Shown here one piece after another: positions 1-64,000 of a stretch of DNA of 64,000 bases. The DNA comes from an uncultured Erysipelotrichaceae bacterium (lineage in GTDB: Bacteria; Bacillota_I; Bacilli_A; RFN20; DUOF01): the NCBI GenBank assembly GCA_964442785.1, contig CAYTZW010000002.1:2457-66456 (forward strand). Direction: 5' to 3'. Under the pieces are notes generated by a model. The model saw only the letters and a list, made by a program, of their open reading frames with translations, was not told the DNA's origin and searched no databases. The translations under genes and the position numbers were made by a program. Within the stretch, counting starts at the first letter, position 1, and each line of letters opens with the position of its first letter.

Positions 1-562
1 CAACTTCTACAGGAGTTTCTCTACCAAAGAAAATAGCACTTACGACAACCATTTTTCTTGTCATATCAATAGATTGAACAGTTCCTTGACTTCCTGCCAA
101 AGGACCATTAAGAATTCTAACATCATCGCCTGCTTGATAACCACAGAACATATCTTCTTCAACCATACCCATTCTTTTTAAGACAGGCTCAATTTGTTCT
201 TTAGGTAAAGGGAAAGGTTTAGCTCCTCTACCAGAAGAACCAACGAATCCTGTTACTCCAGGAGTATTTCTTACTACATACCAAGCTTCATCAGTCATTA
301 TCATTTCAATGAAAACATAGCCAGGGTAAGTATTTTTCATTTTAACTTTTCCAGTACTTACTCCGTCTTTCATAACAGGTATTTCTTGTTCAGCAACAAT
401 TACTCTAAAAATGTAATCTTGCATATTCATACTTTCAATTCTTCTAATAAGATTGTCTTTTACTTTATTTTCGTGTCCTGAATAAGCATTTACAACATAC
501 CATTTTTTTTCATTAGAAACTTTTTCTTCTAAAATTTCTTCATTTATTCTGTTTTCTTCCAT
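1..562 (-). CDS. nusG: Transcription termination/antitermination factor NusG. The C-terminus is truncated by the window edge.
   Basis: Reverse-strand translation starts MEENRINEEILEEKVSNEKKWYVVNAYSGHENKV and reaches the KOW region (FGRETPVEV). It sits in the conserved secE-nusG arrangement. Confidence 0.9.
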   Translation of the reverse strand, partial: MEENRINEEILEEKVSNEKKWYVVNAYSGHENKVKDNLIRRIESMNMQDYIFRVIVAEQEIPVMKDGVSTGKVKMKNTYPGYVFIEMIMTDEAWYVVRNTPGVTGFVGSSGRGAKPFPLPKEQIEPVLKRMGMVEEDMFCGYQAGDDVRILNGPLAGSQGTVQSIDMTRKMVVVSAIFFGRETPVEV

Positions 563-573
563 ATTTTCACCCA

Positions 574-765
574 CTACATACTTAAGCCTATCATCTTAAA
601 CAATTCAATAATGACAGCATTTAAAATATAAAATACTAAACCAAAAAATACTAAATATAATAATACTTTTAAAGTTGTAACCACGATTTCTTTAGGTTTT
701 GCCCATCTAACTTTAGTAGATTCATAAGCAACTCCTCTAAAATATCTTCCTATTGCCTTAAACAT
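574..765 (-). CDS. secE: Preprotein translocase subunit SecE
   Basis: 63-aa single-TM protein immediately upstream of nusG, in the canonical rpmG-secE-nusG order. Confidence 0.85.
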   Translation of the reverse strand: MFKAIGRYFRGVAYESTKVRWAKPKEIVVTTLKVLLYLVFFGLVFYILNAVIIELFKMIGLSM

Positions 766-777
766 TTATATTCCTCC

Positions 778-924
778 TTATTTACTTTGCTTGTGCAAAG
801 TATGTTCATTACATTTTTTACAAAACTTAACTACTTCAAGTCTTTTATCATCAGAAGACTTAATTGTCGTGGTATAATTTCGTGATAAACACTTTGTGCA
901 TACCAATAAAACTTTTTTTCTCAT
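778..924 (-). CDS. rpmG: 50S ribosomal protein L33
   Basis: My own translation gives a 48-aa product [48 protein letters not shown] with Cys-x2-Cys zinc-ribbon pairs. It is absent from the ORF track only because it is under 60 aa. Confidence 0.85.
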
Positions 925-990
925 ATAAACCACCTTATCAATAAAAATCTAACACATCTAAAAATAATAGTCAATTTTTATTCTTTTTTT

Positions 991-1587
991 TTAGCAATTT
1001 GTTAGTTTTTTCTTCAATTTATAAAGTATATAGTCTACTCTTTTTTCATTAATTCCTAAACAAGAAGCAATTTCTTTGTAACTTTTTCCTTCTTTTTTAA
1101 GTTTAACAACCATTCTTTCTTCCTTACTGAGTTTAGATAAAATGTCACAAAACTTTTCTTGTTTGCTCTTAAAATGATAATTTTCTTCCATTTCATTAAT
1201 AAGATATTTTGATTCAATAGTATCAATATAAGTTAACCCTTCAGAGTCTTGTATGCTAGAATCAAGAGAAACCGCAGTCGTTAAAGCTTTTCTATTATTA
1301 TAATTTAATTCTCGCACACATTTAATAATAATCCTTTCAACACATATTTTAAAATACGCCCTAAAAAAGCCTAAATGACTTTCATATTCATCTATAATCC
1401 CATCAAATTTAGACCATATCAAATAATATATATCTTCAATTTCCAGTTTATTAACATAAATTATATTCTTTTTTTCATTAATCCACTTATAAACTAATTT
1501 GTCATACCTTAATTTTAAAAACCTATAAGCTTCTTTATTTCCTTCTCTTATAAAGGTTATCAATAATTCATCAGGGCATTCATTCAA
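991..1587 (-). CDS. sigH: Sigma-70 family RNA polymerase sigma factor (SigH-like)
   Basis: 198 aa with a C-terminal region-4 HTH (SYKEIASCLGINEKRVDYILYKLKKKL). Position between rlmB and rpmG-secE-nusG matches Bacillus sigH. Confidence 0.75.
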   Translation of the reverse strand: MNECPDELLITFIREGNKEAYRFLKLRYDKLVYKWINEKKNIIYVNKLEIEDIYYLIWSKFDGIIDEYESHLGFFRAYFKICVERIIIKCVRELNYNNRKALTTAVSLDSSIQDSEGLTYIDTIESKYLINEMEENYHFKSKQEKFCDILSKLSKEERMVVKLKKEGKSYKEIASCLGINEKRVDYILYKLKKKLTNC

Positions 1588-1598
1588 TTTTATTCCTC

Positions 1599-2324
1599 CT
1601 ATAATGGATTTTGTTGTGAATGAATTTGATATAAAAGAATTCCTGTAGCGACCGAAACATTTAAAGAATTTACGTGTCCTACCATTGGCAACTTAACTTT
1701 ATAATCACAATGTTTTAATACCAGTTTGGAAATTCCTTTTCCTTCCGAACCGACAACTAGAGCAATTTTACCTTTACAATCAACTTCACGATAATCCAAA
1801 GAATTATCTTCTTCCGCTCCAACAACCCAAAAACCAATAGATTTAAGATTATCAATCAGGTTATTTAGATTAGTAACTTGGCAAACACGAATATGCTCAA
1901 TCGCTCCTGTAGAAACTTTAGCCACTGTTTCACTTAAAGGAGCATTTCCAAACTTTGGAACAAAAACACCGTCAACACCAATAGCATCACAAGTTCTTAA
2001 AATAGCCCCAAAATTATGAGGGTCTTCAATTCCGTCAGCAATAAGAATTATTGAATTTTCTTTGTTCTTTACTATTTTTTCAATACTTTGATAATCAGCG
2101 TATTCATAAGATTTTATCTTCGCAATAATACCTTGATGTAATCCTTTATTAGTCAATTTATTAGCTCTTGCTAAATCAATATATTTAACTTCTAAATGAT
2201 TATCTTCAATTAACTTTAAAATCTTATAATCTTGAAAATTATCAACTAACAAAATTTCTTCAATACCCTTGTTACTTTTTATCCTTTCACTTACAACATT
2301 TTTTCCATATATATATTGTGCCAT
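1599..2324 (-). CDS. rlmB: 23S rRNA (guanosine-2'-O)-methyltransferase RlmB, SpoU/TrmH family
   Basis: SpoU motifs (EDPHNFGAILRTCDAIG, VVGSEGKGIS, NVSVATGILLYQ). Start refined to MAQYIYGKN, which has an AAAGGAG RBS 7 nt upstream; the track ORF starts 19 codons earlier. Confidence 0.8.
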   Translation of the reverse strand: MAQYIYGKNVVSERIKSNKGIEEILLVDNFQDYKILKLIEDNHLEVKYIDLARANKLTNKGLHQGIIAKIKSYEYADYQSIEKIVKNKENSIILIADGIEDPHNFGAILRTCDAIGVDGVFVPKFGNAPLSETVAKVSTGAIEHIRVCQVTNLNNLIDNLKSIGFWVVGAEEDNSLDYREVDCKGKIALVVGSEGKGISKLVLKHCDYKVKLPMVGHVNSLNVSVATGILLYQIHSQQNPL

Positions 2325-2432
2325 AAAACCACTCCTTTTTGGTCTCATCTTTTTCTCAAATAAGTTTACCATTTTATTCAAAAAAGAAAAAGGAACAAAT
2401 GTTTAATTTTCAATTTGTTCCTTTCACAAAAT

Positions 2433-5400
2433 CTAATCAACACTTAGAAAAATAATTTTCTTTAAGGCATTTTTACCACTTGTTGAAGCCTCTAATTCAT
2501 CAATCTTTTCAACGATTAAATCATATAGCATTTTATTCTCAATCATAATTTTCTTATCATCAGGAATATCATTTTCATTAATCATAGAAGTTACAATAAC
2601 AGAATTAGCAAGTCCTACAAATAATCCGTCATCTCCAAATAAATCATTTACGTTATTTTCATTAACACTAAATGTTTCAAATGGTAACATTTCTTCTAAT
2701 TTGTCTTTTATTTGAAGTTCTTTTGTCCAATTAATTTCTACAATATCTAAATCATCAACAAAATTAGCAGTTGTAACCGTAGTAGCATCATTATCTAAAT
2801 CGATATCAGTTAATAAAGTCTTTAACCTATTTTTGATTTGTCTAGTTGCTACAGGTCCAAAAATAGAAGAATTGTTTAAAGTTACTTTAAATTCATCTAA
2901 TGTAGGTCCAAATGAAGAACTATTTTCATCAATATTATCTAAATCTTGTAAATCATCATAAACTTTAAATTCATTTCGATAATTAGCACTAAAAATATCT
3001 AGTGTTTCAAGATAAGACTCATAATCTGCATTTTCTTCCACAGTAGGATTATTTTCATCTTCAAAGAAATAAGGTTTTACACGTTCTTTAATTTCACTAA
3101 GCAAAGTATCTTCAACAATAGCTTTTACAATAGTAGTTTCTCCAGCAGCATTCATTGCTTCAGTCAATTTATCTCCGTCTTCTCCTAAACCATTACTATA
3201 TCCCACTTCTCCAGGATAATTAATAGCTTCAAAATTTGTTTTAGTAGCAACTTCCTTATCCCAATTAACATCTCCGTTGTTATCTTCATCAAAAATATCT
3301 AAGGAATTAATAAATGTTTCACTTAATAAAGCCGTTCCATCAGTTTTCTCTAAATCTTTTAAACCTTCTTTTATTTTCTTAGAAACTAATTCTTTAACAA
3401 TAGTAGTGGCCTTAGCACTTTCAATAAAATCAGGAACCATTTCAATCGTTACTTCTTTTTCTACTTCGTGATTTACATCATCAGTAATGTTCCATAAAAG
3501 TTCATTTACCGCTAAAAGTTCATCATTCCAATCAACATTTTGAGTTAATTCATTTTGTGTTTTCTTTTCATCATTTTCAAATTCTAACAACTCATTAACC
3601 TTATCAGTTATCGTAGGTCCTAATGTTTTTGTTTGTAATAAAGATGATACAATTACACTTAAATCATTAATTCGAGTTTCGGTATCTTTAGCAATAGGAT
3701 CCATTTTACCAAGTTGTTCAAAATCATCAACGGCTTCTTGATTATCTAAAGCTTTCACCAATAATTTAATTTCTTTTTTCCAATCGGCTTTGGTAAAATC
3801 TGCCGTGCTTTCACTTTTTAAAACTTCACCGTCAAACTCAAAAGAACTAAGTTCATCATTAATACGATTTGTTACGACCAAATAAATTATTTCCGAACTA
3901 AATAAAGTATCAATACTAGCATCATCTTTTAAAATATCAATCATAACCTCACTAACATCTACTTCATCTTCAAACAAGCCTTCAGTAGCTAGTAATCTAT
4001 ACGCTCTTAATAAACTGGTAATTTCATTTTTCCAAACAATATCATCATAATTAATTGAATCATCAATAGTTTCAATTTGTGATTTAATAATATCAGGGAA
4101 TATAGCCATAAATACTTCTGAATTAGTTATTGCATTACTAAGTTCTAAAACTTCATCTTTTTCACTATTAACTTCTAAAGTAGCAATATAATCATTAACA
4201 TCGAAATCATCTTCAAAAGCTCCACCGTCATAGAAGAATTTAGCAGCTATTAAAAGATTTTTCATTTCACTTGACCAATCAATATCTTCAGGTAAAGTCG
4301 CTGTTCCATTTTCCATCATAGACGTTAAGACATCTTCCAAAGTAGGTTCCACAATTTCAGGTACTAAAGATGTAATAATCTTAGATTGCCCCATTTTTTC
4401 ACCCATTACTTCAATAACATCGTTGTCTTTAGATAAAACCGCTTCTAATAATTCAACATCATTTTCAATATCTTCAATAACACCTTCATTTGATAAAAGA
4501 ATTGCTAAAGACACAACATTTTTAAGTTCACTAGACCAAACAACATCATCTAATTCTAAATCGCTTGAAGTATAATTTTTATCTAATGTTTCATTAAAAT
4601 ATTTCAATATAAAGGTTTCAGAAACATCACCCAATACTTGAGAAATCAAAGTAGACTCAAATAAATTATCAATCAATTCATCAACCTTTTCTTCATTAAG
4701 TTCTGATAAAAGTTCACTTCCCTTAGCAGACAATTCATATTCATTACTTTCTTCATTTAAAGTAATAATTCCCGCATCTTTTATTTTAGCAATAGAGTTT
4801 AAAATAGTTTTTAATTCACCTGCCAAAGTACTTTCTTCCACTGCAAGAGTAACCGTTTTTTCGCCACCCATATCTTCAATAAAATTATTAACAACTTTTT
4901 CAAACTTAGGTATCAAATAAGTATCATACAATTCATTTAATAAATCAGATTTTTCAATGTAAGAAACCAAAGAATCAACATATTCACTATCAAGTGTAGC
5001 GATAACATTATAGTAATTATCCGTGATTTCCGTTCCTTCAAAAACAGGTAATTTGACAATTTCTCCAATAATATTAAAGAAATTTTCAATTTCCTTAGCA
5101 AAATTAATTTTAGCAATATCAAATCCTTCTGGTAATTTCGTTTCTTTTTCAATCACTTTAACTCCAACATTGTCCATTAAAGTAACAAGTAAATCAACAC
5201 TAGCGATTTTATCACCTAAAAGTTGGAATTCTTCAGAACTTAAGCGACTTAAAATAGCCACCAAATCAATTTCACCACTTATAGATAAACCTTTACTTTC
5301 TAAAAGAATATAAGTATCAAAAGTAGCACTCAAATCACTTTGAAGATTAACTTTTTTTCCATATAATTTCATATTAGACATTACTTTAAAAAGATTTTTA

Positions 5401-5987
5401 TCCATATCAGCAACCGAAACTACCTTAGAAAAACTAGAATCCGTATAATATTTAGTTATTTCACAACTATTAAAATCATCAGAAACAAGACATTTAGTTT
5501 CACCATTATCTTCTCTTAAAGTTGAAATAGTACCCACAAAAGGAGTAGTTACCAATAAAACTATCAAAAAAGCATTTAAAGTACTAATCGCACTACCACC
5601 AAATCGAGATGCCCAAGTTTTTGGTTTTTTCTCTCCACTAAAGATAATTTTTCTAAAAATCCTTCTAAATATTAATTTAATAGGGAAAAGAACAATCATA
5701 AGAACTATCCAAACAAGTCCTGAAAAGAAAATTCTTAATAATCCCGATAAAGCTTCTTTCAGTTCTGCATTTGACATATATTCCGCTAATTCACTTTTCG
5801 TTTCTTCAGGAATGAAATCTACTATCAAACTAGAAAAAGTAGGAAGTACTATCCAAATAACTAAAAACAGAATTAAATTAAAGCACAAACCAAAAGTGGA
5901 TTTATACATTCCTTTCCATAATCCCCATAAAAATGAAAGACCTAAAAAAGCAAAAAATACTACATCTATAATCATTGAAATTTCCAT
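2433..5987 (-). CDS. Giant (1184 aa) acidic membrane protein: N-terminal CvpA-like 4-TM domain followed by about 1000 aa of Asp/Glu-rich internal repeats
   Basis: N-terminus MIIDVVFFAFLGLSFLWGLWKG resembles the CvpA family. Downstream there are about 8 repeats of 75-95 aa, each starting with D-x-x-W-[SKND]-x-E-[LIM]. Confidence 0.6.
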   Translation of the reverse strand: MEISMIIDVVFFAFLGLSFLWGLWKGMYKSTFGLCFNLILFLVIWIVLPTFSSLIVDFIPEETKSELAEYMSNAELKEALSGLLRIFFSGLVWIVLMIVLFPIKLIFRRIFRKIIFSGEKKPKTWASRFGGSAISTLNAFLIVLLVTTPFVGTISTLREDNGETKCLVSDDFNSCEITKYYTDSSFSKVVSVADMDKNLFKVMSNMKLYGKKVNLQSDLSATFDTYILLESKGLSISGEIDLVAILSRLSSEEFQLLGDKIASVDLLVTLMDNVGVKVIEKETKLPEGFDIAKINFAKEIENFFNIIGEIVKLPVFEGTEITDNYYNVIATLDSEYVDSLVSYIEKSDLLNELYDTYLIPKFEKVVNNFIEDMGGEKTVTLAVEESTLAGELKTILNSIAKIKDAGIITLNEESNEYELSAKGSELLSELNEEKVDELIDNLFESTLISQVLGDVSETFILKYFNETLDKNYTSSDLELDDVVWSSELKNVVSLAILLSNEGVIEDIENDVELLEAVLSKDNDVIEVMGEKMGQSKIITSLVPEIVEPTLEDVLTSMMENGTATLPEDIDWSSEMKNLLIAAKFFYDGGAFEDDFDVNDYIATLEVNSEKDEVLELSNAITNSEVFMAIFPDIIKSQIETIDDSINYDDIVWKNEITSLLRAYRLLATEGLFEDEVDVSEVMIDILKDDASIDTLFSSEIIYLVVTNRINDELSSFEFDGEVLKSESTADFTKADWKKEIKLLVKALDNQEAVDDFEQLGKMDPIAKDTETRINDLSVIVSSLLQTKTLGPTITDKVNELLEFENDEKKTQNELTQNVDWNDELLAVNELLWNITDDVNHEVEKEVTIEMVPDFIESAKATTIVKELVSKKIKEGLKDLEKTDGTALLSETFINSLDIFDEDNNGDVNWDKEVATKTNFEAINYPGEVGYSNGLGEDGDKLTEAMNAAGETTIVKAIVEDTLLSEIKERVKPYFFEDENNPTVEENADYESYLETLDIFSANYRNEFKVYDDLQDLDNIDENSSSFGPTLDEFKVTLNNSSIFGPVATRQIKNRLKTLLTDIDLDNDATTVTTANFVDDLDIVEINWTKELQIKDKLEEMLPFETFSVNENNVNDLFGDDGLFVGLANSVIVTSMINENDIPDDKKIMIENKMLYDLIVEKIDELEASTSGKNALKKIIFLSVD

Positions 5988-5990
5988 TTT

Positions 5991-6449
5991 TTATTCCTCC
6001 TCTTTTTTATTCTTGGAATTTAAAAATTCTACATACATTTTTTTGTAAAAAATTATTCCAAACAACATATATGCAAGAAAAATGAAATGAATCAAGAAAC
6101 TAACAACATCATATGAAAAGAAATACAAAAACATATCTAAAAAATAGAAAATAACGAAACTAATAAAAACTTTTATTCTTCCTTTTTGAGTTTCTTTCCA
6201 AATAAAAAAAATCATTAAAGATATACTAATGCTAATTGACAAATCAACTAAAATTCCTAATGCTGTAGAAGTATCAGAAATAATTCCCCCTAATTGATTA
6301 ACTAATCGATTAATTTCTAACAAATAAATCATTGTTTCATTGTTAAAGTAATAGAATATAGACCTTACCACCACAAAAATAGCAATAATCAACAAACTAT
6401 TTGTTGCTTTTAAATATTTCAAACGATACTTTTCAACTTCATCATTCAT
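5991..6449 (-). CDS. Small polytopic membrane protein of unknown function
   Basis: 152-aa ORF with several hydrophobic segments. Confidence 0.5.
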   Translation of the reverse strand: MNDEVEKYRLKYLKATNSLLIIAIFVVVRSIFYYFNNETMIYLLEINRLVNQLGGIISDTSTALGILVDLSISISISLMIFFIWKETQKGRIKVFISFVIFYFLDMFLYFFSYDVVSFLIHFIFLAYMLFGIIFYKKMYVEFLNSKNKKEEE

Positions 6450-6636
6450 TTTTTTATCACCTAATAATATTATATATTATTTTATTTTGATATGAAACAT
6501 TTTTTCTTTTTTCAGCACTAATGTAAACATTCTTTCAATATTTAATGAAAAAAAGCAAAAGTAATACACATTTATTAATTTTGATATTGTTAAAATTTTT
6601 TTACCCTTATAAAATAAGTTGCGTGAGGTGAAACCT

Positions 6637-7911
6637 ATGTATTTAAAAAGCAGAATTTTCAAAATTGCAACTTTCTTAATCGGACTTGCAATGCTATTGG
6701 GTATTGGTTTTGTAGTTTACGATAATTGGGATAACATTAAATATTCAACTAGAAAAACTATGGACAACAATACCAAAAATAGTTATATCAAAATCAATGA
6801 CGGAAAAAGGAACACTAATTCTTTAGATGTTGAAGTAAGAATTAGTACTACCAATATGAAAGCTAACTATATTTCTTATACAACTTGTTTTGACCCAACC
6901 GACGGAAAAATGGTTTGTAATGATTGGTCTAATTATGAAGATAATCCTTTTATTAATTACACTGGAAAAAACATCAACTCTGATGCTGCTTGGAAAAAAA
7001 CCATAAGACTATATGATGCTTTACCAGATGAGCAACTACAAGGAAGACACGTTGTTAAAGTAAAGTATTATTCACTAGAAAAACTTATTCCAGGAACTTC
7101 AGGAACTATTGAGTTACTAGAAACCAAATCAAATTATATTTACTACGATTCAATAGCCCCTAAAATATCTACCAATTCTGTAAATGCTTGGACAAACAAT
7201 GAATATTTAGAAGTAAAATATAGTGATCCTTCAAATCCAAGTTATGCTGCTTCAGGAGTTAAATCTATAAAATACAAATTATGTCTAGAATTTGAAAGTG
7301 TTAATAATAAAACAACTTGTACTGAAGAAGCACCTGAAGTAACAGTCAAAAAATCAGTAAACAACAAATTCAAAATCAACCTTGAATTACCAAAAACTTA
7401 CGTTACAATTACCGTTACTGATAAAGCAGGAAATCAAACAGTATTTTCCCAAATTCTAAGAAAAGATGATACTTCACCTGTGGTAACTATCAACCAAAAT
7501 AAAGATGAAGAAACCGGAAGATTATTATCAATAAGTGTTTCTGCAAGCGATACAAACTCAATGCTAAATACTTTAAAATATACATTCTCTAATAGTGATA
7601 TAAGGCCAAATGAAGCTGAATTTACAAACGAATTATTCGAATATGACAATGTCAATATTGACATTCCTACCAAAAATAAAACTTATTATCTATGGATAAG
7701 AGCAGAAGACTTTGCTGGAAATGTTACTTATAAAAATAGTGGTCCTTTATATATTTGTGATAGTGTCGAATCCTGTGCTAAACTAACAAACAAAAAAAGA
7801 GATTATACTTCTTTACTTTATGTATCATTAGGAGTTGCTGTTGTTGCTACTGTTTCAATCGGAGTAATTCTAGCATCTAATAACAAAAAAAAGAAAAAAG
7901 AAGAACAATAA
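6637..7911 (+). CDS. Surface protein with N-terminal signal anchor, HYR/DUF5011-like Ig-fold region and C-terminal TM anchor plus a basic tail
   Basis: Start refined to MYLKSR after a GAGGTGA RBS. Carries the motif YYLWIRAEDFAGNVTY shared with the paralogs at 31.8-39 kb. The C-terminus LGVAVVATVSIGVILASNNKKKKKEEQ is a TM segment followed by a basic tail. Confidence 0.6.
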   Translation: MYLKSRIFKIATFLIGLAMLLGIGFVVYDNWDNIKYSTRKTMDNNTKNSYIKINDGKRNTNSLDVEVRISTTNMKANYISYTTCFDPTDGKMVCNDWSNYEDNPFINYTGKNINSDAAWKKTIRLYDALPDEQLQGRHVVKVKYYSLEKLIPGTSGTIELLETKSNYIYYDSIAPKISTNSVNAWTNNEYLEVKYSDPSNPSYAASGVKSIKYKLCLEFESVNNKTTCTEEAPEVTVKKSVNNKFKINLELPKTYVTITVTDKAGNQTVFSQILRKDDTSPVVTINQNKDEETGRLLSISVSASDTNSMLNTLKYTFSNSDIRPNEAEFTNELFEYDNVNIDIPTKNKTYYLWIRAEDFAGNVTYKNSGPLYICDSVESCAKLTNKKRDYTSLLYVSLGVAVVATVSIGVILASNNKKKKKEEQ

Positions 7912-7962
7912 AAGAATATAAAAACTAGTTTTAAAAGTGAAAACTCTCAAAACTAGTTTTTT
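7912..7962. terminator. Bidirectional terminator between convergent genes
   Basis: Two copies of the self-complementary AAAACTAGTTTT sequence, followed by a T-run. Confidence 0.5.
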
Positions 7963-8952
7963 CTATTTTAAGCCCAAGGCTATTGTTGCTCTATCAAGAG
8001 TTTGTGATGCCACTACTTTTGCTTTTTTAGCCCCGTCTGATAAAATTTGATTTAACAATTTTTCATCATTATATTTATAATACTTACTTTGAATATCAAG
8101 AAGAAGTTTGGCTACATTTTCAGCGACTTCTTTTTTTAATTCTCCATATCCTTTGCCTTCATATCTTTTTTCGATACTTTCAAAAGTTTCATCAGTTATT
8201 TTACTTAGAATACTCATAAGATTAGAAATACCAGGCTGATTTAATTCATCAAAATGAACTTTGTTCAAACTATCTGTTTTTGCCAACATAATTTTCCTTT
8301 TAGCAACTTCAATATTATCCATTAAAAAAATAGTTCCCTTATTATTTCCATTATCGGATTTATTCATTTTTTCTAATGGATTTTGTAAATTCAATATTTT
8401 ATTTCCAACCGGAGCTACATATACATCTGGCATAATAAATGTTTTTCCATATCTTTTATTAAATCTTTCTGCTAAATCACGAGTAAGTTCCACGTGCTGT
8501 TGTTGGTCTTTGCCTACTGGAACAATAGAAGTATCATAAAGCAGGATATCCGCAACCATTAAAGTAGGATAGACAAGCAAACCCGTATCAACACCTTCTT
8601 TACTTTGTTGTTGTGATTTATACTTAAATTGGGTCATCCGAGAAAGTTCTCCCATTTTAGTTTGAAAAGTCATTATAAAACCAAGTGTCCCGTGTTCTAA
8701 AACATCACTTTGTTTAAAAATAGTTGTGATATTAGGATTAATCCCACAAGCCAAATACATTGCCACTGAATCCATAACAGCACTTTTTAACCTACTTGGC
8801 TCAATATAACTTGTTATAGCGTGTAAATCCGCAATAAAAATGTAACTATTATACTTTTCTTGCCTATCAACAAAATTTTTAATTGCTCCTAAATAATTTC
8901 CTAATGTTAGATTTCCACTAGGTCTAACTCCTGTTAACATTGTTTTTTTCAT
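7963..8952 (-). CDS. trpS: Tryptophan--tRNA ligase
   Basis: 329 aa with class I aaRS motifs (PSGNLTLGNYLGA, KMNKS). Confidence 0.85.
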   Translation of the reverse strand: MKKTMLTGVRPSGNLTLGNYLGAIKNFVDRQEKYNSYIFIADLHAITSYIEPSRLKSAVMDSVAMYLACGINPNITTIFKQSDVLEHGTLGFIMTFQTKMGELSRMTQFKYKSQQQSKEGVDTGLLVYPTLMVADILLYDTSIVPVGKDQQQHVELTRDLAERFNKRYGKTFIMPDVYVAPVGNKILNLQNPLEKMNKSDNGNNKGTIFLMDNIEVAKRKIMLAKTDSLNKVHFDELNQPGISNLMSILSKITDETFESIEKRYEGKGYGELKKEVAENVAKLLLDIQSKYYKYNDEKLLNQILSDGAKKAKVVASQTLDRATIALGLK

Positions 8953-9230
8953 AATATAAAATCTCCTTTATTCAAATAAAAACCCGTTGATTGTTTTACG
9001 AAACAAAACATACCAACGGGTGTAGATTTTATATTTCAATATTTAATCCATTTATATGTTTTGTGAGTACTAAAAAGCATTCACAAAACATAACTATTTT
9101 TGTGAACACTAAATTAGATACGCCACCAAATAAATGAATTAAACATAAATAAACTCCTTTCAAAATATATAATTATTGTATGAAAAGTTTTTCTAAAAGT
9201 CAACTTAAGTACTCAAAGATGACTATATCA
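8953..9230 (-). promoter_or_regulatory. Structured 278-nt leader of trpS with an intrinsic terminator hairpin just 5' of the RBS; a T-box riboswitch is a candidate
   Basis: On the minus strand the hairpin ACCCGTTGG...CAACGGGT is followed by TTTTTATTT, directly before AAAGGAG and the ATG. There are further stem-loops upstream. The T-box consensus itself was not clearly recognisable. Confidence 0.45.
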
Positions 9231-10043
9231 CTAACCATTATTTTCTTCTAAAGCCTTTTTTACTCTATCACGATTAGATTTCACAATGGTATTTAATATC
9301 AAACCAATATAAATACAAATACCAATAATTTGGAATAACAACAATAAAATAAGCAACCAAGTCAAAGGCCCATAACTATTATTGAAATTGCTCAAATATT
9401 TACTATATAAGCCAAATAAAGATATAGCAATAGTAATACTAACCGCACTAAATAATGCTCCTTGCCATATTTCTTTTAATTTCAAAAATTTATCACTAGC
9501 TAATGAATATAATAAACAAGTCATAATAAATAACATTCCAAATTCCAAGAATATTTGTAAAACTGAACCGATTGTTTTCACTTTGCTTTCTCCAATTAAA
9601 TATGCCATTAAAGCACTTAAAGTAAAAAACAAAAACAATAAAACAATAAAACAACCTGTAAGAGCTAAAGACCTTAACTTTTTTTTGATAAAAGTATTTT
9701 TTTTGTCATATAAATTATTACTAACATTAATAAAAGTGTTGAAACCATTAGAAATAATTACCATAGAAACTAAAAGGTTAAATAACAAAGATATAACATT
9801 TTCCCAAGAATGACTATTACTTAAAAAGTCAATCAAACTAGTAGCAATATTATTAGGAAAAAGTATTTTTAAATAGTTTTGTAAAAAATCTGCAGGAATA
9901 GTAAATAAGGATAAAAAGAATTGCATAATAGTTAAAGAAGGTACTAAAGCAAAAATCATATAAAACGCAAAACTAGAAGGAAATAATGACCCTTTAGTAT
10001 TTTTCATTCCTTTTACTATCTTTTTTAAAACCTCATCATACAT
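9231..10043 (-). CDS. YihY/BrkB family membrane protein
   Basis: 270 aa, polytopic; the N-terminus and hydropathy pattern resemble the YihY family. Confidence 0.55.
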   Translation of the reverse strand: MYDEVLKKIVKGMKNTKGSLFPSSFAFYMIFALVPSLTIMQFFLSLFTIPADFLQNYLKILFPNNIATSLIDFLSNSHSWENVISLLFNLLVSMVIISNGFNTFINVSNNLYDKKNTFIKKKLRSLALTGCFIVLLFLFFTLSALMAYLIGESKVKTIGSVLQIFLEFGMLFIMTCLLYSLASDKFLKLKEIWQGALFSAVSITIAISLFGLYSKYLSNFNNSYGPLTWLLILLLLFQIIGICIYIGLILNTIVKSNRDRVKKALEENNG

Positions 10044-10157
10044 TTACACATCACCACACTAATATAGTATAGTGCTTTTTTTTACTAAAAAACAACAAAA
10101 AAAGAACTAAGTCAACCAACTAACCTAGTTCTTTACTAATCATTATCTAATTTTTTC

Positions 10158-10598
10158 TTATTTTTTTTCTACTTCTTCTTTAATAACTCCAACAAACATT
10201 TTTATATGTTCAGGAGATAATTTAATTGTTTTTTCTAATCCTTTTTCATCAATATAGTCTAAAACTACTATTTCTTTTTTTACTTTTTTTAAGAATATCC
10301 ATTTTTCTTCAATTCTTACTTCTTTGATATCAGCATAATTGATGTTTTTCTTTGCAAATACATATCTATATACTTCCATTCCTTCTTTATCTAATTTGTA
10401 GAAATCATCAAATAAAAGAACATAAATAGAGAATAACAAGAAATAATCAATAACGATAAACAAAGATAAAGAAATCATTGTTCCAAACATAGAAATTTCC
10501 ATTTTTCTAGTTAATAAAACGACTACAAGAAGAACTACAAAGCTAGAACCAAAGACAATCATCATCTTGTTCCAATTAATAAAAGACTTAAATTTCAT
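10158..10598 (-). CDS. Small membrane protein of unknown function
   Basis: Start refined to MKFKSF, which has a GAGGTGA RBS. Two TM segments. Confidence 0.45.
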   Translation of the reverse strand: MKFKSFINWNKMMIVFGSSFVVLLVVVLLTRKMEISMFGTMISLSLFIVIDYFLLFSIYVLLFDDFYKLDKEGMEVYRYVFAKKNINYADIKEVRIEEKWIFLKKVKKEIVVLDYIDEKGLEKTIKLSPEHIKMFVGVIKEEVEKK

Positions 10599-10772
10599 AT
10601 AAATCACCTCAACACACTTAAAACTATACCATTTAAACCAATTTATTGCAATTCTAATAAAACTAATTGTGAATAAATTCCCAAAGAAGAAAAATCCCAC
10701 TAAAAAAAGGTCATTCTATTGACTAATAATTCTATATAAAATATACTAAATATAGTAGGTGGTGATTCTTTT

Positions 10773-12002
10773 ATGAAAAGAAAACTATTCAGTTTATTTG
10801 TTAATATAGCAATGATTTTCGCTTGCTTTTTACCTTTAACTACCGGTTGTTCACGTGAAATATCAAAATCCGATAGAGACCTTTATTTGACAGCTTGTAA
10901 TGCCGTAAATGATTACGCTAGTAATTCTTCTGTTTCTAATAATTTAGTTAAAACATCATTTAATTCCACAAAACCTTTAACTTGTAAAGAAAGCAATCTT
11001 GATAAGTCAAGCATTAAGAAATCATTAGTAGTTACTGATATTCAAAGTATTTCTCAAGAAGGTCCTTTATCAGTTACTGTTACTTTTAAAGCTCCTCTTA
11101 AAAGCAGTGGCTCTAATGCTTTGTTGTCTGTTCGTTTAGTCTTTAAAATTAAAAATTATAATGCCTATAAATCTTTAACAGAATATATTTATTGTACCAC
11201 AAAATATAATGGTGGCGATGCAAGAAATGTTTGTAATGATTATGATACTTCTGGAAAAGTAGCATATACTTCTAGTAACGTAACCGAAATAATAAAAACA
11301 GGAGCCTACAAAAAAGTTTCTACAAATCACCAGTCTTTTGATAAAGCTGCTGCTGATACAACATTTAGTTTTAAAACAGGAATTGAACTTCTTAATGGAA
11401 ACGTAAATTATAATGGAGAAGAAACCCAAGTCTACAATGGAATTGCTCAAATTGCTATTAACGTTTCCATAGATGATAGTTATGAAAGTCCAGAACAAAC
11501 AATTATTGCCCTTGCTGAAGAAGGATTAAATGTTTTATATTCATCTAAAAATATGAATAGTAATTCTTACACTTACTTAGATGCTGCAGTAAAAAGACTT
11601 GAAAAAATAGGAATTGATTCTTCTTATTTTAAAACTGAAAAACTAGCAAAAACTAAAATTACCTATACTTTAGATGAAGCAGATATCACTGCTAATGTAG
11701 ATAGTGGAATTTATTATACTACTCAAATCGTCCAATCTGAAGGTACCCTAATTTATTCAATGGTCAGTTTTAAATACCAAATCAAAGTATTCTATGCCAA
11801 TGCAACTTTTGCTTCTTCATATTCTGATACCATTATCTTAGGAAAAATTGAAAATTCTGCTAACGGATCTGCTACCTGGTATATATTAAAAGATGATAAG
11901 TGGAGCGATGACTCAGGATTTAGTACAAACGATGCTACTAAAATAGAAACTGGTGATGATTATCGCTGTCCAGGTGAAAAACATTGTTCTTATTCTGACT
12001 AA
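10773..12002 (+). CDS. Lipoprotein of unknown function
   Basis: Signal peptide with lipobox LTTGC; 409-aa Ser/Asn-rich mature part. Confidence 0.6.
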   Translation: MKRKLFSLFVNIAMIFACFLPLTTGCSREISKSDRDLYLTACNAVNDYASNSSVSNNLVKTSFNSTKPLTCKESNLDKSSIKKSLVVTDIQSISQEGPLSVTVTFKAPLKSSGSNALLSVRLVFKIKNYNAYKSLTEYIYCTTKYNGGDARNVCNDYDTSGKVAYTSSNVTEIIKTGAYKKVSTNHQSFDKAAADTTFSFKTGIELLNGNVNYNGEETQVYNGIAQIAINVSIDDSYESPEQTIIALAEEGLNVLYSSKNMNSNSYTYLDAAVKRLEKIGIDSSYFKTEKLAKTKITYTLDEADITANVDSGIYYTTQIVQSEGTLIYSMVSFKYQIKVFYANATFASSYSDTIILGKIENSANGSATWYILKDDKWSDDSGFSTNDATKIETGDDYRCPGEKHCSYSD

Positions 12003-12095
12003 AATTTTCAAACCTCTAAATTGAATTTTAGAGGTTTTTATTTGCAATTATTACCACTTTATTATTACAATATATAAGAAGTGCAGGTGTTAACA

Positions 12096-13934
12096 ATGAA
12101 AAACAAAGAAAGAACTAACAATTCTTTTAAATACTTTTTTAATTTATATAAACCATATCGTTATTCATATATCGTAATTCTTTTATTATCCTTTGCTGTT
12201 GCAGCTTCTTATTTTTTATTTACTCAAGCTTCTAAACTTTTGATAGATTATTGTATAGACTACAATCCTTCTGCTTTAAAATCTAGCAATGTTTTTAATT
12301 TCCTTTTAAATGGCACTTTTGGTGAACCAAAATCAAAACTTTTATTAGCAACCATTATATTAACAATGATTTTATTAGTACTTTTAAAAAATGCTGCTAG
12401 ATATGCAAAATCCTTATTTTCAGTCAAAATAAATGTCAAATATTTTGAAGCAGATTTAAGAAGTTTAGCTTACGAAAAAATGCTTAAAATGAATCAAAGT
12501 GAAATCAATAATTTTACCACAGGAGAAATATTAGCAATCATCAACACCGACACTACAGAAACCAAAACATTAATAGGACAAAATATAAATAATATTCTTT
12601 ACCACATAATTATGATTATTTCTTCTACCATTTATCTTTATATGATTAATCCTATTCTTTGTATTGTACCCCTTATTGGTATTCCAATAATCATCATTAC
12701 CCTTTTTAAACAACTTGGAAAATCTCAAAAATTTGGTCGAGAAAAAAGAGAAACTTCAAAAAGAATTAATAATGTTGTATCTGAAAACATTGCTGGTATA
12801 AGAACTGTTAAAGCCTATGCAGCAGAAGAAACAGAAATCCAAAAGTTTGATGATTGTAATCAAGGTTTTCACGATGTTTCTCAAAAGTTTTCACTAGCTT
12901 GGAATAAATATTGGCTATCCGCTCAATTAATTAGAAGTACCATTCACGTAATTAGTTTATTTTTAGGAACAAAACTTATTTTTGAAGGAAAAATAAGCAC
13001 TGGTAGTTACTTTATCTTTTTAAGTTATGTTTCTAGCATTATTAGTAATACTAACAGTCTAACGAGAATTGTTTTTAATTCCCTTTATCAAGTAACAAGT
13101 ATGAATAAATTATACAACTTCTTAACTTATCAAGAAAACATCAAAGATTGTCAAAAAACAGCAAAAGAAATTAATAATACTCCTAGTATTGAATTTAAAA
13201 ATGTTTCTCTAACCATAAATGATAATAAAATAATTGATAATATTTCCTTTAAAATTCCTTATGGTAAAAAGATTGCTATTATGGGAGCTACAGGAAGTGG
13301 AAAAACTGTTTTATTTATGCTTTTAAATCGTTTCCTTGACCCAACAGAAGGAGAAATACTTATCGATGGTCAAAACATTAAAAATTTAGACCTAAACTAC
13401 CTAAGAAGTCATTTCAGTTATGTTATGCAAAATACTTTCTTATATTCAAATTCTATCTATAATAATATATCTTACTATGCTGATGACTATGTTGATGAAG
13501 AAAGACTTTATAGTGTTTCCAAAATTGCGTACGCTCACGATTTTATTGAAAAACTAGACCAAAAATATGACACCATTGTTGGAGAAAGAGGATATGGATT
13601 ATCAGGCGGTCAAAAGCAAAGAGTTACTATCGCTAGAGCCTTATATAAAGATGCTCCTATTTTTCTCTTTGATGAAGCTTTCTCTGCTTTAGACCAAAAA
13701 ACTGAAAGTCAATTAATCGACAATTTACATAACAATTATGATGCTCGAACTTGGATAATTACTTCACATCGAGCAAATACCGCTAAAGAAATGGATTTAA
13801 TTATCATCTTAGATAATGGTTCTATTAAAGAAATGGGAACTTTTGAAGAACTAATGAAGCTAGAGGGTGTCTATTATAATATTTATTCATACCAAGAAAC
13901 CTTAAAGAAAGAAGGTGAAAATTATGCAAAATAA
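12096..13934 (+). CDS. ABC transporter permease/ATP-binding protein, exporter half-transporter 1
   Basis: 6-TM domain plus NBD (GATGSGKT, LSGGQKQRVTIARAL, LFDEA). Start refined to the ATG after an AGGTG RBS. Confidence 0.8.
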   Translation: MKNKERTNNSFKYFFNLYKPYRYSYIVILLLSFAVAASYFLFTQASKLLIDYCIDYNPSALKSSNVFNFLLNGTFGEPKSKLLLATIILTMILLVLLKNAARYAKSLFSVKINVKYFEADLRSLAYEKMLKMNQSEINNFTTGEILAIINTDTTETKTLIGQNINNILYHIIMIISSTIYLYMINPILCIVPLIGIPIIIITLFKQLGKSQKFGREKRETSKRINNVVSENIAGIRTVKAYAAEETEIQKFDDCNQGFHDVSQKFSLAWNKYWLSAQLIRSTIHVISLFLGTKLIFEGKISTGSYFIFLSYVSSIISNTNSLTRIVFNSLYQVTSMNKLYNFLTYQENIKDCQKTAKEINNTPSIEFKNVSLTINDNKIIDNISFKIPYGKKIAIMGATGSGKTVLFMLLNRFLDPTEGEILIDGQNIKNLDLNYLRSHFSYVMQNTFLYSNSIYNNISYYADDYVDEERLYSVSKIAYAHDFIEKLDQKYDTIVGERGYGLSGGQKQRVTIARALYKDAPIFLFDEAFSALDQKTESQLIDNLHNNYDARTWIITSHRANTAKEMDLIIILDNGSIKEMGTFEELMKLEGVYYNIYSYQETLKKEGENYAK

Positions 13935-15693
13935 TCGTGTCTTTTTTGAAGATGAAAAAGTAGAAGTAAAATTCAATTTCAAATACTTAATGCGAATACT
14001 AAGATATGCTTTTCCTTTTAAATTTTGGATAGGAGTAATCTTTGCTTGTTTACTTGGTCTATCCATTATTGAACTAGTAACACCTTTGTTAGAGTCAAGA
14101 ATTATTGAAAAAGTAGTTCCTACAGGTAAATATTCAGAATTAGTAACTATTTTAGTGGTCATTGCTTTTTTAGAAGTATTAAAATGTTTCCTTGATATCT
14201 TCCAAAATTATATTTCTTACAAATGTGAACATAAAATAATTTACAAAATAAGAAAAGATTTATTCGAAAAATTACAAAAACTTTATTTTGATTATTTTGA
14301 CAAAGTTCCTTCTGGAAAAATATTGGTAAGACTGACAAGTTATGTAAATCAACTAGACGGCTTCTTTGCTTATTATGCAATTCATACTGTTTTTAGTTTT
14401 TTAAAAATACTATTAGTCGTTATTTTTGCTTTTAGAATCAATGTTATTTTTACTCTTATTGTCATTGGCTATATGATAATTCTAATGGTGGTAGCGATTG
14501 GTTTAAGGTCAATAATGAAAGAAAAAAATCGTATTCATAAAAACAAAAATACCAACCGAGTTGCTTTTGTCAATGAAACCATTATAGGTAATACTGTCAG
14601 CAATGCTTTTGAAAAAAACGAAAGCAACGCCAAAACTTTCAAAGAATTAAATAATCTATCTAAAAACAGTTATTACGAAGTTGTCAAATTAAGAGAAAAA
14701 TATAACGCTACTGTATCAGTTATTTGGAACTCTATTAATATCACTTTATATGCCGTTGCCTTTTTCTTAATGTTAAAAGGAGAAGCTGTCTTGGGAGCTA
14801 TCTTAGCATTTTCTTCTTATACTGACTTATTTTACGACCCTATTATGCTTATCATAGAAGCCTTACAAGTATTTTCCGAAAAAAGTGTCAACTTAGAAAG
14901 AATATTTGAATTATTAGATTATCCTGTTAGTGTAAAAGAAAGCCCTAATGCTTATCCTTTACCTCAAGTAAAAGGAAATATCAAATATGATAATATTACA
15001 TTTGGTTATAATAAAGATTTTGCCATTTTAGAAAATTTTTCCTTAGATGTTAAAGCAGGGCAAATGATTGCTCTTGTTGGTCCTACAGGAGCAGGAAAAT
15101 CTACAGTTGTTAATTTACTAAATCGTTTTTATGACCCTGATAAAGGAAATATTTATATTGACGGACATAACATAAAAGAGGTAACCACCCATTCTTTAAG
15201 AAAACAAGTTGGTGTTATGATGCAAGACTCCTTTATCTTTAGAGGTACCATTATGGATAATATCCGCTATGGCTCTCCGCTAGCTACTGATGAAGAATGT
15301 ATTGAAGCAGCCAAAAAAATTGGAGCTAATCAATTAATAGAAAAACTACCAAATAGTTATTATGAAGAAGTTGGAGAAAATGGTGAAGGATTATCTTCAG
15401 GAGAAAAACAACTTATTTGTTTTGCAAGAATTGTCCTTAATAATCCTAAAGTGCTTATCCTTGATGAAGCAACTAGTAATATTGATAGTTTAACTGAAAA
15501 AAGAATAATGGCTGCTCTTGATATTATTACCAAAGATAGAACTTGTTTTGTTATTGCTCATCGACTTTCTACCATTAGAAAAGCTGATAAAATCTTAGTT
15601 ATCAATAATAAAGGTATTCAAGAACAAGGAACTCACGAAGAATTAATGAAATTAAAAGGACAATATTTTAAATTAGTAAATCACCAAATATAA
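13915..15693 (+). CDS. ABC transporter permease/ATP-binding protein, exporter half-transporter 2
   Basis: TMD plus NBD (GPTGAGKST, LSSGEKQL, LILDEATS). Overlaps the partner by 20 nt, consistent with a heterodimeric pair. Confidence 0.8.
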   Translation: MKIMQNNRVFFEDEKVEVKFNFKYLMRILRYAFPFKFWIGVIFACLLGLSIIELVTPLLESRIIEKVVPTGKYSELVTILVVIAFLEVLKCFLDIFQNYISYKCEHKIIYKIRKDLFEKLQKLYFDYFDKVPSGKILVRLTSYVNQLDGFFAYYAIHTVFSFLKILLVVIFAFRINVIFTLIVIGYMIILMVVAIGLRSIMKEKNRIHKNKNTNRVAFVNETIIGNTVSNAFEKNESNAKTFKELNNLSKNSYYEVVKLREKYNATVSVIWNSINITLYAVAFFLMLKGEAVLGAILAFSSYTDLFYDPIMLIIEALQVFSEKSVNLERIFELLDYPVSVKESPNAYPLPQVKGNIKYDNITFGYNKDFAILENFSLDVKAGQMIALVGPTGAGKSTVVNLLNRFYDPDKGNIYIDGHNIKEVTTHSLRKQVGVMMQDSFIFRGTIMDNIRYGSPLATDEECIEAAKKIGANQLIEKLPNSYYEEVGENGEGLSSGEKQLICFARIVLNNPKVLILDEATSNIDSLTEKRIMAALDIITKDRTCFVIAHRLSTIRKADKILVINNKGIQEQGTHEELMKLKGQYFKLVNHQI

Positions 15694-15703
15694 GCGATAT
15701 TTT

Positions 15704-18280
15704 CTATATCGCTTTTTCATTGTTAATTTTTTTAATGATTTCCATTACTAAAATAGGAGAAAAAGCTAATAATAAGGAAATTAAATAATAATTAAAAGGT
15801 AAATGAACAAGTCCAAAAATAGAAGCTAAACTAGGAATAAAAAGGATAATACCGATTAAAAAGAAAGAAACAATACTAGCTCCAACCATATATTTATTTG
15901 AGAAAACACCTATTTTAAATAGAGAATGAGAACTTCTCATATTATAAGCTTGAAAAATCTGTGTTGTTGACAAAGTAATAAAAGCCATTGTTTGTCCTGC
16001 TTTTAAAGAAAGATTGCTTTTTCCAAAATAAAAAGATAATAAAGTTAAAAAAGAAAACATTAAACCTTGAAGCATTATTTTTTTAACTAATCCATTAGCA
16101 AAAATATCTTCATCTTTAGGTTTAGGAGGATTATTCATAATATCAGCTTCTTGTTTTTCTACTCCTAAAGAAAGGGCAGGTAAAGTATCCGTTACTAAAT
16201 TAACCCACAATAATTGCATTGAAATAAGAGGAGTTTCTTTCCAAAGTAACATTGCAAAAAACATTGTAAATATTTCTCCCATATTTGTTCCTAATAAGAA
16301 TTCAATCGTTTTACGAATGTTATCATAAATACAACGACCTTCTTTTACACTTTCCACGATAGTAGAAAAATTATCATCAGTTAAAATCATATCAGAAGCT
16401 CTTTTAGCAACTTCAGTACCTGTTTTTCCCATAGAACAACCAATATCAGCTGCTTTTAAAGCAGGAGCATCATTAACTCCATCTCCTGTCATTGCAACTA
16501 CTTCATTTTGTTTTTGCCAAGCTTTTACAATTCTTAATTTATCCTTTGGAGTAACCCTAGCATAAACTTTTATACCACGTACTTTCTTACTTAGTTCATC
16601 ATCGGAAAGATGTTCTAATTCAGTTCCTGTTATGGCTTGAGCAGAAGATGAAGCAATACCAATTTTTTTAGCAATCGCCGTAGCTGTCAAAACATTATCC
16701 CCCGTAATCATAACAGTTTGAATACCTGCTTTTTTACATTCTTTTAAAGCTTCGATTACTTCTTCTCTTGGAGGGTCAATCATTGCCATAAGTCCTAGAA
16801 AAATCAAATCATTTTCGACTTTAGAAATATCCATTTTAGGTAAAACATCAACTTCTTTATAGGCTAGTGCTAAAACACGATTACCTTCGCTTGACATCTT
16901 CAAACATTGTTTTTCATAATCATTGCTAACTTTATTACATTTTTTTACTAATTGTTCATAAGCACCTTTAACTATTATCAAATATTTTCCATTGTATTTA
17001 TGAATAGTTGTCATTAGTTTCCTATCAGAATCAAAAGGAATTTCTCTTTCTTTAGGATAGTTATCTCGAACTTTTTTTACGGAAATTCCTACTTTTTTAG
17101 CACCTTGAATAATCGCTATTTCAGTAGGATCTCCCACATCTTCACTAGCATTAGAGCAAAGAATTGCAAATTCCAACATTTTCTTGGATTCACTTGTTAA
17201 ATTAGAACTTATTTTTTCAATTTTCTCTTTAGTATAAACTTCTGTTAAAGTCATTTTATTTTGAGTTAAAGTTCCCGTTTTATCAGAACAAATAACCGAA
17301 GCACTACCTAAAGTTTCAACTGCTGGAAGTTTCCTTATAATTGCATTTCTTTTAGCCATTCTTTGTACACTAAAAGCAAAAATAATGGTAACAATAGCAG
17401 GTAATCCTTCTGGAATAGCAGCAACTGCCAAAGAAATAGAAATCATAAAAATTTCTAAAGGTTTCATTTTTTCAAATAAACCTATTGAAAAAATAATAGC
17501 ACAAATGCTTATCGCCATTACTCCTAAAAACTTTCCTAAATTATCTAACTTTTTTTGCAAAGGAGTTTCATTTTTTTCTTGCTCATTTAACAAAGAAGCC
17601 ACATTTCCAATTTCCGTTTTCATTCCCGTGCTGACAACAATCATTTTACCACTACCAGCAACTACACTACTTCCACTATAGCACATATTACTTCTTTCAG
17701 CGACAGGAGTACTTGCAGGAACATATAAACTAATGTTTTTTTCTACAGGAAAAGACTCTCCTGTTAAACTAGATTCATCAACTTTTAAAGAATTTGCTTC
17801 TAGTAAGCGACCGTCCGCACAAACATAATCACCAGTTTCTAAAAAAACAATATCACCAACGACTACTTTATCAATTTCCAAATTTATCTTTTTTCCACCT
17901 CTTAAAACAGAAGTATGGGAAGCACTCATTTTTTGTAAGGCTTCCATTGCTTTCTCCGCCTTTGATTCCTGAATAACTCCTAAAGTAGCATTCATAAAAA
18001 CAATTACCAAGATAACAATAGGTTCTATATAATCAGTAGATTCTTTTGATTCAATCGCCACAAAAAAAGAAATAATCGCTGCAATTATTAAAATAATAAC
18101 CATTATATCTTTAAATTGGTCAATAAATTTAAAAAATACATTTTTCTTTTTTCCAGATTTTAAAACATTAAAGCCATCTCTTTTTAATCTAATTTCAGCT
18201 TCTTTTTCCTCTAAACCTTTTTCTTCATTAGATTGTAATTCTTTTACTACCTCAAAACTTCTTTTCGTATGCCAATCCAT
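15704..18280 (-). CDS. Cation-transporting P-type ATPase (Ca2+-type, P2A-like)
   Basis: 858 aa carrying DKTGTLT, TGDN, GDGVNDAPAL and PEGL motifs. Confidence 0.85.
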   Translation of the reverse strand: MDWHTKRSFEVVKELQSNEEKGLEEKEAEIRLKRDGFNVLKSGKKKNVFFKFIDQFKDIMVIILIIAAIISFFVAIESKESTDYIEPIVILVIVFMNATLGVIQESKAEKAMEALQKMSASHTSVLRGGKKINLEIDKVVVGDIVFLETGDYVCADGRLLEANSLKVDESSLTGESFPVEKNISLYVPASTPVAERSNMCYSGSSVVAGSGKMIVVSTGMKTEIGNVASLLNEQEKNETPLQKKLDNLGKFLGVMAISICAIIFSIGLFEKMKPLEIFMISISLAVAAIPEGLPAIVTIIFAFSVQRMAKRNAIIRKLPAVETLGSASVICSDKTGTLTQNKMTLTEVYTKEKIEKISSNLTSESKKMLEFAILCSNASEDVGDPTEIAIIQGAKKVGISVKKVRDNYPKEREIPFDSDRKLMTTIHKYNGKYLIIVKGAYEQLVKKCNKVSNDYEKQCLKMSSEGNRVLALAYKEVDVLPKMDISKVENDLIFLGLMAMIDPPREEVIEALKECKKAGIQTVMITGDNVLTATAIAKKIGIASSSAQAITGTELEHLSDDELSKKVRGIKVYARVTPKDKLRIVKAWQKQNEVVAMTGDGVNDAPALKAADIGCSMGKTGTEVAKRASDMILTDDNFSTIVESVKEGRCIYDNIRKTIEFLLGTNMGEIFTMFFAMLLWKETPLISMQLLWVNLVTDTLPALSLGVEKQEADIMNNPPKPKDEDIFANGLVKKIMLQGLMFSFLTLLSFYFGKSNLSLKAGQTMAFITLSTTQIFQAYNMRSSHSLFKIGVFSNKYMVGASIVSFFLIGIILFIPSLASIFGLVHLPFNYYLISLLLAFSPILVMEIIKKINNEKAI

Positions 18281-18414
18281 TTTTTACCTCCAATTAAATT
18301 TATTCTTAGGATTTTTAGAATATTCAAACAATTAATAATTAGGAGGGGATTTATAAAAATTTTATTTCAATTCTATCAGTAAATTTTTAACAAAAAAGAA
18401 AAAAGGAGAAAAAA

Positions 18415-20025
18415 ATGAAAAAACTAATTTTACTAACTACAATATTAACAAGTATTATCCAACCAATGACTTTTGTTAATGTCAAAGCTCAAGAAAATTC
18501 CTCAACTGGTGCAACAGTAACGATTGAAACAAAAGAATTAGAATTACCTACAACTATCTATGTAATTGATGTTATAGAAGTACAATTTATCGATGAACTC
18601 GGTGCTTATGGAGGAAGTGGAGATATTGAATATACTTATTCTAATGAAAAAGAATATTACCTTACCGACAACCAAAGCCTTCAAGCCTTAAATGATTTAT
18701 TCTATCAATATAATGAAGGTCGTAATTATGAATGTGATAAATGTGACGGAAGCGATTATGCTTATATAAAAACTACCAAAAGGATAAATGTAATATACAC
18801 CACTAAAACTTCCAACAACTACACAGGTAGAATTATTCCTAAAACTACAAGACAAAACACCAAAACACCTTATACAATAACTTATAATTCTTTAGATAAT
18901 TACTCTCCTGTTGTATCAGGAAAATTAAATTACGTAACTAATCCTCAAAACATTATTACTTTAGAACAAATCATCGCCAATATTTCCGTTATTGATGAAA
19001 CCGACGGTGAAATAGAATTAACAAGCAACAACATCACTTTAAATGAATATGAAAACAACCAAACTACTTTAGGAAATCATAATATTGTTTTTGAAGTGTC
19101 TGACAAAGCAGGAAATAAAGCAACCTTAACGATTACCATTATGGTAATCGATACTCTTTCTCCAATCATTTCAGGACCTGAAACAGTCAATTCTTATATG
19201 TCTAATAGTTTAACTATTCAAGATATAAAAAATTTGCTTTCCGTAGAAGATGATTGTGATGACCTAAAAGTAACTGATATTCAAATAAAAAAAGATGATT
19301 ATACCGAAAACAAAGACAAAATAGGAGAATATGAAATTGTTTTTAGTATTTATGATTTAGCGGGAAATGAAGGTACTCATCAAATGACAATAAACGTTAT
19401 CGATGATATAAAACCTACTATCACAGGAACTTCATCATATCAAAAAGGAAGTACTGATTTAACTTTAACCTTAGAAAAAATACTAAATGATTTAAAAATA
19501 GAAGATAATATTTCAACTTTAGATAAATCTAATCTTAATATTGTAAAAAACACTTATAGTGAAAATTTCTCTAAAGTCGGTACTTGGGAAATAATCCTAA
19601 ATGTTAAAGACCAAGCTGGTAATACCTCAAATGATTTTACCATTCAAATTCAAGTATTAGATGACATTGCTCCTGTTTTTTGGGCTAACAACAGCTTTTT
19701 TGTATACGTAGACACATCTACGCCATTATCATCATCACAAATAGGACAGATAGCCAAAAACATAGGAATTATCGATAAAAAAGCGACAAACATTCAAATA
19801 ATTTCCAATGAATACGAAGGAAATGAAACCATAGAAGGAGAATATCAAATATCTGTATTAGCAATAGATAAAAATGGTAAAGAAAGTGCCGGTTCTTTTA
19901 CTCTAAAGGTTAACACCAATTATGATAAATTGAATTTAGTGAAAAAGACTAAAAAGAAGCTAAAATGGTATCAAAAAATATGGAAAACCATTAAAAATAT
20001 TTTCAGTTTTAAATGGATAAAATAA
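18415..20025 (+). CDS. Secreted protein with four or more tandem DUF5011/HYR-like Ig-fold domains
   Basis: Signal peptide. Repeats of about 95 aa each end in D-x-AGN-x(7)-I-x-V-x-D and the next begins D-x-x-x-P-x-I (DTLSPIISGP, DDIKPTITG, DDIAPVFW). Confidence 0.65.
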   Translation: MKKLILLTTILTSIIQPMTFVNVKAQENSSTGATVTIETKELELPTTIYVIDVIEVQFIDELGAYGGSGDIEYTYSNEKEYYLTDNQSLQALNDLFYQYNEGRNYECDKCDGSDYAYIKTTKRINVIYTTKTSNNYTGRIIPKTTRQNTKTPYTITYNSLDNYSPVVSGKLNYVTNPQNIITLEQIIANISVIDETDGEIELTSNNITLNEYENNQTTLGNHNIVFEVSDKAGNKATLTITIMVIDTLSPIISGPETVNSYMSNSLTIQDIKNLLSVEDDCDDLKVTDIQIKKDDYTENKDKIGEYEIVFSIYDLAGNEGTHQMTINVIDDIKPTITGTSSYQKGSTDLTLTLEKILNDLKIEDNISTLDKSNLNIVKNTYSENFSKVGTWEIILNVKDQAGNTSNDFTIQIQVLDDIAPVFWANNSFFVYVDTSTPLSSSQIGQIAKNIGIIDKKATNIQIISNEYEGNETIEGEYQISVLAIDKNGKESAGSFTLKVNTNYDKLNLVKKTKKKLKWYQKIWKTIKNIFSFKWIK

Positions 20026-20064
20026 AAGACCTTTCGTACTTCATTTAAGTACAAAAAGTCTTTT

Positions 20065-20907
20065 TTACTTTATGAATTTTTTAACCTTTTCAATTACTTC
20101 TAAAGCATCATCAAATCCTGCTTGATACAAATCTTTAATCTTCGAAATATCTTTTTCTAATCTTCCTACCTTAACAGGTTCTTTGGGTTGAATAACTAAA
20201 CACTTATTTTCATTTTCCATTTTTTCAATAAAAGATAACGTACTATTATACATATTATGTCTTTCTTTTATTGCTTCTACTAAATTAGGATAATGTCGAT
20301 ATTTAATTTTTGACAATTTCAAAGAAGAACTTGGCTTTTTTTGATAACCTTTTTGTCTTGTCAAAACTACCAAACATTTATCATATCCATCTTCAAAGGC
20401 CTTTTTTACAGGAATAGAATCCGCCATTCCACCGTCAAGATACCAATGATTATCAATCAGCACAAATCTTGAAACAATAGGTAAAGAAGCTGAAGCTTGG
20501 ACATAAATCATTTCGGTATCTAAATCTTTTACTTGATGATAACAAGCTTTTCCTGTTTCTACATCAGTCATAACTACTAAAAACTTTGTTTTTGATTTTG
20601 AAAAAGTTTCTTTATCAATAGGATAAATTTCATTTGGTAAAACATTATATAAAAAGTCATTATCCAAATAATTTCCTGTGGTTAAAAGTTTTCTCAAACT
20701 TCCCATTTTTTTCTCAGGATTATGAGTTAACAAAGCCAAAGACCTACCATATTGTTTAGATAAATAACTACAAGCATTGATAGCCCCTGCACTAACACCA
20801 TAACAAGCAGAAACTTCAATATTATGTTTAATAAAGCAATCAATTACCCCAGCGGTATATGCTCCTCGCATTCCACCACCTTCTAAAACCAATGCCACTT
20901 TTCCCAT
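20065..20907 (-). CDS. Patatin-like phospholipase
   Basis: GGGMRG oxyanion motif, GVSAG (GxSxG) and a DGG catalytic Asp. Confidence 0.8.
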   Translation of the reverse strand: MGKVALVLEGGGMRGAYTAGVIDCFIKHNIEVSACYGVSAGAINACSYLSKQYGRSLALLTHNPEKKMGSLRKLLTTGNYLDNDFLYNVLPNEIYPIDKETFSKSKTKFLVVMTDVETGKACYHQVKDLDTEMIYVQASASLPIVSRFVLIDNHWYLDGGMADSIPVKKAFEDGYDKCLVVLTRQKGYQKKPSSSLKLSKIKYRHYPNLVEAIKERHNMYNSTLSFIEKMENENKCLVIQPKEPVKVGRLEKDISKIKDLYQAGFDDALEVIEKVKKFIK

Positions 20908-20950
20908 TTTCTTAACCTCTTTTCAAATAAAAAAGGATTTTAAATCCTTT

Positions 20951-21403
20951 CTATAATTCTTTAATTGAAGCAAAAATATTATATAATTCAGCTTCGTTTT
21001 TATCTCTTTCTGCACCTATTACAATAGAAGCACTGATAAGAATTTTTTTCACTCTTGTGAAATAAACACAGAATTTCAAATCTTTAAAAACACAAATAGT
21101 TTTATCAATACGACGACCACTTTCAGTAGTAATAAAACTTCTATTTAAAATTTCCATTCCCATTTTTTGCATATTATTAATGTTTAATTGAATTAATTGC
21201 AAATATTGAGAATCTTGAGGACATTCATCATCTCTATTCATTGAAATACTCTTAGGAGTTTTTCCTTCTAATTTAGTAAAAACATGTAAAGTAGTTTCAT
21301 CTAAATGAAATTTCTTATAATCTTCTTTATTTACTTCTGTATAACTATCAGAAATTTCAAAACTAAAGCCATAATCATTATTTATAATTTTCATATCAAA
21401 CAC
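20951..21403 (-). CDS. Hypothetical protein
   Basis: 150-aa ORF with no recognisable motifs. Confidence 0.35.
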   Translation of the reverse strand: MFDMKIINNDYGFSFEISDSYTEVNKEDYKKFHLDETTLHVFTKLEGKTPKSISMNRDDECPQDSQYLQLIQLNINNMQKMGMEILNRSFITTESGRRIDKTICVFKDLKFCVYFTRVKKILISASIVIGAERDKNEAELYNIFASIKEL

Positions 21404-21468
21404 CTCATTGAACTAATTATACCATATTTTTTTCTTATTAAAAATAATTTTAAAAATATTATTCCAAA

Positions 21469-22557
21469 TTATTCTATCCATTTATCAGGAAGAACTCTAT
21501 TTTTCTTAAACCATTCACTATTTTTTAAAATCGTATCATTATTAGAACATTCAATTTTAATTCCTTTTTTAGAAGAAGTAAAAACAATATTTCCATTAAA
21601 AGAAGCAAAACTATTCTCACCAGTATATCCTTCCGCTCCTATCGAAGTAACATAAACCTTATCGGTATATAAAGAAATTCTATCAATAAATGCTTGAGAA
21701 GGAAATTGATTATCTTTATTAGTCGTATATTCCGAATTTCCTGCACAACAACAAACAACAATATATTTAGGTTTAATTACCGATAATAAAACATCATTAG
21801 AAGAAGTAATCGAACCGTGATGTCCTGCTTTAAACAACTCCACTTCAGGCAAATCATTCAATTCTACCAAATATTCTTCCCCACTTTTTTCTAAATCTCC
21901 TGTAAATAAAAAATGTTTATCCCCTTGATTAATTAAAACACAAACCGAATAGTTATTTTCTGAAGTAGAACTATTGTAATAATAGTAACTATCTAATATT
22001 TCCATTTCAATACCATTTCCTAAATCAAAAACCTTTTTAGCATCATTTTCTCCTTTTATACACTCCGCAGCAGTATAATGATTAGCACCATTTTCAATTT
22101 CCAAATCCCTTTGAGTAATATAATTATTATACATTGTTTTTCCAACATTATTACTTAAAGAAAAATCAATAATATTATTTACCTGATATTCCGTAAAAAT
22201 ATTAACTTCCGTTGTAAAATTAACATAATGGTCTTCGTGAGCGTGAGTTACTACAACATATTCAATAATATTATCCGAAATATGTTCATCTAAATATTTA
22301 TTTACCGTTTCAAAACTCGACTTTTTAGAACCTGCATCAATTAAAACATCGGTATTGCCAACTTGCAACAAAATACAATCTCCCGTATTAGCATTTCCTA
22401 ACTCCAAAAAATGAATTTTTAAATTTCCACTTATATAAATATCGCCATTATCTTTAGGATAAGATAAGAAAGAAATAAAAGCAAAACCACTAACAAAACC
22501 TAGACAAAAAACAATAACAATCGTCAAAAACTTTTTAAGTTTATTCATTATTATCAA
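21469..22557 (-). CDS. Membrane-anchored MBL-fold metallo-hydrolase (ComEC C-terminal-like lactamase_B domain)
   Basis: N-terminal TM segment. Motifs GDCILLQ...LIDAGS, VVTHAHEDH and HHGS. Confidence 0.65.
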   Translation of the reverse strand: MIIMNKLKKFLTIVIVFCLGFVSGFAFISFLSYPKDNGDIYISGNLKIHFLELGNANTGDCILLQVGNTDVLIDAGSKKSSFETVNKYLDEHISDNIIEYVVVTHAHEDHYVNFTTEVNIFTEYQVNNIIDFSLSNNVGKTMYNNYITQRDLEIENGANHYTAAECIKGENDAKKVFDLGNGIEMEILDSYYYYNSSTSENNYSVCVLINQGDKHFLFTGDLEKSGEEYLVELNDLPEVELFKAGHHGSITSSNDVLLSVIKPKYIVVCCCAGNSEYTTNKDNQFPSQAFIDRISLYTDKVYVTSIGAEGYTGENSFASFNGNIVFTSSKKGIKIECSNNDTILKNSEWFKKNRVLPDKWIE

Positions 22558-22909
22558 CCACCTTAACTTTTCTAATCAACTTATAAGAAGCATATTTAGA
22601 AGAACTAACTTGGTAAATAATCGTATATTCATTCTCTATTTCTGTATTAACTTCCATAACTTCTTCATCTTCTTGGTCATATATCACAATTTTAGCAGTT
22701 TCTGAAATATTTTTTCCATAAGCAACAACTTTAACCCCTTTTTCTGTATATATATCATTTATACCTAAGGTTATTTCTTTATTTCCATTTAGAACAAAAC
22801 AATCATTTTTAGTTAAAAAATACGCTGTAATACTTCCAATCAAAAAACTAAATACAAAAAGAAAGATAACAAATTTAGGAATTTTTTTCTTACGTTTTGC
22901 CATTTTCAT
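22541..22909 (-). CDS. Small membrane-anchored protein with a single Ig-like (DUF5011-like) domain
   Basis: N-terminal TM. C-terminus YTIIYQVSS...KLIRKVKVVD matches the end of a DUF5011/HYR domain. Its end overlaps the MBL gene start by 17 nt. Confidence 0.45.
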   Translation of the reverse strand: MKMAKRKKKIPKFVIFLFVFSFLIGSITAYFLTKNDCFVLNGNKEITLGINDIYTEKGVKVVAYGKNISETAKIVIYDQEDEEVMEVNTEIENEYTIIYQVSSSKYASYKLIRKVKVVDNNE

Positions 22910-22986
22910 TCACTCCTTTAATAATACTTATAAAATAACATAATTATTTTAATTACTCCACAGAAAACAAAAAGACATTATTCATT

Positions 22987-23475
22987 TTGAATAATATCAT
23001 TAAATCTACATATAATAGTAGTATGAAAAAGACAAGTGATTTATTATTTTATGTATTTACTCCCCTGCTTATAGGAACAATAATAGGATTAGTTTTCAAA
23101 GACTATACTTCCTACATTCAAACTTTAAACCGAAACATCAAAGTTCCAAGTCTTGTATTTCCACTTGCGTGGAGCATTTTATACCTAGTCATCGGTATTT
23201 GGTATTACTTTTATCAAAAAAAGGCTACCGATAAAAACAAATTTTTATACTACATTTTATTAATTCTCAATTATTTATTTACCCCTTTATTATTTTATTT
23301 CAATCAAATAGCCTTATCTTTAATACTAGTTTTCCTTCTTATCGTTGGAAATAGTTATTTATTCTATGACTTTCTTCAAAAAGATAAAAAAAGTTATATC
23401 TTAACACCTTATTTAATTTGGCTCATTTTTGCCCAAATACTAATGATAGATTTATTCATTAACAATGTTATTTAA
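22987..23475 (+). CDS. tspO: TspO/MBR family tryptophan-rich sensory protein
   Basis: 5-TM, 162 aa. LVFPLAWSILYLVIGIWYY and PYLIWLIFAQILMIDLF match TspO signatures. Confidence 0.7.
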   Translation: MNNIIKSTYNSSMKKTSDLLFYVFTPLLIGTIIGLVFKDYTSYIQTLNRNIKVPSLVFPLAWSILYLVIGIWYYFYQKKATDKNKFLYYILLILNYLFTPLLFYFNQIALSLILVFLLIVGNSYLFYDFLQKDKKSYILTPYLIWLIFAQILMIDLFINNVI

Positions 23476-23557
23476 AAGTCGACAAAGTAAATTATCTATA
23501 TTTTATCAATGAAAAAATTTTTCTTTTGTGTAATAATATAAAAAAGGGGTTTTGACA

Positions 23558-23995
23558 ATGGTTTTAGAATATAGAAAAGCAGATAAAACTTTTAAAGAAT
23601 TTGTATTTAATGAATTTGTAAAAATGGTTTATGATTACGAAGATTTAAGTTTAATTGACATTAATGAAGTTCAAAGATGGGAAAAAAGTAAATTAACAAA
23701 AAACATCAAAAACTATACTCTTGTCTACAATGAAAATGTATTTATGGGTTGTTTTTGGTTAAAAGAAGAAGAAAATTACTTTGAACTCGATGATTTTTAT
23801 ATAAAAAAAGAAAGAAGAAATCAAGGTATTGGTTCCGTGGTTTTAGGTCGTTGTATCGATACTGCTAGAAAAAACAAAAAAGCACTTCAATTAACGGTAT
23901 TTAAGAAAAACATTGGAGCAGTTAGATTTTATGAAAGATATGGTTTCTCTATTTTAGAAGATTTAGGAACTAGACTTAGAATGATTTTAAGATAG
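23558..23995 (+). CDS. GNAT family N-acetyltransferase
   Basis: RRNQGIGSVVLGRCI...AVRFYERYGF. Start taken at the ATG after an AAAAGGGG RBS rather than the track TTG. Confidence 0.7.
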   Translation: MVLEYRKADKTFKEFVFNEFVKMVYDYEDLSLIDINEVQRWEKSKLTKNIKNYTLVYNENVFMGCFWLKEEENYFELDDFYIKKERRNQGIGSVVLGRCIDTARKNKKALQLTVFKKNIGAVRFYERYGFSILEDLGTRLRMILR

Positions 23996-24003
23996 TAGGT
24001 TTT

Positions 24004-24918
24004 ATGATGCAAAAAAAAGGAACAAGAAAAAAAGAAGAATTAAAAGAATATAAAGTAAACAAAGATATTGGTTTACTTGATTTTTTATTAGAAAAATTAA
24101 CGAATAAATCTCGAAATAACATTAAATCATTATTAACTCATAAAATGATTTCCGTTGACGGTAACATTGTTTCTCAATATGATTTCCAATTAAGCAAAGG
24201 AGATACTGTTGCTATTGGTAAAACAACTATGAAACAAAAAGACCAAGCCAAAAAAACAAAATTAAATATTATTTATGAAGATGATGATTTTATCGCTATT
24301 AACAAACCTTCTGGACTTTTATCTATCGCAACCGAAAAAGAAAGAGAATTTACTGCTTACCATTATTTAATGGATTATATTCGCGCAGGTAATTTAAAAA
24401 ATAGAGTTTTTGTCGTTCATAGAATTGACAAAGACACTTCAGGAGTATTAATTGTCGTCAAAAACAGCAAACTAAAAGATAAATTACAACTAAATTGGAA
24501 TGAACTTGTTAGTGAAAGAAAATATATCGCTATCGTAGAAGGAACCTTAAAGAAAAAAGAAGGAACTATTAAAACGTGGTTAAAAGAAGGAAATAATACA
24601 ACAATGTATTCTTCTCACGTTAAAGACGACGGCCAAGAAGCAATAACCCATTACAAAGTTTTAAAAGAAAATGGCAAATATTCAATGCTTGAAGTAAAAA
24701 TTGATACTGGTAGAAAAAATCAAATTAGAGTTCATATGATGGAAATGGGACACCCTGTTGTTGGAGATGAAAAATATTTAAGCAAAACTAATCCTTTAAA
24801 AAGACTTGGTTTACACAACAATGTTTTAGAATTAAAACACCCTTTCACTAAAAAAATCTATCGATTTGTCGCTCCAGTTCCTAGTTCATTTAAAGAATTA
24901 TTCAAGGACACAAAATAA
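24004..24918 (+). CDS. rluD: RluA-family 23S rRNA pseudouridine synthase (RluD-like, with S4 domain)
   Basis: N-terminal S4-like region and the catalytic HRIDKDTSGVLIV motif. Confidence 0.8.
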   Translation: MMQKKGTRKKEELKEYKVNKDIGLLDFLLEKLTNKSRNNIKSLLTHKMISVDGNIVSQYDFQLSKGDTVAIGKTTMKQKDQAKKTKLNIIYEDDDFIAINKPSGLLSIATEKEREFTAYHYLMDYIRAGNLKNRVFVVHRIDKDTSGVLIVVKNSKLKDKLQLNWNELVSERKYIAIVEGTLKKKEGTIKTWLKEGNNTTMYSSHVKDDGQEAITHYKVLKENGKYSMLEVKIDTGRKNQIRVHMMEMGHPVVGDEKYLSKTNPLKRLGLHNNVLELKHPFTKKIYRFVAPVPSSFKELFKDTK

Positions 24919-24920
24919 AG

Positions 24921-24950
24921 GTAAGCACACCTTTTATGCTTACCTTTTTA
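24921..24950 (+). terminator. Rho-independent terminator after rluD
   Basis: GGTAAGCA-cacctttt-aTGCTTACC followed by TTTTT. Confidence 0.7.
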
Positions 24951-25191
24951 ATTACACCCTTCTTAATTTTTTATCTTATATTTAAAAAATCACTTTATGA
25001 CTTAATCATTGTGGGCAAGATGACTTCTTCCCTTTCTCTCTAATACGACTATTTTAAACATAAGATTTTTGTTTCCTTTATTCATCTTCCCCTCCTTCTA
25101 ACTACATTCTAACAAAAGAAAAATGAAAAAAGATAAAAATTTTTGATGTTATCAACAATTATTTTATTTATAATATAGCTAGGGTGATTTT

Positions 25192-25761
25192 ATGATAAAC
25201 AAAACAATAAAAAAATTTCTAAATGAACTAGAATCCAAAAATGAAAATGTCGGATATGGTTCATCTTCCTCTTTACTAGGTTCATTGTCTTTATCTTTAG
25301 CAAATAAAGCAATTATACTAACTCAAAATTCCAAAGAATTTAATAGTTATGATAATCATAGAAAAGAATTACTAGAAGAAAGTTCAATGAAAATTAACAC
25401 TTTTAAAGCATCTTTTGATAGACTTATAAATGAATATATTAAAGCAAATGAAGAATATCAAAAGAAAAAAGATGAAAATACCTTAGGAATTTTAATTAAT
25501 AATTCTTATTCTATGGCTTTAAATTGTATCGAAACCATTATCACTTTTGATAGTTTAAAAGAAAACCTAAGCCAAAAATATTTAGATTATCTTTTAATTG
25601 CAACAAATCAAATAAAAGAAGTTTACCAATTTTCAATACTAGATTTAAAAATGAAAGCAAGTAACAACTTAAGTGATGATTTAGCAGACTTTTTAATTCA
25701 AAAAGAAAAAATATTAAGTGATGTAAAAGCAATAACAACTTATTGTGAAAGAAAAATATAA
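25192..25761 (+). CDS. Cyclodeaminase/cyclohydrolase (FTCD C-terminal-like) family protein
   Basis: VGYGSSSSLLGSLSLSLANKAI resembles the glycine-rich FTCD_C motif; otherwise alpha-helical, 189 aa. Confidence 0.45.
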   Translation: MINKTIKKFLNELESKNENVGYGSSSSLLGSLSLSLANKAIILTQNSKEFNSYDNHRKELLEESSMKINTFKASFDRLINEYIKANEEYQKKKDENTLGILINNSYSMALNCIETIITFDSLKENLSQKYLDYLLIATNQIKEVYQFSILDLKMKASNNLSDDLADFLIQKEKILSDVKAITTYCERKI

Positions 25762-25805
25762 AAATTACTTCTTTGTCCATAATATGACAAAGGAGTTTTT
25801 TATTA

Positions 25806-26645
25806 ATGAAAACATTAAAAAAATTATTTAAGAAATTAGGTTTTCCTTTGTTTTTATCAAATTTATCCATTATTATTATCAAAATATTTTTACTTTATTT
25901 TTCAATTAAACTCATCTCTTTGTTTTTATTATATTGTTCTAAAAGATATTTCATCAAAAAAGGTAAAATAGACGGAATAATCTATGATAGAAGACAAAGA
26001 ACTATTGATGATATGTTACATTCCCTGTTTCAATATATGAGTTTACCCATTTTGATAATTGGAATTTTAGATATTTTGAAAGTTGATACCACTACTTTAC
26101 TAACAGGAGCAGGTTTATTTGGAGTAGCTTTTGGTTTTGCCTTTCAAGATTTACTCAAAGATATCGTTTCTGGCTTTTTTATAGTTATTGAAAATGTTTT
26201 TTCAGTTGGCGATTACATTTCCATTAATGATTACACTGGTACCGTTTTAAAAATTGGTATCAAATCAACCACTTTAGAAGCTTACACGGGAGAAAAATAT
26301 ATCATTAGTAACCGTGAAATAACGAAAGCCACTAACTTCACTTCTTCTAAGTTTTTTCTTAACATTAATTGTTTCAATATCAGTTTTGAAACTGATTTCG
26401 ATAAATTATATAAAACACTTCAAGAATTTTTAGACAATTTTCCTACCGATGAAAGATTTATCAGCAAACCTTATCTTAAAGGAATTGACAAAACTAACGA
26501 CTTTTTTGCTACCATTCAAATTGAAACTAAAGTAAAACCAATGACCCAATTTGCCATTAATGGACAAATACAAAAAGAAATATTGCAATTTTTGCAAAAA
26601 AAAGATATAAAAATAGCATATCCAATTTTAAAACTAAGGAGATAA
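25806..26645 (+). CDS. mscS: Small-conductance mechanosensitive channel (MscS family)
   Basis: GAGLFGVAFGFAFQDLLKDIVSGFFIVIEN...VGDYISI core. Confidence 0.8.
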   Translation: MKTLKKLFKKLGFPLFLSNLSIIIIKIFLLYFSIKLISLFLLYCSKRYFIKKGKIDGIIYDRRQRTIDDMLHSLFQYMSLPILIIGILDILKVDTTTLLTGAGLFGVAFGFAFQDLLKDIVSGFFIVIENVFSVGDYISINDYTGTVLKIGIKSTTLEAYTGEKYIISNREITKATNFTSSKFFLNINCFNISFETDFDKLYKTLQEFLDNFPTDERFISKPYLKGIDKTNDFFATIQIETKVKPMTQFAINGQIQKEILQFLQKKDIKIAYPILKLRR

Positions 26646-26649
26646 AAAA

Positions 26650-26841
26650 ATGGAATATGAATTAAATGATTTAGTAGAAATGAAAAAAGAACACCCTTGT
26701 GAGAAAAGAAGTAAGCAATTTCAAATCATTAGGTTAGGTGCTGATATTAAAATCAAATGTCTAGGCTGTGGAAATGTCATTATGCTTTCAAGACACAATT
26801 TTGAAAAAAGTCTTAAAAAAGTTTTAGGAAAAGAAAAATAA
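26650..26841 (+). CDS. DUF951-family small protein
   Basis: 63 aa with HPC...RLGADIKIKCLGCG. Confidence 0.5.
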   Translation: MEYELNDLVEMKKEHPCEKRSKQFQIIRLGADIKIKCLGCGNVIMLSRHNFEKSLKKVLGKEK

Positions 26842-26872
26842 TTCCCTTATTAATAAATGAGGGGATTTTATT

Positions 26873-28123
26873 TTGATTATCAAAAATTTAACGTATAAGT
26901 ATAAAAACAATTCAATATTGGATAATATTTCTATCACACTAGGAAAAGGACTATATCAATTAAAAGGTGTTTCAGGCTCGGGAAAATCTACTTTTTTCTA
27001 TTTACTAAAAGGAACTATTCCTAAAATAAAACATAAATATCAAATCAGTTTAATGTGTCAAGAAATCTTTTTAAAAGAAAACTTAACAATTTATCAAAAT
27101 TTAAAATATGTCAGCAAAGATATCAAAAAAATAAATAATTTATTAGAAGATTTTTCCTTAAATGGCTTTAAAAAAGTTAAAAACCTTTCCTTAGGCCAAA
27201 AACAAATAGTAAGTTTTATTCAAACAATCTTAAAAGATGCTGATATTTACCTTTTTGATGAACCTTATAGTAATCTTGATGAAACTAATGAAAAGAAAAT
27301 CTATCAATATTTAAAAACTTTATCAAACAATCATTGTGTTATTTTTACTACCCATAAGCCTACAAAATATGGTCAAATCATTAAATTAGAAAATCATCAA
27401 ATACACCAAAATAAAACAAATGACAATTTAAAGAAAAACAGCAAATTAAAATGGAAAATTGACTTAAATAACTTAAAATTTTCTTTACCCCTTTATCTTC
27501 TCTTTTTATTTACAATTTCTTTAACAAATAACCTTTTTCAAAAAAAGTCTTCCCCTTATCAAATAAATGATGCCAAAATCGAACATATTACTTTATACAC
27601 TGCAAAACAAAAACAATTATATAATTACTCTTTAAAAGGCATTAATAACTATTTTGAAGGTTTTATCATTAATGATGTCGCTAGCAATAAATTTTCTTTA
27701 AACAAAAATGATTATTTATACGATGAAACCCAAAAATATCAAATCGTCGATATTATCGAAGACAATTATCTTGAACCTGTTATTTATCTTAGTACACAAG
27801 GCAATATTGTAGAAAATGAAGATATGCTAAAAGAAGTAAAATCTAACATCTACAAATTATTAAACATTTTAAAAATCACTATTTTTTTCTGTTTCTTATT
27901 ACTACTTCTTTTAATAATTGAAAAAAATATTAAAAACTATCTCTGTATTGATATTTTATATAATTCCCTATCTTTAAAATTATCTATTTTCAGTGAATTT
28001 TTCATTACTTCCTTACTTTTAATTTCCAACCCATTTTTCCTAACATTAAATATTATCTTTGGTTTTTTTGCTTATTTTTATATTAAAAAAAGAGAACTAT
28101 TTCTTTTAAGGAACGCCCAATGA
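26873..28123 (+). CDS. MacB-like fused ABC transporter: N-terminal NBD plus C-terminal FtsX-like 4-TM permease
   Basis: TTG start after GAGGGGA. GVSGSGKST, LSLGQKQ, LFDEP and TTHKP motifs, then TM1, a loop of about 130 aa and TM2-4. Confidence 0.6.
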   Translation: MIIKNLTYKYKNNSILDNISITLGKGLYQLKGVSGSGKSTFFYLLKGTIPKIKHKYQISLMCQEIFLKENLTIYQNLKYVSKDIKKINNLLEDFSLNGFKKVKNLSLGQKQIVSFIQTILKDADIYLFDEPYSNLDETNEKKIYQYLKTLSNNHCVIFTTHKPTKYGQIIKLENHQIHQNKTNDNLKKNSKLKWKIDLNNLKFSLPLYLLFLFTISLTNNLFQKKSSPYQINDAKIEHITLYTAKQKQLYNYSLKGINNYFEGFIINDVASNKFSLNKNDYLYDETQKYQIVDIIEDNYLEPVIYLSTQGNIVENEDMLKEVKSNIYKLLNILKITIFFCFLLLLLLIIEKNIKNYLCIDILYNSLSLKLSIFSEFFITSLLLISNPFFLTLNIIFGFFAYFYIKKRELFLLRNAQ

Positions 28124-29340
28124 AACTAGAAAAAATCGAAAAATATTATGATAAATTTTTATTTAGTTGCCAATTTTTAGAAATCAATAAAAATGGAATA
28201 TATTATTTAAAAGGGAAAAATGGAGTTGGCAAAAGCACTCTACTAAAGATGATATCAGGTCAAGATTTAAACTACGAAGGTCAAATAAAAGAAGTTACTT
28301 CTGTTAGTATTTATCAACAAAATTCTCTTTTTTTACCCCATTTAACTTTCAAACAAAATTTAGATTTAATAGAGCCCTACAACAAAAACATAGTCCAAGA
28401 ATTGCTAAATTTATTAGAAGTAGCTCATTTAACCAACAAGAAAAGTTCTTGCCTTTCCTTAGGAGAAAAACAAAGACTAGAACTTATTTTAGCCTTGTCT
28501 AAAGATGTTTCTATTTATTTACTTGATGAACCTTTTTCTTCCTTAAATTCAAAATATATTAATGAAATTAAAACTTTTTTAGAAAAAATGTCATTACAAA
28601 AAATAATCATTATTAGTTCTCATACTAAATTATCCTTTTCTTTCACAGGCATTATTTCTATTTCTAATCGAAAAATAGAATTGATAAAACAACAAGAAGG
28701 AATAGTAAATACTAAAACTTTCTCTAATAATAAAAATAAAATATCTTTAAAAAAACTAAAATATTTCATTTTTAACAAAGGTCTCTTTTTTCTCAGTTTT
28801 ATTAACCTTATCAGTGCTTTTGCTTTATTACTTATTTCCCTTAATTTTCAAAAAGAAATCTTTAAAAACATTGAAAAAGAAAACAATTTCACTAATGTTT
28901 ATGTTATTGAAAAATATAATCGTGAAGGAAATGTTGACCAATTTTTATCTAGTTTAAGAAACTATGAATGTCATAACAATATATGTTCTTTTCAATTAAA
29001 AGGAAATCAAGAAACTTTGAATAAATTAAATAAAGAATACCCTTATTTATATTTTTATAGTTTAGAAAATGAAGCCATAGATAATATAAAGATAAAATTA
29101 GAAAACATTTTACAAAAATTTGAATACATCTTATTAATTACCTTTTTGTTTTCTTTTATGATTATTTTCCTTAGTGAATTTTTATCATATATACTAAATA
29201 AGAAAAAACATCTTATTTTAAAATATCATTTAGACCAATACTGGCAATATTTAATCATCTATTATGCTATATTAATTTTATCATCTTTCTTAATATCCAA
29301 AATTTTAGTAAAAATTCTTTACAAATTTCTATTATCTTAA
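28120..29340 (+). CDS. MacB-like fused ABC transporter (paralog): NBD plus FtsX-like permease
   Basis: GKNGVGKST, LSLGEKQRL, LLDEP and SSHTK motifs with a C-terminal 4-TM domain. Starts in an ATGA overlap with the upstream paralog. Confidence 0.6.
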   Translation: MKLEKIEKYYDKFLFSCQFLEINKNGIYYLKGKNGVGKSTLLKMISGQDLNYEGQIKEVTSVSIYQQNSLFLPHLTFKQNLDLIEPYNKNIVQELLNLLEVAHLTNKKSSCLSLGEKQRLELILALSKDVSIYLLDEPFSSLNSKYINEIKTFLEKMSLQKIIIISSHTKLSFSFTGIISISNRKIELIKQQEGIVNTKTFSNNKNKISLKKLKYFIFNKGLFFLSFINLISAFALLLISLNFQKEIFKNIEKENNFTNVYVIEKYNREGNVDQFLSSLRNYECHNNICSFQLKGNQETLNKLNKEYPYLYFYSLENEAIDNIKIKLENILQKFEYILLITFLFSFMIIFLSEFLSYILNKKKHLILKYHLDQYWQYLIIYYAILILSSFLISKILVKILYKFLLS

Positions 29341-29398
29341 AATTAAAAGTGCTATAATATTTAACGTATCAAAAGATACACGAAAGGGATTTATATAA

Positions 29399-29608
29399 AT
29401 GGACAACGTAGTAAAAGGAACAGTAAAAATGTTCAACAAAGATAAAGGATTTGGCTTTATCACCACAGAATCAGGAGAAGATGTATTTTTCCATTATTCT
29501 GCACTTGTAATGGAAGGATACAAAACAACTGAAGCAGGAAAAAATGTTGAATTCCAAATTGAAAACGGAGATAGAGGAGCTAAAGCTGTTAATATACATT
29601 TAGTATAA
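29399..29608 (+). CDS. cspA: Cold-shock protein, CspA family
   Basis: 69 aa; KGFGFI and VFFHYS RNP motifs. Confidence 0.9.
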   Translation: MDNVVKGTVKMFNKDKGFGFITTESGEDVFFHYSALVMEGYKTTEAGKNVEFQIENGDRGAKAVNIHLV

Positions 29609-29616
29609 TCTTTAAA

Positions 29617-29645
29617 CTAGCCACTAAAGTGGCTTTTTTATTTCC
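29617..29645 (+). terminator. Rho-independent terminator after csp
   Basis: AGCCACTaaaGTGGCT followed by TTTTTTATTT. Confidence 0.75.
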
Positions 29646-29680
29646 CAAAATTTTGTATAATAATATAAAGAGGTGAGAAA

Positions 29681-30175
29681 ATGAACCTTGAACAATCTAT
29701 TTATATCAAAAGAATTTCTTTTGATGATGACCCTATAATTGATTTTATTTTAAGAGAATATATAGATTTAGTTACTTTATATGATGATTTTAGTGAAGAA
29801 ACATTAGAAGAATTAGTAGAAAAAGAACAAGATTTTATTTCTAATCACATAAAAAACTTTTTTGCTGTCTATGATAGAAATGAATTCATTGGAATTTTTA
29901 GCCTTTTATTACAACAAGACTTTTATTTAATTAGAGATTTTTACATCTCTGCTGATTTAAGAAGTAAAGGCTATGGAACGGAAACCCTAAATTTTTGCAT
30001 CAGTAAAGCCAGATATGACGTCAAAAACTTAAGTATTTTGCTCTATAAAACTAATACAAGAGCAATTAGATTTTTTGAAAGACACAACTTTGAAAAAATA
30101 GGTACCATTAAAAACAAATACTTATACCGACTTGCAATGACCCATATTCAAGAAGTAGAACAATTAAAAAAATAG
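29681..30175 (+). CDS. GNAT family N-acetyltransferase
   Basis: SKGYGTETLNFCI...AIRFFERHNF. Confidence 0.65.
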   Translation: MNLEQSIYIKRISFDDDPIIDFILREYIDLVTLYDDFSEETLEELVEKEQDFISNHIKNFFAVYDRNEFIGIFSLLLQQDFYLIRDFYISADLRSKGYGTETLNFCISKARYDVKNLSILLYKTNTRAIRFFERHNFEKIGTIKNKYLYRLAMTHIQEVEQLKK

Positions 30176-30234
30176 CAATATAAGGTTATTAAAAATTCAT
30201 AAAACTTAAAAAAGAAAGTTATTAGCTTTCTTTT

Positions 30235-30654
30235 TTAAATCCCACATTTATTTATATTATCAGGTTGATAAAAACAATGATTTTTATATTTTCCTGCTAA
30301 TTTACCATAAAATCTACTTGGACAACTCACATTTTTTCCAGGATTTTTAAAAAATAAAGCGTGCGTCGCAGGACTTCCCTTCCAAGAAATTATACAATCC
30401 TTAGCTAATTTTTTTTCACTGCTAGAAGCAGGTCCATAAAACAATTTTTGCTTTGTTCCGTCAAAAGCATTCTTTTGATAAACCGCTTTATAAATCGTAT
30501 TGATATTCTTAAAACCAGAACATTTAGTAACTACCCTATTTATTACAACATTTCCTGTTAGTTTCATTCCATACTTACCTTCTCCAACTGCTTCACTTCT
30601 CATAAGTCTACCTAAAAGATTAATATCAGAACTGTTGTATTTACATCTCGCCAA
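30235..30654 (-). CDS. Cell-wall hydrolase of the SleB/CwlJ (Hydrolase_2) family
   Basis: LLGRLMRSEAVGEG...GNVVINRV matches the Hydrolase_2 N-terminal signature. Confidence 0.6.
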   Translation of the reverse strand: MARCKYNSSDINLLGRLMRSEAVGEGKYGMKLTGNVVINRVVTKCSGFKNINTIYKAVYQKNAFDGTKQKLFYGPASSSEKKLAKDCIISWKGSPATHALFFKNPGKNVSCPSRFYGKLAGKYKNHCFYQPDNINKCGI

Positions 30655-31058
30655 TTAAAACACCTCACTTATTATATGAGATGTTAATTTATATTGTTAC
30701 TATAATCCATATTGACTTTTTCCGACCAAAATGGAATTGCATTCCAGAAAAGTCGTGATTTCACAAATTTAAAGTGTACCCTAAAAATACCCTATAGCTT
30801 ATTTCAAAATAGTCTATAAATAATTAGACCTTAATCTAGTTAAAAATAGATTTAATACTCACTGTAATTTTTTACATTCATCATATCTATTATCGTTCAT
30901 ATCATACTATAAAATTTCATTATTTTTCACTATTTTTTCACTATTTTTCAAATATATTAATGACTAAATTCACTTTCTAAAGTTATGAAATCATTTTTAT
31001 ATGTAACTATTTTTTACATTTAATTTTTTTATGTTATAATATTTCTCGGAGATGCTTT

Positions 31059-31730
31059 ATGAAAGAAAAAATTATTTATTACTTTAAAAAATATCACATT
31101 TGGTACGCATTATTAATTGCTGCCCTATACTATGGAAAACTAATGATGTATAAATTTTCCAATCGTGTTAATACAAACTACCATTATATCAATATGAAAA
31201 TAGATGACTTAATCCCATTTTGTAAATACTTTATGTTTTTCTATTTTACTTACTATTGGTTTTCTCAATTACAATTATGGTTTGTCAGCTATGGAAACAA
31301 AAGAAAATTTTATCGAATGTTAATCGCTGCTGCTATAACTTGCGTTGCTTGTAATATTTGCTTTTTATGTTACCAAGTAAGAATGATTAGACCTGAAGTA
31401 ACTGGAAATGACCCTTTTGATTTATGGGTAAAATGGATTTATAATCGAGATGCCAAAGCAATGAATTGTTGTCCTTCGATCCACGCCGTTATGGGAACCT
31501 TAATGGTAATCGGAGGATTTAAAAGCAGTAACCTACCAAAATGGTTAAATATAGTTAGTGTCATCTTTGGTGTAGGTTGTATTGTATCAACAGTATTTGT
31601 TAAACAACATTACTTTATCGATATGGTTCTTGGAGTTATTTTTATGACAATATTCTACCTTATTGTAGTTTTTGTAGATAATAAAATACTCAAGAAAAAA
31701 GAAATGAATACTATAAAAAATGAAATCTAA
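31059..31730 (+). CDS. PAP2-like membrane phosphatase family protein
   Basis: Polytopic. CCPSIHAV resembles the PSGH motif and KQHYFIDMV resembles SRx5Hx3D. Confidence 0.45.
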   Translation: MKEKIIYYFKKYHIWYALLIAALYYGKLMMYKFSNRVNTNYHYINMKIDDLIPFCKYFMFFYFTYYWFSQLQLWFVSYGNKRKFYRMLIAAAITCVACNICFLCYQVRMIRPEVTGNDPFDLWVKWIYNRDAKAMNCCPSIHAVMGTLMVIGGFKSSNLPKWLNIVSVIFGVGCIVSTVFVKQHYFIDMVLGVIFMTIFYLIVVFVDNKILKKKEMNTIKNEI

Positions 31731-31746
31731 CAAATAAAAATATGCA

Positions 31747-31778
31747 AGGGGTGTTTTGCATATTTTTTAATCTATTAC
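31747..31778. terminator. Bidirectional terminator between the PAP2 gene and surface-protein paralog A
   Basis: ATATGCAAggggtgttTTGCATAT flanked by A/T runs. A near-identical copy lies at 35584-35615. Confidence 0.7.
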
Positions 31779-31782
31779 GAAA

Positions 31783-34305
31783 TTAGTTATGTGCTTTTTT
31801 GTGTTTTTTAATGACAATTACTTCAATAGCTAACAAAGAAGAAATTATAATCATTGAAACAAATATCATATAGTTAGATTTTGTAATATTTTCTTTAATT
31901 ACAATGTTAGAAGTAGATAAGGTAACAGGTTTAGTACTTTCTTCTTCAACAGGAGTTTCAGTTTCTAATTCGAGAGCAAATGTTATAGTAGAATTGCCAC
32001 TATTTGTAATATTAATAGACCTAGATTTAGTGAAAATAGTTGCTAAGTTTGTACCACTTAATTCTACATACAACTTGACTTCCCCTATTAATCCTTGTGG
32101 AGTAACTAAAGAAGATGTAAAGAAAGAAGAAGCAGCGATGCTAACCCCATATTTATCAAAAGCATCACTTAAATTACTATCATATAAATCAGGTTTACCG
32201 ATAAAATATCTGATAGTTCCATTTTTATATGCTTCTTGAATACTGTTAGAAGTTGCTTTTGTAAAAGTTATTTTTCCATTGCTAATGGAAGCGGTTGCAA
32301 AAATATTACTCATTGTAGGTGGCAGTATTGTATACGAATATCTTAAATAAGAAGATGCAAAAGACATACTGGTGTCAGGAACTTTTCCTGAATAGGTTGC
32401 AACATTATCAGCATTATCCTTTCCTACATTATAAATCCATAAATAATAAGTTCCTTGTTCTGAAACTATAGGAGCTGTAGTAGTAAAAGAAACATTATAA
32501 GCTGTATTTGATGTAAATGTTCTTACAAAACTCGAATAAGAAGGAGCGGAAGTTGAATTGTTCCAAGCATACATATATTGAGTAGGAGAAGAACAATCAT
32601 ATATACCAGAACTAGCTGATTGATTTTTTTCTTCTGTTAATTGAAAACTTATTGAGGAACCTGAACTAATAGTAGAAACATTACTTGTATACCAAACAGG
32701 TTTTGTTTTATCAATAGTTAAATATACAGATACACCATTTCCTGTTTTATCACTGACTAAGATTTCATAAATTCCTTCATCAGATAAAGTTCCATATGTA
32801 TAACTCGTTCCTGCTGAGTCTAAACTTGTATATTCTTCATAAGCACTAAGTGTTTCAGAAACAGTAACGCCTAAAAGAGCTTGATTATCAGTAATTATTA
32901 AAGAACAAGATGCATTTTTATAAGTAGGAGAACTTGAAGAAGTAGACAACACTGTTCCACCACAAGTAACACTAGGAGCGGTATTATCAATAACTAAATA
33001 TCCAGTCGTAGTATTACCAGTGGCGTCTTTGACGATAATTTTATAACTACCTTCAGTAGATAAAGTACCATAGGTGAATTTTGTCCCTGAAATTGCATCT
33101 GTTACATCTCCATAAATTTCATATTGTGATAATGCTTTATTATCGGTAAATACTAAAGAACAAGATTTGCTATAACTTGGAGAAGTAGATGAAGACGAAA
33201 GGGTAATTGAACCACATTTAATCACAGGAGCTGTTGTATCTAAAATAAGGGTAAAAAGAACTTCGGTATAGTTTCCTGATGTATCATAAACCGTAAAAAG
33301 ATTTCCACCCTCAAGTAAAGAACCATAGGTATAACTAGTACCTGATATTTCTTTATCCGAATAAGAGCCATTTTCTATTTCTGCAGTAAATTCTGATAAT
33401 CCAATATTATCTTTAAAAATTACTGTACAAGATGAATACAAGGTTACACTTGTGGTGGTAGAATAGGTATTACTACCACAAGTAATGGTAGGTGGAGTTG
33501 TATCTGATGATACAGTAAGGTGAACAATAAAAGAAATTTCTCCTTTACTATAATATATACCAGCAGTAATTTTATAGGTACCTGGGGATAAAGTATAAGC
33601 ATTTTCATAAATAGTTAAGCTATCAGTAACAGTTTTTCCAAAAGTAGTGGTTCCTGAAATTTCAAAATGGTCTCCACTTAACATAACATTCGTGGCAGAA
33701 GTAGTTAAGTATAATTCTTTTCCTTTTTGTTCAAGAACATAATAATATGTTCCGTCAACACCTATGAGACTATCAATTCCATTGTATACATTTGTTTCTA
33801 TGTAAACATTTAAAGTAATTTCACATATCCAATAATAATCATAACTGTCATTAATAAGTGTAACATCAGCTACTACAATATTAAAAGAACCTTCATATAA
33901 ATAAATTTCAAACTCTCCACAAAAATAATCAGAAGGGTCATCATTACCCATATATTCATAGTTAGAACCACTGCTAGCAGAAAATCCACCGTCATCTGTA
34001 TATGCGTGTAACATAACAAAATCGCCTTCCCTTATAATTATATCTTCGGTAAAAGAATAATATCCACTATCATCAGGATCATATAAATTTTCATTCCATT
34101 TAAAATCATAAGCATTATTATATAACTTTTGTCTAAAACTATTATCAGAATGAACATTTGCTGTTGCAGCTGCGTTTCCTGTTTCATTTGGAACATCTCC
34201 AGACCAGTCATTAGCTTTTGCCATATTATTTGACAAAAATACTAGACTTATAAAGGACAAGCATAACGATAATAAAATTATTCCTACTCTATTCTCCTTT
34301 TTCAT
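31783..34305 (-). CDS. Surface protein paralog A: signal peptide, HYR/DUF5011-like Ig-fold repeats, conserved C-terminal module with TM anchor and basic tail (KKHKKAHN)
   Basis: Start refined to MKKENRV, which has a GGGGGTG RBS. Repeats of about 95 aa begin DTTAPxIxCG and carry D-x-x-GN motifs. The C-terminal roughly 200 aa is near-identical to paralog B. Confidence 0.7.
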   Translation of the reverse strand: MKKENRVGIILLSLCLSFISLVFLSNNMAKANDWSGDVPNETGNAAATANVHSDNSFRQKLYNNAYDFKWNENLYDPDDSGYYSFTEDIIIREGDFVMLHAYTDDGGFSASSGSNYEYMGNDDPSDYFCGEFEIYLYEGSFNIVVADVTLINDSYDYYWICEITLNVYIETNVYNGIDSLIGVDGTYYYVLEQKGKELYLTTSATNVMLSGDHFEISGTTTFGKTVTDSLTIYENAYTLSPGTYKITAGIYYSKGEISFIVHLTVSSDTTPPTITCGSNTYSTTTSVTLYSSCTVIFKDNIGLSEFTAEIENGSYSDKEISGTSYTYGSLLEGGNLFTVYDTSGNYTEVLFTLILDTTAPVIKCGSITLSSSSTSPSYSKSCSLVFTDNKALSQYEIYGDVTDAISGTKFTYGTLSTEGSYKIIVKDATGNTTTGYLVIDNTAPSVTCGGTVLSTSSSSPTYKNASCSLIITDNQALLGVTVSETLSAYEEYTSLDSAGTSYTYGTLSDEGIYEILVSDKTGNGVSVYLTIDKTKPVWYTSNVSTISSGSSISFQLTEEKNQSASSGIYDCSSPTQYMYAWNNSTSAPSYSSFVRTFTSNTAYNVSFTTTAPIVSEQGTYYLWIYNVGKDNADNVATYSGKVPDTSMSFASSYLRYSYTILPPTMSNIFATASISNGKITFTKATSNSIQEAYKNGTIRYFIGKPDLYDSNLSDAFDKYGVSIAASSFFTSSLVTPQGLIGEVKLYVELSGTNLATIFTKSRSINITNSGNSTITFALELETETPVEEESTKPVTLSTSNIVIKENITKSNYMIFVSMIIISSLLAIEVIVIKKHKKAHN

Positions 34306-34361
34306 AAATAACACCCCCAAGATTGCATCTTTTGTAAGTATACATCTCTTTTACATTGTAC

Positions 34362-34390
34362 ATTATATATATATATATATATAAATGCAA
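34362..34390 (-). promoter_or_regulatory. Predicted sigma-A promoter of paralog A: TTGCAT, then a 17-nt spacer made of T plus (TA)n, then TATAAT
   Basis: Read directly from the sequence. The (TA)10 tract at 34364-34383 forms the spacer and the 5' part of the -10 hexamer. Confidence 0.55.
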
Positions 34391-34414
34391 CTTTTCAAAA
34401 TTTGATAAAAAATT

Positions 34415-34434
34415 TATATATCTTTAGATATATA
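34415..34434. promoter_or_regulatory. Perfect palindrome TATATATC-TTTA-GATATATA 24 nt upstream of the paralog A -35
   Basis: An identical palindrome sits at the same distance upstream of the paralog B promoter (39173-39192). Confidence 0.4.
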
Positions 34435-34527
34435 AAAATATATAGGTATTGTTATATTCGCAAATTTTAAAATTTTATTATCTATTTAACCATTAAATGT
34501 TTTATAATTGTGCTAGGAGGGTAATTA

Positions 34528-35559
34528 ATGGATAATAAACCAATGAAAAGCAGTATTGAAATTGATGACATTTTTGTCAACATTAAAGAATTAGTAATTA
34601 ATAGTAGGAATAAAGTATACCAAACGGTAAATACTGAAATGCTTAATTTGTATTAGAATATAGGAAAAGCAATTATTGGAATACAATTAGGCGATGAAAG
34701 AGCAAATTATGGTGATGCTGTTTTGGAAAAGTTGTCAGAAAAATTAACTAGTGAATTTGGAAAAGGATTTTCTAAGAGAAATCTTGAAAGAATGCGAAAA
34801 TTTTATATATGTTTCCCAATTACGACAACAGTGTCGTCGCAATTAAGCTGGTCTCATTATTTAGAACTTATCAAAATTGAAGAAGAACCAAAAAGAAATT
34901 TTTATTTTAATGAATGTATTAATTCTAAATGGAGTGTTCGAGAACTCCAAAGACAAAGAAACTCCCTGCTTTATGAAAGATTGATTTTATCCGCTGATAA
35001 AGAAAAAGTATTGGAATTATCGGAAAAAGGTCAAATATTGAAAACAAGTAAAGACTTAGTAAAAGACCCTTTTGTATTAGAATTTTTGGATATAAAAGAA
35101 AATACCAATTATTTAGAATTTGATTTAGAAAAAAATATTATAGAACATTTAAAAGAATTTTTGCTTGAACTTGGAAAAGGATTTAGTTATGTCGGAAATC
35201 AAATGAGATTAACATTAGAAGAAGACCATTTTTATCCTGATTTAGTATTTTACAATAGACTTTTAAAGTGTTTTGTAATCATTGATTTAAAAATAGGAAA
35301 AGTATCACATCAAGATATTGGACAAATGCAAATGTATGTAAATTATTATGATAGAGAAATTAAGCAAGCTGATGAAAACGCAACAGTTGGAATTTTACTT
35401 TCAACAGATAAAAATGAAACTGTCGTAAAATACACTTTACCTAAAGATAATAAAACTATTTTTTCTTCAGAATTCAAATTGCATATGCCAACTGAAGAAG
35501 AATTAATTAATGCCATAGAAGAAGAAAAGAAGAACTTTAAATTGAATGAAAAATAATAA
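34528..35559 (+). pseudogene. DUF1016/YhcG-like (PD-(D/E)XK nuclease family) gene with an in-frame amber stop at codon 43
   Basis: AGGAGG RBS, then ATG at 34528. The product reads ...EMLNLY*NIGKAIIG..., whereas the family has LYWEIGK, so TGG (Trp) has become TAG at 34654-34656. Downstream are DUF1016 motifs FGKGFSKRNLERMRKFY and QLSWSHYLEL. The track ORF 34723-35556 is the 3' portion. Confidence 0.6.
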
Positions 35560-35583
35560 AGATTTATCTGATAAGAAAAGCAA

Positions 35584-35615
35584 AAAATATGCAAGGGGTG
35601 TTTGCATATTTTTTA
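35584..35615. terminator. Terminator hairpin, copy of the 31747-31778 element
   Basis: ATATGCAAggggtgttTGCATAT followed by TTTTTT. Confidence 0.65.
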
Positions 35616-35700
35616 AATCTATACGAAATTAGTTGTGTGCTTTTTTATGTTTTCTTTATGACAATTAAACCACATAGACATTATTTCTATTAGATATGTA
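35616..35700 (-). pseudogene. Remnant of the 3' end of a third surface-protein paralog
   Basis: The minus strand encodes ...GLIVIKKT* followed by the same 3' flank as paralogs A and B (compare EVIVIKKHKKAHN* and EVIVIKKHKKAL*). No upstream ORF. Confidence 0.5.
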
Positions 35701-35831
35701 ACTATGACTTTAATACATTTTTTTTGCATATTATCAATCAAACAGTTTTCGCAGTTAATTACGAAAACTATTGTGTTTTTAAAACTTTTCGTTCATTTTT
35801 GCAAAATAAGTTTTTTCATTATTTTAAACTA

Positions 35832-38800
35832 TTATAATGCTTTTTTATGTTTCTTTATGACAATTACTTCAAGTGCTAACAAAGAAGAAATTATTATCAT
35901 TGAAACAAATAACATATAATTAGGTTTTCTAATATTTTCTTTAATTACGATGTTAGAAGTAGATAAGGTTATTTCTTTAACTTCATTACTAGCCACTTCA
36001 GTTTCTGAAGAATTAAAGATTATATTAGCACTACCAGTATTAGTTATATTAATACTACCTGATTTAAGAATAAGAGGATTTGTATCTTTATCATCTAATT
36101 TAAGCATAATGTATAACTCAACATTTCCTATTAATCCTTGAGGAGTAGTTATTGCTCCTTTTTCAAAGAATTTAGACGCTGGCATATTATTGGAAGGACT
36201 ATAAGTAACTCCATATTTTTTAAATCCGTCTTCTAATAAAACATCAGTAGAATAGTTACCATATTTACCTACAAAATAAACCGCTATTCCATTTTTATAT
36301 TCTTCTTGGATATTATTATTTCCTGATATAGTAAAGGATATTTGTCCATTGTTAAGCTTAGCATCGTTTATAATAGCCTTACTAGGAACGGTTCCGTCAT
36401 CATTTATCTCAATAGCAATAGAAGTCATATTACCTGCATAATCATAAGCACTAATACTATATGAACCTGCTGAAGATATAATATATCTATCTCCTGTTCC
36501 TGTGTAATTATCCGCTCCTGATACTACATAGTTTTTAAACATTTTATCTTCAAAAAATAACGTTAAGGGAACATTACTATGATAACTTATTTGCTTATCT
36601 TCTAGTACTTCTCCACTAGAAGAATTAAGTCGTATATTAGGAGATGTGGTATCTGCTAAAATAGTGTATTTATATTTTAATGTACCATAATATATTTCAC
36701 TATAATAATGAGGAGTTTTCCCTGAAAAAATTGCAACATTGCCTGAAGTATCTGCTCCTCGATTGAAAATCCAAAGATAATATGTCGTATTTTGAGTAAC
36801 TTTTGGAGCAGTTGTCATAAATGAAACTTTTGTAGTAGTGGTAGATATAAATGCTGGCTTTAAATCCCAAGTTGGTGATTCAGTATCGCTTATTGACCAA
36901 TCGTACCAATAAGTATAAGTACCATTATACAATTCAATATTATCTGTAATTTCAAAATAAATAGGGGTATTTGTTACTACTTCATTTATATCTTCAGTAT
37001 ACCAAACTGGTGGTTCTGTATCTGCATCAGTATCTGTATCTGTATTAGAGCCACTTGAAACATTAATAGTATATTTGTATTTAACATAATCAGTATAATA
37101 TGAAGTTGAATAATAAGGCTCTTTTCCTGAAAAAGTCGAAATATTGCCTACATAGTCTTTTCCTATGCTAGAAATCCATAAGTAATAGGTTTTACTATAA
37201 GTAACCATTGGTGCTGTAATTGAAAAAGAAACTTTTGTAGCAGATGTTTCTATAAAAGTGGTTAACCAAGTAGGTTTAGAATTTTTTGTAGTAGACCAGC
37301 CATAACAATAAAATTCACTTGCAGTTAGAAAACTATATAGACGTCTATTATCGGTTAATTGTACATATACACTATCTCCTGAATTGATTTCCGTTACATC
37401 TTCAGTATACCAAACTGGAGCTTCTGTATCATTACTATCTGCCAAAACAGTATAGTTATATATAACTTTGCTACTATAAGAAGTGTTACTAGATGCTGGG
37501 GATTTTCCCTTAAAAGTTGCAAGATTGCCAGCAGCATCTTTTCCTTGGTAATAAATATAAAAACTATATACAGCATCTTCTGTTACATATGGTGCTTTTA
37601 TGCTGAAACTAATAGTATTTGAAGTTTGCAAAGTGAAATTTGATTCAAGAGTGGAAGTATACCAACCATATTTATAATAAGTTGATGCAGATGAAAAACC
37701 CCATATTTTTTTATTATCAGTTAATTGAAAATTAAGAATAGTTCCTGAGTTGATTTCCGTTATATCTTCTGTATACCAAACTGGAGCTTCATTATCTTCT
37801 TTAATGTGATATTCATATATAAGGTATAAATAATCCCCGCAAGAATATGGTTCTTTTCCTGAAAATGTTGCAACATTACCTGCTAAATCCTTGCCTCTCT
37901 TATAAATCCATAAATAATAATTTGTATTAGATTTTACAAATGGTGCAGTTGTAGTAAAAGAAATCTTTGTTGGCGATACTATAGAATATTTATACGACCA
38001 AGAAGATGGAGTTTCAGTAGAACTAGTGGACCAACTATAGCCATAATAGGAATAGTCTCTATTAGCATACCTATAATATTCTATTTCAAATAAGTCTGTT
38101 AATTGAAAATTTAATTCTTGACCTGATTCTATTTCATAAATATCATCTGTATACCAAATTGGTGCCTCATCATCACCAATAATATAATATTCATACACAA
38201 CACACGAGTCATATGTATCTCCATATGAAATAGGTTGTTTTCCTGAAAATGTTGCAAGATTTCCTGAATCATCTTTACCTCTATGTTGAAGCCACAAATA
38301 ATATATTCCACTTTCAACTTTACTTGGTGTTGTTTTAAAATGATACATACTTGAAGAATGACCAATATATTGTTCGGACCAATATGATGGTTTTGTGGAA
38401 GAACTAGTAGACCAACCATATCGGTAATAATATGAATAGTAAGTAGAAGTAGAAGTTTCTTCTTCAATATAAATATTTGTTCCTGTTAATTTAAATTCAA
38501 GAGGTGTCCCACTATATATTTTATACAAATCATTAGTATTCCAAACAGGAGCGGTCGAAGAAGTAGTTCCACCAGAACTGCTTGACCCACCTGAAGAACC
38601 AGAACTGCCTGATTCACTCGAACTACCCGAACTACTTTCTATTATTTTTGTAACTGTTATCGTGATATTATAAGTAACATAAACTTCCTTATTGGAGCCA
38701 TAATAATCAATAACAGTAAAAGTATAAGTTCCTGTTGTATTTAAATTATAGTAATAATCTCCTCTTAAAGTTACACAAGAAGAATAATATCCACAATAAG

Positions 38801-39057
38801 AGCCATTATCGGCAACTATAGTAACTGAAACTGGTCCTTTTAAACTAAGACTTTTGGTAACAACATCACCTTTTTCATACATAACGCCATAATATTCATA
38901 TGAATTTCCTTCAGCATCATCTATCATAATGCAAGCATTTTCTTCCAAAACATCATCAACTCCTGCTTTTATGTTTTGACTTGTTACCAAAAACATACCT
39001 AAAAAAGCCATAAATAAGGCTAATAAAGCTACTTTTTCCTTTTTCATATATAACACC
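35832..39057 (-). CDS. Surface protein paralog B (about 1075 aa): signal peptide, Ser/Gly-rich linker, 5-6 repeats of about 115 aa of a HYR/DUF5011-like module, conserved C-terminal anchor module
   Basis: Start refined to MKKEKVALL, which has a GGGGGTG RBS. Repeats read APVWYTEDIxEIxSG...QLTD...YYLWI..GKD.AGN.ATFSGK. The C-terminal module is near-identical to paralog A. Confidence 0.7.
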
Positions 39058-39109
39058 CCCAAGATTATGTCTTTCACACCCAAAAGTACATATCTTTTTC
39101 ACAAAGTCC

Positions 39110-39148
<39 letters not shown>

Positions 39149-39172
39149 CTTTTTAAAATTACAAGAAAGGTT

Positions 39173-39192
39173 TATATATCTTTAGATATATA
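39173..39192. promoter_or_regulatory. Palindrome TATATATC-TTTA-GATATATA, second copy
   Basis: Identical sequence and spacing (24 nt from the -35) as at 34415-34434. Confidence 0.4.
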
Positions 39193-39232
39193 AAAAAGAT
39201 ATTAGCACCTATCCTTTAGTATCACTAATATC
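39186..39232 (-). terminator. Terminator after psd
   Basis: AAGATATTAG stem, 19-nt loop, CTAATATCTT stem, followed on the minus strand by TTTTTTAT. Confidence 0.5.
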
Positions 39233-40081
39233 TTATTTTTTAATTCCTATTTTTTCTCCACATAAAACATAAGTTTCTACTTCTGCTTGAGTATTTATAA
39301 AAAACTCCTCATCAAGTTTTATTTTATTTTCTTCAACTAGCACTACAATCGTAGAGCCACCAAATTCAAATTTGCCTTTTTCCATACCTTTTTGGAAAGA
39401 CCCTTCATTGTGATAATTAACAATTCTTCCTACCATCATTGCCCCTACTTCCACTTGAGTTACATCTCCAAAGTTTTTTGTATGCATTATTGTATATTCA
39501 CGACAATTTTCACTAAAAACTTTTCTTTTTGACAAAGCAAAAGGTTGTACCGTATGTAATTTCCCTTTAATAAAAACATTTTCCCCTTTATCGCAATCAT
39601 CAAGATAAAAATATCGATGATAATCTTCCACTGCTAATCTAAAAACTAAACACAAACCATTTTGATATTTAGCGGCAAGTTCTTTATTTTGTAATAACGT
39701 TTCAACATTATACTTAAAATCTTTTATAACAAACTCCGTTTTCTCATTTATAGGAAAAACAGTCATTTTCCCGTCGCAAGGAGCAATAAAAGCATCATCA
39801 CTATAATCAAATGGTCTTTTATTTTCTTTTATTTTACGGGTGAAAAAATCATTAAAACTAACATACTCTTTTTCTTCAAATTGATTCATATCAATATTAT
39901 TATTTTTTATGTATTTTCCAATTCTTCTTTTAGACAATTTGCTATCTAAATATTTACCCACTAATTTAGAAATCCACCTTTGAGTTAAAAAATACAAACA
40001 TAAGTTTCCTAATAAAGTATTATATAAAAATTTAACGGATTTAGGGGTTTTTAGTTCTTCTTTTTTTAAAGTCTTACGCAT
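39233..40081 (-). CDS. psd: Phosphatidylserine decarboxylase proenzyme
   Basis: 282 aa with the FGGST self-cleavage motif and other PSD-family conservation. Confidence 0.8.
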   Translation of the reverse strand: MRKTLKKEELKTPKSVKFLYNTLLGNLCLYFLTQRWISKLVGKYLDSKLSKRRIGKYIKNNNIDMNQFEEKEYVSFNDFFTRKIKENKRPFDYSDDAFIAPCDGKMTVFPINEKTEFVIKDFKYNVETLLQNKELAAKYQNGLCLVFRLAVEDYHRYFYLDDCDKGENVFIKGKLHTVQPFALSKRKVFSENCREYTIMHTKNFGDVTQVEVGAMMVGRIVNYHNEGSFQKGMEKGKFEFGGSTIVVLVEENKIKLDEEFFINTQAEVETYVLCGEKIGIKK

Positions 40082-40082
40082 T

Positions 40083-40763
40083 CTAAATTACCCAAAATTT
40101 TAAAACTGCTAAGAATATTAATAGTAAAGCAACACCCAACAAAATCTTCATAATGGTTTTGAACCCAACTTTTGGTATTCTAAATTTCAAAATGAAAGCG
40201 AATGCTACTACTATATATCCTATTAGCATTGTTAAAGTATAGCCTAAAGACCCATTTGAAAACATAGTTGCTATTAAATAACAAGCCGGTATGATAACAG
40301 CAGCATTAGTTACTGGTAATCCGTCATAATATTTTCTTTTGCCACAATCTTCTTTTTCGGTTCTTAATATTTCAGTTACATCAAAATACGCTAATCTAAT
40401 TAAAGCACACAAAACATAAAGAATGAAAATAGGAAGAAAATACCACCTGTTAATTCCCATACCAAACATAATCGCCGTAGGTGCTAAACCAAAAGCAATT
40501 AAATCTGATAAGGAATCAATTCTTTCACCAAACATTAAATCTTCTTTACTTCTATTTTTTCTAGTTCTGGCAACCATTCCATCAAAGGAATCGCATATTC
40601 CTGAAATAAGTAAACAAATAACTCCAATATATGGTAAAGGTTCTTTATTCCCCCCCCACCGAGAAGTAAATTCCAACCACACCTGCCGCAACAGACATAT
40701 AAGTTAAAATAACTCCATAATGATAAAATCCTAAAAAAGGACATTTTGATTTACTTTGCATAA
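40083..40763 (-). pseudogene. pssA: CDP-diacylglycerol--serine O-phosphatidyltransferase (pssA) interrupted by a +1 frameshift in a G8 tract
   Basis: The N-terminus MQSKSKCPFLGFYHYGVILTYMSVAAGVVGIYFSVGG is in one frame and stops after the G8 run at 40650-40657 on the coding strand. The track ORF 40083-40691 (GGNKEPLPYIGV...CDSFDGMVAR, a CDP-alcohol phosphotransferase motif) follows in another frame. Removing one G gives a continuous protein. Confidence 0.6.
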
Positions 40764-40775
40764 TACAACCTCCAA

Positions 40776-41819
40776 TTAAATTTCTTTAATAACCTTTTCT
40801 TTTTTATAAAACAAATGATAGCAAATCGTAAAAATACCACTTATAAGCATATTCAAATAATAAGCTATGATTCTTGTAATCATTACGGCTACCACTATAA
40901 AACTTTCTGAAAAAAACAATCCAAATATATTAAGATATAAATACTCATACGCTATTGAACCACCTGGCAAAGGTATTGAATTATAGCCTAACAAAACTAA
41001 TGATTGTAGAATAAATACTTCCCAAAAAGAACAATCTATTCCAGCCTTACAAACAAAACAAGAAATCATAACTTGTGAAGACCTTTGAGCCACATTTAAA
41101 ACTACAACAGGCAACAATATCTTTTTATGTTTTTTCAATTCTTCATAACAACTGCTATATTTATCAATAACACCATCTATTTTTCCTAACCATTTATCTT
41201 TTCTTCTAACTATTCTTATTTTAGAAAGAAAATTAACCATTCCATAGCAAAACTTTTTAACCAAAGAGGCCTTGCATATACAAAGAACAAAAAAGCTTAA
41301 CAACAAAATTTGAGAAACAAATCCTAAAATAATTAAAGTTTTTACAAAAGCCGATAATTGTAAAAAGGTATCAAATCCGAAAATCATTGCTACGCTACCA
41401 ATAATAAGAATAGCTAAAGTATAACCTATAAGATTAAAAATCAAAGAAAATCCGGTTGTACCACCTGAAATTCCATCTCTTACCATATAGAAAGCACTTG
41501 CGGGTTGACCTCCAGTAGCAGAAGGTGTAATCGCTGAATAATATGTATCCGCAGTAGTATAAGCTATTGAAGATATAAATCGAGGTTTATATCCAAATTT
41601 ATTTAAAATGACATCTAAACTTATAGCTTCAAATAAAATGAATAAAAGCCAACAGCAAAAAGCTAAGACTAAATATTCTATCTTAGCAGAAAAGAAAAAG
41701 TTTTTAATATTAGAGAAATTAAGCTCTCCTGTATTTTTAGATAATATATAAATCGTTAACACTAAAAGCAGAACTACAAAAAGAATATTTGCTAACTGTT
41801 TTTTTACATTTTTCTTCAT
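40776..41819 (-). CDS. Polytopic membrane protein, UPF0104 / lysylphosphatidylglycerol-synthase TM-domain-like (flippase-like)
   Basis: 347 aa with 8-10 TM helices, directly upstream of pssA-psd. Confidence 0.45.
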   Translation of the reverse strand: MKKNVKKQLANILFVVLLLVLTIYILSKNTGELNFSNIKNFFFSAKIEYLVLAFCCWLLFILFEAISLDVILNKFGYKPRFISSIAYTTADTYYSAITPSATGGQPASAFYMVRDGISGGTTGFSLIFNLIGYTLAILIIGSVAMIFGFDTFLQLSAFVKTLIILGFVSQILLLSFFVLCICKASLVKKFCYGMVNFLSKIRIVRRKDKWLGKIDGVIDKYSSCYEELKKHKKILLPVVVLNVAQRSSQVMISCFVCKAGIDCSFWEVFILQSLVLLGYNSIPLPGGSIAYEYLYLNIFGLFFSESFIVVAVMITRIIAYYLNMLISGIFTICYHLFYKKEKVIKEI

Positions 41820-42024
41820 TAAAAGTTCTCCTTTTTTGTTTTTATTCTAACAATTTTCGACAGCAAAATCAATTATATATATATATATATATGCAGAACT
41901 AACAAATATTTTGTTTTAATTTACCATTTCAAAGATTTTTTGTTCACTTTTTAATTGAAAATCAAAACTTTCCCATTGATATATATATATATATTAAAAT
42001 TAAATCAAAGGGGAGGAAACTTTT

Positions 42025-42690
42025 ATGAAAAAGAAAAATTTTTTATTAATTTTATTTTTAGGACTTAGTTTAAGTTTATTTGGTGGTTGCAAAATAGGTG
42101 ATAACTTCTTCAATGACGGCAATGATACACCAACAGTTTCTGAAAAAGATCAAAAATATGATGTCTATCTAATGGCAGTTGAAGAAGGATTAACTTCTTT
42201 AACATATGAAGATTGGCTAGATACCATTAAAGGAGAAATTGGACCTGAGGGTCCTGCTGGTAAGAAATTATTACTAAATATAAGTTCTACACATATTCAA
42301 TATAAATATGAAGGTGACCTTACGTGGACAAATTTAATTTCATTAAATAAGTTAAAAGGCGAAGATGGCACTGATGGCAGAGAAGTTAAATTTTGTACGA
42401 CAGACACTGCTATACGATGGAAATATGAAGATTATAATTACATTAAAAAATGTGACGAATGGAATTTTCTAATATCTTTCAATGAACTTAAAGGTGAAGC
42501 CGGTAAAGACGGTAAAGATGGTGCAACTTGGCATACTGGAGAAGGAGAACCCCTCTACAATCCAAATATACATAATGACGGTGATTTATACCTAGATAGT
42601 AAAACCGGTATTATTTATGAATGCAACGTCGTTTATTGGACAAAAGTAATTGATTTAACTGAAATAAAAAAAGAAAAAAATAACTGTTAA
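42025..42690 (+). CDS. Lipoprotein with collagen-like G-x-y triplet motifs; apparent 5' fragment of a larger surface-protein gene
   Basis: AAAGGGGAGG RBS. Lipobox LFGGC. Three repeats of the LKGExGxDG type (GEIGPEGPAG, GEDGTDG, GEAGKDGKDG). Ends in a poly-A tract. Confidence 0.55.
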   Translation: MKKKNFLLILFLGLSLSLFGGCKIGDNFFNDGNDTPTVSEKDQKYDVYLMAVEEGLTSLTYEDWLDTIKGEIGPEGPAGKKLLLNISSTHIQYKYEGDLTWTNLISLNKLKGEDGTDGREVKFCTTDTAIRWKYEDYNYIKKCDEWNFLISFNELKGEAGKDGKDGATWHTGEGEPLYNPNIHNDGDLYLDSKTGIIYECNVVYWTKVIDLTEIKKEKNNC

Positions 42691-43219
42691 TTTTGATACC
42701 AATTTACCCGCATATATGTATGAATTTGATGATTATATTGAAAATAATGAAAATTTGAAAGAAACAACTATTGATAAAGGTTCTTGGCTACAATTAGAAA
42801 CTTTTAAAAATACTAAACTGAAAGAATATTTTTTAGGTTGGTACATTGGTGAAGGTGTGGATGAAACAAAAATTACTAGCTATACTAGCATCAACGAAGA
42901 TTGCACATTAACAGCAAAATGGGATTATGAAAAGATTGATGAAACTTACACTAGTCTCGGAGTAGAAATGTATTCAAATATTTATGATGCTTATGCAAAA
43001 CTAACTTCTAGTTGTGGTGATGTTGTTCATATTGCTAAGACTTATAAAGAAGTACCTATAACATATGTGAGGGATTTTGCTGCTGCTACAAGCACCTCTG
43101 AAATATTACTTCCAGGTTCTGCTAGTGCCTTAATATTCCCTAAAGAAAGTATTAATGAAAGTAATATTGATTTAACTCTTACCTATCTATCTAAAATAAA
43201 AAAAATACTAGCCTTTTAA
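42668..43219 (+). pseudogene. Flg_new (Listeria-Bacteroides repeat) domain segment, out of frame with the upstream lipoprotein ORF
   Basis: The frame opens inside AAAAAAAGAAAAAAA at the end of the 42025 ORF. TVNFDTN...FLGWYIGEG...CTLTAKW is a Flg_new repeat. The track ORF 42716-43219 is part of it. Confidence 0.5.
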
Positions 43220-43716
43220 AAGTTTCGTGGTACGGAGAAATAACAGCAGATACCATTGGTTTTGGAGCATTTTATAATTGTACTGCTTTAACTGATATCG
43301 ATATTCCTGAAACGATTACAGAGATTGGAGATTATGCTTTCTATAACTGTACAAGTTTGAAACGGTTATTATTTAAAAACGTAGAAACTATAGGTGATTA
43401 TGCTTTCTATAATTGTTCAGCATTAAAAGGTTATGGGATGGTTTTTTGGATTTTTGAATCTTTAAAAAGTATAGGTGATCATGCTTTTGAAGGTTGTACT
43501 TCTTTAAAATCAATTGACATTAATTCAGATGAAATTGCAAATTTAGAAGATAATAACAGTTACTTATTTAGTTATGCAAATACAATTTATATTAAACGTT
43601 CTATTACTACTGAAACTACAGCTTACTTAGATGAAACCCAAGGACATTTTACTGGAGATAGAAAAACTGATAACTTCAATTCGCATTATAAGATAACCAA
43701 AGTAAAAGAAAACTAA
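43192..43716 (+). pseudogene. BspA-type leucine-rich-repeat (LRR_5) segment, out of frame with the preceding piece
   Basis: The frame opens at the A8 tract. Repeats read IGFGAFYNCTALTDIDIPETITEIGDYAFYNCTSLKRL.. and ..IGDHAFEGCTSLKSIDI. The track ORF 43357-43716 is the 3' part. Confidence 0.5.
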
Positions 43717-43871
43717 TTACTATTTTTTCTAAAAAGAAAAGTAGACTATTGACAAAACAATTTTTGTTAATAGTCTTTTTATTTATAAAAAATATCCTAA
43801 CAAAAGAAAAACTTGCTTATCATTTGTTAAATAATTTGACTTATGCTTCTTACATTTTCAATAGTTATCTA

Positions 43872-44705
43872 TTATCTATTCTTAATATTGCAATGTTGTT
43901 GCATTGATATTTCACACATTACAATCGTCGTAGAAACACTTACATTCAAAGAATCACAGTTTCCCAACATTGGAATGGATATTAGTTTAGTATCTTGAGA
44001 GTACCACCCTCGATTAATACCATATCTTTCATTTCCTGCCACAAAAGCAACATTACCTTGATAATTTTCTTGATAATATCTTTTTGTCGCTCTAGTATCA
44101 GTCAAATAAGTAACAAATTTATGTTCTTGTAACCACTTTTGACATTCCACCATATCATTCCATTCAATAATAGGAACAAAGAAACAACCACCCATAGCAC
44201 TCTTTATTGTTTTAATACTATTGATTTTAGCTCTTTTGTTGGTAATAAAAATAGCATCTACTCCAAATCCTTCAGCAGCCCTTATAACCGTTCCTATATT
44301 ACCAGAAGTTTCTAATCCGTCTAAAATTACAATTTGATTATTTTCCTTCTTTAACAACTTTTCCAAATCCCAAGAAGGAAATTTTCCCATAACCATAACT
44401 CCGTCAGGTCCGTCAAAAGTAGAAATTTTATCAAATACTTTCTTAGAAACTGAAATAAGTTCTATTTCTCTTTCAAATAATTGTTCCAAAACTTCACAAG
44501 TTTTCTCATTATTTAAGTATTCTTCACAATATAAAATACTAATTATTTTAATCTCACTTTTAGTCAAATAATCTAAGCACCAAACTCCCTCAACAACAAA
44601 AGTATCGTTGCTTTTTTCTTTACCATTTATCATTTCCTGAAACATTTTAACCTTTTCATTAGAATGACCAGCAACAACTATTCTATCTTTAAACTTTTCA
44701 AACAT
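43872..44705 (-). CDS. TrmH/SpoU family RNA 2'-O-methyltransferase
   Basis: LETSGNIGTVIRAAEGFGVD, VAGNERYGI and GNCDSLNVSVSTTIVMCE. Confidence 0.7.
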   Translation of the reverse strand: MFEKFKDRIVVAGHSNEKVKMFQEMINGKEKSNDTFVVEGVWCLDYLTKSEIKIISILYCEEYLNNEKTCEVLEQLFEREIELISVSKKVFDKISTFDGPDGVMVMGKFPSWDLEKLLKKENNQIVILDGLETSGNIGTVIRAAEGFGVDAIFITNKRAKINSIKTIKSAMGGCFFVPIIEWNDMVECQKWLQEHKFVTYLTDTRATKRYYQENYQGNVAFVAGNERYGINRGWYSQDTKLISIPMLGNCDSLNVSVSTTIVMCEISMQQHCNIKNR

Positions 44706-44706
44706 T

Positions 44707-45381
44707 TTACATTCCTCCTTTTATCAAAAACAATATTGCAATATGCAAAGGATAATAAGCATAAAAAGCATATTTCCATTTAGGGTGATACAATCCTCTT
44801 TCTCCATTATAAAGATATATTAAAACAATCGGTAAAAGAAGAAAATAGCCTTCTTCTAAATACATATTAAAAATGGAAAACCTTTGTAAATAAACCGCTA
44901 AAATAGTCCAAACAAAATAGACAACAAGGCTTAATTCAATATTAGAATAAAATAGATAAAAAATCAAAATAGTTATTAATCCAAAGATTTTATATTGAGT
45001 TAAACTATATTCGGACATTGTCGATACTAATATTAAAACTAACAATATTTGAGCAAAAACATTTTTCTTATATAACAAGAAACAACATAAAGCTCCTAAT
45101 CCTAAATCTATAAAAGCATTAGGTACTAAACTTTTATTTATCAAGGAAGCTACTAGACTAAAAAGCAAACCACAGCCTAGTAATATGGAAATGTATTTAC
45201 ACTTATTTTTACTATATTGCATAGTTATGGCGGTTAAAAAAGCAAACAAAGGTAAAGCAATTCTTCCAATAATTCTAAAAAGGCGAATTTCAGGAAAAAG
45301 AAAATACCCAATATGGTCTATAGTCATTGCGATTAAGGCAATTATTTTCAAAGAGAAAGAACTAAATATTTTTTTCATCAC
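44707..45381 (-). CDS. TraX-family membrane protein
   Basis: The N-terminus LKIIALIAMTIDHIGYF is typical of the TraX family; polytopic. Confidence 0.5.
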   Translation of the reverse strand: MMKKIFSSFSLKIIALIAMTIDHIGYFLFPEIRLFRIIGRIALPLFAFLTAITMQYSKNKCKYISILLGCGLLFSLVASLINKSLVPNAFIDLGLGALCCFLLYKKNVFAQILLVLILVSTMSEYSLTQYKIFGLITILIFYLFYSNIELSLVVYFVWTILAVYLQRFSIFNMYLEEGYFLLLPIVLIYLYNGERGLYHPKWKYAFYAYYPLHIAILFLIKGGM

Positions 45382-45434
45382 AAAACCTCTTACATATTAT
45401 ACAACATTATTTTTCTACCACAAAATTATTTATT

Positions 45435-46310
45435 ATGATAAAATATCTAAGAGGTGGATTTATGAGTAGAATTGCAATAAGCTGTGATAGTACTTGCTCT
45501 ATTGATAGAAGTGAGGCTTTAAAAGAAGGAATATATATTTTACCTTTAAATGTTATTGTCGATGATATTGAATATCACGACGGTATCGATATTGACCAAA
45601 AGAAGTTAGCTCCAATGATGCGAAATGGTTCAATAATAAAAACTTCTACTCCAACACTAGGAGAATTAAAAAATTATTTTGATAACATATTTGAGCAAAG
45701 ATACGACCATATCATTCATATTTGTATTTCCAGCAAATTAACAAGTATTTACAATATGACTACCAAATTTTGTCAAGAAAACTATGGTGATAAAGTAACC
45801 GTAATTGACAGTTTAAACGTTTGTAGTTTTATGGGAAACTTAGTTAGATACGCTAATGAATTAGCCAAAAAAGAGTATAATGTACCAGAAATAGTTAAAG
45901 GAGTAACCAGCAGAATTCAAGAAACCGAAATCTACTTTTGTCCAGAAACTTTAACCTACTTAAAAAAAGGTGGTCGTATAAGTCCTGCTATTGCTTTATT
46001 AGGTAATTTAATTGGAATTAAGCCAATTCTAAAATTTGTCAATGGAGGACTTGAAAAAGAAGGAACAACTCACGTAGTAAAAAAAGAATGCGAAAAAATC
46101 CTTAAACATTTAAAAGAAAAAAATTACGATACTAACCTTTATGAACTGCATATTTTATCATTTGATTGTCCTGAATTAGAAGAATATGTCTTCCAAAAAA
46201 CAATGGAAATATTACCTTGTATTGAAATAAAAAGAACTGTCTTATCCATAAATGTTTGTGCCCACGCAGGACCAGGTACTATTGGAATAGGAATTTGTTT
46301 AAAAATATAA
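45435..46310 (+). CDS. DegV family fatty-acid-binding protein
   Basis: IAISCDSTCSI...GIYILPLNVIVDD... is DegV-like. Confidence 0.7.
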   Translation: MIKYLRGGFMSRIAISCDSTCSIDRSEALKEGIYILPLNVIVDDIEYHDGIDIDQKKLAPMMRNGSIIKTSTPTLGELKNYFDNIFEQRYDHIIHICISSKLTSIYNMTTKFCQENYGDKVTVIDSLNVCSFMGNLVRYANELAKKEYNVPEIVKGVTSRIQETEIYFCPETLTYLKKGGRISPAIALLGNLIGIKPILKFVNGGLEKEGTTHVVKKECEKILKHLKEKNYDTNLYELHILSFDCPELEEYVFQKTMEILPCIEIKRTVLSINVCAHAGPGTIGIGICLKI

Positions 46311-46380
46311 TATTTAATAAAAAAGTTACCTTGAACCACCCAACTTTTTGGGTTTTCATCAAAAGGTAACTTTTTTTTAA

Positions 46381-47187
46381 TTAAGACAATAAATCTTCAA
46401 AAGTTTCTCCTATTGTATCTTCAATACTAGCAATACTAACATAGCTAATACCAACAATTTCTCCTGGATATTCTAAAATATATTTTCCAACAGGATAAGA
46501 AAAATTCAAAGTAAATAAATCTGAAGATATCATTTTAATGGAATAATCTTTACTAATAACAACTTTTAAATTTTCTTCTGTTTCTATATTAATAATGTAT
46601 TCATAATTATCGATAATAAATGATGTTTCTCCTAAATTTAATAAATAATCTAAAAAATATAAAAGATAATTTTCTCTATTAAATATTTGGACATAATCTT
46701 CACTTGTTAAGTTTTCTAACATTGTTAAATCAAGAGAATTAACAAATAAAGGTAAATATAATAATAAATCATCAACGTATTCTTTAATTCCTAATTTCAA
46801 ATCACTATCTATTCCCATATCTTTCAAAGGAACTTTAAAATAAAGATTTTTATTTCTCAAATTCAATTTTAAATTATAGAAATCTATTTTATTAAATTCT
46901 AAACTAAAGGAACTATTTTTAATGGTATCTCTATTAATCATTTTTAAAGAAATAGTCGAATTATCAATCATCTCTCCATTTATTTCAAAAGCTTGAGTAA
47001 CCATTAATTTCTTTTGAATATTCTCAATTAAAGAATTGGTATTATAAGGTTTGCTATATTCATTACTATCTTTTATAATTTCAACTTCATCTTTAGGATA
47101 AAAAGAAAAATCACAACCAAAAAGAGTAGCACCAGAAAGTGCTATTAGCAAAACTAATACAGATACCCTTTTTAGAATTTTTTTCAT
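46381..47187 (-). CDS. Lipoprotein of unknown function
   Basis: Signal peptide with lipobox LFGCD. Confidence 0.5.
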   Translation of the reverse strand: MKKILKRVSVLVLLIALSGATLFGCDFSFYPKDEVEIIKDSNEYSKPYNTNSLIENIQKKLMVTQAFEINGEMIDNSTISLKMINRDTIKNSSFSLEFNKIDFYNLKLNLRNKNLYFKVPLKDMGIDSDLKLGIKEYVDDLLLYLPLFVNSLDLTMLENLTSEDYVQIFNRENYLLYFLDYLLNLGETSFIIDNYEYIINIETEENLKVVISKDYSIKMISSDLFTLNFSYPVGKYILEYPGEIVGISYVSIASIEDTIGETFEDLLS

Positions 47188-47200
47188 TTTTATACCTCAA

Positions 47201-47530
47201 CTATTTCAAAATATTAATAACGCTTTCTGGAAAGAAGATAACCGCAACAAAGCAAATGATAATAACTAAATAAATAATAAATAAAATACCTGCTCCATTT
47301 TTAGTCTTTCCTACTAAAATTTGACTTAAAGACAAAAGTGATAAAATATATATCCCATATTTACAAATGTAAGAGTACATTTGAGAAAACCATTCTCCTG
47401 TTGGAGTAATTACTACTGAAGAACCAGACAATAGCAAACACTTTTGTAAAGCACTAACTCCTAAAACATAAATAATTATGGCTGCTAATATTCCTGATAA
47501 AATACCACAAATCTTTCCTAAATTATTCAT
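47201..47530 (-). CDS. Small membrane protein
   Basis: 109-aa ORF with 3 TM segments. Confidence 0.4.
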   Translation of the reverse strand: MNNLGKICGILSGILAAIIIYVLGVSALQKCLLLSGSSVVITPTGEWFSQMYSYICKYGIYILSLLSLSQILVGKTKNGAGILFIIYLVIIICFVAVIFFPESVINILK

Positions 47531-47663
47531 AAAAACTTCCTCCCATTAAATATTTGCCAAAATTGTACTTCAAAAAAACAATTTTGTCATAAAGATATCG
47601 TTATTTGTGAATAACTAGGCTACATTATAACTTATTTAGAAAAATTAATAAAGATAACTTTTT

Positions 47664-48128
47664 TTAATCCGTTAAATCAACAAGTTCAAATTTCAACACT
47701 TTTTCTAAACTAGATAAAGAAAGTTCTACTTGATAGCCTATTTTTCCACCACTAAAAATTATTGTATTATAACAACCAGCACTTATATCAATAAAAGTTG
47801 GAAAAGCCTTTTTCATTCCAAGAGGAGAACAACCACCGTGAACATATCCTGTCAAAGAAAGTAAATCTTTCATCTTAATCATCTCAACACTTTTTTCTTT
47901 GACTACTTTAGCAGCTTTTTTTAAATTAAGATTTTTTTCTACAGGTATTAAAAAAACATAATAATGATTACCACCTTTAGTTACCAAAGTTTTAAATACT
48001 TGCAAAGGATTTTGATTTAAAGCCTTAGCGACATCTATTCCACTTATCGCACCACTTTCAAGGTAATTATGACTAATATATTCTATTTTATGCTGGTCTA
48101 AAATTCTCATTACATTTGTTTTTTCCAT
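47664..48128 (-). CDS. ybaK: Cys-tRNA(Pro)/Cys-tRNA(Cys) deacylase YbaK
   Basis: 154 aa; GYVHGGCSPLGMKK is YbaK-like. Confidence 0.7.
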   Translation of the reverse strand: MEKTNVMRILDQHKIEYISHNYLESGAISGIDVAKALNQNPLQVFKTLVTKGGNHYYVFLIPVEKNLNLKKAAKVVKEKSVEMIKMKDLLSLTGYVHGGCSPLGMKKAFPTFIDISAGCYNTIIFSGGKIGYQVELSLSSLEKVLKFELVDLTD

Positions 48129-48208
48129 TTTTTCTTCCTTTTTTCTATTTTTGTGATTAATTTTAACTCATTGCCTTTTTTCTTTCAATTAAATATAATG
48201 TAAAAGAG

Positions 48209-48619
48209 GTGTTTAGTATGAAAGTTTTATCCCTTAAAGAACCTTTTGCAACTTTAATAAAAGAAAAAAAGAAACTTATTGAAACAAGAAGTTGGAAAAC
48301 ATCATATCGAGGAGAATTATACATTCACGCCAGTATCAGTAAAATTGCCACTAACATTAAAGAAAACCAAGAATTAATGGATTTAGTAGGTGATACCCCT
48401 TTTTCCTATGGACACATAATTTGTAAATGTAATTTAATAGATTGTATTTATATGACCAAAGAATTTGTCAATGAAATTAAAAATAATAACCCTCAAGAAT
48501 ATATATGTGGACATTACAAAGAAGGAAGATATGCTTGGATATTAGAGGATATCACTCCTTTAAAAGAACCTATCAAAGCCAAAGGACAATTAAGTATTTG
48601 GAATTATAAAAAAGAATAG
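48209..48619 (+). CDS. ASCH-domain (PUA-like) protein
   Basis: LIETRSWKTSYRGELYIHAS resembles the ASCH core. Confidence 0.5.
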   Translation: MFSMKVLSLKEPFATLIKEKKKLIETRSWKTSYRGELYIHASISKIATNIKENQELMDLVGDTPFSYGHIICKCNLIDCIYMTKEFVNEIKNNNPQEYICGHYKEGRYAWILEDITPLKEPIKAKGQLSIWNYKKE

Positions 48620-48622
48620 TTT

Positions 48623-49528
48623 TTAAAACCATTCTTCCATTTCTTTAGCCATTATCATTTTAACATCTTCTTTTAGAACTTTGAAGTGAGCAGAACCAAC
48701 AAGACCTTCTTCTCCGTCTAAGTTCCAAACTCTTTTTTCTTCAAATTCAATATCACACTCTGGAACGGTGAATTTTTTAATATTTCTATCTTTTAATCTT
48801 ACTATTCCAAATGTGAACATTTTAAGTATTTTAAATAATCCATTTAAAAATGATTTTTTGATTAAAATGACATCAACTTTTCCGTCATTTAATTTAGCGT
48901 TATCATTTAATCTAAAGCCTCCAATAGAGGTTGTATTAGCCACAAAGACATACGAATATTCTCCTTCGTATACTTGATTATCAATAGTAACCTTAATATT
49001 CATTGGCTTGTTTTTAACCTTGAAAACTAAACCTACTCCGTGAGTAAAATACGCTAATTTACCTAAAGCTTTTTTTGAAGAAGATTTTAATCCATAAGAT
49101 ATAGCAGTATAACCTCCAATAGCGGCAACATAAATAAAGTATTTGTCATTTATTTGACATACATCGTGAGTAACCACATCTCCTGTCAAAATTAAATTGA
49201 CACTTTTTTTAACATTTTTAGACATTTTAAGGTTTCTAGCCATATCACAAACAGTTCCACACGGAATATACCCCAAAACTGGAGAATTTGGTTTATTAGC
49301 AACTCCATTAATTACTTCATTAAAAGTTCCGTCTCCCCCACATAAAATCAAATAGTCATATTTACCACAAGCTTCATTAGCAATTTTTGTTGCGTGTCCT
49401 TCATATTGAGTAGGAACAATATCTAAAACAGAAAACTTTTCTCCAAGTTTTGCTTTAATATAATCAAGTTTTTTTGTAAGTTTTTTAGAAGAACCACTAT
49501 TAGGATTATAAATTAATATACATTTCAT
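48623..49528 (-). CDS. Diacylglycerol-kinase-family lipid kinase (DagK/YegS-like), copy 1
   Basis: The GGDGT motif (LILCGGDGTFNEVINGV) and DAGK catalytic-domain layout. Confidence 0.75.
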   Translation of the reverse strand: MKCILIYNPNSGSSKKLTKKLDYIKAKLGEKFSVLDIVPTQYEGHATKIANEACGKYDYLILCGGDGTFNEVINGVANKPNSPVLGYIPCGTVCDMARNLKMSKNVKKSVNLILTGDVVTHDVCQINDKYFIYVAAIGGYTAISYGLKSSSKKALGKLAYFTHGVGLVFKVKNKPMNIKVTIDNQVYEGEYSYVFVANTTSIGGFRLNDNAKLNDGKVDVILIKKSFLNGLFKILKMFTFGIVRLKDRNIKKFTVPECDIEFEEKRVWNLDGEEGLVGSAHFKVLKEDVKMIMAKEMEEWF

Positions 49529-50187
49529 CTTTTTTCACTCTTTTCATCATTAAATTGTAAATATAATTTTATCATTTCATCACAAGCAGAATTAACCAAA
49601 CCATTATTAATATATGCTTGTTGATAGATTTCTAAATATTTTTTATTTTTTCTAACCATATTAAAGATAATACAATTATCATTACCTAACATATTATAAT
49701 TATTATTTGAGTTAATTAAAAGAGCAAAATCATAATTAGACATAAATACTAAAGGTAAATTCTCTTTAAATTCCCATATTTTTTCTACATAATCTGCTTC
49801 ATTTTCAATTATTTTAGTTTCCACTTCTTTATTATCAAGATATTTTTTCAAAATAATTCTTATTAAATATTCTTTATTATCTTCCACTTTTTCTTGTAAA
49901 TGAACATAAACAAAGGAATTATAACTATTTTTATTAGACAATTTCTTTACTTTTTTGAAAGTTTTCATATCAATATAATTAACTTTTAGATAATTCTTTA
50001 AAATCAACAAAAAAGAAAAACCAAGCACTAGTAAAATAAAAGCAAAAATTCCTAAAAAGATATAAAAAACAAATTTCAAATAAAAAAAGGAATACAAAAT
50101 CAAAGTCACTAAAATGATAACAAGCAACATATTAAGAAGTTTTTTCATTATGATTACCTCTTTTCCTAAAATAAAGATACAAAGCAT
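49525..50187 (-). CDS. Membrane protein of unknown function, co-operonic with the lipid kinase
   Basis: ATGA overlap with the kinase start; 2 TM segments. Confidence 0.4.
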   Translation of the reverse strand: MLCIFILGKEVIIMKKLLNMLLVIILVTLILYSFFYLKFVFYIFLGIFAFILLVLGFSFLLILKNYLKVNYIDMKTFKKVKKLSNKNSYNSFVYVHLQEKVEDNKEYLIRIILKKYLDNKEVETKIIENEADYVEKIWEFKENLPLVFMSNYDFALLINSNNNYNMLGNDNCIIFNMVRKNKKYLEIYQQAYINNGLVNSACDEMIKLYLQFNDEKSEKR

Positions 50188-50926
50188 TTAACTTTTCAAT
50201 TTCACTAAAAAAATAATTTCTAACAAAAAACTTATTATAGTTGTCTTCTATATATTGATGAATTTTTGTATCTTTACTAACGAGTATTTTTTTATCATTT
50301 AACATATTATCTAAGGAAATAGAATGTTTCAAAGTCAAATTATAATATTCGGCACTTAAAACAACAACACTTAAAGAACTATATAACTTTTTAAATTCCA
50401 AATAACTTTCATAATCTTTAAATACCAACAATTCATTTTTTAAAACAGCATCATAATCAAAAGCATTAACTCTATTAAATGGTATTAAATAACACTTTTG
50501 AAAAAAATCATTTTCATAAAAATACAAACCAATAGAAGCAATCTTTTTACTTTTAGGAAGATAAACTACTTCCACGATTACATAATCTTTTTCTTTCTTT
50601 GCTTGATATTTTTCAAAATACTCCAATTCAGATTCTTTTTCTTTTAAACTAGTGAATTTAAAAAACAAAAATAAGGTCAAAATGATAAAAAAAATCCAAT
50701 ACGAGAAAGATAACAAAGTATTATTATGACTTAAACCAGTTTGAAAAAAAGCATTAATTAAGCCTATTATCATCACTTCCACCATTAAAAAAGCTAAACT
50801 TCCAAAAAAACCTAATAAAAGTGATAAAAAGAACAAAAAAAGAATCTTTAAAAGTAATTTCATAAATTTCACCAAAAGTATTATAACATTTTCTTTTTTA
50901 AACATAAAGATTTCATATTTTTCCAA
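50132..50926 (-). CDS. Membrane protein of unknown function
   Basis: 264-aa ORF; N-terminal TMs; the true start may be internal. Confidence 0.35.
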   Translation of the reverse strand: MEKYEIFMFKKENVIILLVKFMKLLLKILFLFFLSLLLGFFGSLAFLMVEVMIIGLINAFFQTGLSHNNTLLSFSYWIFFIILTLFLFFKFTSLKEKESELEYFEKYQAKKEKDYVIVEVVYLPKSKKIASIGLYFYENDFFQKCYLIPFNRVNAFDYDAVLKNELLVFKDYESYLEFKKLYSSLSVVVLSAEYYNLTLKHSISLDNMLNDKKILVSKDTKIHQYIEDNYNKFFVRNYFFSEIEKLNALYLYFRKRGNHNEKTS

Positions 50927-50959
50927 AAGAAAAACATAGCCTTTAAGACTATGTTAGCA

Positions 50960-51349
50960 TTATTTTTTTTCTTCTTTTCTTTTATCTATTTTTTTCTTTA
51001 AAGATGTTGCAATCGCAACTCCTTCTCTTTCTTCATCAACTTCTACTTTAAGTTTCCACCTTGCTACTACTGCCATTGTGGTTCTTATAAGAACTAACAA
51101 AGCAACAAATTTTAAATCTTTGATATTTTCAACAATAATCGTTCTTAAAATTTCGCCACATAACAAAACATCTAAACCTAAACAAACAGTTTTTCCTAAA
51201 GTGATATTTTCATTTTTTTGGTTAAAAAGATGATACACTGCAATTACTAAACCTATTAAAATGACAATTACTCCTAAAATATCAATTATACCAATTACCC
51301 AAGGTAAAATATCAACTAAAAATTCTTCGATCGCATTACTTAAAAACAT
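50960..51349 (-). CDS. Small membrane protein (DUF1622-like)
   Basis: 129 aa, 3 TM, charged C-terminus. Confidence 0.35.
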   Translation of the reverse strand: MFLSNAIEEFLVDILPWVIGIIDILGVIVILIGLVIAVYHLFNQKNENITLGKTVCLGLDVLLCGEILRTIIVENIKDLKFVALLVLIRTTMAVVARWKLKVEVDEEREGVAIATSLKKKIDKRKEEKK

Positions 51350-51386
51350 AATATGTCCTCCTGATTTGTTTTATTGTACCATAAAT

Positions 51387-52967
51387 TTAATTTTGAGTAA
51401 ATTCAAGATAATCATCATACGTACACATTTTATCAATAATTGTTTTTTCATCAACAATATCAATAATACGATTAGCGACTGTTTGCATTATTTCGTGGTC
51501 GTGAGTAGTAAATAAAAGTACTCCTTTGTAATTTTCCATTCCTTTATTTAAAGCCGTAATAGATTCCAAATCCAAATGATTTGTAGGTTCGTCCATTACT
51601 AATACATTACCTGCTGTTAACATCATTCTCGCTAACATACATCGAACTTTTTCTCCTCCAGAAATAACTTTAGCACTTTTTAAAGCTTCTTCACCAGAGA
51701 AAAGCATTCTTCCTAACCAACCACGAACATAAGATTCACTTTTATCTTTTGAATATTGTCTTAACCAATCTGTTAAAGATAAATCGCAATTATCAAAGAA
51801 AGAATGATTATCATTTGGTAAATAAGTAGGAGTTATGGTAAGTCCCCATTTTACTGTACCGGAATCAGCTTCTTCAAGTCCCATTAAAATATTAAATAAA
51901 GTAGTCGTAACTTGACTGTTACTACTTAAAAAAGCTACTTTATCTTTTTTATTCAAAGTAAAAGACAGATTTTCAAATAAACCTTTTTTAGTTAAGTTTT
52001 TTACTTCTAAAACATCATTTCCAATTTCTTGTTCATATTTAAAATCAATATAAGGATACTTTCTTGAAGAAGGTTTTAAATCCTCTAAAGTGATTTTCTC
52101 TAATTCTTTTTTTCTACTAGTAGCTTGTTTTGACTTTGAAGCATTAGCGGCAAATCTAGCAATAAATTCTTGTAACTCTTTAATTCTAGCTTCTTGCTTT
52201 TTATTCAAATCCTTAGCTTGTTTAGCAAGTAATTGACTAGTTTCATACCAAAAATCATAATTTCCAACATACATACTAATTTTTCCAAAATCAACATCAC
52301 AAATATGAGTACAAACCTTGTTTAAGAAATGTCGGTCGTGAGAAACAACAATAACCGTATTTTCAAAATTGTATAAGAAGTTTTCTAACCACAAAGTTGC
52401 TTTAGCATCTAAGTTGTTGGTAGGCTCATCTAAAACTAAAATATCAGGATTTCCAAATATTGCTTGAGCAAGCAAAACTTTAACTTTTTCTTTTCCGTCT
52501 AACTCTCCCATTAAAGTATAATGCTTATCTTCTCCAATACCTAAACCATTAAGAAGTGAAGCTGCATTACTTTCAGCATTCCAACCGTCCATATCTTCAA
52601 ATTCACCTGATAGTTCCGCAATTCTAATACCGTCTTCATCATTAAAATCAGGTTTACTATATAATCTTTCTTGTTCTTCCATTATTTCTACTAATCTTTT
52701 ATGGCCTAATAAAACAGTTTTTAAAACAGTTTGGTCATCATAAGCATTTTGATTTTGTTTTAAAACTGACATTCTTTCTTTAGCGTCATAAATAATATGT
52801 CCATCTGTTGGTTCTAACTCACCTGATAACAGCTTCAAAAAAGTCGATTTTCCTGCTCCATTAGCACCGATAATACCATAACAATTACCATTACTAAACT
52901 TCAAATTAACATCTTTAAATAAAACACGGCTTCCAAATTGAAGCCCTACATTAATTACCTGTATCAT
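51387..52967 (-). CDS. ABC-F family ATPase (two NBDs, no TMD)
   Basis: Two Walker A motifs (GANGAGKST and a second), LSGGE signatures and an inter-domain linker; 526 aa. Confidence 0.8.
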   Translation of the reverse strand: MIQVINVGLQFGSRVLFKDVNLKFSNGNCYGIIGANGAGKSTFLKLLSGELEPTDGHIIYDAKERMSVLKQNQNAYDDQTVLKTVLLGHKRLVEIMEEQERLYSKPDFNDEDGIRIAELSGEFEDMDGWNAESNAASLLNGLGIGEDKHYTLMGELDGKEKVKVLLAQAIFGNPDILVLDEPTNNLDAKATLWLENFLYNFENTVIVVSHDRHFLNKVCTHICDVDFGKISMYVGNYDFWYETSQLLAKQAKDLNKKQEARIKELQEFIARFAANASKSKQATSRKKELEKITLEDLKPSSRKYPYIDFKYEQEIGNDVLEVKNLTKKGLFENLSFTLNKKDKVAFLSSNSQVTTTLFNILMGLEEADSGTVKWGLTITPTYLPNDNHSFFDNCDLSLTDWLRQYSKDKSESYVRGWLGRMLFSGEEALKSAKVISGGEKVRCMLARMMLTAGNVLVMDEPTNHLDLESITALNKGMENYKGVLLFTTHDHEIMQTVANRIIDIVDEKTIIDKMCTYDDYLEFTQN

Positions 52968-53481
52968 TTACTACTACCTCATCTTCCTTAAACATCTCTA
53001 TCAACTCTTGAAGTTCTGAAATTGCTTTAAATCCTTTTCCATTCTTTTTCAAAGAAAAACGAACCCCAATTCCTCCTGCTTCTTCCCATAAACGAAGATT
53101 AGGAGTATAGTCATCAACTAAAATTGCCCCTTTTGGATTAACAATCGTATTTTTATCAAAAGTTTTAGGAACAATTACAACATCTAAAATAGGATAATGT
53201 TTTTTCATAAAAGCAATCTTTTCTTCAGCTTCAGCGATAGATAAAACGTGAGTCAAAATTTTAATTCTAAACATATTAGTTTCCATTAATTTACCTATTT
53301 GTTCCAAACTATTATTAATAGCTAAAGCATTATCAAGGATATTTTTAAAATCAATTTGTTTTAAAAACTCAGTTTTAGATTTAGTATCTTCTAAATCGAT
53401 ATTACTTGCTTCCATTTGTTCGTGTAATAAAACATTAGTATTCATAAGAACTCCATCAAAATCTAAATAAAGTTTTTTCAT
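52951..53481 (-). CDS. HAD-superfamily 5'(3')-deoxyribonucleotidase-like protein
   Basis: LDFDGVL as HAD motif I; 176 aa. Confidence 0.5.
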   Translation of the reverse strand: MKKLYLDFDGVLMNTNVLLHEQMEASNIDLEDTKSKTEFLKQIDFKNILDNALAINNSLEQIGKLMETNMFRIKILTHVLSIAEAEEKIAFMKKHYPILDVVIVPKTFDKNTIVNPKGAILVDDYTPNLRLWEEAGGIGVRFSLKKNGKGFKAISELQELIEMFKEDEVVVNDTGN

Positions 53482-53572
53482 TTTCTACACCTCTGTCTTT
53501 ATTATATTAACATTTATTACAACTTAATTCCATAAAAAAAGCTACTTATTCAGTAGCTAGTTGATACTTGTA

Positions 53573-54130
53573 TTAATAACCTTTTTCCTTATATTCATCA
53601 TACAATTCTTTAAAACGATTATAATGCACAATTTCTCTTTGTCGTAAAAACTCTAAAGGCCCTTTAACATCAGGGTCATCAGTTAAATTAATTAAATGCT
53701 CATAAGTAACTCTGGCTTTTTCTTCTGCAGCAACATCTTCCGCCAAATCCGCAACAGGATTTCCTGTTCCACCGATGTTAGCAAAAGTAAATGGTACTCC
53801 ACCCGCATCAAGAGGATATAAACCATACCCGTGTTCACTATAATAACCGTCTAATCCAGCTTTTTTCATTTCATCTAAAGTTGCCCCTTTTAATAATTGC
53901 CTTACCATTGTACAAATCATTTCAACGTGTCCTAATTCTTCCGTTCCAATATCAGTTAATAAAGCCTTTCCTTTGTCATCAGGCATTGTATATCTTTGAT
54001 TTAGATACCTTAAAGCTGCTCCAAGTTCTCCATAAGGGCCACCATATTGAGTTAAAATTGCTTTAACCATTTTAATATCTTTATTTTTTATATTAATCGG
54101 GTATTGTAAACTTTTTTGATAAAGCCACAT
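53573..54130 (-). CDS. cotJC: Spore coat protein CotJC (manganese-catalase family)
   Basis: MWLYQKSLQYP...YGGPYGELGAALRYLNQRYTMP...LTDIGTEELGHVEM...AAEEKARVTYE has strong CotJC-like conservation. Start refined to MWLYQ. Confidence 0.8.
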   Translation of the reverse strand: MWLYQKSLQYPINIKNKDIKMVKAILTQYGGPYGELGAALRYLNQRYTMPDDKGKALLTDIGTEELGHVEMICTMVRQLLKGATLDEMKKAGLDGYYSEHGYGLYPLDAGGVPFTFANIGGTGNPVADLAEDVAAEEKARVTYEHLINLTDDPDVKGPLEFLRQREIVHYNRFKELYDEYKEKGY

Positions 54131-54131
54131 T

Positions 54132-54590
54132 TTATTTACCCCCTTCCCAAGGCCACGGACCATTATTCCAAGGCCAATAAACATCGACTTTTGTCCCATA
54201 TAATCCTAAAGGACCATATTTACTCTCATAAACTCTTAAAGCAGATAAATATTCATTTCGATAATTATTAAATAATTCCATTGCTTTTCCGTCCGAAGGA
54301 TTATTGTTAAGATACAAATTCAAATCATTAACCGCAAAGGCATATTTTTGGACATTTAAAAGGTCTTTCTCCCTTTCTGAGTAAACACTTGGCACAGAAG
54401 GAATATAGTTCTTATAAGCCTTGTATTCGTCTTTTTTTAGGTTTCCTTTGACAAATCCTTCTTGAGAATCATAAAACATCGAAGAATTATTCTCTTTTTC
54501 TCTTATTTCTTTTTGATACTCATTATTGAAATCAGGATATCCATTCCAATAATTCATATAATAAAATTCATTCATTTTTCCTACCTCCAT
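54132..54590 (-). CDS. cotJB: Spore coat protein CotJB (possibly a fused CotJA-CotJB)
   Basis: The C-terminal half FAVNDLNLYLNNNPSD...YESKYGPL matches CotJB. Located directly upstream of cotJC. Confidence 0.6.
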   Translation of the reverse strand: MEVGKMNEFYYMNYWNGYPDFNNEYQKEIREKENNSSMFYDSQEGFVKGNLKKDEYKAYKNYIPSVPSVYSEREKDLLNVQKYAFAVNDLNLYLNNNPSDGKAMELFNNYRNEYLSALRVYESKYGPLGLYGTKVDVYWPWNNGPWPWEGGK

Positions 54591-54652
54591 TAGATAATAT
54601 AACTAAAATTCAAAAATGGTATAGGCGAAGGTATAAAAAAGAAAAAAATAGA

Positions 54653-55186
54653 TTAATAACTATATTTATGACTATTCATATCATAAAAAAGAGGAATTTT
54701 AAAAGGATAAAAAGTCATTATTAAATAAAAAACAAAAAGGAAAATAAAAGAAAACAAAAGAACTTTAAAAGAAACTTTTTTCTTTTCATTATAAAACTTC
54801 GAAGCCAAAATTTGTCCTAAAAAAAGAGAAAACAACAAAGAAAAAACATTCACAAAAGCAATATTTTTCCCTAAAACACCAGAATAAGTATAATAAAAAA
54901 CAATCATTGTCAAAACCGAAACACTTATTGAAACTAATAAAGATGTAAACCAACTTTCTTTATCTAACAAATATTTATTTTTATACAAAAAATAATAAAG
55001 CAAATAAAAAAGAAAAAGTGGCAAAACTAAAAGTTTCGTATGCTCCCAAATACTTTCATTAATAGGAAAAAAAGGTGCTAAGAAATAAAGTGAACCAAAC
55101 CATTTAAAAACAAAATGAAAAACCGAACCCACTAAAAAAAGCAAAGGTATTGAAACAAATAAATCTCTTTCTATTTTTCTTTCCAT
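54653..55186 (-). CDS. Membrane protein of unknown function
   Basis: 177 aa with 5 or more TM segments. Confidence 0.4.
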   Translation of the reverse strand: MERKIERDLFVSIPLLFLVGSVFHFVFKWFGSLYFLAPFFPINESIWEHTKLLVLPLFLFYLLYYFLYKNKYLLDKESWFTSLLVSISVSVLTMIVFYYTYSGVLGKNIAFVNVFSLLFSLFLGQILASKFYNEKKKVSFKVLLFSFIFLFVFYLIMTFYPFKIPLFYDMNSHKYSY

Positions 55187-55236
55187 TAAAAAATCACCAT
55201 ATTTTATTATAGTGATTAATTTAAAAAGATATTCAA

Positions 55237-56112
55237 TTAATAAACTAAATTTAAAGCTTTTGGTAATATTAAAACTTCAATTTTATCCGAAAAAATCATT
55301 TCTCCGTCTAAACTAATACTCATTTTTTCCTTAGATTGAATTTCTACTTTTTGACATTTTCGATAACAATAAATAGAAGGCTTTACTTTTTCAAAATAAG
55401 TTCCTGCTTTATAACTCTTAACAACCCTTAAAAAAGTAAATCTTGATATTTTCTTAATAGCACAAAAATCAATCAAACCATCATCAATTTTAGCAAAAGG
55501 AGCACACTTAAAACCTCCACCATAAAAACTAGCATTAGCACAAGTAAACAGAATAAAAGAACCTTCTAAAACTTCTTTATCATCAATAGTAATTTTATAT
55601 TCATTATGAAATTTCTTTAAAAAACATTTTATTAAAGATTTGTTATAAGCCTTTTCAATGCTCATTTTCTTCTTCAAAGAAATAACTCCTGCATTAACAT
55701 CAGCATCAAATCCTATATTAGCCACATTAATACTATAAAAGTCATTAACTTTTAAAATATCAACAGGTTTTGCTTCTTTATTTAAAAGACTTTTAATATC
55801 TTTAAAATCCGTTTGAAAATAACGAACAAAATCATTTCCAGAACCATAAGGATATGGCACTAAAGAAGCATTAGTAACATTAACCAGTCCGCTAGCCACT
55901 TCATTTATCGTTCCGTCCCCACCACAAGCAAAAAAACGAAGTTCCTCCTTATTATTTTGACATACTTCTTTCACATATCTAGTAGCGTCTTTTTCACATT
56001 TTGTTTCATAAATTACATAATCTAAATCTTTACAAGTTGTTTCAATTTCTTTTTTCAAATCAAATGATTTTTCTTTCCCTGCCGCAGGATTAATTATAAA
56101 ATAGTATTTCAT
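55237..56112 (-). CDS. Diacylglycerol-kinase-family lipid kinase (DagK/YegS-like), copy 2
   Basis: The GGDGT motif (FFACGGDGTINEV). Confidence 0.7.
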   Translation of the reverse strand: MKYYFIINPAAGKEKSFDLKKEIETTCKDLDYVIYETKCEKDATRYVKEVCQNNKEELRFFACGGDGTINEVASGLVNVTNASLVPYPYGSGNDFVRYFQTDFKDIKSLLNKEAKPVDILKVNDFYSINVANIGFDADVNAGVISLKKKMSIEKAYNKSLIKCFLKKFHNEYKITIDDKEVLEGSFILFTCANASFYGGGFKCAPFAKIDDGLIDFCAIKKISRFTFLRVVKSYKAGTYFEKVKPSIYCYRKCQKVEIQSKEKMSISLDGEMIFSDKIEVLILPKALNLVY

Positions 56113-56981
56113 TTCAAACGATACAAACGATCACTAGGATATTTGTCTTTCCTTTTAAATTTTAAATTAATGAAACAACCGCCAAAACCACTAACCAAAG
56201 CTAAAATAAACGAAGTTGAAATTTTAAAAGTTTCCTTTGTTAACAAAGTAGGTAAATAATAAGCTCCCCATATAGACAAAAAAGTAGCCCCTACAATAAA
56301 GATTAATTTAATTAAATAACTATTATATCCGTCGCAAACTTCATAATAAAAATGAGCTAACATTCCCGTAAGAATTCCTAAGATAAAAATAGGATAACCA
56401 ATAAAAACAGATAAAAGCAATAAAATAGAACCAATAACAGCACCATACAAACAGCCAACCAAACCACTAACAAGTTTTCCATTATTATAATGCTTTTTAG
56501 TATTAATACCGTTAACTTTATTATATTCTTCCATACAATGTTCGTGAGCTAAAACGGCAAAACCATCAAGACAAAAAAGAGAAGAATCTTGATTATTTAA
56601 ACGATGACAATAAAAACAAACATTAGAGCCATTAATTTCTCCATTTTTAAGTCTTAAAATAAAATCATTTAAAAACTTATCCATTCTAGCAACAGTTTTC
56701 TTGCCACTACTTGTTTGAAAGCATATTTCAATATTATTATCATTCCACCTAAATTTAGAAATACGATAATTAATAATATTATCATTAACAAAAGTTTCAA
56801 TTTCTCGTTTTCTAATCAAATCAACATCTCCAGAAATAGAAACCACAATTCTTTTATATCCATATTCTTCTGACAAAGTAACATAATATTTATCTATCAA
56901 TTTATAGGCTCTACCATTTTTAATGATATAGTCATTACTCGAAGCATACGTAAGCAAAGGTCCTTTTATCATATAGTTCAC
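56109..56981 (-). CDS. Hypothetical protein with a Cys/His cluster and C-terminal 3-4 TM segments
   Basis: CFYCH...FCLDGFAVLAHEHC followed by TM helices. ATGA overlap with the downstream kinase. Confidence 0.4.
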   Translation of the reverse strand: MNYMIKGPLLTYASSNDYIIKNGRAYKLIDKYYVTLSEEYGYKRIVVSISGDVDLIRKREIETFVNDNIINYRISKFRWNDNNIEICFQTSSGKKTVARMDKFLNDFILRLKNGEINGSNVCFYCHRLNNQDSSLFCLDGFAVLAHEHCMEEYNKVNGINTKKHYNNGKLVSGLVGCLYGAVIGSILLLLSVFIGYPIFILGILTGMLAHFYYEVCDGYNSYLIKLIFIVGATFLSIWGAYYLPTLLTKETFKISTSFILALVSGFGGCFINLKFKRKDKYPSDRLYRLK

Positions 56982-57260
56982 CTCTAACTATAATTTTAAC
57001 AAATTTATTTTTTTTAGTAAACACACAGAGAAAAATTATAAATATTATTCATTTTTTAGAAAGTTAAACAAAGCCACTACGGATTTATTATTTATAATGA
57101 TTAAATATTTTCCTACAAAATTAGAAATTATTTCTAGCAACACTCATTTTTTCACTATTGTGGAGAATTTTTTTCATAAGCAAAAGAATGTATAAAAAAT
57201 GTCAAAATTTAGATGTAAGTAATTTCTATTTATGCTAAAATGTGTTCAAAGGAGATCACA

Positions 57261-57857
57261 TATGTCTAACATTAAAATTTTTGAGGACAAAAAAATCAGA
57301 ACTGCTTGGAACGAGCAGTAAAAAGATTGGTATTTTTCAGTTGTAGATGTAATTAATATTTTAACCAACAAGGATTATAATAGTAGTGGAAAGTATTGGA
57401 AATTTTTTTAAAGGAAGGAAATGAGTTGGTATCATTTTGTTACCAACTGAAATTACTATCTAGTGACGGAAAATTTTATAGCACAGACATTCTTAACACA
57501 AAAGGTATTTTACGACTTTGCCAAAAGCAAAACCTTTTAAGAATTACGATAGTAGTAAATTTTAAAGGGAAGACTAAAAAAAGAAAGAAGTGAACTGGTA
57601 TCATTTTGTTACCAGTTGAAATTAACACCATTGAACTCGTTTTAAATATGCTTGCAGAAGTTACAACAACCGCAATGAGCAAAGAACAAAAACCCAGTAA
57701 TATGGAAGAACATAAAAGAATTGCAAAAGAAGGTGGAGAAGTAGCAAAAACTGCAAAAATTGCTTATGAACAAAGAGTAGGCAAAAGTGCGGTTTCTTCA
57801 CTTAATGCTCAAAATAAAAATTTATTAGAAATAAAATCCGAGGATAAAGAAAGTTAA
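57261..57857 (+). pseudogene. Decayed dinD-like (DNA-damage-inducible protein D / Bro-N-type) prophage-associated gene
   Basis: GGAG RBS and ATG at 57261. The product reads MSNIKIFEDKKIRTAWNEQ*KDWYFSVVDVINIL...KYWKFF*, then out-of-frame SDGKFYSTDILNTKGILRL, then the track ORF 57606-57857 (LAEVTTTAMSKEQKP...GKSAVSSLNAQN), which resembles the DinD C-terminus. Multiple stops and frame changes. Confidence 0.5.
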
Positions 57858-57971
57858 AGACATATGTAGGTGTTTACATATGTTTTTTTATAAAGTCAAA
57901 TTATATATAAAACATTTTTTGTATTCATTTTCTTTTTCTCTTTTGTTAAAATAAAAAAAAGGTGTGGTTTT

Positions 57972-58358
57972 ATGAATAAAATTACCAAAGTAAAAGTTAA
58001 AAAATATTTATCTATTATTAAAAACGGCAAAAAGAAACATTTTGATGTTGCTTCCCTATCTTCATCAACAGGAATTAATGAAGATAGTTTAAGAGAAGAA
58101 TTAGCCTATTTTGACCCTTTAATTCGTCTTATGGAAGATTACAACCTAAAAGATATAATTCCAGAGCTAGAAAATTATTTAACCAAACCAATGGTTAAAA
58201 GAGCCAAGTTAACTTCTAAATACAATTCCATTTTAGATTTTGTTGTCAAAAATATGACTTCAAATGGAGATTTAATAGATAAATATGTAAAACTAAACAA
58301 AACACAACTAAAAGACTTAGAAATCTTAGTAAAAAGGGAGATTAGAAAAGCAAAATGA
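57972..58358 (+). CDS. Hypothetical protein
   Basis: 128-aa ORF, Lys-rich, with a GGTG RBS. Confidence 0.4.
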   Translation: MNKITKVKVKKYLSIIKNGKKKHFDVASLSSSTGINEDSLREELAYFDPLIRLMEDYNLKDIIPELENYLTKPMVKRAKLTSKYNSILDFVVKNMTSNGDLIDKYVKLNKTQLKDLEILVKREIRKAK

Positions 58359-58711
58359 AAAAACTAATAGAAAAAATTAAAATCAAAGATTTAAAAACCT
58401 TATTAAAAATTGGAATAATAGTTCTCATATCTAACATTATTTCCTTAATATTTTTCTTTATATACAAAATGGATTTATTAAAATATTACGATTTCCTATT
58501 TGTAATTTCCTTTTTTATCTTTGCCTTTGGTTATTTATATGGAAATTATAAAATCAACAAAATTAGGAAAAAAACTAAAAATTGGGATCAACCTTTAAAA
58601 GAGGAAGAAAAAGCAACATACGCTCCTAAAAGATTTATTTGCTATTATGCCTCTTTCCTTAATATGTGTATTTATTTAATAGTTTTCCTTATCGAATTAA
58701 TCGTAAAGTAA
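58355..58711 (+). CDS. Small membrane protein
   Basis: 118 aa, 3 TM; ATGA overlap with the upstream ORF. Confidence 0.4.
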   Translation: MKKLIEKIKIKDLKTLLKIGIIVLISNIISLIFFFIYKMDLLKYYDFLFVISFFIFAFGYLYGNYKINKIRKKTKNWDQPLKEEEKATYAPKRFICYYASFLNMCIYLIVFLIELIVK

Positions 58712-58770
58712 GGTATTAAATAAATACCTTTTTTTATAAAAAAAATGTAAGCACATTTGTACTTACATAA

Positions 58771-60315
58771 TTATTTTAATATTTTTTTATATTCTTTTAT
58801 TTCTTCCTCTGTTGCTAAAACAAAATGGCCTTTTTTAACTTCCCTTAATTCTCTACCCATAACATTATCAGGAACATATTTTATAATCTTTTTGTTTCTT
58901 TCAAGTTCAGGATTAGGTTGAGGTACAGCGGATAATAAAGACTTAGTATAAGGGTGCAATGGATTAATAAACAACTCATCAGAAGGAGCAAGTTCCACGA
59001 TTTTACCTTTGTAAATAACGGCTATTCTATCCGCTACAAATCTAACTACGGATAAATCGTGAGCAATAAACAAATATGTTAATCCATAGTCTGCTTGAAA
59101 TTTCTTTAGCAAATTCAATACTTGAGCACGAATAGAAACATCTAAAGCACTTATTGGTTCATCTGCAATAATAAGTTCTGGTTTCATAACAATGGCTCGA
59201 GCAATTCCTATTCTTTGCCTTTGTCCTCCTGAAAATTCGTGAGGATACCTTGATAAATGTTCAGGCAATAAACCAACACTTTTAATTGCTTCGTGAACTT
59301 TCTTTTCACGGTCTTTTTCATTTTCATACAAATGGAAACTTCTAAGTCCTTCTGAAATAATATAATCTACTGTAGTTCTTTCATTTAAACTTGCCGCAGG
59401 GTCTTGGAAAATCATTTGAATACCTTTTTTAACTTCTTGTTTTACCTTTGGTGATATCGTCCCATTTATAACTTTATCGTGGAAAATTATCTTACCTTCT
59501 CTTACTTTATTAATTCCAACAATTGTTCTACCAATAGTGGTTTTACCAGAGCCACTTTCTCCCACAAGACCTAAGGTTTCACCTTTGTAAATGTCCAATG
59601 ATAAATTAGGAACAACATTAAAGAAATTCAAACCACGATAAAATCCAATATTAACATTTTCCATTCTTAATAAAACATCTTTAGGTAATTCTATCTTTTC
59701 CGAATTTAATTCATATTCCATTACATCTAAAGATTTCAATGAAAATATAGAACAAAAAAATGAAGTGAAAGAAATAGGTAATAATAACCAATTGGTAACT
59801 TTTAAAATTTTGCCTATTTTTATTAACTTTTTTTCTTTTAAACATAATAAAATAATGTAGAAAATAATTAATGATATTCTTATTAAGTTTAGAATATTAA
59901 AAACCAACTCTTTTTCTTCTTTAGAAGCACTTATTAAATAACATATTAATACTTTTGTTAATTTTAAAGTCCAAGTAGAAGTTAATAATACCTCTAGAAT
60001 AAAAATAAAGAAAAGTTTAATAGAACTAATTTTGTTAGATTCTTGATTATAAAGGTATAATCCATATGCTAATACAATTGCATTTAGAGAAATTATTGAA
60101 CCTCCTAATAATAGATTCAATAGTTTTTCATTTTTTTCAAAATCATAATTTTTATTTTGTATCATTATATTTGTAAATGTTAATACACTTATAAAACCTG
60201 CAATTAATAAAATTAAATTATGAATTGTTGGATTCTTAAAATAAATAAAAATATTAACAATTTCAAATACACTAGTAAGTGAGAAAAGATAAATGATAGA
60301 ATTATTCTTTTTCAT
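58771..60315 (-). CDS. oppF: Oligopeptide ABC transporter ATP-binding protein OppF-type, with an N-terminal membrane-domain extension of about 200 aa
   Basis: The C-terminal 310 aa form an OppF-like NBD ([28 protein letters not shown]). The N-terminal 5-6 TM segments are in the same frame, with no stop and no RBS at the internal Met. Confidence 0.65.
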
Positions 60316-62104
60316 TTTTCTTCACTCCTTTCTTAACTGCTGTTGCTTTCTTAGTAACTATTTTAATTTCTTTTACTTTATTGGTTATATTAGAAGCAAC
60401 AGATTTTGCTTGTTCTTCTAAATTCATTTTTAAATTAGCCACTTGCTTTGGCATTTCAACTTTTGGTGCTCTTTGATCAAGTAGCCAAGTTTTAGCCCAG
60501 TGAGTTGTTGATATAACAAATACTGGTGGTTCTTCTTTAAAATCAATAGCTAATGCATATGGATTTCTAGGGGCAAATGCATCTCCATTTATCTTTTGTT
60601 TTAATGATGGAGGTGTCCCTTTAATTGCAAATAAATCTTGACCTTTTATACCCAATTGGGGTAAAGAAGATAATAAAGCCCAGGTATAAGGGTGTGCGGG
60701 TTCATAAAATATTTCATTCACTAATCCATATTCGACTATTTGTCCACTATACATAACTGCAACTTTATCCGCAACGTTGGCAACTACTCCTAAATCGTGA
60801 GTAATATAAACTGTTGTGAAACCGTACTCTTTTTGCAAATCTTTAATAAGTTCTAGTATTTGTGCTTGAATTGTAACATCTAACGCTGTTGTAGGTTCAT
60901 CACATATTAATATTTTAGGATGACAAGCAAGTGCAATTGCTATTACCACTCTTTGTCTCATACCTCCAGAATATTGATAAGGTAAATCATTATATCTATT
61001 AGCAGCATCGGGAATTCCAACTCTAGTTAATAAATTAATAGCTTCTTTTTTAGCTAGTCTTCTACTCATCTTACTATGAATTCTTAAAACTTCACTAATT
61101 TGGTATCCAATTGATAGCAAAGGGTTCAATGATGTCATAGGATCTTGAAAAACCGTAGCAATCATTTTTCCTCTTATTTTTGACCATTCTTTATTAGTTT
61201 TAAACTTAGAAATATTTTGTCCTAAAAATATGACGCTTCCTGAATCAATCCACCCATTTGCATCTAACATTCCGGTAAATGTTTTAGTTAAAACTGATTT
61301 TCCAGATCCTGATTCCCCTACAATTGCTAAGCATTCATCTTTATATAATGATAAACTCACTTTTCTTAATGCAGTTAAATCATCTCCTCTAACTTTGAAT
61401 TTGACGACCAAATCTTTTACTTCTAAGATTGGCAATTCTTTTTTTAACTCATCCGGTTTTCCTTCTTCTACAATTCTTCCATCATAAAAGATTGCTATTC
61501 TGTTACAATACTTCTTAGCTAATTCAATATTAGAAGTTGAAATTAATAAAGTGTATTTCAATTCTTGTTGAAATTTTTTTAGAATATTTAATATTTCTTC
61601 ATTTTCAGAATCATCTAATTGTTTAGGCAAATCTATAACTATTAAATTTGGTTTCTGTTCCATAATGCTTAAAATATGCATTTTATATTTAGTAATTGGA
61701 TACGCTTTTTTAGATTTTAATTTCCAAACACTTTCAGGTAAATTAATATCTGCTAGAGTGTACTTTTGAAAAGCAAAATGTGATTTTAAAGATAAAACAT
61801 CATCATATTTTTCAATTGAATGTGAATTAACCAAAAAAACTTTATTTTCTTTTGGTTTATGTCTTGTATATGGATTTTTTAATTCTTCTCCATTTATTAA
61901 AGTTTTGCCACTCAAAACTAGAGAATTTTTTTCTAATTCAGAAGTAATGTATCTAACTAAAATAGATTTTCCTGCTCCTGTATTACCGACAATACCATAT
62001 GTTTCTCCTTTTTCTACTTTAAAAGAAACATTATTAACAGAAATAAAAGTTGATTTATTGATAGTGGTTTGAATTTTCAAATCTTTAACAACTAAATTTT
62101 CCAT
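60302..62104 (-). CDS. oppD: Oligopeptide ABC transporter ATP-binding protein OppD-type with an extra degenerate N-terminal NBD
   Basis: NBD1 has GNTGAGKS, no signature motif and Walker B IVIDLP. NBD2 is canonical ([27 protein letters not shown]). There is a C-terminal Lys-rich extension. Confidence 0.65.
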
Positions 62105-62115
62105 CAGTACACCTC

Positions 62116-63063
62116 CTATCTATGATTTTTAGGGTCAGTAGCATCTGCCAAATTAAGCCCTAGAGTAAAGAATGAAATTGTTAATGATACAACTACAAAG
62201 GCGGAGAAAATAATAACGTAAGGTTTTTCAATCCAAACACCACTACTGGCCGCATTATTCAAAACCCTTCCTATTGTTATTGCTTCATCACTCGCAAAAC
62301 TAAGTCCAAAGAAACTTAATCCAACCTCTGCAGAAATAGCTTCTGGAATTGCAGTAGAAATAACTGTAACAATAACTGAAACTAAATATGGTAATAAATT
62401 ATGTGTAATAACTTTTAAAGGTTTAGATCCTAAGGTATTTGATGCAATATTGTATTCTCTATTTTGAATAATAATAATCTGATTTCTAACAAAGTTTGCT
62501 AATCCCATCCACCCAAATAAAGTAAGAATGAAAACTAATGTCCAAAAAGATCTAGGCAAAACAAATAATAGCAACACGTACAATAACAATGATGGAATGT
62601 TATAGATAAAATTTCTAAGTTCAATCATAATTGGGTCTATTTTTTTAAAGAAGCCCCAAATTGAACCAATAATAATTCCTAAAACTGTATTTATCAAAGC
62701 TACTATTACAGCAAATGATAGTGAAGTTCTAGTACCTGTCCAAACCAAAGTCCACATATCTCTGCCCATACCATCTGTTCCAAACCAATGCTTTGAATTA
62801 GGACCCAAGTAAGCATTAGCTGAACTGGGACTGAAATTTAATACATCATATTTACTAAACATAGGCGCAAATACTGAAAATAGGACAATAATAAGAATAA
62901 TTGATAAGCTTATGATTGCACTTGGCTTTTTTATTACTGATTTAAAAACCGATTTCCAATATGAATATTTTTCAACAGAAATTTCTTCTATTTTACTATC
63001 TTCAAGTTCTACTCTTTTGAATAAATCTTCAACATTATGTTTGACAATAAACTCTTTTTTCAT
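62116..63063 (-). CDS. oppC: Oligopeptide ABC transporter permease OppC
   Basis: 315 aa, 6 TM, binding-protein-dependent permease fold. Confidence 0.75.
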   Translation of the reverse strand: MKKEFIVKHNVEDLFKRVELEDSKIEEISVEKYSYWKSVFKSVIKKPSAIISLSIILIIVLFSVFAPMFSKYDVLNFSPSSANAYLGPNSKHWFGTDGMGRDMWTLVWTGTRTSLSFAVIVALINTVLGIIIGSIWGFFKKIDPIMIELRNFIYNIPSLLLYVLLLFVLPRSFWTLVFILTLFGWMGLANFVRNQIIIIQNREYNIASNTLGSKPLKVITHNLLPYLVSVIVTVISTAIPEAISAEVGLSFFGLSFASDEAITIGRVLNNAASSGVWIEKPYVIIFSAFVVVSLTISFFTLGLNLADATDPKNHR

Positions 63064-63065
63064 AT

Positions 63066-64000
63066 TTATTCCTCCTCCGTTAATGAAACACGTGGATCAG
63101 CAAGTGCTGTTAGAATATCACCTATTAAATATGATACTGTAGAAATAAATGCATAAATGATAACTAATGCTAATACCACATTGTTATCTTGTTTTCCAAC
63201 TGCTTTAATAAGTGTTTGTCCTAATCCTGGAATAGAATAAAGATTTTCAATGAAATAAGATCCTGTTAATGCAAATAATATTGCAGATGGGAAAGTTCTT
63301 ACAAGTGGTACCACAGCATTTCTTAAAACGTGGACAAACATAATTCTATTATTTGATAATCCTTTTGCCTGTGCAAACTTAACATAATCAGAATTCATTT
63401 CATCTACCATATACCTTCTTACCCAAATAGCTATACCTGGAATGCCAGCTACTACAAGAGATATAATTGGTGCAATCCAAGTTTTCATATCATCCTTTCT
63501 AAATCCAATGCTCAACCCGAATTTTTGAAATAAAAATAGCAACAATAAAAAATATACTAAAGAAGGTATAGAATCAACTAATATTGTATATGCCTTTCCT
63601 AACTTATCAATTATCTTATCTTTTCTCATTGCCATTATAACTCCTAAAGGATAAGCAATAATCATCTCTATTACCACAGCAATTATTCCAATCAAGAATG
63701 AAACAGTAGCTTTTTCAAAAATAATATCCAAAACAGGAACATTAGTTTGTAAACTTAAAGAAACATCAAAGTATGTGTAGACAGTTTTATAAGATTGATA
63801 TGTTAATTCTCCTGTCATTGAATCAATATACAGACCTACACCTATTTTCTTCGGAATTGGTAGCAGTTTGTAATAATAATCGAATAATTGTTGAATTAAT
63901 CTTTTATCAAAACCCAAATTACTTCTAACTCTAGCAATGTAGGCTGCTTTACTTGATTCAGGTAGTTTATTAACTACATGAATATAGTATGTTTCTTCTG
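63066..64000 (-). CDS. oppB: Oligopeptide ABC transporter permease OppB. The N-terminus lies beyond the window edge.
   Basis: The permease core reads ...SFLIGIIAVVIEMIIAYPLGVIMAMRK...; the frame stays open to the window end. Confidence 0.7.
   Translation of the reverse strand, partial: EETYYIHVVNKLPESSKAAYIARVRSNLGFDKRLIQQLFDYYYKLLPIPKKIGVGLYIDSMTGELTYQSYKTVYTYFDVSLSLQTNVPVLDIIFEKATVSFLIGIIAVVIEMIIAYPLGVIMAMRKDKIIDKLGKAYTILVDSIPSLVYFLLLLFLFQKFGLSIGFRKDDMKTWIAPIISLVVAGIPGIAIWVRRYMVDEMNSDYVKFAQAKGLSNNRIMFVHVLRNAVVPLVRTFPSAILFALTGSYFIENLYSIPGLGQTLIKAVGKQDNNVVLALVIIYAFISTVSYLIGDILTALADPRVSLTEEE

What the first reader, a model, noticed from the sequence alone, without database searches (positions are those of the whole stretch)
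41870..43716. A lipoprotein / collagen-like / Flg_new / BspA-LRR surface gene broken into three ORFs exactly at poly-A tracts, with TA-repeat tracts in its promoter region
Three consecutive ORFs lie in three different frames: 42025-42690, 42668-43219 and 43192-43716. Each junction sits in a homopolymeric A run (AAAAAAAGAAAAAAA at about 42669-42683, and A8 at about 43192-43199). The Flg_new repeat begins upstream of the annotated ATG, inside the previous ORF's tail. Together the pieces form a typical Flg_new plus LRR_5 surface-protein architecture. Upstream there are a (TA)9 tract (about 41874-41892) and a TTGATA-(TA)n-TAAAAT arrangement (41976-42000) with only about 13 nt of spacing. Either this is a contingency gene switched by poly-A slippage and TA-spacer variation, or it is a pseudogene, or homopolymer sequencing errors are present.
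Basis: partly seen in the sequence, partly recalled or inferred. Interest (0 to 1): 0.6.

Follow-up and report, generated by a model that had tools for sequence, protein, structure and literature searches.

The report
Frameshifted accessory surface lipoprotein gene
What looks like three small genes is one strain-specific surface-protein gene, switched off by two single-base slips in runs of A; this is an ordinary kind of recent gene inactivation, sitting next to unstable TA repeats that may act as promoter switches.

Summary
The three ORFs at 42025-43716 are one gene. Removing one A at the A7-G-A7 run (42666-42680) and adding one A to the A8 run (43198-43205) gives a 563-aa protein. It aligns end to end with intact single-ORF homologues (44-51% identity; Candidatus Onthoplasma and unnamed metagenome contigs). 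Two points in the finding are wrong. Only two frames are used, because ORF1 and ORF3 share a frame. Pfam finds LRR_5 but not Flg_new.

The gene has one ribosome-binding site and one terminator. It lies on a 1,980-bp segment (41891-43870) that is absent from five congeneric contigs (about 85% DNA identity), where the SpoU and mprF-like genes are 74 nt apart.

An independent Logan assembly of run SRR10277277 is identical over 11.56 kb, including all poly-A lengths, except (TA)10 versus (TA)9 at 41874-41891. So plain assembly error is unlikely, and a TA tract is the only element seen to vary.

The broken copy keeps 103 of 108 family-invariant residues, so the lesions are recent. Its A7/A8 runs are no longer or denser than the genome background.

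Best reading: a fresh slipped-strand inactivation (OFF state) of a dispensable surface gene. An evolved contingency switch is not excluded. Interest is low to moderate.

The parts
41874..41891 (.). (TA)9 microsatellite. It lies directly upstream of the -35 box of the mprF-like gene's promoter and at the left edge of the strain-specific segment.
   Evidence: No (TA)8 match is expected by chance. The tract is (TA)10 in the otherwise identical Logan contig L017. Relatives have an imperfect TATATACTTATATAT here.
41844..41872 (-). Promoter of the divergent mprF-like (LPG_synthase_TM) gene: TTGATT, 17 nt, TG-n-TAGAAT. It is not part of the target gene.
   Evidence: Consensus scan. The same sequence is conserved in relatives that lack the target gene.
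41891..43870 (.). A 1,980-bp strain-specific segment carrying the putative promoter, the gene and the terminator. It is absent from congeneric genomes.
   Evidence: blastn of L011-L014 against the window shows collinear flanks, with the match breaking at 41890 and 43871. L018 has the same gene order, with 74 nt between the SpoU and mprF-like genes. GC content is 28.3%, close to the window's 27.4%.
41976..42000 (+). Putative promoter: TTGATA, a 13-nt spacer made of the (AT)8 tract (41979-41994), then TAAAAT. The spacing is 4 nt short of the 17-nt optimum.
   Evidence: Sequence reading. No sigma-70-like site with 16-18 nt spacing lies upstream of the gene on the + strand. The tract is identical in L017. 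Homologues have TTGACT-17-TATAAT and no TA repeat.
42010..42016 (+). The only Shine-Dalgarno sequence of the unit (GGGGAGG), 8 nt before the ATG at 42025.
42025..42690 (+). Segment 1 (221 codons): signal peptide with the lipobox cysteine Cys22, and an N-terminal module with three short Gly-X-Y runs. It ends 3 codons after the frameshift.
   Evidence: Cys22 is invariant in all 6 aligned family members. The piece is recorded as a singleton protein held by NCBI and Logan.
42666..42680 (+). Junction 1: A7-G-A7. One A too many (or two too few) moves reading into the +1 frame.
   Evidence: The overlap of the two open frames is 42668-42687. Deleting one A from 42674-42680 gives EKITVNF, matching EKVTVNF in homologues. 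Homologues have only GAAAAAGT here.
42668..43219 (+). Segment 2 (+1 frame): the most conserved part of the family (YFLGWYIGEGVDETKITSYTSIN.DCTLTAKWDY). It consists of a B-repeat-like beta-grasp followed by the start of the LRR solenoid.
   Evidence: It is 77% identical to the Onthoplasma gene over 97 codons by tblastx. The AlphaFold2 model has pLDDT 78.6. Foldseek hits are the InlB B-repeat and TpLRR. There is no ribosome-binding site or start codon near its beginning.
43198..43205 (+). Junction 2: A8. One A too few returns reading to the original frame. It lies in a lineage-specific Lys-rich linker (TLTYLSKIKK).
   Evidence: The overlap of the open frames is 43195-43216. The conserved NTSLLKVSW begins right after the run. 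Homologues have no A-run at this position.
43195..43716 (+). Segment 3 (same frame as segment 1): BspA-type leucine-rich repeats and the conserved C-terminal domain.
   Evidence: Pfam LRR_5, E = 2.7e-25. All 41 of 41 family-invariant residues are retained.
43743..43776 (+). Intrinsic terminator: a 15-bp stem followed by a T-run. It is the only one in the unit.

Best explanation
One accessory gene for a roughly 563-aa surface lipoprotein has been knocked out of frame twice by single-base slipped-strand indels in ordinary poly-A runs. The protein has a signal peptide with a lipobox cysteine, short Gly-X-Y runs, a B-repeat-like beta-grasp and BspA-type leucine-rich repeats.

Junction 1 (A7-G-A7) carries one A too many. 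Junction 2 (A8) carries one A too few. From the single ribosome-binding site, only a 221-aa N-terminal lipoprotein fragment can now be made. The two downstream pieces have no translation signals of their own.

The lesions are real features of this genome and very recent. In this genome the gene is in a genetic OFF state that amounts to a nascent pseudogene. It sits on a dispensable 2-kb segment that sister genomes lack. Its putative promoter also has a spacer that is too short (13 nt), made of a TA repeat.

Reversal by further slippage is possible in principle. However, the A-runs are the normal by-product of AAA lysine codons in a 27% GC genome, not specialised switch tracts.

Shown: one gene; the position and sign of both shifts; absence of the gene from relatives; agreement of two assemblies; retention of conserved residues.
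Inferred: that the indels arose by replication slippage; that the promoter is weak; that the gene is dispensable.
For: - Intact single-ORF homologues of 557-595 aa align across both junctions. tblastx against the Onthoplasma locus changes frame exactly at the two runs.
- The unit has one ribosome-binding site, one terminator, and no start signals for pieces 2 and 3.
- The Logan contig from SRR10277277 is identical over 11,557 nt, including A7/A7/A8, and differs only by one TA unit. The three pieces are recorded from both NCBI and Logan.
- The repaired protein keeps 103 of 108 positions invariant in the five intact homologues, and 88 of 89 downstream of the first frameshift. This is as good as the intact members in a leave-one-out test. 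Hence there has been no long period without selection.
- The gene is absent from five related contigs. A sixth relative (L010) has a different sequence at the site.
- The A-run density in the gene (1.8 per kb) is about the window average (2.0 per kb). A8/T8 runs sit in frame in several other genes. Homologues lack the runs.
- The same stretch of the genome carries other fresh lesions that relatives do not have. pssA has G7 expanded to G8. psd has GAA changed to TAA. A YhcG-like gene has an in-frame TAG at a conserved Trp.
Against: - No read-level data were available, so fixation of the tract lengths within the population is not shown.
- Both assemblies may derive from the same reads.
- Two lesions with no other damage is also what a reversible two-tract switch would look like.
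- TA microsatellites that vary or differ in length sit in front of this gene and of two neighbouring secreted-protein genes. So this organism may well use repeat-based switching.
- Poly-A runs of 8-9 are proven phase-variation or hypermutation tracts in Vibrio cholerae wbeL and manA, and manA has two tracts (PMC3441752).
Confidence: 0.55

Rival explanations
1. Evolved contingency (phase-variable) locus. Expression of the adhesin-like lipoprotein would be gated at two levels: TA-repeat length sets promoter spacing, and poly-A length sets the reading frame. The genome was simply sampled in the OFF/OFF/OFF state. Partial in-frame states would give truncated variants of 221 aa or about 397 aa.
For: - The gene encodes a surface lipoprotein with LRR domains, the typical class of phase-variable genes.
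- The (AT)8 tract lies exactly between a -35-like and a -10-like hexamer, with a 13-nt spacer. Two more TA units would give 17 nt.
- The TA tracts are far beyond chance. One differs by one unit between two assemblies of the same strain.
- Two paralogous secreted-protein genes nearby carry (TA)10 and (TA)15 between TTGCRT and TATAAT.
- There is no decay of the coding sequence.
- Precedents exist: hifA/hifB (TA)9-11 (PMC2651432), TA tracts before Mycoplasma mycoides lipoprotein genes (PMC3053259), and V. cholerae poly-A tracts (PMC3441752).
Against: - The poly-A runs are of background length and density, and homologues lack them.
- Neither the poly-A runs nor the (AT)8 tract differ between the two assemblies.
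- The one TA tract that does differ lies upstream of the neighbour's -35 box, not in this gene's spacer.
- Being ON requires three independent events.
- The related contig L010 has only (TA)4 in the paralogue-type promoter. So the TTGCAT-17-TATAAT logic is an inference, not a conserved design.
Confidence: 0.25
2. Sequencing or assembly artefact: the homopolymer lengths are miscalled and the real gene is intact.
For: - All three frameshifts in the window (two here, one in pssA) sit in homopolymers of 7-8 bases.
- The coding sequence is otherwise perfectly preserved.
- The genome is known from a single sample.
- The two assemblies may share the same reads.
Against: - Two different assemblies give identical homopolymer lengths.
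- About 127 other homopolymers of 7 or more bases in the window cause no disruption, and nearly every other gene has an intact start.
- The three shifts cluster within 2.5 kb (P = 0.006 if errors were spread at random).
- The shifts have mixed sign.
- The neighbourhood also has two substitution-type premature stops, which homopolymer miscalls cannot produce.
- A 69-kb contig and an exact-match Logan contig suggest short-read data, for which A7-A8 runs are not error-prone. This last point is an inference.
Confidence: 0.12
3. Programmed recoding: the full-length protein is made from the frameshifted template. This would need transcriptional slippage on the A-runs or ribosomal frameshifting: -1 on A_AAA_AAA at junction 2 and +1 on the A-run at junction 1.
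For: - Junction 2 is a canonical X_XXY_YYZ heptamer (A_AAA_AAA) in the incoming frame, with a stop codon 12 nt downstream.
- A frameshifted A7 allele of V. cholerae wbeL retains some function through non-standard decoding (PMC3441752).
Against: - Two opposite-sign events are needed in the same molecule.
- There is no stimulatory RNA structure downstream of either run (z = +1.5 and +1.3).
- The runs are absent from all intact homologues, so the arrangement is not conserved.
- Runs of 7-8 A slip much less than the runs of 9 or more known from slippage-dependent genes (own knowledge).
Confidence: 0.05
4. Three genuine separate genes.
For: The depositor's annotation and the Logan annotation call three proteins of 221, 167 and 92 aa.
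Against: - Called ORF2 starts inside a conserved domain. Called ORF3 discards half of the LRR region.
- Neither has a ribosome-binding site.
- Conserved sequence continues upstream of both called starts in the same frames.
- All homologues are single ORFs.
Confidence: 0.02

Closest known systems
BspA-type leucine-rich-repeat surface proteins (Pfam LRR_5; e.g. Tannerella forsythia BspA, Treponema pallidum TpLRR)
   Same: The C-terminal part matches LRR_5 well above the gathering score (93 bits against 27.7). The modelled middle/LRR part hits the TpLRR structure 6mlx. The protein has a lipoprotein-type N-terminus and is likely surface-located.
   Different: The N-terminal Gly-X-Y module and the highly conserved middle domain are specific to a small family. 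Only five full-length relatives stood out in the listed results of a search of 5.8 billion proteins. Binding partners are unknown, and here the gene is frameshifted.
Listeria InlB B-repeat / Pfam Flg_new (PF09479)
   Same: The first roughly 85 residues of the middle segment show the same beta-grasp-like topology (2y5p: target TM-score 0.64, probability 0.96, 19-20% identity).
   Different: There is no Pfam match even at E <= 10 for this protein or its homologues. The Foldseek E-values are weak (0.1-0.2). An extra helix is inserted.
Poly-A frameshift phase variation or hypermutation in Vibrio cholerae wbeL (A8) and manA (two A9 tracts), PMC3441752
   Same: Single-base indels in coding poly-A runs of 7-9 bases truncate a surface-related gene product. 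One gene there has two tracts.
   Different: In V. cholerae the tracts are conserved in all strains, variants were isolated, and reversion was shown for manA. Here the tracts are absent from homologues, no variation was seen, and both tracts are out of frame at once.
TA-repeat promoter switches: Haemophilus influenzae hifA/hifB (TA)9-11 (PMC2651432) and Vmm-type lipoprotein genes of Mycoplasma mycoides with (TA)10-16 (PMC3053259)
   Same: A perfect TA dinucleotide tract lies between -35-like and -10-like hexamers of a surface lipoprotein gene, in a divergent intergenic region. Neighbouring surface-protein genes carry TA tracts of different lengths.
   Different: No transcription data are available. 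The tract in this gene's spacer did not differ between assemblies. The tract that did differ lies outside a spacer. The organism is a Clostridia-like gut bacterium (nearest named homologue: Candidatus Onthoplasma), not a Haemophilus or a mycoplasma.
Recent pseudogenes formed by homopolymer indels in AT-rich, host-associated bacteria
   Same: Frameshifts occur at A-runs. Several fresh lesions lie in nearby dispensable genes (pssA, psd tail, YhcG-like). The affected gene is accessory and missing from relatives.
   Different: There is no sequence decay at all beyond the two indels, so the state could still be reversed.

Membership tests
BspA-type LRR protein (Pfam PF13306 LRR_5) | HMM match above the curated gathering score | tested here: met
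   93.4 bits against a cut-off of 27.7 for the repaired protein. 89.2 bits for segment 3 alone.
Flg_new / Listeria-Bacteroides repeat (Pfam PF09479) | HMM match to PF09479 | tested here: not met
   No hit at E <= 0.1 or at E <= 10 for the middle segment, P0001 or P0002.
Flg_new / Listeria-Bacteroides repeat (Pfam PF09479) | B-repeat beta-grasp fold | tested here: inconclusive
   The AlphaFold2 model (pLDDT 78.6) hits InlB B-repeat 2y5p and 7pv9 with probability 0.96-0.98, but with E-values of 0.1-0.2 and a query TM-score of 0.29.
Collagen triple-helix repeat protein (Pfam PF01391) | Long uninterrupted Gly-X-Y repeat matching the HMM | tested here: not met
   Only three runs of 3-4 triplets. 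No Collagen hit for the window protein. P0001 scores E = 2.4. Only the homologue P0006 carries a precomputed PF01391 hit.
Bacterial lipoprotein | N-terminal signal peptide ending in a lipobox with an invariant cysteine | tested here: met
   The N-terminus is MKKKNFLLILFLGLSLSLFGG-C22. The cysteine is invariant in all 6 aligned members. Homologues have canonical L-[TS]-[GAS]-C, whereas the window has the looser F-G-G-C. No dedicated predictor was available.
Simple-sequence-repeat contingency locus (phase-variable gene) | Repeat tract in the coding region or promoter whose length changes alter expression | tested here: met
   The A7-G-A7 and A8 runs set the reading frame. The (AT)8 tract fills the -35/-10 spacer.
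Simple-sequence-repeat contingency locus (phase-variable gene) | Tract length polymorphism within a strain or between close strains | tested here: not met
   A7, A7, A8 and (AT)8 are identical in the two assemblies of the strain. Only the neighbouring (TA)9/(TA)10 tract differs. No other strain carries the gene. The test is weak, with n = 2 and possibly the same reads.
Simple-sequence-repeat contingency locus (phase-variable gene) | Tracts longer or more frequent than the genome background, and conserved in relatives | tested here: not met
   Poly-A density is at background level: 1.8 against 2.0 per kb, with 18 other A8/T8 runs in the window. The tracts are absent from homologues. The TA tracts do exceed chance.
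Simple-sequence-repeat contingency locus (phase-variable gene) | Reversible ON/OFF expression at high frequency | not testable with these tools
   Needs reads, cultures or expression data.
Programmed ribosomal frameshift / transcriptional slippage gene | Slippery motif plus stimulatory element, conserved among homologues | tested here: not met
   An A_AAA_AAA heptamer is present at junction 2. There is no downstream structure and no conservation. Two events of opposite sign would be required.
hif / Vmm-type TA-repeat promoter switch | TA tract forming the spacer between -35 and -10, with repeat number setting promoter strength | tested here: inconclusive
   The geometry is present (TTGATA, 13 nt, TAAAAT). 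No promoter with 16-18 nt spacing was found. No variation in this tract was seen. Promoter activity was not testable.

The most novel reading that the evidence does not exclude
This uncultured Clostridia-like gut bacterium may run a repeat-based surface-variation system of the kind known from Haemophilus and mycoplasmas. Perfect TA tracts of different lengths, (AT)8, (TA)9/10, (TA)10 and (TA)15, sit in the promoters of a cluster of orphan secreted or lipoprotein genes at 31.8-43.7 kb. Homopolymer tracts would then gate translation: poly-A in the LRR lipoprotein gene, and G7/G8 in pssA. Under this reading the three-piece gene is the OFF phase of a two-level switch, able to produce modular truncated variants.
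Probability: 0.2. Interest if true: 0.55.

Novelty: new member of a known kind. Interest (0 to 1): 0.3.

Why it matters
As it stands, this is mainly an annotation lesson. Three 'hypothetical proteins' are one frameshifted accessory adhesin-like gene. Its absence from sister genomes marks the SpoU/mprF intergenic site as a spot where surface genes come and go.

If read-level data showed tract-length heterogeneity, the case would change. It would document repeat-driven phase variation of surface proteins in a poorly known, uncultured Clostridia-like lineage. I know of no report of such switches in that lineage; this rests on my own knowledge, not on a literature search. It would also give handles (TA number, A-run length) for tracking host- or phage-driven selection in metagenomes.

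Tried and rejected
- Exact look-ups of ORF1 and of both flanking genes found nothing. In some searches I had also mis-set the minus-strand coordinates. The index lacks the source record, although the cluster table has it.
- Scans of genome contigs and metagenome contigs with the family alignment returned only the Onthoplasma locus and two distant LRR loci. They gave no same-species copies.
- The 840-aa neighbouring protein has no homologue but itself, and its contig could not be fetched.
- Rfam and tRNA scans of the window found nothing.
- I checked other candidate frameshift sites: 28085, 54139, 50140, 49530 and 26644. They are ordinary adjacent genes with their own domains and start signals: two ABC ATPases, CotJB/CotJC, and MscS/DUF951.
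- The AlphaFold2 model of ORF1 was unusable (pLDDT 48.7), so I made no fold search of it.
- Synteny with homologues was rejected. The Onthoplasma locus and the P0002 loci share only the gene itself with the window.
- The 12-nt repeat ATTGATTTAACT before both junctions is within chance expectation (about 1.4 such pairs by my own estimate). I did not interpret it.
- The Vmm paper (PMC135138) is not held. Vmm is cited through PMC3053259.
Full report
**1. What is in the sequence**

On the + strand there are three open stretches: 42025-42690, 42668-43219 and 43195-43716.

The first and third are in the same frame; both start coordinates leave remainder 1 on division by 3. The middle one is shifted by +1. 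So two frames are used, not three as the finding says. The two lesions have opposite sign.

The frame overlaps restrict the shifts to 42668-42687 and 43195-43216. Conservation narrows them further, to the A7-G-A7 run at 42666-42680 and the A8 run at 43198-43205.

- (TA)9 at 41874-41891.
- TTGATA (41976-41981), a 13-nt TA spacer, then TAAAAT (41995-42000).
- (TA)8 or longer is never seen in dinucleotide-preserving shuffles.

**2. One gene, not three**

Deleting one A from the second A7 run and adding one A to the A8 run gives a 563-aa protein.

A search of 5.8 billion proteins found full-length, single-ORF relatives:
- P0001 (557 aa, 51% identity, Candidatus Onthoplasma sp.)
- P0002 (581 aa)
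- P0003 (562 aa)
- P0006 and P0022

They align from the lipobox cysteine to the C-terminus. They run straight through both junctions: EKVTVNF in homologues against EKITVNF here, and NNTTLTKVSW against KKNTSLLKVSW.

tblastx against the Onthoplasma locus changes frame exactly at the two runs.

The unit has one Shine-Dalgarno sequence (GGGGAGG, 42010-42016), one ATG (42025) and one terminator (43743-43776). Pieces 2 and 3 have no ribosome-binding site or start near the beginning of their open frames. Nearly every other gene in the window does.

**3. Domain content**

| Claimed feature | Result |
|---|---|
| BspA-type LRR_5 | Pfam E = 1.3e-26 |
| Flg_new | No Pfam hit, even at E <= 10, for this protein or its homologues |
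| Collagen-like | No Pfam hit for this protein; only three runs of 3-4 Gly-X-Y triplets |
| Lipoprotein | Cys22 invariant in the family; homologues have canonical lipoboxes |

An AlphaFold2 model of the middle segment (pLDDT 78.6) gives weak Foldseek hits to the InlB B-repeat (2y5p, target TM-score 0.64, E about 0.2). It also hits TpLRR.

A model of ORF1 was too poor to use. ORF1 has weak similarity to phage tail-fibre proteins.

**4. Relatives and the origin of the locus**

The repaired PssA protein of the neighbouring gene led to close relatives in Logan assemblies.

Five contigs from different runs (L011-L014, L018) are about 85-86% identical to the window in DNA. All show the order TraX, SpoU methylase, 74 nt, mprF-like gene, pssA, psd.

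The window segment 41891-43870 (1,980 bp) is absent from them. It contains the TA-spacer promoter, the gene and the terminator. Its left edge is the (TA)9 tract, where relatives have an imperfect TATATACTTATATAT. Another relative (L010) has a different sequence at this site.

The gene is therefore accessory, at a variable spot. No genome in the collections has a copy closer than 51% identity. The three pieces are singletons held only by NCBI and Logan. Distant homologues sit in unrelated contexts.

**5. Artefact or real?**

Logan contig L017 (run SRR10277277, 13 kb) matches window 39124-50680 perfectly, with one exception. It has (TA)10 where the window has (TA)9 at 41874-41891. It carries the same A7, A7, A8 and (AT)8 tracts, and the same G8 in pssA.

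Within the window, about 127 other homopolymers of 7 or more bases cause no disruption. The three homopolymer frameshifts cluster within 2.5 kb (P = 0.006 under random placement).

The same neighbourhood carries substitution-type lesions that homopolymer miscalls cannot explain:
- An in-frame TAG at the conserved Trp of a YhcG-like gene (34654-34656).
- A GAA-to-TAA change that shortens psd by 8 codons relative to relatives.

pssA is intact with G7 in seven related contigs and has G8 here. Two lesions in the pssA-psd pathway look like real relaxation of selection.

I rate plain sequencing error at about 0.12. I could not inspect reads, and both assemblies may share them.

**6. Old pseudogene, fresh lesion or switch?**

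The repaired protein keeps 103 of 108 positions that are invariant in the five intact homologues. Downstream of the first frameshift it keeps 88 of 89. This equals the score of intact members in a leave-one-out test.

There are no further stops in about 350 codons downstream of the first frameshift. By my own estimate, random frames in a 27% GC genome close after about 12 codons.

So the lesions are very recent or reversible. An old pseudogene is excluded.

Against a dedicated poly-A switch:
- The gene's A-run density (1.8 per kb) equals the window background (2.0 per kb).
- A8/T8 runs sit in frame in several other genes.
- Homologues have only A5 or nothing at these positions, and have canonical TTGACT-17-TATAAT promoters without TA repeats.
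- Neither poly-A run differs between the two assemblies.

Both junctions fall in Lys-rich inter-domain linkers, where AAA codons naturally form runs in an AT-rich genome.

Programmed recoding is unlikely:
- It needs two events of opposite sign.
- There is no downstream structure.
- The arrangement is not conserved in homologues.

**7. The TA tracts**

The first tract, (TA)9, lies immediately upstream of the -35 box of the mprF-like promoter (TTGATT, 17 nt, TG-n-TAGAAT). That promoter is conserved in relatives lacking the target gene. So this tract is not in the target's promoter spacer, although it is the one tract seen to vary.

The second tract, (AT)8, does fill the spacer between the best -35-like and -10-like hexamers of the target. 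It leaves 13 nt. No promoter with 16-18 nt spacing exists upstream. Two more TA units would give 17 nt.

This geometry matches two known systems:
- hifA/hifB (TA)9-11 (PMC2651432).
- Poly-TA tracts before Mycoplasma mycoides lipoprotein genes, the Vmm type (PMC3053259).

Two orphan secreted paralogues nearby (31783-34305 and 35832-39062, minus strand) share a conserved 5' region. It reads TTGCRT-T-(TA)n-AT with n = 10 (17-nt spacer) and n = 15 (27-nt spacer). The related contig L010 has only (TA)4 there, so the ON/OFF reading is an inference.

These observations keep a repeat-based switching system alive as the most novel reading (probability about 0.2).

**8. Verdict**

This is a real feature, ordinary in kind. 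A strain-specific BspA-type LRR lipoprotein gene was recently knocked out of frame twice by slippage in ordinary poly-A runs, and it has a TA-repeat spacer that probably weakens its promoter.

It is a new member of known kinds: the LRR_5 surface-protein family, and homopolymer frameshift inactivation or possible phase variation. Read-level tract-length spectra would settle whether it is a fixed nascent pseudogene or the OFF phase of a switch.

Noticed in passing
window 40083-40760 (- strand); C8 on the + strand at 40650-40657: The phosphatidylserine synthase gene (pssA, CDP-OH_P_transf) is split into 38-aa and roughly 200-aa pieces by a G8 run, the only G/C run longer than 5 in the window. Seven related contigs have G7 and an intact 225-aa protein. 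The Logan assembly of the same strain also has G8.
   Followed up: yes
window 39233-39235 (stop of psd, - strand): The phosphatidylserine decarboxylase gene ends 8 codons earlier than in relatives, through a GAA-to-TAA substitution. Together with the pssA frameshift, this suggests the phosphatidylethanolamine pathway is being lost in this lineage.
   Followed up: partly
window 34531-35556 (+ strand), stop at 34654-34656: The YhcG/DUF1016-type nuclease gene has an in-frame TAG where the family has a conserved Trp (LYW.IG). The called ORF (34723-35556) therefore lacks about 50 positions of the N-terminal domain profile. This is a substitution-type pseudogene.
   Followed up: partly
window 31783-34390 and 35832-39150 (- strand); TA tracts at 34364-34383 and 39112-39141: Two large secreted paralogues (840 and about 1,076 aa) have no Pfam domain. 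The 840-aa one has no homologue other than itself in 5.8 billion proteins. They share a conserved upstream region with the palindrome TATATATCTAAAGATATATA and the motif TTGCRT-T-(TA)n-AT. The repeat end forms a perfect TATAAT box. (TA)10 gives a 17-nt spacer and (TA)15 gives 27 nt. A related contig (L010, 2700-2900) has only (TA)4.
   Followed up: partly
window 41874-41891 versus L017: The only difference in 11.56 kb between the window and the Logan assembly of SRR10277277 is (TA)9 versus (TA)10. The Logan contig also ends inside the (TA)15 tract at 39124. Both facts are consistent with length heterogeneity or assembly ambiguity at TA tracts.
   Followed up: yes
L010 1-60: In one related strain, the sequence on the SpoU side of the mprF-like promoter differs from both the window and the other relatives. 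It may hold the start of a divergent gene (MKIGDFKK...). This suggests the intergenic site is a hotspot for gain and loss of genes.
   Followed up: no
window 42649-42660 and 43166-43177: The same 12-mer, ATTGATTTAACT (encoding IDLT), precedes both poly-A junctions, followed in each case by ...AAATAAAAAAA. About one such repeat is expected by chance in this AT-rich stretch, so I did not interpret it.
   Followed up: partly
window 53573-54590 (- strand): CotJB and CotJC (Mn-catalase-like) spore-coat genes are present. This fits a spore-forming Clostridia-type organism rather than a mollicute, despite the 27% GC content.
   Followed up: no
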